Source: Leucoraja ocellata
Taxonomy: Eukaryota
Length of the DNA: 64,000 nt
Reading direction: 5' to 3'
Assembly: GCA_036785375.1 (NCBI GenBank)
Contig: JAWMAR010000279.1
Span: 496,001 to 560,000 of the forward strand
This document shows, one piece after another, positions 1-64,000 of this stretch; position 1 is the first letter of the stretch, and each line of letters opens with the position of its first letter. Both the position numbers and the translations under genes were made by a program. Under the pieces are notes generated by a model. That model was not told where the DNA came from and made no database searches. It saw nothing but the letters and a program-made list of their open reading frames with translations.

Positions 1-655
1 AAGATCTTTCCTGGAACCAGCACACTGATGCAATCGTAAAAAAAGGCACATCAGTGCCTCTACTTTCTGCGAAGATTACGGAGAGTCTGTAGGTCAAGGA
101 GGATTCCCTTGAACTTCTACAGGTGCACAGTGGAGAGCATACTGACTGGCTGCATCGTGGCATGGTTCAGCAACTTGAACTTCCAGAAGCGGAAAAATCT
201 GCAAAAAGTTGTGACCGCTGCCCTGTCCATCACCGGCTCTAACCTCCCCGATCTATCAAAGTCGCCGCCTCAAAAGGCGGCCAAATTCATAAAAGACCCA
301 CACCATCCTGGCCACACACTCATTTCACCGTTGCCATCGGGAAGAAGGTACAGGAGCCTGGAAACTGTATCGACCAGGTTCAGGAACAGCTTCTTTCCTA
401 TAGCCATCAGGCTATTAAACACAACAGCAAATAAGCTCTGAACTATTATTCTATTGTTGCACTATATTTGTTTATTTATTGAATATGTGTGAATGCATAT
501 GTATATACATATATATATACACACATATACACACACACTGAACTTTTTTTTTCTCCTGTTGTGTACTATGTTTACATGTTCTGTTGTGCTGCTGCAAATA
601 AGAATTTATTTGTCCTATCTGGGACATATGACAATAAAACACTCTTGACTCTTGA
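1..655 (+). mobile_element. Rex1/Babar LINE, 3' fragment
   Basis: ORF 109-441 encodes the C-terminal domain NFYRCTVESILTGCIVAWF...DPHHPGH...LPSGRRYRS...RFRNSFFP; the 3' UTR has AATAAA and an (ACTCTTG)n tail at about 641-655. Confidence 0.85.
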
Positions 656-1576
656 AAGTTGTAGAGGTGTAGTGGTGTAGGCTTGATAAACAAGATTTTG
701 AAAGCGCAGTTGTACATTAACGAGGAAGTACTTTTTGCCCCTGGAAGCAGAGCTGGGAAGTGAGCAACGGAACAGTATGAAGAACAATATCATGGTTTTA
801 TTTATGATCGACTCAAGGTAGCAACATCATTTGACAGCAGATTTAAGGGGGTTTAGGACTTTAATTGGAGGGGAAGATTAAAAGAGGAAATAATGGGCAC
901 CGAGGTGAACTTAAAATGTATGCAAAATTTAGACACCCCCTCCCCAAAATAAAACTGCTGGTGAAAATTGGCAGATCATGAAAGCAGAAGTGTATGCCAC
1001 TCATGAACTTTAAAAAAAAATTACCAAGCAATTCATCCACACCTATAAAATCAGACATCAATTCCAGCTTTCCTTACAGGAAAATGGCATCCAAACTCAA
1101 AATTGCAGCTCTCACAATTGAAAGAAAATTGCACACATCGAGGCATAACCAAGTTGCAGATAACCAGTTGCATAATTAGAGCATAAAACACTTAAGTTTC
1201 CAATGGTGTCAATTTTCATCGGAGTACACTTTTAAAGTCTGGAACAAGCCAGTTTTTTTTTTATTACAAAATTAATGAATTAATAAAGAAGATGCCCTCA
1301 AAATAGAATATTACCCTTCTTTATAAACCTTACCTTGAAATAATATAACCCATAATATAGATTAATTTTCTATTAACTAATACAATGGTTATGGATCCAT
1401 GGTTTTGTTCTAGAATCTAAAGACATTGAAACTATTTTTTTAAATCGTGTAGCAATTTAATTTGTTTGGATTTATGTGATGGAACCTTGATTAAATAGTA
1501 ACAGATACAATTACAGCAATTCATTGGGGGACATTTCTTTTGTCATATTTTTCATGTTTACATTTGAGATTCGTAC

Positions 1577-1651
1577 CTGGAGATATGGAGACATAGCCAG
1601 CAAATTTATAGTTCTTCATTTCAGCTGGTATCATATTCTGTCAAACAGGTT
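1577..1651 (-). CDS. Probable first coding exon of an unidentified host gene (5' UTR plus MIPAEMKNYKFAGYVSISP, phase 1)
   Basis: On the minus strand, acceptor cttattttactatttccag|AACC and donor CCAG|gtacga bound a 75-bp exon in unique DNA. ATGs at 1634 and 1619 are in frame, with an in-frame TGA upstream. The other two frames are closed. Confidence 0.55.
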
Positions 1652-1877
1652 CTGGAAATAGTAAAATAAGTAGTTGTTTTAAAACATCTTTCAACCAATT
1701 CATTTGACAGATCTTACGCACATCTTTAAGAATTCATGTCAACACCAGCTCAATATTTCAGATCTTTAAAATAGACTTTCACGTCATCTACTATTATTCA
1801 ACTTAGCCCAGCTTTACTTGTAGGGATTATAGCATCATACTTAATTGAACAATAATACAACAAATGTTTGGCAAAAG

Positions 1878-2050
1878 CCACAAAGTGCTAGTGTAACTCA
1901 GCGGGTTAGGCAGCATCTCTGGAAAACATAGACAGGTGACATTTTGATTGGAATCCTTCTGAATATCCATGTTTTCCACAAATGCAGTTCAACCCACAAA
2001 GCTCCTCCAGCATATTGTGTTTTATGTTCAAGATTCGGCATCTGTCATTC
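1878..2050. mobile_element. Old Penelope-derived terminal repeats in inverted orientation
   Basis: Antisense arm (taactcagcgggttaggcagcatctctgga) followed by a degenerate sense arm (ctcctccagcatattgtg...gcatctg); same family as 10971-11235. Confidence 0.55.
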
Positions 2051-3384
2051 TGAGTTTACAAGAAACGGTTTACAATTATAAAAGTTGGCTGTTCTGTAAA
2101 GAAGGAAACGTATCAGTCTTATCCCAGTCTAGCCTGTGTGACCACAACCCTACAAATACCTTTTTTCTATGAACTATCCTTTTCTAGGGACTAGCAAGCC
2201 ACTTAGTGACATCAAAGCACCACTAATGCTTCAACAACGTGCTGAGATAGGTTATGCAACATTACCTATCCTTGCAGAATACCTACATTCCAAGCAAACT
2301 ATTTAACATGAAGATATCATCAAAATAAATATATAAGAATTTACAATGGAAACAACAAAATTAATTGAAAATATGACCTAGCTAAAATAAGGTCAGAAGA
2401 ACATCACTAGCTATTATCATCACTTCAAATAATGCTTTCTGAACTGCTGCTAATCACATGGAGAAGGAGATCCTTTCATTAATGGGAAGCGAATCACAGG
2501 ATTTTGCTCCATCAATATTAAAACAGGAATGCAAATCTAACAGATGTACAACTTTTTGTTGGGAGGCAGGGGGAGGGAATCTTTAAAGTAATGACATTAC
2601 AGGAATCTGCTGTACTTATCCTTTGTGGTGTCAAAGCAACTGCAGAGATTCCCTACAATATTTCTTGTAGAGGCTACACAACACAATGATATTGCTTCAA
2701 TTGAAGAGTTGGTAAAACTTTGTGATTATGTTGGAATGACTGCCAGACACACAGGTTGCTTTGCACTGAGTGATATCCAGCTCAGCATTTCACCCGGCCA
2801 GAAGTGTTGTTTATCTCACATTCCTGATTGATCTAGCAAATGGTGGAAAGCTTGAGGAGTCAGGGACAAGGCACTTGCTACAAAACAGCCAAATTCTGCT
2901 CTTTGAAATTATGTTCCAATTGAATTCCTGGTCAAAAGCGTTCATCCAGGACATTGACAATGACATCGCCAATACTTTGATTACCATCAAATTATAGGAG
3001 ATGCTGTAATGGTTTCTTCACAATGGTGTTTATCTTTATTCTATAAAGTATATGCCTTATAATGTATCAACCCTAGTCCAAATCTTCCAAAATATATCAC
3101 TACCTATGAAGAATTTTCTCATTTATTTCTATCCATATCATAGCAGGCTGACAGTGTAGCAGTTGAAAGTGGCTGAGTGTTGAGTTCTCCTGCAAATTAT
3201 ATTCCTGGGGAAAATTAACCTCAAGCATCTGTTCAAGCACGATACTGAATTTAGCCAAGGATAGATTATGTCTGAAACCCATGAGCCAGGGCAGTTTGCA
3301 TTTGAACAAATTCACTTAAATGTTGCTTGGATCTTGCACCTGACCTCTGATCATTGAACAGTGCAGCACAGGAACAAGCCTTTC

Positions 3385-4352
3385 CTCCCATGTCAGACTC
3401 GATAACAATCAGCACCGGAGCACCTCAAGGCTGCGTGCTCAGCCCCCTGCTGTACTCACTCTATACTCATGACTGCGTAGCCGGTCATAGTGCGAACTCC
3501 ATCATCAAGTTCGCTGACGACACCACTGCCGTGGGACGTATCACTGATGGAGATGAGTCCGAGTATAGAAGAGAGATTGAGCAACTATCCATATGGTGCC
3601 AGCACAATAACCTGGTCCTCAACACCAGCAAAACCAAGGAACTGATTGTGAACTTTGGAAGGAGTAGGATGGGGACCCACGGTCCCATTTATATCAACAG
3701 GTCAATGGTTGAAGGGTCAAGAGCTTCAAATTCCTGGGCATGCACATCTCTAAAGATCTTTCCTGGTTCGAGAACACTAATGCAATTATCAAGAAAGCAC
3801 ATCAGCGCCTCTGGTTCCTGAGAAGATTACGGCGAGTCGGTTTGTCAAGGAGGACTCTCTATAACTTCTATAGGTGCACAGTAGAGAGCATACTGACCGG
3901 TTGCATCGTGGCTTGGTTCGGCAACTTGAGCGCCCTGGAGAGGAAAAGACTACAAAAAGTAGTAAACATTGCCCAGTCCATCATCGGCTCTGACCTTCCT
4001 TCCATCGAGGGGATTTATCGAAGTCGATGCCTCAAAAAGGCTGGCAGTATCATCAAAGACCCACACCATCCTGGCCACACACTCATCTCCCTGCTACCTT
4101 CAGGTAGAGGGTACAGGAGCCTGAAGACTGCAACAACCAGGTTCAGGAATAGCTACTTCCCCACAGCCATCAAGCTATTAAACCTGGCTCGGACAAAACT
4201 CTGAACATTAATAACCCATTATTTGTTATTGGCACTTTATCAGTTTATTTATTCATGTGTTTTGTAGTCAATGCCTATTATGTTCTGTGTGCGGAAGCAA
4301 AGCAAGAATTTCATTGTCCTATCAGGGACACATGACAATAAACTTGAACTTG
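3385..4352 (+). mobile_element. Rex1/Babar LINE, 5'-truncated and frameshifted
   Basis: RT motifs [20 protein letters not shown] and IIKFADDTT (ORF 3354-3821), C-terminal domain (ORF 3740-4204), and AATAAA plus a cttgaacttga tail. Confidence 0.92.
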
Positions 4353-5040
4353 ATGTATGCACTGAACATGATGCCAAATTAAACCAAATAAATACTTCTG
4401 CATGCATATGACCCACATCCCTTTTTATCCTGAATATCCATCTGCCTATCTTTTAAAAAAAAAGATGTTATCCGTTTCTATTACCAACCCCGACAGCAGA
4501 TTCCAGACACGTACAACACCCTGTAAAAAAAAATCTTTCCCGATCTGACCTTACAAGTTATGTCTAGTCTTTGACATTTGAAAGCTTCTGACTATCTACC
4601 CAATATCTCTGCCTCTTATAATTTTATAGTTCCATCATCTTTTCTCAGCCTCTACCCCTCCTAAGAAAACAATTCAAATTTCCCCAACCTCTCCAAATAT
4701 CTTCTATTCCAGGCAGTAAACCACTTCTGCACCCTCTCAAAAGCCTCCGTCCTACTCATAAATGGGACAACTGGAACTGATCACAATACTCCAAATATAG
4801 CCTTCTCAAAATTTTATATAGCTGCATCATGACTTCCTGACATTCTCCATACCTCAACTGATGAAAAATCTACTTGTGTGGTCATTTTCAGGGAGCTACA
4901 GACTTGGAACCCATCTCTGTACATCAATATTTTTGAGGATCCAGCTATTCAATGTATACTTCCTTCTAACATTTGGGCTCACAAAGTGCACCAACTCGCT
5001 CTTGCCTGGGTTAAACTCCAAGAAATAAAGCAATTTGGTC
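4353..5040 (-). mobile_element. Decayed CR1 LINE 3' fragment
   Basis: Patchy similarity to other CR1 copies here (aactgatcacaatactccaa; translated RRKYTLNSWILKNIDVQR). Confidence 0.55.
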
Positions 5041-6079
5041 AATCTTTGAAGCAAAACTGTAACAAAGCGAGAATGTAGTGGATTTAGTACAAACCACCTC
5101 AACTGACTGGCAAAAACTGACACTAACATGCTCCAGCATTTCCTGATGATTAAAAATAGATCAGTACTTGATCAGATTTGATTTGTCTTGTATTTGTTGA
5201 CAAGTCATACTTGCAAAATATTCTACACAGAAGGGTAAAAGGCACTATAATAAAGCCAGAAGCATGATTACTTCTTCATTACATATTTAGCAACACAACT
5301 GGAAGCTTAGTGAGTATACAAATTACCTGTATGATATCAAATCCATTTAGGCCTCAAATAACATATGGATGGAACTACATTGGCTTTTGTGTGGGAAACT
5401 CATAAGGAGGCAGCCAAGATAGATAATTTATCGGGAACATCTGGGCCAAGATGATTTACAATGCATCAGCTGATCTCTGTCATTGTTGAGGCCAAGAATG
5501 ATCAAGGAGAAACTTCATTTGTCAAATACAAAACCTCCAGCACAATTTGTGAATATTTCTGAGAGCCTGTCTGACACAGTGGGTATGGGAAAATTTAGTT
5601 CAATTTTGCAGGCTTCTTCAGAAGATCAGCATACATAACATTCAGTATTGTAGCTTCACCCCGTAGGCACCTAATTTTCAAGCACTTCCAGCACTGCTTC
5701 TCATATGGTTTTCTGCAACTCATCAATGAACCACAATTAGTCTGCTTACTGAATGGTAACTGTAGTGATATTCTGTGCCATTACAAACTGGCTGCATACA
5801 ATTTTCCACCTTCTACAGAAATTGGCAGTTACTGATCTATGAGCTGCTAAATCTATTACATTTGGCACAAAGTGGTTGTGTTTTACAATTGAGATGAAGT
5901 CCAGTTCAATTGGATCTTCATGTCCACAAAGATAACAAGATGGTTATTGCTACAAATACACCCATGCAAATGGTTCAGTATCTGATTGATTAGCAAGTAC
6001 ACAGCGATACATGTTTTCCTCTCATCCCTTTGGAGAGCAACATAGTGGAACTGTGTCCCCAGTTGGAAAGGAATGAAGA

Positions 6080-6355
6080 GGCAGTGGCACAGCAGTAGAG
6101 CTGTTGCCTCACAGCACCAGACACCATGGTTCAATCCTGACTACAGATGCTGTCTTTGTACCTTCTCCCTGTGACCACATGGGGTTTCTCCAGGTCCCAC
6201 ATTCCAAAGACATGCAGGTTTGTAGGTTAATTGGTCTCTGTAAATTTCCCCCTAGTGTGTAGGATGCAAATGTGGGATGACTGATCTTGGGTGATTGATG
6301 GCTGGCGTGGACTCGGTGGTCTGAAGTGCCAGTTTCCATGCTATAACTAAACAAA
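6080..6355 (+). mobile_element. tRNA-derived V-SINE (HE1/HER1-like)
   Basis: A box TGGCACAGCAG (about 6086), B box GGTTCAATCC (6128-6137), V-domain-like tcccacattccaaagacatgcagg...aggttaattgg, and a CR1-like tail ending ctaaacaaa. Confidence 0.85.
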
Positions 6356-6744
6356 GTCTTTGGAAGTGAAGTATGGAAAACATGCCATGTCAGGAATGGA
6401 AAGAGTTTAATATCTTCCGATGGTTAGAAGGTGAAGGATGAATGAGAAGGGAAAACAAGAAGGCAAGGTCTCAAAGGAGCAGCTCAGATCTATGAAAAGT
6501 GCAGAGGAATATCCTTTTCAGGATAAGAATATCACAGAGGGCTCCCAGGGGAAGCGAATTGATGTAGCATGATGGGGGTGAGGAAATGTCTTGAGGCTTC
6601 AGATGTGTCGTGTTGGTCTTAACTGATCGAAAGACAGTTGGGGGCGGGGGGGGGGGGGGGGTAGCTGGATATGAAACAGTGTGTCCCAGGGTTCCCAACG
6701 GTATTAATGTTAGACAATGAAAAGGGCTAGCTGAAGAACAAACC

Positions 6745-7870
6745 CCTTCACCAGGCAACTCTTTCTCCTCCCCAGCTAGCCTCTGCTGCGGGGTTCCACA
6801 AGGTTCCATCATTGGTCCCATTCTCTTCTCCCCTTAGGACAAGTTATTCAAAGGCACGGCATTTCCTTCCATTGCTACGCAGACGATACACAACTCTATC
6901 TCCCCCTGAAGCCCAAAAACCAATCAAATCTGCATAACCTTATCCGCTGCCTCGAGGATATAAAGTGTTGGATGGCCCAGAACTTCCTCCAACTAAACGA
7001 AAGTCTGAGGTCATCCTTCTCAGCCCCTCGGACTCAATCAAAATGATAGCAGGCAGCCTTGGAAGCCTTACCCCATTACTCAAACCTCACGTCAAAAACC
7101 TTGGTGTGATATTTGACTCAGCATTGAAATTTGACAAACAAGTCAATTCCGTGGTAAAAGCTAGCTTCTTTCAGCTTCGGATGATAGCTAAAATAAAACA
7201 ATTCCTCCAGTTTGATGACCTCGAAAAGATCATCCACACATTTATCTCCTCCCACCTAGATTACTGCAACTCCCTCTATACTGGCTGCCAATCTTCCCTG
7301 TCCCACCTGCAACTGGTCCAAAACGCCGCAGCAAGACTCCTGACGGGCACCCGAAAAAGGGACCACATCACCCCGATCCTGGCCTCTCTCCATTGGCTCC
7401 GTGTGGTTCCGAATAAATTTCAAGATCCTCCTTTATAGAAACATAGAAACTTTATGTCTACAAAGCCCTTAATGGGCTTGCCCCCACCTACATCAAAAGT
7501 CTGCTTACCCACCACACCACCTCCAGGTCCCTCAGATCGGCTGACTTGGGGTTACTGAACATCCCGCGGTCTAGGCATAAACTCAGGGGCGACCGCGCCT
7601 TTGCGGTTGCAGCTCCTAGACTGTGGAACAGCATCCCTCTTCCCATCAGAACTGCCCCCTCCATCGACTCCTTTAAGTCGAGACTTAAAACTTATCTCTA
7701 CTCTCAAGCCTTTCTTGACGTCATCTGAGGTCTATATGTATGTAGTGATGTTTGTATTTAATCTAAGAACCAATGTTGTATAACGTTAGTACCTCCACCA
7801 ATGTAAAGCCCTTTGGCCAACGAGAGTTGTTTTTTAAATGTGCTATACAAGTAAAAGTGACTTGACTTGA
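6745..7870 (+). mobile_element. L2 LINE, 3' part, frameshifted
   Basis: GVPQGSIIGP, YADDTQLY, SHLDYCNSL, LQLVQNAAARLL, HITPILASLHWL and GDRAFAVAAPRLWNSIP motifs; (GACTT)n tail. Confidence 0.9.
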
Positions 7871-8224
7871 TACCATCTAACTGCAACAATGTTGGGCACA
7901 CCCGTTTCATACCCCACTTGCACTCCCCACCCACCCGCTGCCACCACAGCCAAGTAATAACTCTGCCGGTCAACACCAAGCCAACACACTAAACCACTAT
8001 CGGACTACAAGGCACTGCTGCAGTTGGGTTTGGAGTTGAAGGGAATCAGGATCTGAGAGGCAGGGCAATCCAATACCCCACCTTGCAGGCTGGTGGGAGG
8101 GAGGGGTTCATTGCAATGGGGTGTTGGAGTCACGGTCCTGCACCCCTGGCGCTGGGTGGGGAACGTCTCGTGGGGGTTGGGGCTGGAGATACAAGTGTGA
8201 GGGAGATGGTGATGGGACGGTCGA

Positions 8225-8802
8225 TGGTGGTGGTGGTGGTGGTGGTGGGGGAGACGGTGCAGGGGGGGTGGGAGGTAGATGGTGGGGATGGCGATGGGGA
8301 GGCGAGAGAGGTGAGAGTGGGGATGGGGGGGGATGAGGGTTAGGGGGTGGGGTGAGGGGATGAGGGTGGGGGATGGGGTGAGGGATGGGGGAGGGGTGGA
8401 GATGAGGATGAGGGGTGGGGATGGGGGGAGGGGTGGAGATGGGAAGTGGGGGGAGGGGTGGGGGATGGGGGAGGGGTGGAGATGGGGGATGGGCGAAGGG
8501 GTGGGGGATGGGGGGTGGGGGATGGGCGGAGGATGGGGGGAGGGGTGGAGATGGGGGATGGGGGGAGGGGATGGGTGGGGGATGGGGGAGGGGTGGGGGA
8601 TGGGGGGGAGGGGTGGAGATGGGGGATGGGGGGAGGGGATGGGTGGGGGATGGGGGAGGGGTGGGGGATGGGGGGGAGGGGTGGAGATGGGGGATGGGGG
8701 GAGTGGGGGGAGGGGTGGGCGATGGGGGGGTGGGGGGAGGGGTGGGCGATGGGTGGAGATGGTGAGTGGGGGGATGGGTGGAGGATGGGTGGGGGGGGGG
8801 GG
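8225..8802 (+). repeat. G-rich low-complexity minisatellite, G-quadruplex prone
   Basis: About 570 bp of GGGGATGGGGG(A)GGGGTGG(A/G)GAT-type units. Confidence 0.9.
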
Positions 8803-9250
8803 CTACCTGTGGCCCCGCAAACCCACCAACAGCCACCGCCCACCCGTCCACCCGTCCACCCGCTGCCCCTCAGCCGCGGATCCCTGGCCGTCCCCGGTAA
8901 AACAACTCCACACCTCCTCCCCCTCCCGCCGCCGCCATCATTTTCCCCTCCCCCCGGCAACGCAGACACTCACTCACTCACGGCTGCCCGGCGACCAACA
9001 GACAGACGAACATCATCTCCCGTTGTCCACCGTCGACGATGGACAAGTAGTTCCAGGTGGGGGGGAGGGGGAACTACTTGCCCGCCGCTTCGCCGCGCAC
9101 TCGGCGGCCAGAGAAGCCGCTCCGCCGCCGGCGGCGACTCACCTCCTGGAGCCGCCGTTGTGTACAACCGCCGCCGGCCGGCAGCTGCTCCTATTGGCTG
9201 GGCGCGCGGTTATAGAATTCTACTGGCGAACTGTGAGACAACAAACCCCC
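8800..9250 (-). promoter_or_regulatory. CpG-island promoter and non-coding first exon(s) of the minus-strand gene
   Basis: Dense CpG, (GCC)n runs, CCAAT box at 9193-9197 (minus strand), strong donor CAGGAG|GTGAGT (exon ends at 9143) and a second donor GCC|GTGAGT (exon ends at 8982). Confidence 0.75.
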
Positions 9251-9629
9251 CCCCCCCCCCCCCCCCACTTCACTCCAGGCTGCAACACAACACAACCCAC
9301 CGACCCGTGTCCCTTCACACAAACTGTAACTTGTCCCTTCCTACAAAAGAGGGAGGGAAAAAACGAATGTGCTCTGATACGCAAATGTCAAAGAAAAAGA
9401 AAGACATCATTCACAATAAAACCCTTTTTTGTTTGAAAAATAGAAGTGGGTAGAACCTATTCTGAATACATCGCACTGCAACCCCTTATGTGGAAAGCAT
9501 GCAAAAACATTGCCGCTTTGTTTGCCGAATTCAGAAATTTTGCAAATTGTTCCTCTTGTTTAAAAGCTAATCTGGCTGAATAGACAACGAAGAAAGTATA
9601 CATTCTGCCATTTGTCTACAATATTTGAG

Positions 9630-9650
9630 CCAATCCAGCCAAATGGCGGC
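9630..9650 (+). promoter_or_regulatory. CCAAT box and YY1-type motif; possible divergent promoter element
   Basis: CCAAT at 9630-9634 and AAATGGCGGC at 9641-9650, inside CpG-retaining unique DNA that extends to about 10.9 kb. Confidence 0.4.
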
Positions 9651-10957
9651 GTTTGATTTACACTAAATCGTCGTCTGTTTGGCATTCCGCTACCGACATT
9701 AGGAATTTTAAATTACATTCCTCCATGGCTGCTGCGGAATTCAATCCGAGCAGGTTTGGTGGCAATCGATGCGAAGCCAAGAATGTTCAGAAAATACCTT
9801 TCAATTCATTGCACAGATTAGAGACAAAATTCTTGCACCTTTGTGGACGATGACTTCAACTTGCGTTTATATCGACGTGCATGCCTCCATCATCTTGTGT
9901 CTGAAGCAATTGTAACCGCTTTACCAATCCACACTGTGATTTTCCATGAAGGAACTTTCCCTTCGGCTAGTAAAATCAATTTATTTTAAAAGTCCACTGG
10001 TGAACAATCAGGGTGGGAGGGAGAAAGCAACAATTACAACGTTGCTTGGCAAAATTGAAGAAAATGTTTTATGGTGTAATTATATTTTATACCAACCATG
10101 CCGATAAGAAATTCTGAACACGTCAGTATTTGGTTCAAATTACGCCCGTCGATCGAGCAGAATGGTTGGTTATTTAGGTTGAGTGTTCATCGACTATAAT
10201 TGTAATGATTAGCCATGGGGAAGCGGCAGTTGGAGTCTATTCTTGCCAGCGTTCAAATCCATATCGTTTTAACCCAACTTCGTGCGGTCCAGTCGACAGA
10301 GAGTGAATCAAAACCAACTCGTACCGGGGGCTGGCTCCCTCCCTCCCTCCCTCCGCGTCCGGCGACACGTTGACAAGTTGGAATGTTCTGACGTTTCTGC
10401 AGACTTTTGTAAACCAACTGGGCATCGGTTTGTAACTTTTAGGATGCGCAGTGGGAAAACTATCGAAGGATCGAGCTTAAGCTCAAGATACACAGGCATG
10501 AGCATCATTAAAAACACCCAGAAAGCACTGAAAATACTCAGCTGGTCCGATCGCAAATGCTGTAAGACAAGCAGTGCTAACTTTTCAGGTCCAGGAACCT
10601 GATACAAAACTGAAAAGGATAGAATTGAAATTCGTTAAGGAGAGCCGACTCATAGGTTAAAACCGCGGTAACCATGAGGCTAAGCTGTATACAAGGTTGT
10701 CTAGCCAACGAGGGCAGTTCGAGAGTGAGAATATAAACAAGAGGACACGGAGAAAAGAATGTAGCAGTTGCAAAATGCAGAGTAGCAATGCAATAGGCAA
10801 GTCCTTTGCTCCCAGAGAAAACAAAACAGGTGAGCCAATATCGCAGGCGGATGACAGATTCAGAAATTGAAATCATGAATTTGTAGGTTGTAGAATTCAT
10901 TACCGAGTCCAGAAAGCTGCTTCTCGCCCTGGCAGAACGAGGGGATGATCATCAAAC

Positions 10958-11249
10958 CTCAATTGTAACAGGAGAAACTCAGCGGGTGCAGCAGCATCTA
11001 TGGGGCGAAGGAAATAGGCAACGTTTCGGGCCGAAACCTTTCTTCAGAGGACACGGAGAAAAGAACGTAGCAGTAGCAAAATGCAGAGTAGCAATGGAAT
11101 AGGCTGAAGAAGCGTTTCGGCCCGAAACGTTGCCTATTTCCTTCGCTCCATAGATGCTGCTGCACCCGCTGAGTTTCTCCAGTTTTTTTTTTATGTACCT
11201 TCGATTTTCCAGCATCTGCAGTTCCTTCTTAAACACTCAATTGTAACAG
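10958..11249. mobile_element. Penelope-derived inverted pair with hammerhead cores, captured host DNA and a 14-bp TSD
   Basis: Arms 10971-11047 and 11104-11180 are inverted copies; the spacer 11047-11104 duplicates 10741-10798; TSD CTCAATTGTAACAG at 10958-10971 and 11236-11249. Confidence 0.85.
11104..11135 (+). ncRNA. Minimal hammerhead ribozyme-like motif (PLE type)
   Basis: CTGAAGA-agcgtttcggccc-GAAA-cGTT: the CUGANGA/GAAA core with a palindromic ACGT stem III; stem II has one mismatch in this copy. Confidence 0.55.
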
Positions 11250-11259
11250 TGCAGGAGGC

Positions 11260-12400
11260 TATAAGCCAATGGGTCAGAGTAGAAGTGGGATGGAGAATTC
11301 AAGTACACACAACAGGAAGCTCAAGGTTCCCCTGCGGACAGAATGCGGGTTTGTCACAATGTGATAATCCAATCTGTATTCGGTTTATCCGATGTAGAGG
11401 TCACATTGTGTACATTGAATGTAGTAAACTAGAGTGGAAGTGAAAGTGAATTGCTGCTTCACTGGAAATAGTTTGGGTCCTTGATTGGTAGGAAAGGAAA
11501 AGGTTAAAGGCTAGACGTTATTTTGCTTGAAGATGCAAATTAAACTTTCAAAAAGAGTGTTGTTGGTGGGAAAGGAAAAGTAGATGAGGAGTTACCAAGA
11601 GAATATTCCTTGAAAAATGATGAAAGGGAATGGAGTAAAAAGTGTCTTTGAAAGATGGTGGAAATTGTAAAGAATGAGCTGTTGAAACCAGAGTCTGGTG
11701 AGGTGGAAGGCAAGGACCAGATAAACCCTATCCATTTGTATGGGAAGACGCATCGTTGGAGAAATACAACACAGATAAAGGGGACTAAATTAGATTCCCT
11801 CCAGGAAACAGGGTGGCATGAAGATTAGTCAGAGAGGTCTCAGAGTTAGAGATTAGCAACAAATGTAATGGATTTGTCAAGTTCTACATGACTACAGGAG
11901 GCAGCACCAATGCCATCATCATTGTATTGAATTAGGTAGGACTGAAACAAAGACTGTTCCACGTTTTCAACAAAAAATCAGGCATAGTTTTGGTCCATGT
12001 GAATTACCATTCTAACTCCTTTGATCTGGGGAAAGTGAGTACAGTTGAAGGAGAAGTTGTCCAAAAAGTTCACCAGATGAATGACTGTTGGACCTCTGCT
12101 CAAGGAAGAAGTAAAGAGGTGTCAGACCATCCTGATGTATGGGGTGGAGATGTAAAAAGATTTTATGTGCATGGTAAAAATGTCAGTTGGGACATGGACA
12201 TTTGAAATAGTTAAATTGGTGGAAGTCATCATGGATATAAATGGGAAGGAGCTGGACCAGACACGATAGGATAGAATCAAGGCACAAAGAAATATGTTGA
12301 GTGGGACAAGAGAACATATTAGGCATAATCTACATACCATAAAATGTATTCTGATACGAGTGACCTCTTCTGGGCTTATGATTCCACTACTGGTGTGATG
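11260..12400 (-). mobile_element. Highly decayed Penelope-like element
   Basis: Residual similarity to PLE copies (gtgaggtggaaggcaaggaccag, gggaaggagctgga, DIFTMHIKSFYISTP resembling FTMDFQSLYTSIP). Confidence 0.5.
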
Positions 12401-12854
12401 TATGTATAGGATAAAGACCCAAACAAGTCCTGGGTGGGTAAGACAAAAATTTACATTTCGCTGTTCACCTGGTTAGTTGGATAAAAGAGTATGCAACTGC
12501 AGGGTGTAGCCGCATGGATAAAATATCAGTTAGGTTTTAAAGAAAATGGACCCTGATTTGCATTCATCATCATTGTTACTTGCAGTATTTAAAATATCCA
12601 TAATCTGTGCATTCATGAGATATGCTTCAGTCTTGAAATAATTTATTGAATGAATGAACCAGGTGAAGATTAATGCACTGTAACATAATGTTCCCAATGG
12701 AGAAAAGTTTGAGACAAAGCCCTCAATTGACTTTGATCAAATGTAGTGAATCTGATTATATGCCTAAATAATTATGGGAGGAGAAAAAGGCAGTGTCATG
12801 TTAATTGATAATGCATAAAGCTTCATAAGACTTTGTTATCTAGTATTTTTACTA

Positions 12855-13600
12855 GTTTGACGCCTGGGTTAGAGGGTTTCAGCTATAGGGAGAGCTTTGA
12901 TTGACCTGGGTTGCTTTCTCTGGAATGTCAGAGGTTAAGGGGAGACTTGATAGAAATATAAAAATAAAAATTATAAGAGGCATCGATGGGGAGACAGTCA
13001 GAACCTTTTTCCAGGGTAAAATATCCAACACTAGAAAGCACTGCTATAATTGTATTGTATATCTTTATTGTCATTTTCCTGAGTACTCACATACCCAGAG
13101 GAAACAAAAAAACGTTGCTCAACCAGTGTCCATTCAGTGTGCAGTAAAAAATAAATAGAAATAAAAATACATATATCATGAACAAATTAACACTCTACTC
13201 TCTACTAAACATCAACATGCGTTTGGATCGGCAGCGGCAGGACAGTGGTTCTGCTGCAGTGTGTCCAGGTTGGTGGTTGGTGCGCGATACTTTGGCTGGG
13301 GGCAAAGTCCGTTTATCAGTCTTATAGCCTGCGGGAAGAAACATATAAGAAACTATAAGGTGAAGGTAGAAAGTTTAATGGAGATGTATGGGGTTAATTC
13401 TTTTTACACATTGCTTGAAGTTGTGGTGGAGGCAGATACGTTAGTGGCAGTTAAGAGGTTTTTAGATATCCACATTGAAGTGTAGGGAATAGAGAGATAT
13501 GGATCATGTGCAGGCAGATGAGATTGGTTCCGCTGGGCATCATGTGGAGCACAAACAACGTGGGCGTAGGGGCCATCCCTGTGCCTTACAGTTCTATGTT
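12855..13600 (+). mobile_element. CR1 3' fragment interrupted by a minus-strand Rex1-like 3' fragment (about 13047-13345)
   Basis: CR1 motifs (aggttaaggggagacttgatagaa; VVEADT) on both sides; the insert begins ttgtattgtatatctttattgtcat and ends cttatagcctgcgggaagaaac. Confidence 0.65.
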
Positions 13601-15369
13601 CTATCAGAAAGACTACACTGATTGTTAATGGAAAGGTGAAGGCATTTGGGGAAAGGACTAATTCACAGGTAAAGGATGTATCCAATGTTTGAGCTGAACA
13701 GCTCCATTCTGCTGACAATTAAAATCATCTTGAGTGCTTCAAGTTTTTTTTCCTCTGTGAACAGAACAAACATTTAGTAAAAATGAGCCTTTTACAGAAA
13801 AATAAGCTTATAATTAAGCTTATAGGCTATTAAACAATCTCAACCTATGTTGGAATTGTTCAGATTTTCACCTTGTCAAAAACAGCACACCAGTACCTTT
13901 ATAATCTTGAAGCCACGATTGTTCTAATTTAGATGAAAGATATCCCTAGTGGGACAATAATCACATATTTATTTTCAAAAAGATACTAACATACAATTAA
14001 AGTTAAAAGATTTCAAAACCAAAGATGTTAGCCTGCTCAATCAGTCCCTTACTTTAGATTTCATTTAAGAATCTACAAATGGAAAATACGTTTGTTTCAA
14101 TTTGAATTTTATTTGCATGTTGCTAAGTTAATGATATTTGGATCATTGATAAAAACAAAGTACAAAGTTGCAATCAAGCATTTATATACAAACCTAGTTT
14201 TAAGGAATACTGCACTTAAAACATTTATTCTATTTAACCCGCCTGCTTAAAAAATATGCAGGAATTAATTGCTATTATGGAGAATATGATTAATATGCAC
14301 ACAAAGATGCTGTTCTACTATACAAATCAACAATATGTTGACTTAGTCAGCTTCTAGTTTTCCTTCTTTTTATTAAGCTGATAAATTTAATTCAATTTGG
14401 TGCGTTGAGTACATTTCTAATGCATTTTCAAAATGCACCAAACTAAAATATGGAAATGTTATATTTACATCACACTCTTCAGTAGAATATTAAAAATCAA
14501 CAGCTGAATCACATAACATAGCATAACATTAATAAAAATACACAGTTGGATTTTGATTCCTGGTTAAAAAATACAGTTTTGTTTATGTATTAATTTATTC
14601 AACAACTCTGCAAAAGATTTTCATTTACAATAATGCACTTGTTGTGGTCTCTAAAGTCGATATTTTTAGCCCAAAATTCACTGAGCTTGTATTTTCTAAC
14701 ATCAGAATTGAGAAAGGACAAATTTCTAACCAATCCAGAAAAATAACTTTGTATATTAGTTTAAAACTAATTTAAATCAGCTAGAAGAAACTTTAATAAT
14801 CCTTTTATATAAATCTTAATTTATTTACTGGTTGTCTTTCTTCAGTCGAACATTGATGATATGGATAGATGTGCATGTACAATGTTAATTTCCTGCCTGC
14901 AAATGTCTCCTTTATTTGCACTGGCTTTAAGACTCAAAAGACATAGATCAGTCTACTTGGGGTCTTCCTTAGGTAAATTTTCCTCCTGGGATAAATAAAG
15001 TTCTATTGTTTTGATTGGTATCGTACCTGCTATCTACCTCCGCATCAGGTATATATTTCCTTTTACATTGCTGTAAATCTCCTCATTGGTAGAGTAGCTG
15101 TGCTCATTTGCCTGAAGCTGTTGCAAAGTCCTCATTTACTGCTTTGCAATTTGTGTTTTTTTATTTTATAGATTTTTTTTTTAATCATCTACATCTATTT
15201 TGTTATTTTAATTCGTTCTTACAGCATTCTGTATTTTAACAAATGTAGCTCTGCAGACGGATGTGGACAAAATGATGCAAAAAATACCTTGCAAAATATG
15301 ATTAGAATCATGATACTGTGTCAGGCTGGGATTAGAGGAAACAATAAAGCTCAGAATGGACAGCAGCCC

Positions 15370-15660
15370 GTCAAGCCATTGATAGGAGCATATTTAGGCC
15401 TTTTGGCCTATCGTCCACACCTGCATTCAATCATGACTGATCTATCTCTCCCTCCTAACCCTATTCTCCTGCCTTCTCCCTATAACCCCTGACACCCTTA
15501 TAAAAAGGCTTTCTGAAAATCAAGGTAAACAACATCCACTGACTCACCTTTGACTGTCCTGCTATTTACTGCCTCAAAGAATTCCAACAGATTTGTCAGG
15601 CAGGATCTCCTCTTTACAAAACCATGCTGACTGGCCTATTTTATCATGAACTGCTAAATA
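15370..15660 (-). mobile_element. CR1 fragments
   Basis: 3' UTR motif cattcaatcatgactgatc...gccttctccc joined to an RT fragment (aaggctttctgaaaatcaagg; caaaaccatgctgact). Confidence 0.65.
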
Positions 15661-16804
15661 ATCAGGGAGGAGTAACTTAATGCCCAGATAATATAACAGT
15701 TAATATAACTTGAAATCTGACAAGCCAGGACTAATCATTGTTCAGCCAAGATGAATATTGCAAAAAAGAGTTATGGTGAGATACATGCCCTCAGTGCATT
15801 TCCAATTTATTTCAAGGAATATAAATGTGTCCTGATGTCTTCATTTATGTTATGATGTCTATGATGTCAAATGCATGTCAACTTTTTGTATAGCCTGTAA
15901 AATAAATGGATGTGAGGTAGATTTTCGATAAGGCCCCATGCAGAAGGTTAAAGCACACACTGTGGAATAAATTATTTATATCCTTTCTTACTTAATTTTG
16001 ATCGGAATTGAACAAGGTAACAAAAGGGTGTTTGGATGTGACAATTGGCATCTCTCATTGATCGGACGTAGAAGAGGTTCTTGGGAATCAGCAAAGTAAG
16101 ATTAGATGTATTACCTCTTGTCTAGGAATGTGTTGAAGGGTGGATGGTAAATATAAACATGAAATAGTAGACGCAGATAAGGAAGCTTGTTTCTCTCAGC
16201 AGTATGTTACAATAGACCATCTGTGCCCCCTACCACTAGTAGCGTAGATATGTTGCAGTAAATGGGGGGCTTATGATTGGTTCGGAGAGGGGATGGTGGC
16301 GCGGTCTGCCTATAAGGTGAGATGGAATAATGTCAAGATGTCCTTATATTGTGTTTGACTTGTATTAATCATCTGTTGTTGAATAAGATTGACATAAAGA
16401 AAAAGTATGTTATTACTAATTAAATAATTGGTACCCATGTAGTAGATAGTATATTTTCGTATAGTTGTATCTAACAAAAAACAAAAGTTGTTTCCAGTAC
16501 ATTATAACTGTCGGCTAATTCTGTTATGAAGTCAGAGAACTGGTGAGCAGTTAACTGCCGCCATCTCCCCATGATATCATGCAATAATGTCTCTTGAAGC
16601 AAACTTGCGATGTCTCCACTTTCCATATTCATTTAATATCCCCCAAAATTAATTTCTTCCACACGTGCAGAATTAGTATTAATACACAGTGATTGGATTA
16701 AGAATTTGTTAACAAACAGAAAGGGAAATGAACTGCTTTTCTCAGCTAAGGAGAAACTGGTGCAGCAACATCACAGTACTGTCTAACATCTGTTCTCCCA
16801 ATCA

Positions 16805-17058
16805 TTTAGAACGGAGATGAGTATGCACTTTTTCACACAGAGAGTTGTGAATCTATGGAATTCTCTGCCTCAGAGGGCGGTGGAGGCCGGTTCTCTAGAT
16901 ACTTTCAAGAGAGAGCTAGATATGGCTCTTAAAGATAGTGGAGTCAGGGGATATGGGGAGAAAGCAGCAACGGGGTACTGGTTGGGGATGATCAGCCATG
17001 ATCACATTGAATCGCGGTGCTGGCTTGAAGGGCCGAATGGCCTACTCCTGCACCTATT
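16805..17058 (+). mobile_element. CR1 3' end
   Basis: FFTQRVVNLWNSLPQRAVEA...GYGEKA followed by the tail gaagggccgaatggcctactcctgcacct. Confidence 0.85.
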
Positions 17059-17264
17059 GTCATACTCGTGTATGGTCGAAAGCTGTGACCTCTCCCCTAT
17101 GCTTCTTCAAACTAAACTAACTACTAGGTAGTCTGCGGGAAAATCCCAGCCGCAAACCGCCTCAGACAACGTATAAATCCCACCCACATAATTACAGGCA
17201 GATAAAATTTAAAGGTAACTGGTTATAGTTATAACATACTGAGTTAAGCTAAATGGCTACTAGA
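17058..17264 (-). repeat. BEL/Pao 3' LTR (partial)
   Basis: Direct repeat of 23181-23487; preceded on the minus strand by acaattacgggccggta; cut short by CR1 sequence. Confidence 0.8.
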
Positions 17265-20200
17265 TACCGGCCCGTAATTGTTCTGAGTATATAACGAGGC
17301 AATCACTAATAGACGTTAAAAAAGGAGCTAAAAAGCTTAACTTGTATCAAAAGACAAAAAAATAACATGCATTATCTATCAACATTCAGACTTCTATAGC
17401 GATTCTTCCATCTTCACCTTAGCCTTCTAAAAGCAAACATAACTTGGTTATTGGTTTATTAAAACATTGTTCTTAGTCTGAAGTCGTACTGTACGCACCA
17501 AACCCTTAACGTCAGGCATGATACCCCAGTATATAGTGCAAATCTCAAAAGTCCAAAGTTTTGACAGCATAAAACTTCTTCCTCCATGTCCGATCAGTTC
17601 ATGGATATGCCGTAACAATAATGTTGATATGTGAAAGTCCTTCAAGAGAATAATAGGATTTTAAGCAATAACGTTCACTGTGATGTTTTGTTTAATTTCC
17701 AGATCATTACCAGAGGTTTCAAATCCCAGGTCAACCTTTGGCCATTCTCTGTCTGGCCTACAGAAAAACACTGGTCCAGTGATCCATCTCTTGTTGCTTA
17801 TGAAGCGGTCTGCTGTTAGTCCTCTAGAAGCTTCATCCGCAGGATTTTCCTTTGTGTTAACATATTTCCATTGTGAAATATTAGAGGCTCCCAATACAAA
17901 AGAGAGTCTGTTTGCAACAAATGTCAAAAAACTTCTGTTCTCATTGTTGAAATATTTAAGCACCGTAGTACTATCAGTCCAGAAGATAGATTCTTCCAGT
18001 TGAAGCTGTAGTTATTTTTGCAGCATAATGTCACCTTTAACAGCTAAGACTGCGGCAGTAAGTTCCATTCTGGGAATTGTCATTTGCTTCTGGCCTTTTC
18101 CATTAAGAATGCAACATATACTTTTTTGTCATCATTTTCCAGTCTTAGATTTGAAACAGTACCGTTGCCACTTTCACTGACATCTGAGAAATGATGCAGC
18201 TGTGCACTTCTGATCTTACCAAAGCTTGTAGATTCATGCACCGGTCCACTTTGAATTCCGAGATCTTGATGATATCTGCTAACCATTCTGTCCATCGGTG
18301 AGAGGAAGTTTGCGTTATACTCCCATCCCATCCAATTTTTTCCTTACAAAGATCCTGCAAAATCAACTTGGCTGGCAGTGTAAATGGTGCAAGAAAGCCC
18401 AGAGGGTCGTAAACAGAACCAATCATGGATAGGATACCCCTTCTAGTACATGGTCGCTCTTGAATCAAGATTCTGAACTTCAACACATCTGTTCCAACGC
18501 CCCAGTGCAGTCCCAATGCTCTTTCCATTGGCAGATTGTCTATCCAAATCCAACTCCCTGGTCTCCTTGGCTCTATCATCTGGTGGAATGCTTTCCAATA
18601 CAACAAGGCTGTTGCTGATCCACTTGGAAAGCGTGAATCCTCCCTTATTGCAGAGGGAAGTCAGATGTTTTACCATTTGAATTGCTTCCAGCTCTCTAGA
18701 CATGGATTTTAATCAATCATCCACATAGAAATTATTCTTCACAGTGTTTAGCACTTCTGGAAAATGAGCTTTATTGTCCTCTGCAGCCTTCTTTAATGCA
18801 AAGTTTTCACAACTTGGTGATGACACTGCTTCAAAGAGATGTACCTTCATCCAGTATTCATCGAGATCTTGTTGTGCATCACCATCAGGCAACCATAGGA
18901 ATCGCAAGGTCAATGTATTTTTCTGATACTTTAACTTGATGAAACATCGCTTTAATATCAGCCATCAAAGCAATTGATACTTGGCTGAATTTAATAAGAA
19001 CCCCAATGAATGAGTTGGTAAGGTCTGAACCTTGCAGAAGTTGACAGTTAAGTGATGTTCCTTTGAAGACTGTAGCACATCAAAGACCACCCTCAGGGTC
19101 CCTTTCCTCGAGTGATACACCCCATGGTGCGGAATGTACCAAAGCTCTCCGTGGCTTTGATTTAGTTGGTTTGTTGGTACCATTTCGGCATAATCATTGT
19201 CAATCATATCCTATATTCCTCATGAAATTTAGTATTCTTGCCAAACTTACATTTCAGAATCTGGGTGCGTTGCTCTGCCATATGACAATTATAAGGCAGA
19301 ATAACACTTCCCTGTTTGAAAGATAAGTCCAGACAATAGTGTCCGTCTATCATCTTTACTGAGTAGGTCATAATATCCAAGAACTTTAACTCTTCCCTGG
19401 ACATTTCTTCAGATTCCTTACTGGTACTTTCATTGACGTCATGATTGTATTGCTTGATCAATAGCTTTTCTAATTTACCAGTGGATATTTGATTAACAGC
19501 AGCAGCAGGGTAGTTCTTCTGGTTCCTGCTTTCGTTGTTCCTTCTCAAGGAGCCATAGATAATCCATCCTAGTCGGGTTTTCACAGCAAACGGCTCATCA
19601 CCTTGGCTGCTAACGATCTCTTTAGGTGCCAATGCCTTCAAAGCATTTGTTCCAATTAGTAGGTCGATACCAGAATTTATTTTAGGTAACTAGACATCCT
19701 TCAAGTAAGGCCATTGTTTCAAGTCTTCTTGCTTTGGTATATTTTGATGACAAACAGGCATGGTCTCATGTGTAAACACCTCAGATATTGGTCTTAAAAT
19801 TGTCTTCATCCAGACTAGATATTTCCATATTTGTAATGTGATGACTAATGCACTCATTCGCTTCATTCATGGCAGGCAATAGAATCTTAACTGCTTCTCC
19901 TGTAATGTCCAGCCTTCTCATCTAGCTCTCTGTTCAAAAGGTAGTCTAGCTAAATGATCCAAAAATGCATATGTTTGCAACACTGTATTCCCCTTGCTAT
20001 TCCTTACCTGTACTGGTAAGATAGAGAAGATACATGTTTCTACCCTGGCCCCAATATGAGCAGTTATCTGAGGTGTGGTGACACTATCACTAGTAGCTGG
20101 CTTCTCCCTCTGTTCTATTTGCTCTGGCTTCGTCTGCTCAGTGTGAAGTGCTTCAGGATGATTTTGCTTGTACTTATCACGTTATAGGATTCATACAGTC

Positions 20201-22962
20201 TTTAACCATGTGTCCTTTTTTCAAACATCCGAAACAGATTCCCTTATTTAAGAAATCCATCTTTTCTTTATATTCCTTCTTGAATTTCCGATACCACCTT
20301 ATGGTCTGACCAACTTCATTACATGACAAGCAGAACCATCTTGGCTTAACAGTAGATATATCTCCTTTCTTTTCACCTTTCGTTTCTGCAGCTATTACAG
20401 CGGTAGCAAAACTACTTCCCTTAGGTCCTGATCTTTCTTTTGTTTTAGTAAACCTTTGACGGTTGCAATTGGTTTAGGATCTTGAATACACCCATGGTGC
20501 AGATTTGACATTAACCACACCTCCCTTTCCATGAAATTCACCAGATCAAAAAGCGTGGCTTGCCGGCCCCCATCCTTCCATTATCATACCTGCTTTATCT
20601 CTCCAACTTTCTCTAAGCCTATAGGGCAGCTTCAGAATGATAGCCCTAATATTTGTAAAGACATTAATTTCTTGCATGTAGTTGGAATTTCTCATCGAGC
20701 TGCAGCAACTTCCCAGGAATATCTAGAACTCTCGTAATGCCTTTGCATCTTCTGTCTTTATAGCTGTCCAAGCATAGGCCTTCTCCATATATGCATTAGC
20801 AATCTGGTGCTTGTTACCAAATTGTTCTCTAAGCAATTGTCTTGCTTCCCACAAGCTGCTTAGCATGTCTAACTGTGTAATACTCCAGAAATTGTAAATG
20901 ATCTTTATCATCGGTAGTTTTCCTCTCCACCTTTCTCAAACTGGTCTATGAGAAGCTCATATCGCAAGGGATCTCCATCATACTTAGTGATTTCCATTTG
21001 CGGTAACGTTGAAGAGATATTATGTTGAGCTAGAGACTCGTGAATTCTCATTTCATTCCAGCCCAATTCGTAGAATTCATTGGGAGGTCCCTGGTTGAGC
21101 ACAGATGGATATTGAATAGGCATCTGTGAAGGGTACTGTCTTGAGTAAGCTTTGTCATGAGCACCATGGCTCGTTGTTTGTCCCTGTCAGGGTGCAAATG
21201 ATTGATAGGCAAGCACCTGCCCATGTTGGCCAGCTTGAGCCTGTATAACAGGCCTCTGAAAAGGATACTAAATTGGTGGTTTGTTACGAGCCTCATCAGG
21301 AGGCCCATAAATTTGTTGCTGCGGTCTAACATCCTGTTGTTGAGGTAAAGCTTAGTCGGCCCACCACTGTTTCAGCAGGTGTTCAAAGCCACGGGACCTG
21401 GTGGTCCCCGGCTGTGGATTTAATCCAGCTGCTGTCTCCAGCTCGGCAGCTCCTTCTTGGACTGAGGAACTCTTCCTTTAAGATACTTTCGAGCCGCTTC
21501 TCGAACCTCGATTTTCCAGTATCTCTGCTGTGCTCTTGGCAATTGCCAATTTTTTTGGCTTGTTCCAGCTGTTCTTTTTGTCTACTCAACTGCCTTTTTC
21601 ATTCCTCAGCCTCTCTCTTAAGCCACTTTTCTTGTTCTTCAATCTCAGTCATTTCCTCCATCGCTTTAACTTTTAACAAAAGGGCAGCTATGACAGCTTC
21701 AGCTTGCACTTGAACTGATACCCTTGTGAATGAACTGGCTACAGAACCAGATTTATGTCTTGGTCTTCGTGTTGAGACATTTGATACACTATCTTGAGGC
21801 ACAATCTGTTCTACCAATTCGACACTTTCTTGCATGGCACTTCCGGCAACAGGGCCCCATAAGCTCTTCGTCTTCAAGTAGTCAATACTTCATAAACTCC
21901 ACAAATTCATCAAAGAGTTGCACCTTTTCTTCAAACCACTGGGTGTGTGTTTCAAGCTCTTCCCCTCCATTCAGTCGCGCTTTCGTCAATGCCTCTTGCC
22001 TTTTTCTAACCTCGAGACCAAGATTTAGTAATTGTTCCTGATTAGATCGCACCATCGTCACGTTTTCTGTGGATTCCATCAGTTTCTACTGGCTCTCAAT
22101 TTTCTGGACCATATTCTTCCATAACTTGTCTCTATCCTTCTGGGTTTCTTCCAGGTAGGTTGCTTCTCCACCTGGCTTACCTGTTGAAGATTCCATGGCT
22201 CCATCTGGTGGCACTCCTTCACCTGGCTTACCTGCTTCTTCTGACTACATGAATTAAACAGGTCTTGGTAGACAGCCAAATCTGTTAATTGGACAAACAG
22301 GACCTCTTCAGTCAGCTTCTGTCTTTATTGATAAACATTCTGGTGCAGTGTTCCATAAACACCCGAAATAATCCAAAACTATGGACTTTCAGAAAACATC
22401 CAATTATTTTCGGTATAGAATGGCTTCAGTTCGGAAAGAATGTGTGTTATCTCAACTTCAAAACATACCAAGGCCGAACACTTGGGAGTCCAGTTTTACT
22501 TGCTTCTTGGATGCTTTCCAAAACTAAGCAGAACTTGAACTTCTAATACATCCCTAGGCTCTTTATCAGAGCCTGTAATTTCACCTTAAAATGCGACAAA
22601 ACAGTCAAACCTTCCACAGCATCTCGTTAAGAAGCTGTCCTAATTAAAGCGTTCCAGCTTTCAAATTTACAGCATAATACAAAAGCTGTTCTACTCACGC
22701 ATTCGATCAGTGAAGTTTATAAATCTTCAGATAAGTCGCGTAGCTTTGTTGATTAACCTACTGGCAGGTAGGCTCTCACAAACAATCTCTGGCAGAGATC
22801 TAGCTTCTTCAGTTCCTCTTCTACGGAACCAGTCTTCAGTTAGACTTCTACGGGTCCAGTCTTCTAGCAGTAATCTCTCACAGAGATCCAGCCCTATCTT
22901 CTGTCCCTCTTCTATGAGACCAATCTTCTACCTCCTGGTAGTAAGGTAGAGTTTGACCCGAA

Positions 22963-23487
22963 TGTAGTGACATCCTTTATCCTTTAGTCACTATTATTGA
23001 AGGCGAGATCAGAAGATAATCAAAACGCACTCACAAGCTCTCCCCAAGACATTCAATGCCGTCGAAAGAAAAATCTTCCAAACACAGTCTCTTGATTAAT
23101 AGTTTCTTTATTGTAGTAGTTAAAACAGTAAGATATTCATCCAACCTTCTTCTTGTATAAGTACATTTTAATCTTACTTGTGGTCATACTCGTGCATAGT
23201 TGAAAGCTGTGACCTCCCCCCATGCTTCTTCAAACTAAACTAAGTATTCGTGAGTACACAAAAAAGCTGGAGAAACTCAGCTGGTGCAGCAGCATCTATG
23301 GAGCGAAAGAAATAGGCAACGTTTCGGGCCGAAACTCCTTCTTCAGTATTCGTGAGTCTGCACGAAAATCACAGTCGCAAACACGCCTCAGATTGCGTAT
23401 AAATCCCACCCACATGATTACAGGCAAATAAAATTTAAAGGTAACTTGTTATAGTTATACCATACTAAGTTAAGCTAAATAGCTAGC
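22963..23487 (-). repeat. BEL/Pao 5' LTR (inner boundary tentative)
   Basis: Matches 17058-17264 apart from a short insertion; minus-strand AATAAA at about 23107-23112; candidate ...CACTACA end near 22963. Confidence 0.65.
23243..23357 (-). mobile_element. About 90-bp mini-Penelope/hammerhead unit inserted in the LTR
   Basis: TSD AGTATTCGTGAGT (23243-23255, 23345-23357); the unit starts at CTGAAGA...GAAACGTT on the minus strand; absent from the other LTR. Confidence 0.85.
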
Positions 23488-23880
23488 AAAAATATCACAG
23501 ATCCCCTGCTGGACCCTCTGCAGTTTGCATACCGGGCCAATAGATCAGTGGAGGACGCAGTCAACATAGGCCTGCACTTCATCCTCCAACACCTAGACCA
23601 CCAGGGTTTTGTTTGTGGATTTTATCTCTGCATTCAACACCATTGTGCCAGAGCTACTACACTACAAACTCTCCCAGTTGACTGTGCCTGAACCCCTTTG
23701 TCAGTGGATCACCAACTTCCTGACAGACAGGAAGCAGCATGTGAGGCTGGGAAAGCACATCTCGGACCCGCAGACCCTCAACATTGGAGCACCGCAAGGC
23801 TACGTACTCTCCCCTCTCCATTACTCCCTCTACACCAACAACTGCACCTCCACAGACTCCTCTGTCAAGCTTCTCAAGCT
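23488..23880 (+). mobile_element. Rex1/Babar RT internal fragment
   Basis: [29 protein letters not shown] and GAPQGYVLSP; same family as 48645-49940. Confidence 0.85.
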
Positions 23881-23991
23881 TCTTCCATGTGGCACATTTT
23901 CAAATATATATCTTAAATCGCAACTATATCCACAGGTTTTATCCAGCCTGCTAGTACTTTCTCAAACTCAACTGCTATTTTTTAATTTTCA

Positions 23992-25311
23992 CTAAAGTGC
24001 AGACCCATTGGGTCTGCTCCCCAACGCAAAATATTCCACCACTCACCCGTTCCCCCAACACAACCCGTTTCCCCAACGCAATGTTCCACCACTCACCCAT
24101 AGCCCCTAACTGTGCAGGCACGGCTCATTTCCCCTCAGCCCCAAGCACACCCTTCTCCTCCTCTTCATCGTCCTTCTTTCCCCTCTCCTCCTCCTCTCCC
24201 TCACCTCCCACCCTCTCCTTTCCCCTACCATCAGTCACTCTCTCCCTACCTCCCTCGCTCCCTGACTCATCTCCCCTCCCTACCCACCTCCTATCCATCT
24301 ATCTTCCACACCACCCCTAAACCCCCCACTATCCCTCCTGACCCCCCCCCCCACTGCAGTCCTTGCCTCTATTTCCCACTTCCTACCTCCCTTACTCCCC
24401 CCTCCTCTACCTTTATTCCCCCTCCTCCTCCACTCTCCTCATGTCCCCCACTTTCCCCTCTCTCTATCCTTACCCCATCCGCTCCCTCAATCCCCCCACT
24501 CGCCCTCCTCACCTCCCCAGGTATTCCTCACTCCCTCCACTCCCCCCCCTCTATTCACCCTCCACCCCCGCTCTCCTTCCTCCACTTTCCCCCTTCTCAT
24601 TCCCTACCCCCTCCTCTCCCTCAATCCCCCCACTCTCTCCTCATCTCCCCAGGATCTCGAGGTTGCCACTCCTCTGCCTCCTTGCGTGCCCGCAGCAGCA
24701 GCAGCCGTCGGCGTCAGCCCCAAGGCAGCAGATCCCCGTGGGTCCGGCGGAGAGCCAGCCTCAGCGCCAGGCTCTGGATCCTCGGTGCGACCTCAGCCGG
24801 CCGCCCCCAGACCCAGAGCCGGCCACTGGCTGCCGCCGCCGCCAGCCTCAGTGCCCAGGTCCCAGATTGTCGCATGGCCTCTCCCCGTCACCGGCCAGTG
24901 GGCGAGGCGGGCACCGCCTTTCCTTTTCACGTTGGAACATTCTCATCGCTGTGGGCTGCGTCCACGCAGATTGGTCTCCACTCCTTGACAGCGGACACGG
25001 CCAATCAGAGCGGTGATGGTGCAGGAAGGGGCATCGCCATCCTGGTCGTGGCAGTGACTGACAGGACAGGAGACCAATCTGCGTGGCGGAGACGAGCTGG
25101 AGAGGAGACCACTGCGCAGTTTTTAAGATTTTAAAACCTTAATAACTTTTTAAATATACCATTGATCAGAACAAAACGTATTGCACTCGCAGTACAGGAG
25201 AATGGCGAGTAAAGTGGTGAAAAATCATAGCGCTAACGTGTACCGTTTTTGCGCAAATAGAAAAAATGTGCAAACCGGAAGATGACAAGATCAGTTTTAG
25301 TTATGTATAGA
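23992..25311 (-). mobile_element. Non-autonomous Helitron
   Basis: The minus strand begins A|TCTATACATAAC and ends with the hairpin GCAGACCC-AAT-GGGTCTGC, then ACTTTAG|T (variant of CTRR). A/T insertion site, no TSD, low-complexity interior. Confidence 0.75.
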
Positions 25312-25519
25312 TCCGATACCTAGCCACAAGTGAATACTTTTCCCCCAATAGAGTCTATATTTCCGATACATTAGCAACAATTTAAATAGTTATTTCAACA
25401 CATGTCTGTTTGTCTATTGTCATACCATTTTAACTAACTTTTCATTCAACCTCTTCCTATTTAATTGCAGTATAATGTTCTGATTTCATAATTCACTTTC
25501 AAACTAGATATGAAACAAG

Positions 25520-25848
25520 GTCAGAAGTGATAGGAGCAGAATTAGGCCATTCGGTCTATCAAGTATTCCGCCATTCAATCATGCCTGATCTATTTCTCCA
25601 TCCTAACCCCATTCTCCAGCCTTTTCCCCATAACCCTAGATGTCCATACTAATCAAGAATCTATCTATGCCTTAAAAATATCAATTGGCGGCCTCCGCAA
25701 CCTCTGTGGCAAAGAAATCCACAGATTCACCACCCTCTGACTAAAGAAATTCTTCCTCATCTTCCTAAAGGAACGTCCTTTAATTCTGAGGCTATGACCT
25801 CTGCTCCTAGATACTCCCACTAGTGGAAACATCCTCTCCACATCCAAG
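25520..25848 (-). mobile_element. CR1 3' end
   Basis: MDVERMFPLVGVSRSRGHSLRIKG...FFSQRVVNLW. Confidence 0.85.
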
Positions 25849-25874
25849 CCATCATATTATGACCACTCATTTCC

Positions 25875-26710
25875 AGAAGGTAGACAAAAATGCTGGAGAA
25901 ACTCCACGGGCGAGGCAGCATCTAAGGAGCGAAGGAAATAGGCGACGTTTCGGGTCGAGACCATTCTTCAAACCAATGTGGAGGTGGGGGGGGGCGGGAA
26001 GAAGAAAGGAAGAAGCGGAGACTGGGCTGTGGGAGAGCTGGGAAGGGGAGGGGAAAGAGGGAGAAAGCAGGGACTACCTAAAATTGCAGGTCAATATCCA
26101 TACCGCTGGGGTGTAAACTACCCAAGCGAAATATGAGGTGCTGTTCCTCCAATTTACGGTGGGCCTCACTCTGGCCATGGAGGAGGCCCATGACAGAAAG
26201 GTCGAATTCGTAATGGGAGGGGGAGTTGAAGTGCTGAGCCACCAGGAGATCAGGTTGGTTATTGGGAACCGAGTGGAGGTGTTGGGCGAAGTGATCACCA
26301 AGCCTACGCTTGGTCTCACCAATGTAGAGCAGCTGACACCTAGAGCAGCGGATTCAATAGATGAGGGAGGAGGTGCAGGTGAACCTCTGCCGCACCTGGA
26401 AAGACTGCTTGGGTCCTTGGATGGAGTCAAGGGGGGAGATAAAGCGACAAATGTAGCATTTCCTGCGGTTGCAAGGGAAAGTACCAGGAGAGGGGGTGGT
26501 TTGGGTGGGAAGGGATGAATTGACCACGGAGTTACGGACGGAGCTGTCACTGTTTTACATGACGGTTGGTAGGGTGAAAGGTGAGGACAAGGGGGACTCT
26601 GCCCTTGTGACGAGTGGGGGGGATGGGGAGTGAGAGCAGAGTTAAGGGATATAGATCAGACCCTGGTGAGAGCCTCATCTATAGTAGAAGAGGGGAACCC
26701 CCGTTCCCAA
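25875..26710 (-). mobile_element. Penelope-like element, GIY-YIG endonuclease end plus terminal repeat
   Basis: Reverse complement matches 30062-30872 (QLLYIGETKRRLGDHFAQHL...LEEQHLIFRLG); degenerate hammerhead at about 25943-25971. Confidence 0.88.
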
Positions 26711-26893
26711 AAGACATCTTGTTTACCAGCAGATTAACAATTAATCTTCTTTTATTATGCATGATCAGGTGCAAAATAACCCACAAACTGGTTGGAAATG
26801 CAAGAGTGCAGCCTCTTGTATTTTGAGCAAAAAAGTGCTTAAGCGCCTTCACCACTTTGTGTTCCATAACAATTAAAATAACATTCACAAAAG

Positions 26894-27025
26894 CTGAAGA
26901 AGGGTCCTGACCCGAAATGTCACCCATTCCTTCTCTCCAGAGATGCTGCCTATCCCACTGAGTTACTCCAGCCTTGTGTCTACCTTCGATTTAAACCAAC
27001 ATCTGCAGTTCTTTCCGACGCACAG
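26894..27025 (+). mobile_element. Mini-Penelope terminal unit starting at a hammerhead core
   Basis: CTGAAGA-agggtcctgaccc-GAAA-tGTC, followed by acccattccttctctccagagatgctgcc...catctgcagttc. Confidence 0.75.
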
Positions 27026-27337
27026 GATCAAAAGCTTAACGGAAGCTATTTTTACCAGGCTCATTTTAATTGGTGGTGTAAGGGAAATACTGTAATGGTG
27101 ATGGGAGTTAAGGGTTCAGGCAGTGATGGCTGGTATTATGATTGTGTGACAAAGAACCAAAATAGCTGTCTAAGTGCAAAATATGGCAAAGGAAATTAGT
27201 GGTTAAAGATTGTTCGGAAAGCAACATAATGATTTAGAAACTGGGTCAGTGATCTTAAAATTAGTTTGTTAGATTTGCAAAGCAAGTTAAATGTGATAAA
27301 GATAAAGATTAGAATTTACGGACAAGGCGCGAATAAT

Positions 27338-28112
27338 AGACAGATAGGCAAATACTTTATTAATCCCCTTTCTGGGAAATTCAGATGTCCTGCAGCACAC
27401 TAATAAAAATACAACATAACATTAAAGAAGAAATTTAACATTAAAACATAAAAACATCCCCCCCACAATTGTTCCCACTGTGGGGAAGGCACAAAGTCCA
27501 GTCCTCTTCCACTTGTCCACCCATGGTCTGGCCTATTGAGGCCTCCGCAGCCGCCGCCACAGCGGCCCGATGTTTTAGGCCCTCTCGCCAGACGATGGTG
27601 CTCCGGCGTCGGGAGAACCCTCTCAGCTGCTTGGGATACCTGGAATGGCCGCTTCCTTTTGACCTTATGACCTGGAATTACTGCGGCTCCCAAAGCCAAC
27701 AGACCGTGCTGGTTGGAGCTCCAACACTGGCGATCTCGGAGAGAGATCACAGGCTCCCGATGTTAAAGTTAGCGCCGCCGCCCATGGCTGGCCGCTCCAC
27801 AGACCCGCAGCTCCGCGATGTTCCATCGGTGGACTCAGCATTCCGGAGCTCTGCTCCGTGAAGGTGTTCCAGCGCTGTGCCGCCACCGAAGCCGTGGTTC
27901 TGGCCAGTCCCCTCAGAAAACGCCGCTCCAGTCCTGATGGTAGGCCGCGAGGACAGGGCAAAGATGCGGCTCGGAGGAAAACCGCCTCTCTGCAAAGGTA
28001 GGGGCTGAGAAAAGCAGATTCACCCTCCTCCCCCCCCCCCCCCACACATAAAAAGACTAGACCCCCAACAATACATTTTTAACGTACTAAAAAAAATTAA
28101 AAAAAAATTATT
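27338..28112 (-). mobile_element. GC-rich non-autonomous retroposon with a Rex1-like tail
   Basis: Body related to 33182-34180 and 61560-62565; the 3' end on the minus strand is aatttcccagaaaaggggattaataaagtatttgcctatc. Confidence 0.65.
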
Positions 28113-29039
28113 GGACATGGTTGTGAACATTTCCACACGATAGATACTAAGATATTGGCCTTGAGCTATACTAATATTCCAAAGCTTTGTCCAATATTGC
28201 AAAGGGTTAAAAGGTTGGGAAAAAGTTTAGGCAAAGAACAAAAATCAATGTTAACCATTAGATGGTAAATAAAGTTTTGTTCCTTTAAGGGAAAAATGGA
28301 TGCCTCCGTAACCATTTATAATATCCTCAGAATTCAAATGAAATTTCTTGTTTGTTTACTCTACTCCCACTTTCTTCACTTCCAACTTCTCAGTAGTTGT
28401 ATAATTGGCCTACTTTGAATCAAGTTTATATTATATATTTTAAGATAAAGAAACAATTCATTGTTGTGTTTACATTTTAGAAACTGGTGTGCAGCATATA
28501 CGCCATTTTAGACAATGGCTGGATTTTTGGCATGTGATTTATGTGATGTCATGCTGCTCGATCACACACCAAAGTTAGACAATTACTCATCACAACTTTC
28601 CAAGTCTAAATGAGCAAAGCGTTTTCTGCTCCTTCTCCTACAATTAGAGACCTCTAAACATTGATTATAAATCCTGTTGTCTTACTGAAATTGGCGTACT
28701 AGGGATTAAAAACCAGCAAAAATGTCTAAATAATTGCATGTTATCATAGTTACCAACATGTTGTAGCCTGCTGCAAGGAACCCACACAATGCAACCAGCA
28801 ATACTAAAGATTTTTCAAATTGGAACAGACTACTGACAAATTTTGTTTTAATGTAATTTACATAAACACTTAATTAAAATCTGTTACATTCTGTTTGTAG
28901 TTTGTTTGGTTGTTTGTTTGTTTGTCTTTTTGCACAAAGTCCGCAAGCATTGCCACTTTTCATTTCACTGAACATCTCGTATGTGTATGTGACAAATAAA
29001 CTTGACTTGACTTGAAAATCAAAAATGTTTCAGCTATTG

Positions 29040-29425
29040 AACACCAATAGTTGGGTGCCTCGGGGGGTCAGTGCTGGCCTATTGTTGTTTCATCATTGAC
29101 ATCGATTTGAATGAAAATCTTCAAGTCATGATAAATGAGTTTGCACTAAATAGGTGGCATCGTACTCAGTGAAGATGGTATCAAAAATTAGTGTTGGTTC
29201 TTGATCAGGTGGGTAATGGGCGGAGGAATGATTCATGGATTTTAATTCAGATAAGTGTGCAGTGTTGGATTTTAGGAAGTCCAACAAATGCAGGAACAAG
29301 TTGCGCAGGTACATAGTTAGGAAAGATTTAGAGGGATACGGGCCAAAAGCAGGCAAATGGGATTTGCTTAGATGGGGCATCGAGATCGGCATGGACGAGT
29401 TGTCTAATGGGCCCGTTTCCATGCT
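29040..29425 (+). mobile_element. Decayed CR1 with internal deletion
   Basis: GVPRGSVL-like segment, then MDFNSDKCAVLDF joined directly to LEGYGPKAGKWD. Confidence 0.65.
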
Positions 29426-29919
29426 CTTACCAAGCAGAAAGTACAAATATCCATCCAACATCTTCTTCAAAGAATGGTGTGTTTCAAAACAATGGCCTAT
29501 TATGCAATGGCCTATATCTTCTACCATTTTTTTATTAACACTATCATTTGGCTAGACTGCATAAATAGAAAAATATATTGCAAAATTATGTGGATGCTGG
29601 ACATCAGAAATAATAAAGGAATGCTGGAAGCACTTAACAGTTTAAGCCACAGCCATGACAAGAGAAACAAATGGATTCTCAGTCCACAGATGTTGCTAGA
29701 TTGGTTGAGTAAATCCCAGCATTTTCTGGTCATGATTCCTAAGCATAAATATCTGCACCATACCATTGAATACAAATGAGGAGAATTCCTGTGCTTTAGT
29801 CTTCAGTAATTTCCCAATAATGTTTACAGTGATACTCAGAAACTAGTTACAAGCTCTTACAAGAGGGCAACACAATTCATGTTAGGGGCAGCCACCAAAG
29901 TTGGGTTTTGGACCAACAT

Positions 29920-30055
29920 CTTGAAAATTCAGCGGCGACCAGAAAGCTACGACTCTTTGGAGACCTTTCACGACCATAGACCTCTCACTTCCATACAGGC
30001 TGCATGGTCGTGACAGGTCTACTATGGTCGTGAGAGGTCACCCGCGACATGTCAT
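29920..30055. mobile_element. Internal fragment of a palindromic MITE
   Basis: Inverted repeats gacctttcacgaccatag / ctatggtcgtgagaggtc; termini not visible. Confidence 0.4.
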
Positions 30056-30061
30056 CGTAAA

Positions 30062-30872
30062 TGTCCTCATTCTTCAGGGAACGGGGGTTCCACTCCCCTA
30101 CTATAGATGAGGCTCGCACCAGGTTCTCTTCAATACCCCGTAACACTGCTCTCTCTCCCCATCCCCCCCACTCGTAACAAAGGCAAAGTCCCCCTAGTCC
30201 TCACCTTTCACCCCAATAGTCGTCACATATAACAAATAGTCCTCCGTCATTTTCGCCACCTCCAACGTGACCCCACCACTTGTGACAACTTCCCATCTCC
30301 CCCTGTCTGCTTTCCGCAAAGACCGCTCCCTCCATAACTCTCTTGTCAATTCTTCCCTTCCCTCCCGCACCAACCCCTCCCCGGGCACTTTCCCTTGCAA
30401 CCGTAAGAGATGCTACACTTGTCACTTTACCTCCCCCCTCGACTCCATTCAAGAACACAAGCAGTCGTTCCAGGCGCGACAGAGGTTCACCTGCATCTCC
30501 TCCAACCTCATCTATTGCATCCATTGCTCTAGATGTCAGCTGATCTACATCGGTGAGACCAAGCGTAGGCTTGGCGATCGTTTCGCCGAACACCTCCGCT
30601 CAGTCTGCATTAACCAACCTGACCTCCCGGTGGCTCAGCAGTTCAACGCCCCCTCCCATTCCGAATCCGACCTCTGTCCTGAGCCTCCTCCATGGCCAGA
30701 GTGAGCACCACCGGAAATTGGAGGAGCAGCACCTCGTATTCCGCTTGGGCAGTCTGCACCTTAGCGGCATAAACATTGAATTCTCCAATTTCCAGTAGCC
30801 CTTGCTGTCTCCTCCCCTTCTCAGCTCGCCCTCAGCCCTTGGACTGCTCCTCTTCCTTTTTCCTTTCTTCTT
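30062..30872 (+). mobile_element. Penelope-like element, GIY-YIG endonuclease fragment
   Basis: ORF 30267-30704: PGTFPCNRKRCYTC...FTCISSNLIYCIHCSRCQLIYIGETKRRLGDRFAEH. Confidence 0.92.
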
Positions 30873-30899
30873 AATGTTAACATTAATGTTTTAATAACA

Positions 30900-32875
30900 T
30901 CCCTCTCATCCTTCTAAATTCCAGAGTATACAAGCCCAGCCGCTCCACTTTATCAACATAGGACAGTCCCACTATCCTGGCAATTAATCTTGTGAACCTA
31001 CGCAGAACTCCCTCAATAGCAAGAACATCCTTCCTCAAATTGGGAGACCAAAACTGCACACAATACTCCAGGTATAATACTCCACAATACTCACCAGGGC
31101 CCTGTACAGCTTCAGAAGGACCTCTTTGCTTCTATATTCCTCATTATGAAGGCCAACCTGCTGTTCGCTTTCTTCACTGCCTGCTGTACCTGCATGCTTA
31201 CTTTCATTGACTGATGAACAAGGACCCCCAGATCCCATTGTACTTCCCCTTTTCTAAACCTGACTGCATTTAGATAAGAATCTGCCTTCCTGTTTTTGCT
31301 ACCAAGTGATAACCACATTTATCCACATTAAACTGCATCTGCCATGCATCCGCCCACTCACCCAACCTGTCCAAGTCACCCTGCATCCTCATAGCATCCT
31401 CTTCACAGTTCACACTGCCACCCAGCTTTGTGTCATCTGCAAATTTGCTAATTTTACTTTGAATCCCTTCATCTAAATCATGAATGTATATTGTGAATAG
31501 CTGCAGACCCAGAACCGAGCCTTTACCCCACTATTCACTGCCTGCCATTCTGAAAGGGACCCGTTAATCCCTACTCTTTGTTTCCTGTCTGCCAATCAAT
31601 TTCTATCCATTTCAGCACCCTACCCCCAATACCGTGTATTTTGCCCACTAATCCCCTGTGGGATTTTATCAAATGCTTTCTGAAAGTCCAGGTACACTAC
31701 ATCCACTGGCTCTCCCTTGTCCATTTTCCTTGTTACGTCCTCAAAAAATTCCAGAAGATTAGTCTAGCATGATTTCCCCTTCATAAATCCATGCTGAATC
31801 GGACTAATCCTGCTACCGTTATCCAAATGTGCTGCTATTTAATCTTTTACAATTGACTCCAGCATCTTCCCCACCACAGATGTCAGGCTAACTGGTCTAT
31901 AATTCCCTGTTTTCTCTCTCCCGCCTTTCTTAAAAAATGGGATAACATTAGCAACCTTCCAATCCACAGGAACTGATCCTGAATCTATAGAACATTGGAA
32001 GATCACCAATGTGTCTACAATTTATAGAGACACTTCCTTAAGTACCTGGGATGCAGACCATCAGGCCCTGGGGATTTATCAGGCCCTGGGGATAGACTGA
32101 TGGGACCTTCAGTCCCATCAGTCTATCCAACACCATTTCCTGCCTAATGTGGATTTCCTTCAGTTCCTCCGCCACCCCAGATCCTCTAGCCACTAGTAAA
32201 TCAGGGAGATTGTTTGTGTCCTCCTTAGTGAAGACGGATTCAAAGTACCTGTTCAACTCGTCTGCCATTTCCTTGTTCCCCATAATAAATTCACCTTTTT
32301 CAGTCTTCAGGGGTCCACTAAATTTATAAGACTATTTGGTTTTAACTACATTTTTCCTCTCCACATACCTAAAGAATCTTTTACTATCCTATATATTCTA
32401 GGCTAGCTTACCTTCATACCTCATCTTTTCTCCCCGTATTGCCTTTTTAGTTATCATTTCTTGCTCTTTAAAAGTTGCCCCATCCTCTGGCTCCCACTCA
32501 TCTTTGCTATGTTATATTTTTTCTCCTTTATTTTTATACTGTCCCTGACTTCACTTGTCAGCCACGGTCACCACTTGCTCCCCTTGGAATCTTTCTTCCT
32601 CTTTGGAATGAACTGATCCTGCGCCTTCTTTATTGTTCCCAGAAATACCTGCCAATGTTGCTCCACTGTCATCCCTGCTAGGGTATCTTTCCAGTCAACT
32701 TTGGCCAGCTCCTCCCTCATGGCTCCATAGTCCCCCTTGTTCAACTGTAATACTGACACCTCAGATTTACTCTTCTCCCTCTCAAATTGTAGATTACAAC
32801 TTATCATATTATGGTCACTACCTCCTAATGACTCCTTTACCTTGAGTCAGTCCCCTTATCAAATCCTGCTCATTC
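30900..32875 (-). mobile_element. CR1 ORF2 fragment (endonuclease end, tether, RT), decayed
   Basis: MGNKEMADELNRYFESVFTKED, NKGDYGAMREELAKVDW and FADDTKLGG. Confidence 0.88.
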
Positions 32876-33181
32876 CGGTATTTTACAAAAGGAATTATAA
32901 ATGACTGTGTGCATTAAATGCAGTGTTAATTGGTAGAAGAATCAAGACGTTCGAATTCATAAAAAGTGTGATGAACACGTGCATATTTTAAAAATAAATT
33001 TTAGTATTTGAGGTTTTATAAGGACATTGACTCAATGAGATCAAAGTGTATAGAGAAAGACTATCTCATGTGACATTAGTGAAACAAATTAGGTTGGAAG
33101 TTTATCTGATGGCTGATTCATATTTTCAAATATTTCATTCTGATGGCTCTACTAACAGTGATTCAGTATGCTTATTATTCA

Positions 33182-34145
33182 GGGGGAGGAGCCATCTTGG
33201 TGATGGCCAGCCAGCAGCCGTCCCTTTTAAATTCGTTTTTTTTATAGTTTTTAGTGAGTCCTGTTTTTTGTTTGTAGGGGATATGGTCTTTTTAATGTGG
33301 GGGGTAGGTGTAACTTTATTTCTAGGTCCCTACCTGGTCGGTGTGGCAGCCTTTACTCCGGGCTGCCCGTCGACCCGTCCTCGTGGCCTACCAGCGGGCT
33401 TGGAGCGCCTTTCCTGGTGGGGACCGCCCAGCATCTCGGCCTCGGCAGCGGCCCCACGCTGGAGTGGGCAATGCCTTGCCTGGGTCGCCGCGCTGGAGCT
33501 CTGGCGAGCTGGACCGCCGAGAGCAACATCTCCAGGCTGCGGGTCTGCGGAGCGGAAAGGCGGCCGCGGAGAGGCGGCGCATGGAGAGGCGGCAGTGCAG
33601 AGAGGCGGCGCCGACTTTTTCATCGGGAGCCTGGGAGTTCCAAACCGGCGCGGCCTTGTCGGCTTCGGCAGCTGCGGGCTCCAACCAGGAAGCGGCCGTT
33701 CCAGGTGGCCCAGCCGCCGAAAGGACTCCCTATGCCAGGGCAAAACCACCCAGTGAGAACGGCCAGGGACATCGGGCCTCCGTAGAGGCAATTGCGGTGG
33801 CCTCAATCGGCCTGACTTTTGGGTGAACATGGGGTGGGGACTGGACATTGTGCCTTCCCCCACAGTGCTATCCACTGTGGGGGGATGATTTTTTTGTCTA
33901 ATTGTAATCCTGTAAGTCTGTGTCCAAGATGGCTGCCGTGAAGAGAGAGTGGACGCTGGCGCGCTTTGGCTGCCGCTGCTCTCTTTTCACATTGTGTTTT
34001 TGATTTTCTGTTTTTGGATTGAATTCTGTTTTTAATTTGTGTCTCTGTGATGTCTTTATTACTTATTTTATTCCGATTATATGTTTTTATTCCGATTACT
34101 ATGTAAGGTGTCCTTGAGATGTCTGAAAGGCGCCCATTAAATAAA

Positions 34146-34180
<35 letters not shown>
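33182..34180 (+). mobile_element. GC-rich non-autonomous retroposon with an L2-like (TTA)n tail
   Basis: Starts ggggaggaGCCATCTTGG and ends gtaaggtgtccttgag...gaaaggcgcccattaaataaaattt(att)n; flanked by TTATTATTCA at 33172-33181 and 34172-34181. Confidence 0.75.
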
Positions 34181-34181
<1 letters not shown>

Positions 34182-34702
34182 ATCTACAATGCTATCATTT
34201 GAAAATGTGGTCACTAGGAAAGCTGAACGCAGAACAGTGAAATTAATTATTTTCAAAAATAGCATTCTTCAGTGACAAGTGAAATGTAAAATTATATGTT
34301 TTCAACAATTGTGAAGAGAATCTACAGGTGATCAGTTCTTTCTAATTTATGTTGTTGTCAAACAAGTCCAGCTTTCAGTAGAACTGCCAATGTTGATGAC
34401 AAGCTTGCAGAATTGGAGTGACACCAACAGAAATGAACTGCGCAAGTGAGGAAATTTGGGAACTGAAGGAGCTTTTGGCATGGTGGAAGTTGATTTTAAT
34501 AAGTTATTTTGTATTTGTGTATCAGACAATGTCAGAACACCCTTCAGCAGAGTAAACCCTCGGAAAGCAAATGGACCAGGTGTGTTCTCAAAAACTGTGC
34601 AGACCAACCGACTAGTTTTTTCAGACATCTTCAAACTCTCATCACTGAGGTCTGAGGATCCCACCTGCTTTGAAAGGGCATTAATAATACCCAAGAAAAG
34701 AT

Positions 34703-34845
34703 AGGTACACAAAAATGCTGGAGAAACTCTGCGGGTGCAGCAGCATCTATGGAGCGAAGGAAATAGGCAACGTTTTGGGCCGAAACCCTTCTTCAGACTG
34801 ATGGGAGGTGGGGGTGGGGAGAAGAAAGGAAAAAGGAGGAGGAGC
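34703..34845 (-). mobile_element. Penelope terminal repeat with mutated hammerhead
   Basis: Same sequence as the 10971-11047 arm; CTGAAGA at 34796-34790; GAAA changed to AAAA. Confidence 0.8.
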
Positions 34846-34847
34846 CG

Positions 34848-36115
34848 CTGCTTCAAGACTGGAAGAGTATTCCTGGTCTGACTGGACATGAGTTGCTGAG
34901 CCGGCGAACCAAGTGTGTGATCACGTGGAATGTGGCAGAGATTAAGAAGATCCAAAACACGTCAGACCCTGACCCTGCTGGACTTCTCCATGAGCTCCTT
35001 TGCACTGCGGACAGCTCGCTCAGCCAGCCCATTCGACTGGGGGCACGCTGGACTGCTGGTGATGTGCTTATAGTCCCATTCCTTTGCAAAGTCCTTGAAA
35101 AGCTGACTTGTGAATTGGCCACCATTGTCAGACATGAGGGTTTGAGGTACCCCATGGACCGAAAAATGCCTTGCAAGTTTCTTGACAACCGCCGCAGCAG
35201 AAGCTGCGGGGAGCAGATGGATCTCAAACCACCAAATCAACCAGGGCCAAGTATTGGTTGCCACGTCAGTCGAAAAAATCAGTAGCCTCCATAGACCAGG
35301 GCAAGTCAGGAACCGGGTGCTACAAAAGAGGATCTTTCTGTTGATGTGGAGCCATGCTGTTGCACACAGTGCAGGACTGCACCCTCTGGTGTATATAATC
35401 TGACATGGCAGGCCAGAAAAACATGCTCTTTGCTCGTAGCTTCAGTAGCTTCAGAACCAAGATTATCTGTGTATGATGTCAAAGTACTTTGTTGTAGTGA
35501 AGCCGGGATCACTGCCTTATGGCCCTTTTTGATAACCCCACCTTCAATGGCCAGTTTGTTTCAGACAGAAAAGTAAAGCCGACCAGCAAGCGGAAGTGAA
35601 TGCTGATTGCCAGACCATCCGTGATTGATGACCAAGGCGAGCATCTGCAGGGTGGCATCTTCTGCCGTACGAACCACCAAGGTATCCAGATGTGAAGGAT
35701 GAGTGAAATCAATTGCAATAACGTCAAACGTATCTATTTCTGATGTGTGCTGGGCGCTCGACCTCCTGGGAGCACGGGATAATGTGTCAGCCAGATACAT
35801 GTGCTTGCCCTGCTTGTAAGTGAGATATAATTCATACTTCTGGAGCTGCAGCCACATTCTTAGCAGGCGTGCAGGAGCAGGATGTATAGGCTTGTTGAAA
35901 GTTGGTAGTCAGTCTCCATGGTAATAGCTTTGCCAAAAATGTAATAGTCGAATTTGACACGTGCAAAGACCACTGCCAGTAATTCCTTCTCGATCTGGGC
36001 ACACCTCGTCCCCGTGTCTGTCATCGTCCTGGAGGCATAAGCAACAAGCTGCTCATCCTGCAGACATGCTGCCCCGAGGCCATACTGGGATGCATCACAG
36101 GTCAAAGTACAAAGT
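34848..36115 (-). mobile_element. Ty3/Gypsy pol fragment (RNase H to integrase), decayed
   Basis: TCDASQYGLGA...AQIEKELLAVVFA; YKQGKHMYLADTLSRA; FSVHGVPQTLMSDNGGQF...PQSNGLAERAVR. Confidence 0.9.
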
Positions 36116-36151
36116 TAATTTGCACATGGTGTCGGAAGTGGGATTTTGGTT

Positions 36152-36283
36152 NNNNNNNNNNNNNNNNNNNNNNNNNNNNNNNNNNNNNNNNNNNNNNNNN
36201 NNNNNNNNNNNNNNNNNNNNNNNNNNNNNNNNNNNNNNNNNNNNNNNNNNNNNNNNNNNNNNNNNNNNNNNNNNNNNNNNNNN
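36152..36283. other. Assembly gap
   Basis: Run of N. Confidence 1.
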
Positions 36284-36339
36284 ACAACAAAATTACAGGT
36301 ACACTGCCCGAGCGGAGCTCCAACGTATCAGATAAATAA

Positions 36340-36590
36340 TATCGACAATGGAAACAACAAGAAAAACATTGTCAAGTCAGAATGTGCAATATTTCACAGT
36401 ATAGTGTTGTGGCAGTACAAAATATTGGCTAGGAGGGGTGTGTGTTCAGTGCAGACTTCAGAGTGATGATGGCCTTGGGGTAGAAACTGTTTGTTAATCT
36501 TGTGGTGTGTGATTTGATGGACCTGTAATGCTTTCCTGAAGGCAGGGCAAACAAGTGATGTGCAGGATGAGATGAATCCTTTAATATGCG
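36340..36590 (-). mobile_element. Rex1/Babar 3' fragment
   Basis: KATRILKDSSHPAHHLFALPSGKHYRSIKSHTTRLTNSFYPKAI. Confidence 0.8.
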
Positions 36591-36594
36591 TGTT

Positions 36595-37978
36595 GCCTTC
36601 CGCTGGCAAGGCTTTTCAGTCTCAGACATGTCTGAAGGTTTCAGAAAACCTGACCCACTCATTTTTGATAGCAGAATCGGAGCAACAGTATGATTTGTTC
36701 ATTGCTGCAACTTCTCATGACAAGCAAGCATGCTCCTTCTACTCACAGGAGATGAAACTTACGAACAAGCACGACAGTTTGTGTATGCTGAGGCAATAAC
36801 TCATCAACCTGCCGATAGTGAAGAGCATATCGTGATCCCAGCTGAGTTGCCGGAAGACCCGCAGTGTCTCAAGAGAAAGTTTTGGCAGTTGTGTGACCCT
36901 CAAGCTAATCCAGTCATCAAATGTTTCTCAAGATACCAGAATGAGAATGAAGCTATTGAATCTTTTGTTTGTGCTATAAAGAAGGCTGCAGGAGCTTGCA
37001 GATTTGGCGATCTCAAAGACAAATTTATTAGAGATCGGTTCGTATGTGGTCTTTTTAATGACAAGCTAATAATGCATATAACCATATAACAATTACAGCA
37101 CGGAAAACAGGCCATCTCTGCCCTTCAAGTCCATGCCGAACACTTATTTTCCCCTAGTTCCATCTACCTGCACTCATGTCTGCGATCCTGCAATAACTCT
37201 GGATAGAGTTATTGCAGTCTGTAGAACTTACGAGCTGTCGATTCGTAATGCCCAAACGCTCACTCAAGCACAACATTCCAACGCGGGAGTTGATTGTATA
37301 CATTCCAGTATAGGAATTGATAGTGCGCTAGCTCCTTTTCCAAGGCAAAGAAGGCAGCAGCAGATGGCACTCCAAGGTCAGGTTGAGAACACTCACTTCT
37401 TATCTCCCAGTCAACCCAGGCAAGAATGAACAAGGCATAGAGCAGACAAAGCAGCCAATAAATTTGCTGCAGGCTGAGCCACTGTCAGATTTGTCCGATA
37501 GCAGCATGGACGAGAGGCCAAAGGTCGATGGAATCGTTCTGCAGGGACATTCTATTATCACACAAAAAGTGCAGAATAGCGAGCCAATGGCCACCGTAAC
37601 AGTAAACAATAATGTAATCAAGATGAAAATTGACACTGAAGTAAAATACAATGTTCTGTCTCGGGAACAGTTTATCGTCTGAGGAACACAGAGCTATTAA
37701 AACCCACCAATGTTACTCTTCTCGCATAAGGGGAAGCAAGGTCAATACGGTCGGTATTGTGAAGCTGCTGTGCTACTTAGGCGATCAACCATACAGGTTG
37801 CGATTCTATATCGTCGACCGCAATGTTATTCCACTTTTAGGCTATGATGCCAGCAAAGATATGGGAGTTGTTACCTTCAGCAAGGCTGTGCATCAACTAA
37901 CTTCAGTTCCGGATTCTACACAGCGTAGTCTCATGGATTACCATGATCTTTTCACTGAAAAACTTGGCAAGCTACCAA
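36595..37978 (+). mobile_element. Ty3/Gypsy gag-protease fragment, decayed
   Basis: Gag-like RYQNENEAIESFV...CRFGDLKDKFIRDRFVCGL; protease KIDTEVKYNVL and FYIVDRNVIPLLG. Confidence 0.85.
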
Positions 37979-38486
37979 TAAGAGGGAGTGCAGAGACGGT
38001 TCACCAGACTGACTCCTGGGATGTCAGGACTGTCTTATGAAGAAAGACTGGATAGACTTGGTTTATATTCTAGAATTTAGGAGATTGAGAGGGGATCTTA
38101 TAGAAACTTACAAAATTCTTAAGGGGTTGGACAGGCTAGATGCAGGAAGATTGTTCCCGATGTTAGGGAAGTCCAGGACAAGGGGTCACAGCTTAAGGAT
38201 AAGGGGGAAAACCTTTAAAACCGAGATGAGAAGAACGTTTTTCACACAGAGAGTGGTGAATCTCTGGAACTCTCTGCCACAGAGGGTAGTTGAGGCCAGT
38301 TCATTGGCTATATTTAAGAGGGAGTTAGATGTGACCCTTGTGGCTAAGGGGATCAGGGGGTATGGAGAGAAGGCAGGTACGGGATACTGAGTTGGATGAT
38401 CAGCCATGATCATATTGAATGGCGATGCAGGCTCGAAGGGCCGAATGGCCTACTCCTGCACCTAATTTCTATGTTTCTATGTTTCT
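37979..38486 (+). mobile_element. CR1 3' end (young)
   Basis: LEFRRLRGDLIETYKIL...GYGEKAGTGY* and a (TTTCTATG)n tail; near-identical to 49970-50338. Confidence 0.92.
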
Positions 38487-38524
38487 AACTTACTCTATGT
38501 CTTTAGACCCAGAAGTGCATCCGG

Positions 38525-39055
38525 TGAATATTCTTTTGAACTTCTACAGGTATACAGTTGAGAGCATATTGACGTTGCAACACAGCATGGTTCAGCAACT
38601 CGAACACACAGGAATCAAGAGATTGCAAAAAGTGATGAACAGTCCATCATAGGTACTGACCTTCCCACCATCGATGGGATCTATAGGAAGCGCTGAATCA
38701 AAAGTCAACCTGCTTCATCAGTAATCCACACCGCTTTGGCCAAACTCTCATTTCATTCCTGCCATCCGGAAGAAGGTATAAGAGCCTGAAAACTTTAACA
38801 GGAACAACTTCTTCCCAACAACTCAGGCTATTGAGCACTGGGGACTCCAACCAAACACCAATCTACAAACTGCCTTGATTGCATCAGGGATTTTGGTCTA
38901 TGTTCTTGTTCTTGCACTATATATTTTTTATTAATTCAACTTATTTTTGTTGTTTCTACTGAGCACTATGTTTGCAGACCTGTTGTGCTGCTGCAAGTAA
39001 GAATGTCATTGTTCCATTATGGGACATATGATAATAAAACACTATTGACTCTTGA
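38525..39055 (+). mobile_element. Rex1/Babar 3' fragment, decayed
   Basis: LNFYRYTVESILT; same 3' UTR and tail as 1-655. Confidence 0.8.
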
Positions 39056-39307
39056 TAAACTTTTAACATAAACAACAATCCCAGATATAATTTATAACAG
39101 ATGATCAATTATAGAAAATGAATACAGATATTAATTGATTAAAAAGTAACTGTTAATCCCCCCAATGGTGTTAATATATATTGTGTAAGAGGGAACTGCA
39201 GATGCTGGTTTAAACCGAAGATAGACTCAAAAATCTGGATTAACTCAGCGGGCCAGGCAGCATCTCTGGAGAGAAGGAATTGGTGACGTTTCAGGTCGAG
39301 ATCCTAA

Positions 39308-39533
39308 TGCCCCTGTCCCACTTAGGAAACCTGAACGGAAACCTCTGGAGACTTTGTGCCCCACCCAAGGTTTCCCTGCGGTTCCCGGAGGTTGCAGGTG
39401 GTTGCCGAAGGTTGCAGGTAGTGGAAGCAGGTAGGGAGACTGAAAAAATCCTCAGGGAACCACACGGAAACCTTGGATGGGGCGCAAAGTCTCCAGACGT
39501 TTCCGTTCAGGTTTCCTAAGTGGGACAGGGGCA
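39308..39533. mobile_element. MITE (PIF/Harbinger-like) with about 80-bp TIRs
   Basis: TGCCCCTGTCCCACTTAGGAAACC...GGTTTCCTAAGTGGGACAGGGGCA, flanked by TAA/TTA; sits between two inverted Penelope terminal units (39182-39304, 39540-39597). Confidence 0.85.
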
Positions 39534-39989
39534 TTATAGGATCTCCAGAGGTGCTGTCTGTCCCGCTGTCCTCCAGATGTTTGTGTCTATCTTCGTGCTA
39601 ATATAATTATTCAGTAATGATCTGTGGTTCAATCATAAATATCCGGTATCACACCTGTCACTGTAATTGAAGCAAATTAACATAAAAATATCCCACATGG
39701 GACACAACATTAAATCCATTCATAATGCCGTCATTAGAGTTTAGATGAGGACATCAGCTAAACTTTTTATGCCATCATTTTATAAATTTCCAGATATAAT
39801 CGTTGAATTATCTATAGAATTCAGAAATAATTTCCAAATGATTTATGAAAATCTGACATCGAAGCCAGAACCACAATCACGGGTATCCGGTTCCAGTCAT
39901 TATACACCGCAAGCTTCCTGGTGTTTCAGATTTTAGCACACACAAAATAAAATTAAAATGGCAAAAAGTTGTAATGGGGATAGACATGA

Positions 39990-40140
39990 AAGGAGGACAT
40001 TGGTAAGACTGTCGGGGGTTACGGGAGAAGGCAGGAGAATGGGGTTTGAGATGGAAAGATAGATCAGCCATGATTGAATGGCGGAGTAGACGTGATGGGG
40101 CCGAATGGCCTAATCTGCTCCTATAACATGGACATATGAC
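39990..40140 (+). mobile_element. CR1-type 3' tail
   Basis: ggggttacgggagaaggcaggagaatgggg...gatcagccatgattgaatggcggag...gggccgaatggcct. Confidence 0.75.
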
Positions 40141-40254
40141 GTGACCAAGGCAGAATCAGACTGGTGTCCAACTTTGCTGGTGTCGGCTTAGAACGAGGAG
40201 ACCGTTTACCCAGCTGACTGGGCACTTTACTTCACCACCCTCACCGAATGCCGC

Positions 40255-40668
40255 CGTTTAGTTTAGTTTAGTTTACAGCGCGGAAACCGGCCCTTCGACC
40301 CACCGAGTCCGCGCCGACGGCCAGAGAGCGATCCCCGCGTACACTGACGCTAACCCATTTAAGGACAATTTACAATTATACCAAGCCGATCAACCTTTGG
40401 AGACCGGAGATCCCGGAGATCACCCACGCACAACGTGCGAAATCCCGGACACACAGCACCCGTTGTCAGGAGGATCGATCCGGGTCTATGTCTGGCGCTA
40501 CGTGTGAGGCAGCAACTCTCAAAGCAGGATCGACCCGGGTCTGGGTCTGGGTCTGGGTCTGGGTCTGGCGCTACGTGTGAGGCAGCAACTCTCAAAGCAG
40601 GATCGACCCGGGTCTGGGTCTGGGTCTGGGTCTGACGCTGTGTGTTGGGCAGCAACTCTGCGCCGCCC
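40255..40668 (-). mobile_element. HE1/HER1-like SINE with a triplicated tRNA-derived head
   Basis: (TTTAG)n tail at about 40257-40274; three head copies starting at 40471, 40526 and 40599 with (GGGTCT)n expansions. Confidence 0.75.
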
Positions 40669-41223
40669 TCTGAAGGCGACGATGAGCAGATTTTGCAGCC
40701 TGGGCTCGGCGTGACGCTGCCACACGGCCGCGGATCCCATTGGCACGACACTAGATTTCTACTGAAGCCAAGCGCCGCCGATAGGGAGGCGGCTCTAGGC
40801 GCCAATGCCACTTCACCTACGACACTCCCACCCAAAGATTATAATCTTTGCTCCCACCACCCGCTCCCACAATAAAAGCTTCCCTGGGCACTTTGTTCAT
40901 TTTCCCCCTCAAGATTCCGGCACCCTTGAGTATCACAAAATATAGGTGGTTGTGAACAGCAGCCACCCTGGCCTCGGGACACCCGGCTGCATGAATAAAT
41001 CTACAACCAATCTTGAGTGTCAAGTTTCCGCAGTTTATCACTTCAGTATTTCGTCCAACACACAAGTAAGTGATTGGCCCTCAACTCAACTCACGCCACC
41101 ACACCAACAAAATGATTCCTTTCCATTTAAAGCCAAGCTGGCCGCACTATTTGAACTTGCCTGCCTTGCTGCGTGATTCGGTTGCTGGAGGATGTCCCAC
41201 GTCCTCTCTCTCTCTCTCCTTAC

Positions 41224-41481
41224 CAGCCGCGACGAACAGCCCCGGGGATCCAACTGACAGTGGCAGCAGTGGAGCGTCACACCAGCGCTGAATCCGCCGC
41301 AGCCGGACGAGCCCTGTTGTGTCAGCGCATCCGAGGCTCCGCATCGCCCCAAAATGGGCTTTATACCACAATACGACAGCAACACCAAGGGTGCACTTCG
41401 ACGAGGATTTAGCACTGAAAGAACTCCACCAACTATTTGCACTATTTATTAGGCGCAGACATATCATTCTGCAATTTGCAT
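41224..41481 (-). promoter_or_regulatory. Candidate TATA/octamer promoter with a non-coding first exon
   Basis: Minus-strand TATAAAG at 41365-41359, octamer ATGCAAAT at 41481-41474, GC-rich segment of about 110 nt and donor GCTG|GTAAGG (exon ends at 41224); unique, CpG-retaining DNA. Confidence 0.5.
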
Positions 41482-42108
41482 TCTCCCCTTGCAACTATAA
41501 TTACATTTCCCAAGAGTAGACACATATCCCCGCGTGTACTCTGCTCATTCATAAAATTGCAAGGCAGGATCTGCTAATACTCAAGTGTACAAAATAAGTG
41601 TTTAGGTGTTTGGATCTAACAATCAAAAACAAATCTCCATGTCGCGTCGCGGTCAAGTTACAGAACTCGTTATTTCGTCTTAAATTAGGGGTTGTACTTT
41701 GGCGTGGAAAGTAGCAGCGAGCGGCGTGAAGCGGCCGTGGAGAGTCTGCCGCTCGAATACTTTGCTGTAGACACATCACCGCATTCCCAGCGCATTCTGC
41801 ACTAAGCTTCATGTGAAACTCTCTACAGATTTAAATGAACTGATAATAATTATACAAGCAGTATTAAAAAGTTATGATGTTTTAATGTTAACTTGATTTT
41901 AGAGCAAAACCTTCTGAGGGTCGACATTATTTTAAATTTAATTGAAAATGTAGCTTGTGTTCAATGGGCCGCTGAACAAGGCTCGCTATCCTTAACGCTG
42001 ATTGAATTTTGCCCAATTGCCATTAGCAAAACAATATATTAATGCAATGAATAAAGTTACTGTATTCCTGATTACAAAATATTTCAGTTTTGCAGCTTAG
42101 CTCTTAGG

Positions 42109-42174
42109 TGTTGTAATTGGGAAACGTAGATGTTGTAATTGGGAAACTTAGATGTTGTAGTTGGGAAACTTAGT
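42109..42174. repeat. 22-bp tandem repeat x3
   Basis: TGTTGTAATTGGGAAACKTAGA units. Confidence 0.9.
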
Positions 42175-42418
42175 CTTGTGGAAAAGGAAATATATTTAAA
42201 GTTGATTCCAATTATTTTGTTTTCCGTTATGATCCAAACCAAATCACACACATGCATTTGGATGCCCCGATTAAGGTGTTGCGTGGTTGCACGTTGTTGA
42301 ACTTTGTTGAAGTGATTGCACTTCAAACTTGTTTCATTTGGATGTAAAGCCTTCTTTTGGGGAAAAACGAGCAGCTAAATAAATCAATTCTAACAATTCT
42401 AACACGGAAACGGACGAA

Positions 42419-42735
42419 TGTGTAAGAGGGAACTGCAGATGCTGGTTTAAACTGAAGATATACACTAAACGCTGGAGTAACTCAGCGGGACAGGCAGCAT
42501 CTCTGGAGAGAAGGAATGGGTGACGTTTCGGTTCGAGACCCTTCTTCAGACTAGTTATGGAGAAGGTAAATGAGATATATAGACCAACGATCTTTGATAT
42601 AGACGATGATGTGGAGAGATAAAGAACAATGAATGAAAGATATGCAAAAAAGTAATGATGATAAAGGAAACAGGCCATTGTAAGTTGTGTATGGGGGGGG
42701 GGTGGGTGAGAAGATAGCACTACTCGGATGGGGAG

Positions 42736-42784
<49 letters not shown>

Positions 42785-43640
42785 GAGAGGGGGGGGGGGT
42801 GAGGGAGTGCCGGGGCTACCTGATGTGAGATAAATCAAAATTCATACCACTGGGCTGTGAACCACCCAAGTGAAATATGAGATGCTGTTCCTCCAATTTG
42901 AGTATAGAAGCTGGGATGTAATGTTAAAATTGTACAAGGCATTGGTGAGACCAAATCTGGAGTACGGTGTACAATTTTGGTCGCCCAATTATAGGAAGGA
43001 TGTCAACAAAATAGAGAGAGTACAGAGGAGATTTACTAGAATGTTGCCTGGGTTTCAACAACTAAGTTACAGAGATAGGTTGAATAAGTTAGGTCTTTAT
43101 TCTCTGGAGCGCAGAAGGTTAAGGGGGGACCTGATAGAGGTCTTTAAAATGATGAGAGGGATAGACAGAGTTGATGTGGACAATCTTTTCCCTTTGAGAA
43201 TAGGGAAGATTCAAACAAGAGGACATGACTTCAGAATTAAGGGACAGAAGTTTAGGGGTAATATGAGGGGGAACTTCTTTACTCAGAGAGTGGTAGCGGT
43301 GTGGAATGAACTTCCAGTGGAAGTGGTGGAGGCAGGTTCATTGGTATCATTTAAAAATAAATTGGATAGGCATATGGATGAGAAGGGAATGGAGGGTTAT
43401 GGTATGAGTGCAGGCAGGTGGGACTAAGGGGGAAACAAAATTGTTCGGCACGGACTTGTAGGGCCGAGATGGCCTGTTTCCGTGCTGTAATTGTTATATG
43501 GTTATAATTTGCGTTTAGCCTCTGACAACTGTGTTCGAATGGGAAGGATAATTAAAGTGTTCAGCAACCGGGAGATCAGGTTGGTTGACGCGGGCTGAGC
43601 GAAGGTGGTCCGTGAAACGATCGCCCAGTCTGTGTTTGGC
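42419..43640 (-). mobile_element. Penelope 3' end with intact hammerhead core, split by a CR1 insertion
   Basis: Minus strand agtCTGAAGAagggtctcgaaccGAAAcGTC (42549-42522); GIY-YIG remnants at 42830-42900 and 43506-43640; (GA)n at 42741-42781. Confidence 0.85.
42901..43505 (+). mobile_element. CR1 3' end, young copy
   Basis: Near-identical to 56205-56815; TSD AATTTG (42895-42900, 43506-43511). Confidence 0.93.
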
Positions 43641-44451
43641 CGAATGTGCCTGATCAGTAGGTGTTCGGAAATATAGATGGTGATGTGGAGCCTAACTTTT
43701 TATGCTGCTCCATATTTGACGTGTGAAGGATATGGAACATGGGATATGGAACACGAGGAAGCATACGACGTTAGGGATTAACAAGCATTAATAATACATC
43801 AAACTGAATAACGATATTGAAACCCAGCCTTATAAATGGAACAGTTGTTACTGATGGGGGAGAATTAACGACATGTAACCAGGATTATTGAACACAATGA
43901 CATCCTTTGAAACAGTGTTCTGGGATGCTCTTTTGTAGTCAATGTCCAAATGCAAATCATGGAAACGTATTTTTTGCCAGTATCATAAGACCCATTCGAG
44001 TGCCGTTAACACTTTCGCCAAAACAACTAAATCAATACATTCTGGGTTGAGCCCCCGATATGATGCATTTCTATTAATGCGTTGCCCAACATTTAACGTC
44101 AAATTATAAATAATTATGGTGAAAATCAATGGATCTTACAGCGACGAAACAAAAGGTTTCCTATGTTTCTTTTCCTGCAAAATACCTCTGCTTTTTTAAA
44201 AATTCGTCATACAAAGTCTTCGATTGTATCTGGCCTCTCGATGACTATATATTTGTGGAACTTGAGAATTTGTCGCATCTACCACATCTTTGGTACATTA
44301 ATCAAGCAATGTAAAAGGAAAGTCATTCTGTCCTTTACAAATATGTAAGTCGTATTCTTTAATAGAAAGCCTTTGCGGTATTAAAAAACAACCATCTGCA
44401 TTATGTACCGGGGGGGGGGGGGGGGGTTGTTTTAGTTTCACATCGTTCTGT

Positions 44452-44482
<31 letters not shown>

Positions 44483-45134
44483 GTCTATTTAGGAATTCAT
44501 GGAGGCAATTCAGAGATTTTGCTAATTAAAAGTAGAAAGGTTACATTTTCCTTTTCTTGTAAATTGAGGAGGTGGAAGCGGGTGCCGCATCCTGAAAATT
44601 GCATATCATGATAAAATTACATAGTTAATTTATTCATCAATACTTAGTTCGAGGTACAAATTATAAATTCATAATTTGCGGCGTTATACGTCCATTCATT
44701 TGTCTCTATGATCAACATTTGGTTTGCTTTCCTGGCTGATAAGTGTTCAACCAGAATGTAACCAGCTGGACAAAGTACGTTAAATACAAGTAAATAAGCT
44801 ATATATATATATACAGTATTTCCTTTCGTCAAACTTTGTAGACGGCCAGTTCCTTCTGTTACTTTGAACTCATGCTAAACCCGATTTCAAAAACAAATGT
44901 AACAATGTTGAAACAATTGCGGATTGATGTACCAAAGAATAACAACAAACACTGTTGTACGAATTTGGTACACAGCTACACAGTTACTAATGATAGAAAG
45001 CATAATGAAGGTATTTCCCAAGTGTATATAATTTGTCGATCACCAACGAGTCAATTACTGTGTACAATTTTGAGCATTGCCCTCTGAGAGAGGGAGTATT
45101 AGGTTTGGAAGTATCGTGGAGCAAATTCACCACC

Positions 45135-45665
45135 TTAGAACATAGAACAGTACAGCACAGATTGACCCTTTGGTCCCACAATGTTTGTGCTGAACCTGAT
45201 GCCAACCCGATATCATCTGCCTGTACATGGAACGAAAACCTCTATTCCCTGCACTTCTATGTCCCTATCTAAAAATCTATGCCTCTCATCATTTTATATG
45301 TTTCTATCAAGTATGACATTCCAGAGAAAAACATTCAGTCTATCCAACCTCTCCCTGTAGCTGAAACCCTCTAATCCAGGTAGCATTCTGGTAAACCTCT
45401 TTTGTGCCCTCTCCAAAGCTTCCCCATATTTCCTGTAATGGGGTGACCAGAACTGCATGGAATACTCCAAACGTGGCCTAACCATAGTCCGATAGAGTTG
45501 CATCATGATTTCCTGATTCTTATATTCAATGACCCTAGCAATTAAGGCAAGTATAACAAATACCTTCTTTACCACCTTATCTACTTGTGCTGCCATCTTC
45601 AGTGAACCATGGACTTGGGCTCTGAGATCCCTCTGGACATCAATGCCATTAAGGGTCTTGCCATG
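45135..45665 (-). mobile_element. CR1 fragment
   Basis: QLYRTMVRPRLEYSMQFWSPHYRK...RFTRMLPGL. Confidence 0.88.
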
Positions 45666-46094
45666 TTGCCAGCCTTCCAAGAATAAATTTATGACGAGAG
45701 ATTTCATCAACTTAGACTGTATCTATTCCCTGGAATATGTAGTATTATGGGCATGTCATTCATGTTTTTAGCACTTAACCTGAATTCATAAGGTCATGTG
45801 ACAGCGGCAGAATTAGGCGATTTGGCCCATGAAGTCTACTCCACCATTCAATCATAGCTGATCTGTCTCTCCCTCCTAACCCCATTCTCCTGCCTTCTCC
45901 CCATTATCCCTGACACCCTTGCCAAATTCCTTCCTAGATGGAAACTTTTACCACTGACAGGGAAGTCATGTATCAAGGGACAAATTATTAAAATCAGAGC
46001 TTGAGGAATCTGTGAAAATTGGGAAACACAGCTTCATGCTAAATATGGACAAAGTGAAAGTTTCCCCTGCAATGTACAGCTAAGAAATAGTTAA

Positions 46095-47876
46095 ATAGAA
46101 TAGAATAGAATAGTTTCTTTATTATCATTGTAACATGAACCATGTACAACGAAATTTAAAAATGTCAGCCAGTCAGTGCACCATTCAAACATTTCTAAAA
46201 GCTAACGATACATACAAGATAAAATATTAAAAGATAAACAACTAAAATAAATATCATGAAAATAGCACGCATAAACACCCAACCCTCCATCCTTCTGTCG
46301 ATTTCACAGTGTACCACAGTCCCTTAGTATGTATCGCCCCTGCGTTCCTTGGCGGCTACATTTAGTGCTTTTATAGCAGTGGGGTAAAAACTGTTTTTTA
46401 GTCTGTTCGTCCTTGTCCTTATAGATCTGTACCGTCTGCCTGACGGCAACAGTTCAAACAGGGAGTGTCCGGGGTGGGAAATGTCCTTTATAATACTCTG
46501 GGATTTTTTGATGCAGCGGGAACTGTGTAAGTCCTCCAAGGTAAGGAGAGGGCAGCTGACAATCCTCTGGGCATTGTCAATGGCCCTCTGGAGCGCTTTC
46601 CTCCGAGCCGCTGTGCAGCTGGTGTACCACACGCATACACAGTATGTTAGTATGCTCTCAATGGAGCACCAATAAAAGGACAGCAGCAGTCTCTGAGTGG
46701 TGTTATTCTTCCGGAGCACCCTCAGGAAGTGCAGTCTCTGCTGGACCTTTTTCAGCAGTGCAGTGGTGTTCACGCTCCACGTCAGATCCTCCTCAATATG
46801 GATTCCCAGGAAGCGGAAATCCGCCACCCTCTCCACACAGTCCCCTCTGATAATCAATGGTACCATGTCCGTTTTATTCTTCCTAAAGTCTATTATTAAT
46901 TCCTTTGTCTTTAAGGTGTTGAGGAGCAGGTTATTTTCTTCACACCACACTGTCAGCTGCTCCACCTCATCCCGGTAGGCGTACTCGTCCCCCCCGGAGA
47001 TGAGTCCCACCGCCATAGTGTCATCCGCAAATTTGACAATGGTGTTGCTGTGGTGGGCGGGGGTGCAGTCATGTGTGTAGATGGTGTAGAGCAGGGGGCT
47101 CAGTACGCAGCCCTGTGGAGAGCCGGTACTGAGGCTGAGGGCCGTGGATGTATGATGGCCCACTCTGACTCTCTGGCTGCGGCCCGACAGGAAGCTATTT
47201 ATCCACGTGCAGGTGGAGTGTAGAAGACCCAAGTCCCCCAGTTTGTCCACCAGTTTGTGGGGAAGGATGGTATTAAAAGCAGAGCTGTAATCCACAAAGA
47301 GCATCCGCACGTAGCTCCCCCGCTGCTCCAGGTGAGACAGTGCAGCATGGAGAGCTGTGGCTACAGCGTCCTCTGTAGATCTATTTGCTCTGTACGCAAA
47401 CTGGTGGGGGTCAAAGCTTCGGGGCAGGAGTGATGTGATATGACCCCGGACCAGTTTTTCAAAACACTTCATCACCACTGGTGTGAGTGCGACTGGCCGG
47501 TAGTCATTGAGGCTGGAGATGTTGTTTTTTTTGGGCAAGGGGACTATGGTGGAGGACTTCAGACAGGGTGGAACAGTGGACTGGGCCAGAGACTGGTTAA
47601 AAATCCTCGTACAGACTCCAGCCAGCTGGTCTGCGCAGTCCTTTTACACGCGTCCAGAGACGCCGTCAGGTCCAGTAGCCTTCCTTGGATTGATGGCCCG
47701 CAGCGTGCGCCTCACCTCATGCTCCTCTATCTTGAGGGTTAGGCTGCTGTGGACCATGTGCTGTGATGTGGCTGTCTCGGGTGGCTCCACTTCAAAGCGA
47801 GCAAAGAAGTGGTTCAGCTCCTCTGCCAACGAGGCGTCACCTTCAACAGCTCCAAGGTTGGTCTTATAGTTGGTGA
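46095..47876 (-). mobile_element. Rex1/Babar LINE, 5'-truncated, young
   Basis: (TTCTA)n tail at about 46095-46113; open RT ORF; upstream AEELNHFFARFE and NPRKATGPDGVSGRV. Confidence 0.93.
46324..47538 (-). CDS. Rex1/Babar reverse transcriptase, uninterrupted 404-aa C-terminal part
   Basis: [55 protein letters not shown] and KFADD. Confidence 0.9.
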
Positions 47877-48644
47877 GTTACTTTTTACTGTGGGATCAGT
47901 ACATTTTTAAGAAGCAGAGATATTGTCAGATATGAAGCATAGGCAGGTGGGTGGAGGTTGATTTGTCATAAATCAATTAAAGTGTCAAAGAGACTAGAGC
48001 AGCTGAAAGACCCCCCTGCTGATGTTATATTCCTCATGATTTGTTACTTCCATCATGTGCTTTCACCAAGTAGGTTTGCATCAGAAGACACAAAGTACTG
48101 GAATAACTCAGCAGGTCAGGTAGCAGCTGTGGAGAATATGCGCAGTCTTCATCTTGAGTTTGGACCCTTCTTCAGACATCATCTTTATCCATGTCTACCC
48201 ATCATCTATCCATGATTTTCACCACACCATCACTTCCCTGCACTATCCCACATCCCGTGCTTTCTTTATTATCAAAAATCTATTCATCCAATTCTTAAAT
48301 ATTCTCAGTAATTGAATTTTCAAATCCCGTTTGGTCAGAAAATTCTTATGATTCTCTATCCTCTGGGTGAAGAAAACTCTTTGCATTTTTGTCCTGTTTT
48401 GTTAACACCCTCTTTTGAAACTATGAACCCCGGTTCTGGAATCACAAGAGACTACAGAAGTTAGAATCTGGATCAAAACGTAAATGGCTGGAAGAATAAA
48501 ATAGTTCCAACAGCATCTGTGCTGGCAAGTGAATGGTCAATGTTGGTCATCCTCTTATAGGAAAGATGTTGTTAAGATGAAAAAAGGGTGCAGAGAAGCT
48601 TTCCGATAATGTTGCCGGCTCGATGGCATGAGCTATAGAGAGAG

Positions 48645-49940
48645 GTTAAGTAAGTAAGTTTATTGGCCAAGTATTCACATACAAGGAATTTGCCTTGGTG
48701 CTTCACCCACAAGTAACAACATGAAATACAGTGGCAGTTATGAATGACTCAGAAAACACCAAACATTAATAATAATAAAACATTAATGATAAAACACCAT
48801 TGATCAAGCATGTGAACCAACAAAATACCAGATCAAAGGGAGGCTGCAGATTTTTGGCTGTCGAGTAGAGCAACTACTCGTGGATAAAAACTGTTTTCAT
48901 GTCTGGCTGTGGCAGCTTTGACAGTCCGGAGTCGCCTTCCAGAGGGAAGTGATTCAAAGAGTTTGTGGCCAGGGTGAGAGGGGTCAGAGCCCACTCACTT
49001 CCTGGCCCTTGCAGTGTACAGTTCATCAATGGAGGGAAGGTTGCAGCCAATAATCTTCTCTGCTGATCAAACGATTTGCTGCAGCCTCCAGGTGTCGTGT
49101 TTGGTGGCTGAGCCAAACTAGACCATGATGGAGAAGGTGAGAACAGACTCTACGATGGCCATGTAGAATTAGACCATCATTGCCTGTGGCAGATTGTACT
49201 TCCTCAGCTGCCGCAGGAAGTACATCCTCTGTTGTGCCTTTTTGACTGTGGAGTCGATGGTAGCCCCCCACTTAAGGTCCTTGGAGATGATGGTTCCCAG
49301 GAACTTAAAAGACTCCACAGATGTGACTGTGGTGTTGTTGATGGTGAGTGGGGTGAGGGGAGGGGGAGCTCTCCTAAAGTCTACAATCAATTCCACTGTC
49401 TTAAGAGCATTGAGCTCTAGGTTGTTGCTACGGCACCAGGACGCCAGCTCTGACACTTCCTGTATGTAGGCAGATTCCTCCCCATCCTGGATCAGTCCAA
49501 TCAGGGTTGTGTCGTCCGCAAACTTGAGAAGCTTGACAGAGGTGGCTGTGGAGGTGCAGTCGTTGGTGTAGAGAGCGTAGAGGAGAGGAGACTGTATGCA
49601 GCCTTGCGGTGCTCCTATGCTGAGTGTTTGCAGGTCAGAGATCCCAGCCTCACATGCTGCTTCCTGTCTGTCAGGAAGTTGATGATCCACTGACAAAGGG
49701 GTTCAGGCACAGTCAACTTGGAAAGTTTGGAGTGTAGTAGCTGTGGCACAATGGTGTTGAATGCAGGGCTAAAATCAACAAACAGGATCCTCGCATAGGT
49801 CCTCTGGCGGTCTAGGTGCTGAAGGATGAAGTGCAGGCCCAGGTTGACTGCATCATCTACAGATCTATTGGCCCGATATGCAAACTGCAGAGGGTCCAGC
49901 AGGGAGCTTGTGATATTTTTCAGCTTGGCCAGCACAAGCA
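48645..49940 (-). mobile_element. Rex1/Babar LINE, second subfamily, frameshifted
   Basis: [30 protein letters not shown] and an (ACTT)n tail with AATAAA at about 48647-48664. Confidence 0.9.
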
Positions 49941-49944
49941 GGCT

Positions 49945-50690
49945 AGGAGTTCTTGGAATGTAGGAGGATGAGGGGTTGGACAGGCTAGATGCAGGAAGAT
50001 TGTTCCCGATGTTGGGGAAGTCCAGGACAAGTGGTCACAGCTTAAGGATAAGGGGGAAATCCTTTAAGACCGAGATGAGAAGAACATTTTTCACACAGAG
50101 AGTGGTGAATCTCTGGAATTCTCTGCCACAGAAGATAGTTGAGGCCAGTTCATTGGCTATATTTAAGAGGGAGTTGGATGTGGCCCTTGTGGCTAGGGGG
50201 ATCAGGGGTTACGGAGAGAAGGCAGGTACGGGATACTGAGTTGGATGATTAGCCATGATCATATTGAATGGCGGTGCAGGCTCGAAGGGCCGAATGGCCT
50301 ACTCCTGCACCTATTTTCTATGTTTCTATGTTTCTATGAGTGGTAATCTTGAAGAGGTGAATAAGATAATGAGAGGAATAGATGGGGTAAATGCACTGAG
50401 TCCTTTACCCAGTGTGGGTGCATCAAGAATCAGAGGACAAAGGTTTAAGGGGAGGGGAAAAAGATTTAATAGGAACCGGAAGGACAACTTTTTTACACAA
50501 AGCGGTTAGGTACATGTAACAAACTGCCAGAGGAAGTAGTTGAAGTAGGTACTATCATAAAGTTGGGCAGGTACCTGGATAGGATAGGTTAAGAGGAATA
50601 TGGGCCAAATGCAAGCAAGTGGGATTAGTATGGATGGGGCATGGGAAAGTTGGCCGAAGGGCCTGTTTACACACACTGTATGATTCTATA
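49945..50690 (+). mobile_element. Nested CR1 3' ends (young copy about 49970-50338 inside an older copy)
   Basis: DRLDAGRLFPMLGKSRT...GTGY* with a (TTTCTATG)n tail; the older copy resumes GNLEEVNKIMRGIDGVN. Confidence 0.85.
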
Positions 50691-51384
50691 ATGTTTTGTT
50701 TTTTTGACCCTGCATCAGGATTGAGAGGATACACGTGCATTGAAATGAGAGGGACGAGTGAGACAGGAGTTGGTTGATTATGGAAACATAAAAGAAGATA
50801 AAATTGTTAGTTTGAGCCAGATGGGAGAGGGATGGAAAGGGTAAACCAATGGGGAGAAACTTTGGATGGACTGGTGGGAGTAGGAACAAAACACGGGGAG
50901 TGGGTTATCTGAAATTGGAAAATGCTAATAATCTTATTGTTTTATTATTATCAGAGTGTACTCTATGGGTTTCCTATCAGCAAGGAATTTCATAGTTTCC
51001 TGGTGTATAGACAATAACAATAAACAAAATTGAAATGATACAGTTAGTCACTTGTCAAAGTGCCATCACAATATGTTACAACATAACCTTGCACCTATGT
51101 TTTTCTCCATGTTGTCACATTATCCAATTCCATTCTTATATTATCTGTATGCACCCTTCAGATTTCCACTTTGTTAAGCAGCTATTATTTCCCCATTCAA
51201 ATGAATTTATAAATATTGATTATGAAGAAAGTTTAATATTATGATCCATTCATATAATTTTCCAAAGTTATTTCAAGACAAGCTCAGTATTATTATGAGA
51301 AACTTTGTTTGTAATAGTACTTCAAGACCAGATAGCCTGACTTTGGTGGTGGGAAAGATGCTGGTCAATTATTAAACAAATAAT

Positions 51385-51980
51385 AATGGAGCATTTGGAT
51401 AGCAGTAAAAGGATTAGTCCAAGTCAACATGGATTTATGAAAGGGAAATCATGCTTGACTAATCTTCTGGATTTTTGTGATGATGTGACAAATAAAATGG
51501 ATGAAGGGGAGTCAGTGGATGTACTGTATCTAGACTTTCAAAAAGCCTTTGATTAGGTCCCACACGGGAGACTGGTGACTAAAATTAGAGCACAAGGTAT
51601 TGGCGGTAGGGTGTTGACATGGATAGAAAATTGGTTGGCAGACTGGAAGCAAAGAGTAGGAGTGAACGGGTCCTTTTCAGAATGGCAGGCAGTGGCGAGT
51701 GGAGTGCCGCAAGGAGGGAATTAGGAGTAACACTAGCAAGTTTGTGGATGACACAAAGCTGGGTGGCAGTGTGAACTGTGAAGTGGCCAAATCACTGCAG
51801 GGATTTAAGAGAGAGTTAGATAGAGCTCTAGAGGCTAGTGGAGTAAAGGGATATGGGGAGAAGGCAGGCACGGGTTATTGATAGGGAACGATCAGCCATG
51901 TTCACAATGAATGGCAGTGCTGGCTCGAAGGGCCGAATGGCCTCCTCCTGCACCTATTTTCTATGTTTCTATGTTTCTAA
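51385..51980 (+). mobile_element. CR1 RT fragment with internal deletions plus 3' tail
   Basis: SQHGFMKGKSCLTNLL, VDVLYLDFQKAFD and SKFVDDTKLGG joined to FKRELDRAL; (TTTCTATG)n tail. Confidence 0.88.
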
Positions 51981-52844
51981 CATGGATGAATCCATTATTT
52001 TAAAATCATTATTCTTCCGCAGAAATTGTGAAATGCTATTTAACATGTTTATTTTGGATTTAGATGTTCATACAAAATCATACTTTACAACTTAATTTGT
52101 TAAATATGCAACTTACATTTTTTTCAAAATAAATCACATTTATTAGCTTTTCAAATTAGCACAAGAATCCCTGAACCTTTTCACGCATAAGAAAGCTTCT
52201 TGGAAAGGTGTTCTAAATAATACAACAGTTGAAATAAATTATTTAACGTTTAATTATTTAAACATTCTCTAGAATTTTATGTAGTTAAATATCTGCGAGT
52301 GACTTTTAATATATTGGAGAAGAATTTATCAATATTCATAAGAAATCTCTTTACGGAAATTGACAAAACCTCTCATTTTGTGTAAATTCCATCGGGAAAA
52401 CAACATCACAAAATGCAACAACATACAATGTATCATATCAGATAAGTATAACTTTGATACATATATTTAGCATGTAATCTAATCGAAGCTCCCGGGAACA
52501 TCTGTAGTCCCTCGTCAGAACGTTGATCTGGCTCCCTGCAGAGATCCTTAATACAGCCAATGAAGGTAAGACCAATTATGTATGTTTTTGCTGCCAGGAG
52601 CCGTTGGTGAGGGAGGAGCGACGTCCGTGCGGTGAGTGCAAAACCCAGCGCGGGGCTTGTTTCAACAGAGGCCCAGGAGCCGTTGGTGAGGGAGGAGCCA
52701 AAATCTGCAACGTTCCATTCGCAGATCACACTTCAAATTAAGTGGGCTTCAGGAAGCCGCTGATTGGTCGAACGGTCTAGAGGAAGCAGCTGATTGGCTT
52801 GTATCCCGGGTAAGGCTTTGTATTGTATTCGGATAAGGGGGAGA

Positions 52845-53782
52845 ATGAGGGCCAGGGCAGTTTTCTGTTCTGGATGTCAGATGTGGGAGGTCATGGAGTC
52901 TGAGTGCCCTCCAGACGTCCACATCTGCGCCAGGTGCGTCGAGATGAGGCTCCTAAGGGACCATGTTAGGAACCTGGAGCAGCAGCTCGATGACCTCTGT
53001 CTGGTCAGGGAGAGCGAGGAGCTCATATAGAGGGTAGTTATAGGGAGGTGGTCACTCCAAGACCACGGGAGGCAGACAACTGGGTCACAGTTAGGAAGGG
53101 CAATGGGCAGTGGCAGGGTCTGGTGAGTACCCCGGTGGCTGGACACCTTGAAAATAAGTACTTGTGTTTGAGTACTGTTGGGGGAGACGGCCTACCTGGG
53201 GGCAGCGACAGCGGCTGGGCCTCCGGCACAAAGACCGGTCCTGTTACTCAGAAGGGTAAGGAAAAGAAGAGGAGGGCAATAGTAATAGGGGACTCTATAG
53301 TCAGGGGGTCGGATAAGCGATTCTGTGGGCGCAGACAGGAGTCCCGGATGGTAGTTTGCCACCCTGGTGCCAGGGTCAGGGATGTGTCTGAACATGTCCA
53401 AGATATCCTGAAATGGGAGGGAGAGGAGCTTGAGGTTGTGGTACATATAGGTACCAACGACATAGGTAGAAAAAGAGAACAGGTCCTGAAAGGAGAATTT
53501 AGGTAGTTAGGGAGAGAGTTAAGGAGAAGGACCGCAAAGGTAACAATCTCAGGATTACTGCCTGTGCCACGTGACAGTGAGAGTAGGAATGGAGTGAGGT
53601 GGATGATAAATGCGTGGATGAGGGACTGGTGCAGTGGGTATGGATTCAAGTTTCTGGATCATTGGGACATCTTTTGGGGAAGGTGCGACCTGTACAGAAA
53701 GGACGGGTTGCACTTGAACTCAAGGGGGACCAATATACTGGCGGGGAGATTTGCAAAGGCTACTGGGGAGACTTTAAACTAG
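52845..53782 (+). pseudogene. CR1 ORF1: Zn-finger/coiled coil plus SGNH/GDSL esterase, disrupted
   Basis: CSGC...CARC, VIGDSIVRG, VHIGTNDI and DGLHLN; one frameshift near 53030 and an in-frame TAG at 53504-53506. Confidence 0.9.
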
Positions 53783-53929
53783 AATGGTTGGGGGGGGGGG
53801 GACGGGGACTCAAATAGGGAAAGCTAGCAGTCAGTGTGTGAGGCAGGAGGCAGAGAAGGGTAGCACTCTGACTCAAAATGTAGGGGAGAGAGAAGAAAAA
53901 GACATTAAACAGAGTATAAGAGGAGGTGG

Positions 53930-56732
53930 GTTTCTTAAATGTGTATATTTTAATGCTAGGAGCATTGTAAGAAAAGTGGATGAACTTAGAGCCTGGATTG
54001 ACACCTGGAAGTATGATGTTGTGGCGATCAGTGAAACATGGTTGCAGGAGGGCTGTGATTGGAAACTAAATATTCCAGGATTTCGTTGCTTCAGGAGTGA
54101 TAGAATTGGAGGGGCCAGAGGTGTAGCATTGCTTGTCAGGGAAGATATTACAGCAGTGCTTTGGCAGGATAGATTAGAGGGCTCGTCTAGGGAGGCTATT
54201 TGGGTGGAACTGAGAAATGGGAAAGGGGTAGCAACACTTATAGGGGTGTATTATAGACCACAAAATGGGAGCGAGAATTGGAAGAGCAAATATGTAAGGA
54301 GATCGCAGATATTTGTAGTAAGCACAAGGTAGTGATTGTGGGAGATTTCAATTTTCCACACATAGACTGGGAAACACATTCTGTAAATGGGCTGGATGGT
54401 TTGGAGTTTGTAAAATGTGTGCAGGATAGTTTTTTGCAGCAATACATAGAGGTGCCCACTAGAGAAGGGGCGGTGCTGGACCTCCTGTTAGGAAATGAGA
54501 GAGGTCAGGTGGCAGAGGTATGCGGTGGCAGAGTTCGGGTCCAGTGATCACAATACCATTAGTTTCAATATAATTATGGAGAGGGTCAGAACTGGACCTA
54601 GGGTTGAGATTTTTGATTGGAGAAAGGCTAACTTTGAGGAGATGCGAAAGGATTTAAAAGGAGTGAATTGGGACATTTTGTTTTATGGGAAAGATGTGGA
54701 AGAGAAATGGAGGACATTTAAAGGTGAAATTTTAAGAGTCCAGAATCTTTATGTCCCTGTTCGGTTGAAAGGAAATAGAAAAAATTGGAAAGAGCCATGT
54801 TTTCCAAGGGAAATTGGACACTTGAGTCGGAAAAAGAGAGAGATCTACAATAATTATAGGCAGCATGGAGTAGATGAGGTGCTTGAGGAGTATAAAGAAT
54901 GTAAAAAGAATCTTAAGAAATAAATTAGAAAAGCTAAAAGAAGATACGAGATTGCTTTGGCAAGTAAGGTGAAAGTAAATCCAAAGGGTTTCTACAGCTA
55001 TATTAATAGCAAAAGGATAACGAGGGATAAAATTGGTCCATTAGAGAGTCAGAGTGGACAGCTATCTGCAGAGCCAAAAGAGATGGGAGAGATATTGAAC
55101 AATTTATTTTCTTCGGTATTCACCAAGGAGAAGGATATTGAATCATGAGAGGTAAGGGAAACAAGTAGATTAGCTATGGAAACTATGATATTCAAAGAAG
55201 AGGAAGTACTGACAATTTTGAAAAATATAAAAGTGGATAAGTCTCCAGGTCCGGACAGGATATTCCCAAGGACATTGAGGGAAATTAGTGTAAAAATAGC
55301 AGGGGCTATGACAGAAATATTTCAAATGTCATTAGAAACGGGAATAGTGCCGGAGGATTGGCGTATTGCGCATGTTGTTCCATTGTTTAAAAAGGGTTCT
55401 AAGAGTAAACCCAGCAATTATAGACCTGTTAGTTTGACGTCAGTGGTGGGCAAATTAATGGAAAGGATACTTAGAGATAATATATATAAGCATCTGGATA
55501 AACAGGGTCTGATTAGGAACAGTCAACATGGATTTGTGCCTGGAAGGTCATGTTTGACTAATCTTCTTGAATTTTTTGAAGAGGTTACTCGGGAAATTGA
55601 TGAGGGTAAAGCAGTGGATGTTGTATATATGGACTTCAGTAAGGCCCTTGACAAGGTTCCTCATGGAAGGTTGGTTAAGAAGGTTCAATTGTTGGGTATT
55701 AATGGTGGAGTAGCAAGATGGATTCAACAGTGGCTGAATGGGAGATGCCAGAGAGAAATGGTGGATGGTTGTTTGTCAGGTTGGAGGCCAGTGACTAGTG
55801 GGGTGCCTCAGGAATCTGTGTTGGGTCCACTGTTGTTTGTCATGTACATCAATGATCCGGATGATGTTGTGGTAAATTGGATTAGTAAATATGCAGATGA
55901 TACTAAGATAGGTGGTGTTGTGCATAATGAAGTAGATTTTCAAAGTCTACAGAGAGATTTATGCCAGTTGGAAGAGTGGGCTGAAAGATGGCAGATGGAG
56001 TTTAATGCTGATAAGTGTGAGGTGCTACATCTTGGCAGGCCAAATCAAAATAGGACGTACATGGTAAATGGTAGCGAATTGAGGAATGCAGTTGAACAGA
56101 GGGATCTAGGAATAACTGTGCACAGTTCCCTGAAGGTGGAATCTCATGTAGATAGGGTGGTAAAGAAAGCTTTTGGTGTGCTGGCTTTTATAAATCAGAG
56201 CATTGAGTATAGAAGTTGGGATGTAATGTTAAAATTGTACAAGGCATTGGTGAGGCCAATTCTGGAGTATGGTGTACAATTTTGGTCGCCTAATTATAGG
56301 AAGGATGTCAACAAAATAGAGAGAGTACAGAGGAGATTTACTAGAATGTTGCCTGGGTTTCAGCAACTAAGTTACATAGAAAGGTTGAACAAGTTAGGTC
56401 TTTATTCTTTGGCGTGCAGAAGGTTAAGGGGGGACTTGATAGAGATCTTTAAAATGATGAGAGGGATAGACAGAGTTGACGTGGATAAGCTTTTCCCACT
56501 GAGAGTAGGGAAGATTCAAACAAGAGGACATGACTTCAGAATTAAGGGACAGAAATTTAGGGGTAACATGAGGGGGAACTTCTTTACTCAGAGAGTGGTA
56601 GCTGTGTGGAATGAGCTTCCAGTGGAGGTGGTGGAGGCAGGTTCGATTTTATCATTTAAAAATAAATTAGATAGTTATATGGACGAGAAAGGAATGGAGG
56701 GTTATGGTCTGAGTGCAGGTAGAAGGGACTAG
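53930..56732 (+). pseudogene. CR1 ORF2: APE endonuclease plus RT, disrupted upstream of an open 518-aa RT part
   Basis: YFNARSI, AISETWL, IVGDFNFP, SDHN, NYRPVSLTS, VPQESVLGP and KYADDTK; frameshifts at about 54270 and 54520, stops at 54921 and 55146. Confidence 0.93.
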
Positions 56733-56939
56733 GTGAGAATAAGTGTTCGGCATGGACTAGAAGGGCCGAGATGGCCTGTTTCCGTGCTCTAATTGTTATA
56801 TTGTTATATGGTTATATGGGGAGAGGGCAGGCACGGTTATTGATTGGGGACGATCAGCCATGATCACAATGAACGGCGGTGCTGGCTCGAAGGGCCGAAT
56901 GGCCTACTCCTGCACCTATTTTCTATATTAGAGCACAAA

Positions 56940-57312
56940 CTGGTGGACATCCGATGGCGCTGTCATGGCTGCCTCCGCAATCTGTCCAGTATCTTTTTTG
57001 TTTTTTGTTATGTTTGAAGTGCGTTTTGGGGTTTTTTTGTTTGTCTTTTATGTGGGGCGAAGAGGGTACAGTAAGGGGGATGCCGTCCCTCAGTCGCTTC
57101 GATTATTGTTCGAGTAGCGTCCTCGCCGCGCCCCCCCTGTGGTCTACCTACTGGATTGGCGCGGCCTTTCCTGCCGGGACCGATCAGAGCTCCAGCAGCG
57201 GCGGCGCAGCACTGGATACATCGCGGGGCGTGCGATGCCTTACCGGGGATCGCCGTTTGGAGCTTCGGAGCGCTGGGCCTGCTGCACCGACATCGCGGAG
57301 CTCCCAACGCTG
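56940..57312 (+). mobile_element. 5' part of a GC-rich non-autonomous retroposon
   Basis: T-rich block, G-run and GC-rich body related to 27338-28112 and 33182-34180. Confidence 0.55.
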
Positions 57313-58283
57313 AGAGGGGTGTGAGCGGGAGAGGTGGGGAGCAGGGAGGGGGAGGTAGGGGGGAGGGTGGAGGGAAGAGGGTTGGGGGTGTGGAGGGGAG
57401 GGGAGGGGGTTTAGGGGAGGGAGGGAGGGTGGGGGAGGGGATGGAGGGGAGGAGGGGAGAGAGAGAGATGGGGGGAGAGGGGGGAGGGGGAGGAGAGAGG
57501 GGAAGGGGAGGGGGAGGAGAGAGGGGNNNNNNNNNNNNNNNNNNNNNNNNNNNNNNNNNNNNNNNNNNNNNNNNNNNNNNNNNNNNNNNNNNNNNNNNNN
57601 NNNNNNNNNNNNNNNNNNNNNNNNNNNNNNNNNNNNNNNNNNNNNNNNNNNNNNNNGGAGGGGGAGAGGTGTCGCGCAGGGAGGGGGAGGGAGGGTGGAG
57701 GGAAGGGGTAGGGGTGTGTGGAGGGGAGGGGGGTTTAGGGGAGGAAAGGTGGGGGACGGGATGTAGGGGAGAAAAAGAGGGGAGAGAGGAAAGGGGGGGA
57801 GAGGAGAGGGGGAGGAGAGGAGAGGGGGGGAGAGGAGAGGGGGGGGAGAGGAGAGGGGGGGATACGAGAGGGGGAAAGAGGAGAGGGGGGGGAGAGGAAA
57901 GCGGTGGGAGAACCTAAAAACATTTTAGAACCTTAAAATACACATTCTGCAAGCATTGTAGAACCAAAAGAGACACATTTTGCAAACATTTTAGAACCAA
58001 TAGACACTTTTTGCAAACATTTAAGAACCAATAGACACATTCTGCAAGCGTTTTAGAACCACTAAGGACACTTACATTTGAGGAGACATGTGTTCAATGT
58101 TATTCACAGCTCAGAGAAACGTGACCCTCTGCCTTCCTCCATCTTGAAGAGACTGTGAGGCACACCACTTCCTGGTTTTATAGTCCCTCCCCCCTGCCGC
58201 CAGCAGGGGCAGCAAAGAGAATGGGGAATTTTGTAAAAACATTAATATCTCTGTCATTTTTCATTGACTTTTAGTAATATGGA
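57313..58283 (-). mobile_element. Probable non-autonomous Helitron, 5' part (3' hairpin not seen)
   Basis: The minus strand starts A|TCCATATTACTAAAAGTC, resembling A|TCTATACATAACTAAAACTG of 23992-25311; contains five 30-33 bp tandem units (about 57918-58075) and a purine tract spanning a gap. Confidence 0.5.
57527..57656. other. Assembly gap
   Basis: Run of N inside a G/A-rich tract. Confidence 1.
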
Positions 58284-58284
58284 T

Positions 58285-58440
58285 AATAAATTGGATAGTT
58301 ATATGGACGAGAAAGGAATGGAGGGTTATGGTCTGAGTGCAGGTAGATGGGACTAGGGGAGAATACGTGTTCAGCATGGACTAGAAAGGCCGAGATGGCC
58401 TGTTTCCGTGCTGTAATTGTTATATCGTTATATGGCTATA
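58285..58440 (+). mobile_element. CR1 extreme 3' end
   Basis: Near-identical to 56661-56815. Confidence 0.9.
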
Positions 58441-58726
58441 AGAGAGTAGTTGGCGATTGGGCATGGCAAACTAAAAGGGTTTTTCGGAAATGTGTATTTT
58501 GCTACTAGGAAAGTAGTTGGTAAGAGGTTTTGCTACCCGGAGAGTAGCCGGTAAGTTATTTTGCTATTAGGAAAGTAGTCGGTGATTGGCTCCGGAAACT
58601 AAAAAAGTTTGTCATTCACATAGTAGCCGGGCTGAGAGAGACACTATGGGGAATAACCTGGATAAAAGTGATGGGGGGGACGCCCGTATAACATATATGT
58701 CCTAAAAGTAACAAAGATTATAGAAT

Positions 58727-60490
58727 GTTTAAGAAGGAACTGCAGATGCTGGAAAATCGAAGGAAGACAAAGGTGCTGGAGAAACTCAGCGGGTGCAGCA
58801 GCATCTATGGAGCGAAGGAAATAGGCAACTTTTTGGGCCGAAACCCTTCTTCAGACTGATGTAGGGTGGGGGGGAGGGGGGGGGGGGAGAAGAAAGGAAA
58901 AAGGAAGAGGAAGAGCCCAAGGGCTGAGGGAGAGCTGCGAAGGGGAGAAGACAGAAAAGGTTACCGGAAATTGGTGAATTCAATGTTTATGCCACTAAGG
59001 TGCAGACTGCCCAAGTGGAATATGAGGTGTTGCTCCTCCAATTTCCGGTTTTCCTCACTCTGGCCATGGAGGAGGCCCAGGACAGAAAGGTCGGATTCGG
59101 AATGAGAGGGGGAGTCGAAGTGCTGAGCTACCGGGAGATCTGTTTGGTTAATGCGGACCGAGCAGAGGTGTTCGGCGAAACGATCGCTAAGCCTACGCTT
59201 GGTCTCACCGATGCACATCAGCAGACATCTAGAGCAGCGGATTCAATAGATGAGGTTGGAGGGGATGCAGGTGAACCTCTGTCGCACCTGGAACGACTGC
59301 TTGGATCCTTGAATGTAGTTGAGGGGGGAGGTAAAGTGACAGGTGTAACACCTCTTGCGGTTGCAAGGGAAAGTGCCCGGGGAAGGGGTGGTGCAGGAGG
59401 GAAGGGAAGAATTGACCAGGGAGTTACGGAGGGAGCGGTCTTTGCGGAAAGCAGACGGGGGGGGGGGGGGGGGGGGGGAGATGGGAAGATGTGGCGAGTG
59501 GTGGGGTCACGTTAGAGGTGGCGAAAATGACGGTGGACTATTTGTTGTATGTGACGGGTAGTGGGGTGAAAGGTGAGGACTAGGGGGACTCTGGTCGAGA
59601 AAGAAACGGAGGGCTTTGAGACCATCATGGTGGGGGATGGAGGTGTAGAGTGACTGGAAATCCATGGTGAAGATGAGGGGATGGGGGCCTAGAGAATGGA
59701 ATGCCTGGAGATTACGGAGCATGTCTGAAGTGTCTTGAACATAGGTCGGGAGGGATTTAACCAGGGGAGGATAGGATGGAGTCAAGGTATGCGGAAATAC
59801 GTTTGGTAGGGCACGAACAGGCAGAAAGATTGGGTCTACCAGGACAGTCAGGTTTGTGGATTTTGGGGAGAAGGTAAAATCGGGCCGTATGGGGCTGGGG
59901 AATGATGAGGTCGTAGGCTCGGGGGTGGGGGGGGGGGTGGGCAGGGAGCCGGAGTGGATGGTGCTAGAGATGGTGGCCTGGTGCACAACTGTGGGGTTAT
60001 GGTCCAGGGATAAGTAGGAGGAGGTGTCCGAGGGTTGGCGCGTGGCCTCAGCTTTGTAGAGATCAACGCGCCAGACAAGCACGGCACCTCCCTTGTCGGC
60101 AGGTTTGATAACCCAATCTGGGTTGTTGTGGAGTGAGTCGATAGCTGTACATTCGGGGGGGGGGGTGATAGATTGGAGTGAGACAGGGGAGTGGAGAGGT
60201 TGAGGCAGTTGATGTCGTGACGGCAGTTTTGGGTAAAAAGGGTTTAAAGCCGGAAGGCCATGAGGGGGTTCACGAAGATGGGTTCGTTGGAGACAGGAAA
60301 AAGGATCACCAGTAGCAGGCGAGGACTCCTTCCCAGGGAAGAAAACGCTGTGAGGCAGAGGCAACTGTAGAAGAGCTCCAAGTCGTGGTGGGCGCGGAAC
60401 TCATTGAGGTGGGTACGGAGGGGGACAAAGGTAAGACATCTGCCAAGGACCGACCATTCGGTGTCGGAGAGGGGGAGGTCAGGGGGGATG
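58727..60490 (-). mobile_element. Penelope-like element (RT fragment, GIY-YIG, terminal repeat) with internal deletion
   Basis: VIKPADKGGAV, LPTYVQDTSD, IFTMDFQSLYTSIPH and CIGETKRRLSDRFAEH; TSD ATAGAAT (58720-58726, 60491-60497). Confidence 0.93.
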
Positions 60491-60797
60491 ATAGAATATT
60501 AAGTTATAAGCTAACCAAATGTTTGGGAGATGAATCCTGGCTAGTCAGAGGAACATAGAAACAGTTAAAAAGGCAGAAAAGTTAATTTTAGATAAATACA
60601 CAGGGAAGAAGTGGAAGAAACATATAAAGGAATGGAAAGATGATGCACAGAGAAAGTGGGATGAGTCCAGGAGTAAGTGTTCGACGGTCAATGCAAGTCG
60701 TAGATCATGGTATGTACAGAAGAGTGTATACCTAAGAATTGGGATGTGTTACAAGCAGAATGGAATTGGCATGATAAAACAACAGGGAAAGGCCAAA

Positions 60798-60883
60798 ATA
60801 GAAAAAGCCTAAGGTACACAAAAATGCTGGAGAAACTCAGTGGGTGCAGCAGCATCTATGGAGCGGATCTATAGAAAAAGCCT
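60798..60883 (-). mobile_element. 60-bp truncated Penelope terminal unit
   Basis: TSD ATAGAAAAAGCCT (60798-60810, 60871-60883) around ggtacacaaaaatgctggagaaactcag...ctatggagcg. Confidence 0.85.
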
Positions 60884-61553
60884 GATCGAGTCGCAAATTA
60901 AGCAACAATTGGTAGATAAAAACAGAAAAAAAGGTGCCAAAACTAAATAACCCCAGGGACCCCTTGTCTGGCATGGCGACCCTGTTTATAGAATGGGAAT
61001 GTAGGAGCAGTAATTGAGACTATCAGTGAGAGATTTAAACAATGCAGACCATCAGAGAGACAGGATACTACTTGTCACCCCTTGCCTCTGCCAAGGCACT
61101 GCAGCAATTCACTCTCTCATCCCAACTAGAAAAAAGCTTTTCGCAATTTAAAAACAGTGCACAACAGCTTGCGAATTCTGCACCTTGGTCCCCACAGAAC
61201 CAAAGATTCTAGTAGACAGAATGGTCTTGCCAGGCATGAGGGATGTTCAGGAATTACAGAGGGTTGCCTCTGATGTGTAACGACTATGGAACCGAGAGGG
61301 TTCACCACAGGACTCTGGCTCACCCTTCTCGGACAAGTTTGTGTAAATTATATTTTTCTGCCCGTTCTTTTAGTTTATATCCAGTCCCTTACACATTCTG
61401 GTAAGGAGGTAAAACAATGGAGATACATCTTAAAATTTCAAAACCAAATTGTGATGCCCATTTTCCTTTGTGAAAATTCCATGTTAATTCAGTAAATCAT
61501 GTGTGGAATGGTTGGCAAGCTTATGAATGTATTTGGGTGTTTTAAAGTTTTAA

Positions 61554-61559
<6 letters not shown>

Positions 61560-61590
<31 letters not shown>

Positions 61591-62565
61591 ATTTTATTTA
61601 TGGGCGCCTTTCAAGACTCTCAAGGACACCTTACAAAATTTAGTAAACAGTTTAGTAAACAAATTTTAGTAAACAGAATACAAAACATGTAAGTGGAATG
61701 AAACAAAACAAAAAATAACGACAAAAAAATAAATAAAAATAGTAAAGACATCAACAATACACAATTCAAAGACACAATTCAAAGAGAGAGCAGCGGCAGC
61801 TAATCGCGCCAGCGTTCACTCTCCCTTCCGGCAGCCATCTTGGAAACGGAACAATAAGGATCTTTAACATAGAAACACAATGTCCAGTCCCCATCCCCAG
61901 TTCACCCATAGTCGGGCCAATTGAGGCCTCTACGGAGGCCTCTACGGAGGCCCGATGTTCCAGACCGTTCTCGCCGGGAGATGGTGCTCCAGTGTCGGGA
62001 GAGTCCTCTCAGCGGCTAGGGACACCTGGAACGGCCGCTTCCTTACCGGAGACCGCGGTTTCCGAAGCCGACAAGGCCGCGACGGTTGGATCTCCACCAC
62101 TGGCGATCTCATCGAGAGATCCCAGGCTCCAGATGTTGAAGTCAGCGCCGCCGCCCGCAGCTGCCAGCTCCACAGACCCGCAGCTCCGTGATGTTTTTAT
62201 CGGTGGTCTTCAGCTCACCGGACCTCCAGCGCGGTGACCCAGGCAAGGCATCACCTGCTCTGCTCCGCGATAGCGCTCCAGCGCTCCAGTGCTGTGCCGT
62301 CGCCGAAGCCGAGGTGCTGGGCGGTCCCCTCGGGAAAACGCCGCTCTGGTAAGCCGCGAGGACGGGTGACGGTGGAGCCCGGAGAAAAGCTGCCTCTCCG
62401 ACCAGGTAGGGACCTAGAAAGTAGTTTCCCCCTCCCCCCCCCCCCCACATAAAAAAAGTCTAGACCTCCTAAAAACAAACACTGAAACTCACTAAACATT
62501 AAAGAAAAGAGTGAAAAAGACGGACAGCTGCTAGCTAGCAGCCGTGCCCCAAGATGGCACCCCTA
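61560..62565 (-). mobile_element. GC-rich non-autonomous retroposon with an L2-like (TTA)n tail
   Basis: Inverted relative of 33182-34180; (TAA)n at about 61558-61588; candidate TSD AAGAGTTA (61552-61559, 62573-62580). Confidence 0.75.
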
Positions 62566-63475
62566 AAACTAAAAGAGTTAGAATGGTTTTCTTGAGGTGT
62601 GTCTAACTGTTTTTTATTTTTGAGTGAGAATTTTATTGTTTTAAAGTGTGTGAATATCTGTGAGATTCACCATATTGCATGAGGTTTAAAGGTTGTTGAA
62701 TTTATCCTATAATTCAAATGAAATAGGATATCATTGAATGAGCTTGCTCTTTTGCATAATAAATCCTTGTAGAGACTCATGTGTTTTAAGAGGGAGTGTG
62801 TGTCTCTTTAAGAAGTTGCAGTTGTGTGGGAGTGGAGCCACACATGGTTATTTTCTTTTCATTTGTTCTTAGCAAATGCGTTAGCAATCTATGAAAATTA
62901 ACAGTTTATTCTTTGTTTTCTCTTAACTTTCAACAGAGGAGAGATGAAAAATGCAGGTAATGCCTACAGCGTGACTGATCGCATGAATGGGACAAAACAA
63001 AATGTAAGTCGTCTATTTTACATGTAAACTTGTTTCTTGGGATGGCTTTAATCAAATTTTACGATGCGAAAATGTGATTGAGCCCCATACGGACCGTCAG
63101 TGTTTTCCTGCCTATATGGGGTTCAAATTCGCCACAAATGCAACGTTCCAATCGATCGCGTTCCAGAAAAACCCACTCGCAAGATGATTTAAATACTCTT
63201 TTTTTTGGATCAATGTTGTCTATATTTTGTGTTATTCTCTACCCATAGTCCATATTTTTATACTAAATATCAGTGTTAGTCCCATGTATTGTGCAAAAAA
63301 ATAATAATTTTAATTATATTGAGTGGATGCTTCTAGATAAATTTATGGGAATTAAACATTAAATTCCTTCCATCTGGCATATAAATTCATGATGGTGAGA
63401 TTTAAAAATCATGTTATATTGTGAATTCTTGTGTGCATGGGATTAGTTTGTTATTTGAATACTTGGGCTATTTAA

Positions 63476-63736
63476 AAAATATATCCTTTTCTTAAGAAAT
63501 GGAATCTACAGGACATTCTTAATGGGAAAGTATTGGGTAGAAAGGCATGTCATGTGTGGTTTGAAGAGCAAAAACTTGTAGTTTACGATGCCAAAATTGA
63601 AAAGTTGAGGAAAAACAAGGTGTACAGAGTTGCTTATTGGTTACAATCTGAGGAGTATGATGATGCAACTGATTATGATATGCCAATGTACCAGCTAGCA
63701 ACTGATCTTCTCCATAAAGACTTGGTCTATTGCTAG
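63476..63736 (+). CDS. Orphan ORF or terminal-exon-like fragment with small beta-barrel (Tudor/SH3-like) character, possibly from a DNA transposon
   Basis: Stop-free frame in AT-rich DNA: ...QDILNGKVLGRKACHVWFEEQKLVVYDAKIEKLRKNKVYRVAYWLQSEEYDDATDYDMPMYQLATDLLHKDLVYC*; possible acceptor ctacag|GAC at 63511; ATTAAA at about 63792. Confidence 0.4.
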   Translation, partial: KIYPFLKKWNLQDILNGKVLGRKACHVWFEEQKLVVYDAKIEKLRKNKVYRVAYWLQSEEYDDATDYDMPMYQLATDLLHKDLVYC

Positions 63737-64000
63737 AAATTGTAATTTATTTACCTATCTGTTGCGGATTTACAGCATACAATACAATAATATTAAAGTT
63801 CTGATCTTGCGAATATCACATTTTTGAATTTTCAAGGCAGTCTAGGTGTTTACTACTATTTCCATCACATCGGTCAATTTTGTAATTAACTACAATTAGG
63901 TAATTAACTAATTATATGCTTTAATTTCAGGTCATCAAAGTAAGATGTTTTATATTTGTTTCAGAATGCTTCAATCTATAATAACTGAAAATTTCATTCA

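What the first reader, a model, noticed from the sequence alone, without database searches (positions are those of the whole stretch)
10741..11249. Hammerhead-bearing Penelope unit that copied adjacent host DNA between inverted arms
Seen: one insertion bounded by a 14-bp TSD contains an antisense arm (10971-11047), a 58-bp copy (11047-11104) of host 10741-10798 with 3 mismatches, and a sense arm. Both arms abut the captured DNA exactly at the CTGAAGA hammerhead core. The captured piece ends in AATAGGC, complementary to GCCTATT just after the predicted cleavage site; the host copy shares AATAGGCAA with the element's antisense strand. Established: PLEs carry minimal hammerheads in their terminal repeats and often have inverted 5' repeats. 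Inference: this is a snapshot of template switching or capture of local host sequence guided by ribozyme-adjacent microhomology. Caveat: the host-supplied pairing is one base off the canonical stem I register.
Basis: partly seen in the sequence, partly recalled or inferred. Interest (0 to 1): 0.72.

Follow-up and report, generated by a model that had tools for sequence, protein, structure and literature searches.

The report
Penelope insertion with local DNA patch
A short jumping-gene insertion carries, between its two mirror-image halves, a 59-base copy of DNA lying 160 bases away; such patches recur in 11 of 112 similar insertions examined in this genome and are likely repair scars of a kind known from human LINE-1, with no sign that the element's ribozyme motif steered them.

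Summary
In detail: 14-bp target duplication, antisense arm, 59-nt copy of 10740-10798 (3 mismatches), sense arm with tail; the same locus recurs on a second contig. It is the clipped 3' end of an RT + GIY-YIG Penelope-like element (51,411 exact cores). Head-to-head pairs are common (1,448 strict matches) and stereotyped: short arm stopping near position 94, long arm at 129, 14-16-bp duplication, which fits priming on both target ends. Local capture recurs: 11 of 112 other pairs with 30-120-nt spacers hold 40-92-nt copies of DNA within 660 bp (foreign-locus control 54 of 4,773), about 1% of pairs, close to LINE-1's templated insertions (22 of 3,598). Ribozyme guidance is not supported: 0 of 11 other captures end in AATAGGC, ATAGG is not enriched before host-flanked cores, a 9-mer match arises in about 3% of random windows, and helix I is off register with helix II broken. 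Ending at the core is the family's habit. This scan noted single captures in two other genomes before; the recurrence count is what this report adds. Verdict: new variant of a known kind, modest interest.

The parts
10740..10798 (+). Donor: host DNA copied into the insertion; part of an old low-copy repeat; ends 160 bp before the left TSD
10792..10800 (+). AATAGGCAA in the host, a direct repeat of 11013-11021 in the left arm; probably coincidental
10958..10971 (+). Left target-site duplication, 14 bp; its last 5 bases match the template at 4 of 5 (likely priming microhomology for the short arm)
10972..11047 (-). Short antisense arm: element positions 1-76 from the hammerhead core; starts about 15 nt short of the usual proximal site; G10.1 position mutated
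11046..11104 (+). Direct-orientation copy of the donor, 59 nt, 3 mismatches; 3-nt overlap with the left arm, 1-nt overlap with the right arm
11104..11138 (+). Minimal hammerhead motif: CUGAAGA, extra A, helix II with a C-C mismatch, GAAA, palindromic ACGU, predicted cut after 11131; native 2-bp helix I lost, host sequence pairs only one base off register
   Evidence: no Rfam hammerhead hit
11104..11235 (+). Long sense arm, ending at the family's distal 3' end; about 11201-11235 is the one-sided tail
11236..11249 (+). Right target-site duplication, 14 bp
58726..60400 (-). Longer, broken copy of the same family with RT-side and GIY-YIG coding remnants and a CX4CxxC linker; identifies the parent element

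Best explanation
This is one insertion of the clipped 3' end of a Penelope-like retrotransposon whose two mirror-image halves were likely reverse-transcribed from both ends of a staggered cut and joined through a 59-nt patch likely copied from nearby host DNA by end-joining repair. Shown: the anatomy, the local source, the family-wide layout (short arm near position 94, long arm at 129, 14-16-bp duplication) and recurrence of local patches. Inferred: the endonuclease nicked both strands 14 bp apart; the bottom-strand end was primed at the distal start site and the top-strand end at an internal microhomology; both cDNAs stopped at the hammerhead's 5' edge, where most copies stop; usually the two cDNA ends anneal through the interrupted palindrome TCAG-T-CTGA, but here the long-arm cDNA end primed on the exposed top strand at 10798, copied leftwards to 10740, released, and annealed to the other cDNA through AGA. 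The polymerase is most likely a host end-joining enzyme of the polymerase-theta type (about 60:40 against the element's own RT; family knowledge, untested). The ribozyme did not need to cleave, and the shared AATAGGCAA is probably chance.
For: Arm ends in 89 loci: short arm 91-98 in 62, long arm 127-129 in 77, duplication 13-17 bp in 55, matching two RT start sites and extension of both strands shown in vitro for an Anolis element (PMC11167929). 25 of the first 50 short-spacer pairs have a single A or T between the arms (by eye). 12 of 112 pairs had a local hit of score 40 or more that beat all 111 control loci; one (L181) is an element tandem, leaving 11; foreign-locus rate 54 of 4,773. With this locus, 9 of 12 captures have the geometry expected if the long-arm cDNA is the invader; junction overlaps are mostly 0-3 nt, with 5-15 nt in three. 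Arm-arm (3/76) and donor-copy (3/59) divergences are of one order. LINE-1 shows the same class at 22 of 3,598.
Against: No intermediate was observed; sequence cannot name the polymerase. Right-hand overlaps of 0-1 nt in 8 of the 12 captures are short for theta-type priming. Of 43 spacers with 20 or more non-library bases, 31 had no strong source within 1.3 kb (some are element variants missing from my library, one source was found at 2.3 kb). Arkhipova 2013 explains head-to-head junctions by self-priming on an antisense template instead. No independent contig spanning the spacer was laid.
Confidence: 0.7

Rival explanations
1. Ribozyme-adjacent guidance: host AATAGGC stood in for the 5' strand of hammerhead helix I, or the cDNA end first copied the element's own AATAGGC and slipped to the identical host repeat, steering the jump.
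For: 9-nt identity at the donor's end, 11 of 12 with one gap if the G seen in organisms B and D is ancestral; the direct overlap at this junction is only 1 nt; 13 of 24 ATAGG-core junctions are arm-to-core joints in this very register, so priming there happens; the shifted helix is 7 bp.
Against: 0 of 11 other captures end this way; no ATAGG excess among host-flanked cores; chance of a 9-mer match at either end about 6% for this locus, about 0.8 expected over 13 events (from the 3% rate); at most 5 of the first 100 of 1,201 asymmetric joints fall within a base of the predicted cut, about half fall in helix II (by eye); RT must copy through GCCUAUU before it reaches the core, which removes that pairing (reasoning); cleavage is dispensable for insertion in vitro.
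Confidence: 0.12
2. The element's own RT jumped from the RNA's 5' end onto local DNA without host polymerase, with no special motif.
For: 0-1-nt right-hand overlaps in 8 of 12 captures; LINE-1 ORF2p is proposed to make templated DNA insertions (PMC11702581 passage); SDSA-like cDNA switching proposed for LINE-1.
Against: Donors lie 27-656 bp away, internal to the duplex, whereas LINE-1 templates lie within 15 bp; many spacers show iterated short repeats and snap-backs typical of repair synthesis (my reading).
Confidence: 0.28
3. The pair inserted with a short junction and the patch came later, when the 76-bp hairpin broke (cruciform or replication stall) and was repaired from nearby DNA.
For: The insertion folds into a -98.5 kcal/mol DNA hairpin; such inverted repeats are fragile (general knowledge).
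Against: Both arms are intact to the usual stop point with no loss, in this and most of the 11 other captures; donor-copy divergence is no lower than arm-arm divergence.
Confidence: 0.12
4. Assembly artefact or a normal internal part of the element.
For: No short-read contig with the spacer between the arms was laid.
Against: Two contigs carry it with their own differences; the copy has three differences from the donor; the spacer occurs at no other element copy among the hits; upstream element sequence is unrelated.
Confidence: 0.02

Closest known systems
Endonuclease-bearing Penelope-like elements with inverted 5'-truncated pLTR, one-sided 30-40-bp tail and TSD (PMC8557442 passages; PMC3846280 passages)
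   Same: Head-to-head arms, tail on one arm only (about 35 nt), TSD, RT + C-terminal GIY-YIG parent, hammerhead in the terminal repeat.
   Different: Reduced to about 130 nt without coding sequence; junction filled by a copy of flanking host DNA. Adineta Pen1 spacers of captured host DNA are described, but they are 0.9-1.5 kb, lie before the 3' pLTR, and no local source is stated in the passages I saw.
Anolis Poseidon element PAc in vitro (PMC11167929, parts 1-2 of 4 read)
   Same: Two RT start sites bracketing the tail; both target strands cut and extended; hammerhead cleavage not needed.
   Different: Different clade (this parent has the cysteine linker); 5' joining and local capture were not addressed in the parts read.
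LINE-1 twin priming and templated insertions (bioRxiv 10.1101/2024.08.27.596794, section 4 read; PMC11702581 passages)
   Same: Both target ends prime cDNA; cDNA ends joined by microhomology; under 250 bp of nearby DNA copied into the junction; similar rarity (0.6% vs about 1%).
   Different: Here both cDNAs copy the same segment to a shared stop, and donors lie 27-656 bp away (one at 2.3 kb) rather than within 15 bp; germline, not tumour.
Minimal type I hammerheads of metazoan PLEs (PMC4209133, parts 1-2 of 4 read)
   Same: CUGANGA...GAAA core, extra base before helix II, G10.1-C11.1, palindromic 15.2-16.2.
   Different: Native helix I here is only 2 bp; in this copy helix I is lost and helix II is broken in both arms.

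Membership tests
EN+ Penelope-like element | Parent ORF with RT and C-terminal GIY-YIG endonuclease | tested here: met
   Longer copies carry RVT_1 (E 1.2e-5) and GIY-YIG (E 6.4e-4) matches, both below Pfam's curated cut-offs, in 2 of 5 fragments scanned; 0 useful hits; motifs visible
EN+ Penelope-like element | Inverted 5'-truncated repeat, tail on one side, TSD | tested here: met
Neptune clade | CX2-5CxxC linker between RT and EN | tested here: met
   CX4CxxC; the linker is shared with Nematis
Neptune clade | RT phylogeny groups with Neptune | not tested
   no tree built; no reference RTs on hand
Minimal type I hammerhead of PLEs | Core, extra base, G10.1-C11.1, palindromic helix III in the family | tested here: met
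   native copy L004 against the description; Rfam gave no hammerhead hit
Minimal type I hammerhead of PLEs | Intact helices I and II in this copy | tested here: not met
   right arm: C-C in helix II, G-G at the first helix I pair; left arm: A-C at 10.1-11.1
Minimal type I hammerhead of PLEs | Self-cleavage as dimer | not testable with these tools
   needs an RNA assay
Templated insertion at a retrotransposon junction (LINE-1 type) | Under 250 bp of non-element DNA duplicated from the locus, inside the TSD | tested here: met
   59 nt here, 40-92 nt in 11 others
Templated insertion at a retrotransposon junction (LINE-1 type) | Template within about 15 bp of the insertion site | tested here: not met
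   160 bp here, 27-656 bp in the others; the 20 nt next to each insertion were left out of the flanks, so very near donors were not sought
Polymerase-theta-mediated end joining | 2-6-nt microhomology at both switches; dependence on the enzyme | tested here: inconclusive
   overlaps 3 and 1 nt here; mixed in the others; features recalled, dependence untestable
Non-LTR retrozyme | Head-to-tail tandem units each with a hammerhead | tested here: not met
   head-to-head single insertion; definition

The most novel reading that the evidence does not exclude
Penelope RT halts at the 5' edge of the hammerhead fold on both target ends and itself jumps onto host DNA hundreds of bases away, and at this locus the jump was steered by a host sequence mimicking helix I; the 1,400-plus head-to-head pairs in this genome would then be a fossil record of the unsolved 5'-joining step of Penelope transposition, with the ribozyme fold acting as a stop and landing signal rather than as scissors.
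Probability: 0.12. Interest if true: 0.7.

Novelty: new variant of a known kind. Interest (0 to 1): 0.36.

Why it matters
How Penelope-like elements finish an insertion is still open (PMC11167929 leaves the later steps unvalidated). These junctions show that the two ends stay unjoined long enough, and open enough, to copy DNA several hundred bases away, and that the one-sided tail can be read as the offset between two start sites used on opposite target strands. That gives concrete predictions for cell and in vitro assays. The locus itself is a dead scar: it has not spread and its ribozyme motif is broken.

Tried and rejected
Snap-back reading of the G at 11097 (that it was element-derived): rejected, because the donor has G there in runs of organisms B and D. 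Cleavage-site footprint (arms cut off at the predicted ribozyme cut): 13 such joints exist but they are about 1% of 1,201 asymmetric joints and no peak. Single capped transcription start at the Inr-like TCAGT (consensus recalled): the 5' ends spread over roughly -7 to 0 with many at -2, no single start; left open. Spliced template at the CAG acceptor-like site: no recurring upstream exon seen. Rfam search: only a hairpin-driven mir-722 match far below its cut-off. Search for an empty site: none in the own genome, none among the joints shown for four runs (15 shown, 624 not shown); contigs run 24 and 23 nt into the element, under the tool's 31-nt bridging rule, and X5 is weaker; no spacer contig was laid, which proves nothing either way. 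Local patches in non-inverted copies: none among the 2 testable of 30 loci. Rows dropped before counts: duplicates L085, L089, L107, L131, L170 and the listed duplicate places never fetched; L181 (element tandem); weak hits L076, L091, L100, L115, L182 (score under 40 though above controls); L102 (repeat donor); L032 (source at 2.3 kb, outside the fixed flank). One search stopped on a script error and was rerun.

Full report
Observation. The structure is as described. A 14-bp duplication (10958-10971, 11236-11249) encloses an antisense arm (10972-11047), a 59-nt direct copy of 10740-10798 with three mismatches, and a sense arm (11104-11235). The copy overlaps the element by AGA on the left and by C on the right. 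The spacer is found only here and in a duplicate locus on contig C362; other relatives of the donor are 74-85% identical, so the donor is the local one and the patch never spread (12 of 12 candidates scored). C362 is 97.4% identical over 7.8 kb and differs at 3 sites in 10637-11400. At 10760 and 10769 the donor agrees with its old relatives, and at 10791 runs of organisms B and D show the G that the copy has, so the direction is donor to copy. Contigs of three runs pass from both flanks 23-24 nt into the element and stop, a fourth 7 nt on the left; this is consistent with a shared insertion but below the tool's bridging rule, and no contig holding the spacer was laid.

What the element is. The unit is the 3' end of a very abundant family: 51,411 exact matches to a 17-nt core in a 3.4-Gb assembly. 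Longer copies continue upstream into broken RT and GIY-YIG coding sequence with a CX4CxxC linker; 2 of 5 fragments scanned matched RVT_1 and GIY-YIG below the curated cut-offs. That makes it an endonuclease-bearing Penelope-like element, likely Neptune (linker shared with Nematis per PMC8557442 passages; no tree). That the host is a skate or ray is my recall and the wording of earlier notes; no call names it. The core fits the minimal hammerhead described in PMC4209133 (parts 1-2 read). In a native copy helix II is intact and helix I is 2 bp; in this insertion the right arm has a C-C in helix II and G-G at the first helix I pair, and the left arm has lost G10.1.

The family layout. Head-to-head pairs with exact 17-nt arms number 1,234 (spacer 0-29), 129 (30-60), 51 (61-90) and 34 (91-120), duplicates and nested matches included; another 1,201 have one arm cut shorter. 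In 89 loci with 30-90-nt spacers the short arm ends at element position 91-98 in 62, the long arm at 127-129 in 77, and a 13-17-bp duplication was found in 55. The offset equals the one-sided 30-40-bp tail (PMC8557442, PMC3846280 passages), which PMC11167929 (parts 1-2 read) ties to two RT start sites, with both target strands cut and extended and ribozyme cleavage dispensable. I infer that the two target ends are primed at the two sites. Copies commonly begin within a few bases upstream of the core: 10 of 17 unselected cores in flanks and 27,796 cores lack the element's C at -8. The sequence there is an interrupted palindrome, and 25 of the first 50 short-spacer pairs have a single A or T between the arms (by eye), as expected if two cDNA ends anneal there. 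So abutting the core is the family's habit.

Does local capture recur? I analysed 112 distinct pairs: 44 from the first 50 listed of the 129, 41 of the 61-90 class and 27 of the 91-120 class, after dropping duplicates. Each spacer was aligned to its own +/-1.3-kb flanks (element sequence masked, the 20 nt next to the insertion left out) and to those of the other 111 loci. Twelve scored 40 or more and beat every control; foreign pairs reached 40 in 54 of 4,773. One of the twelve (L181) is an element tandem, leaving 11 captures of 40-92 nt, 0-6 mismatches, lying 27-656 bp away; two of them (L173, L174) have repeat donors, where the local copy is merely the best. With this locus: 6 upstream-direct, 2 downstream-direct, 3 downstream-inverted, 1 upstream-inverted. 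A further exact 25-nt source lies at 2.3 kb. Most spacers are element-derived (61 of 85), and 31 of 43 spacers with 20 or more non-library bases had no strong local source. Scaling by class gives about 15 captures among 1,448 strict pairs, about 1%, ignoring spacers under 30 nt; LINE-1 tumour insertions show 22 of 3,598, with templates under 250 bp within 15 bp of the site (bioRxiv 10.1101/2024.08.27.596794, section 4 read).

Is the ribozyme side involved? Tests say no as a rule. None of the 11 other captures ends in AATAGGC; their longer overlaps (5-15 nt in L069, L095, L097) are with the element's own end or with a neighbouring old copy's core. A match of 9 nt or more to the element occurs in 2.7-3.5% of random 20-nt host windows. 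ATAGG precedes only 24 of 51,411 cores; 13 are arm-to-core joints, 2 are this locus, 9 are host-flanked. Among all 60 rows of W-W-W-G-G before the core, host-flanked ATAGG is about 7 of 33 distinct, AATGG about 10 (by eye). Asymmetric joints peak in helix II, with at most 5 of the first 100 within a base of the predicted cut (by eye). In favour of a one-off role: the register here is the same as in those 13 joints, the direct overlap is only 1 nt, and the ancestral donor may have matched 11 of 12 with a gap. I put this at about 12%.

Mechanism. Most likely: staggered double nick; cDNA from both ends; both stop at the hammerhead's edge; the long-arm cDNA end primes on exposed upstream top strand, copies 59 nt, releases and anneals through AGA to the other cDNA; fill-in yields the duplication. 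The anatomy and recurrence are shown; every step of the order and the enzyme are inferred. Rivals are an RT jump, later repair of the hairpin (-98.5 kcal/mol as DNA; but donor-copy 3/59 is no younger than arm-arm 3/76), and self-priming on an antisense template as proposed in PMC3846280 for the inversion itself.

Novelty. Inverted arms, tail, duplication and minimal hammerheads are published for Penelope-like elements; templated local insertions are published for LINE-1 (also PMC11702581 passages). I found no paper on local templated patches in Penelope junctions (the last returned 0 papers for all five terms); that library lacks most subscription journals. bioRxiv 10.64898/2026.07.22.740005 was read in part 1 of 5 only, for the retrozyme definition. 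This scan earlier noted two single captures in other genomes and the family's sharp ends in this genome; those are unchecked notes. The addition here is the count, the distance range and the negative test of ribozyme guidance. New variant of a known kind; interest 0.36.

Noticed in passing
L069 and L095 (G000:C62 about 382500; C118 about 1638900): New insertions copied the flank of an older Penelope copy 150-240 bp away, pairing through about 15 nt of the shared hammerhead core.
   Followed up: partly
genome-wide; window 23346, 34796, 58854: About half of all cores begin within roughly 7 nt upstream of CTGAAGA, often at the 2-nt helix I strand; cause unexplained (RT stop, RNA 5' end, Inr-like or acceptor-like sequence, or the palindrome).
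   Followed up: partly
listing (first 100 of 1,201): When one arm is cut short, about half of the joints fall in helix II, not at the predicted cleavage site.
   Followed up: partly
L139, L142, L145-L147, L151, L156, L157: Pairs where the long, tailed arm is the one cut off at AATAGG and joined to the short arm's core.
   Followed up: partly
L112, L118, L128, L177: Spacers made of 2-4 iterated short copies of arm sequence, suggesting repeated prime-and-release.
   Followed up: no
L098, L173: Captured pieces with their own short terminal inverted repeats (11-20 nt), suggesting a snap-back after capture.
   Followed up: no
window 10758: Donor site is A here and in run X16 but G on C362 and in three other runs, while the copy has A: parallel change, old polymorphism or conversion from the copy.
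   Followed up: no
window 10714-10788 and 10823-10920: The donor sits in an old low-copy dispersed repeat (at least 10 other places, 74-85% identical), unidentified.
   Followed up: partly
window 6050-16118 and beyond vs G000:C362: The region is present twice in the assembly at 96-97% identity (haplotype or segmental duplicate); many fetched loci also come in pairs.
   Followed up: no
window 8000-9500: G+C- and CpG-rich low-complexity stretch just upstream.
   Followed up: no
window 46327-47643 (-), 49172-49702 (-), 53778-56729 (+), 42861-43424 (+): Open frames that read like LINE reverse transcriptase and endonuclease remnants (by eye, not scanned).
   Followed up: no
window 1895-1923, 25886-25970, 26894-27015, 39182-39299, 42419-42549: Copies of older sister subfamilies with compensated helix I and II variants.
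   Followed up: no
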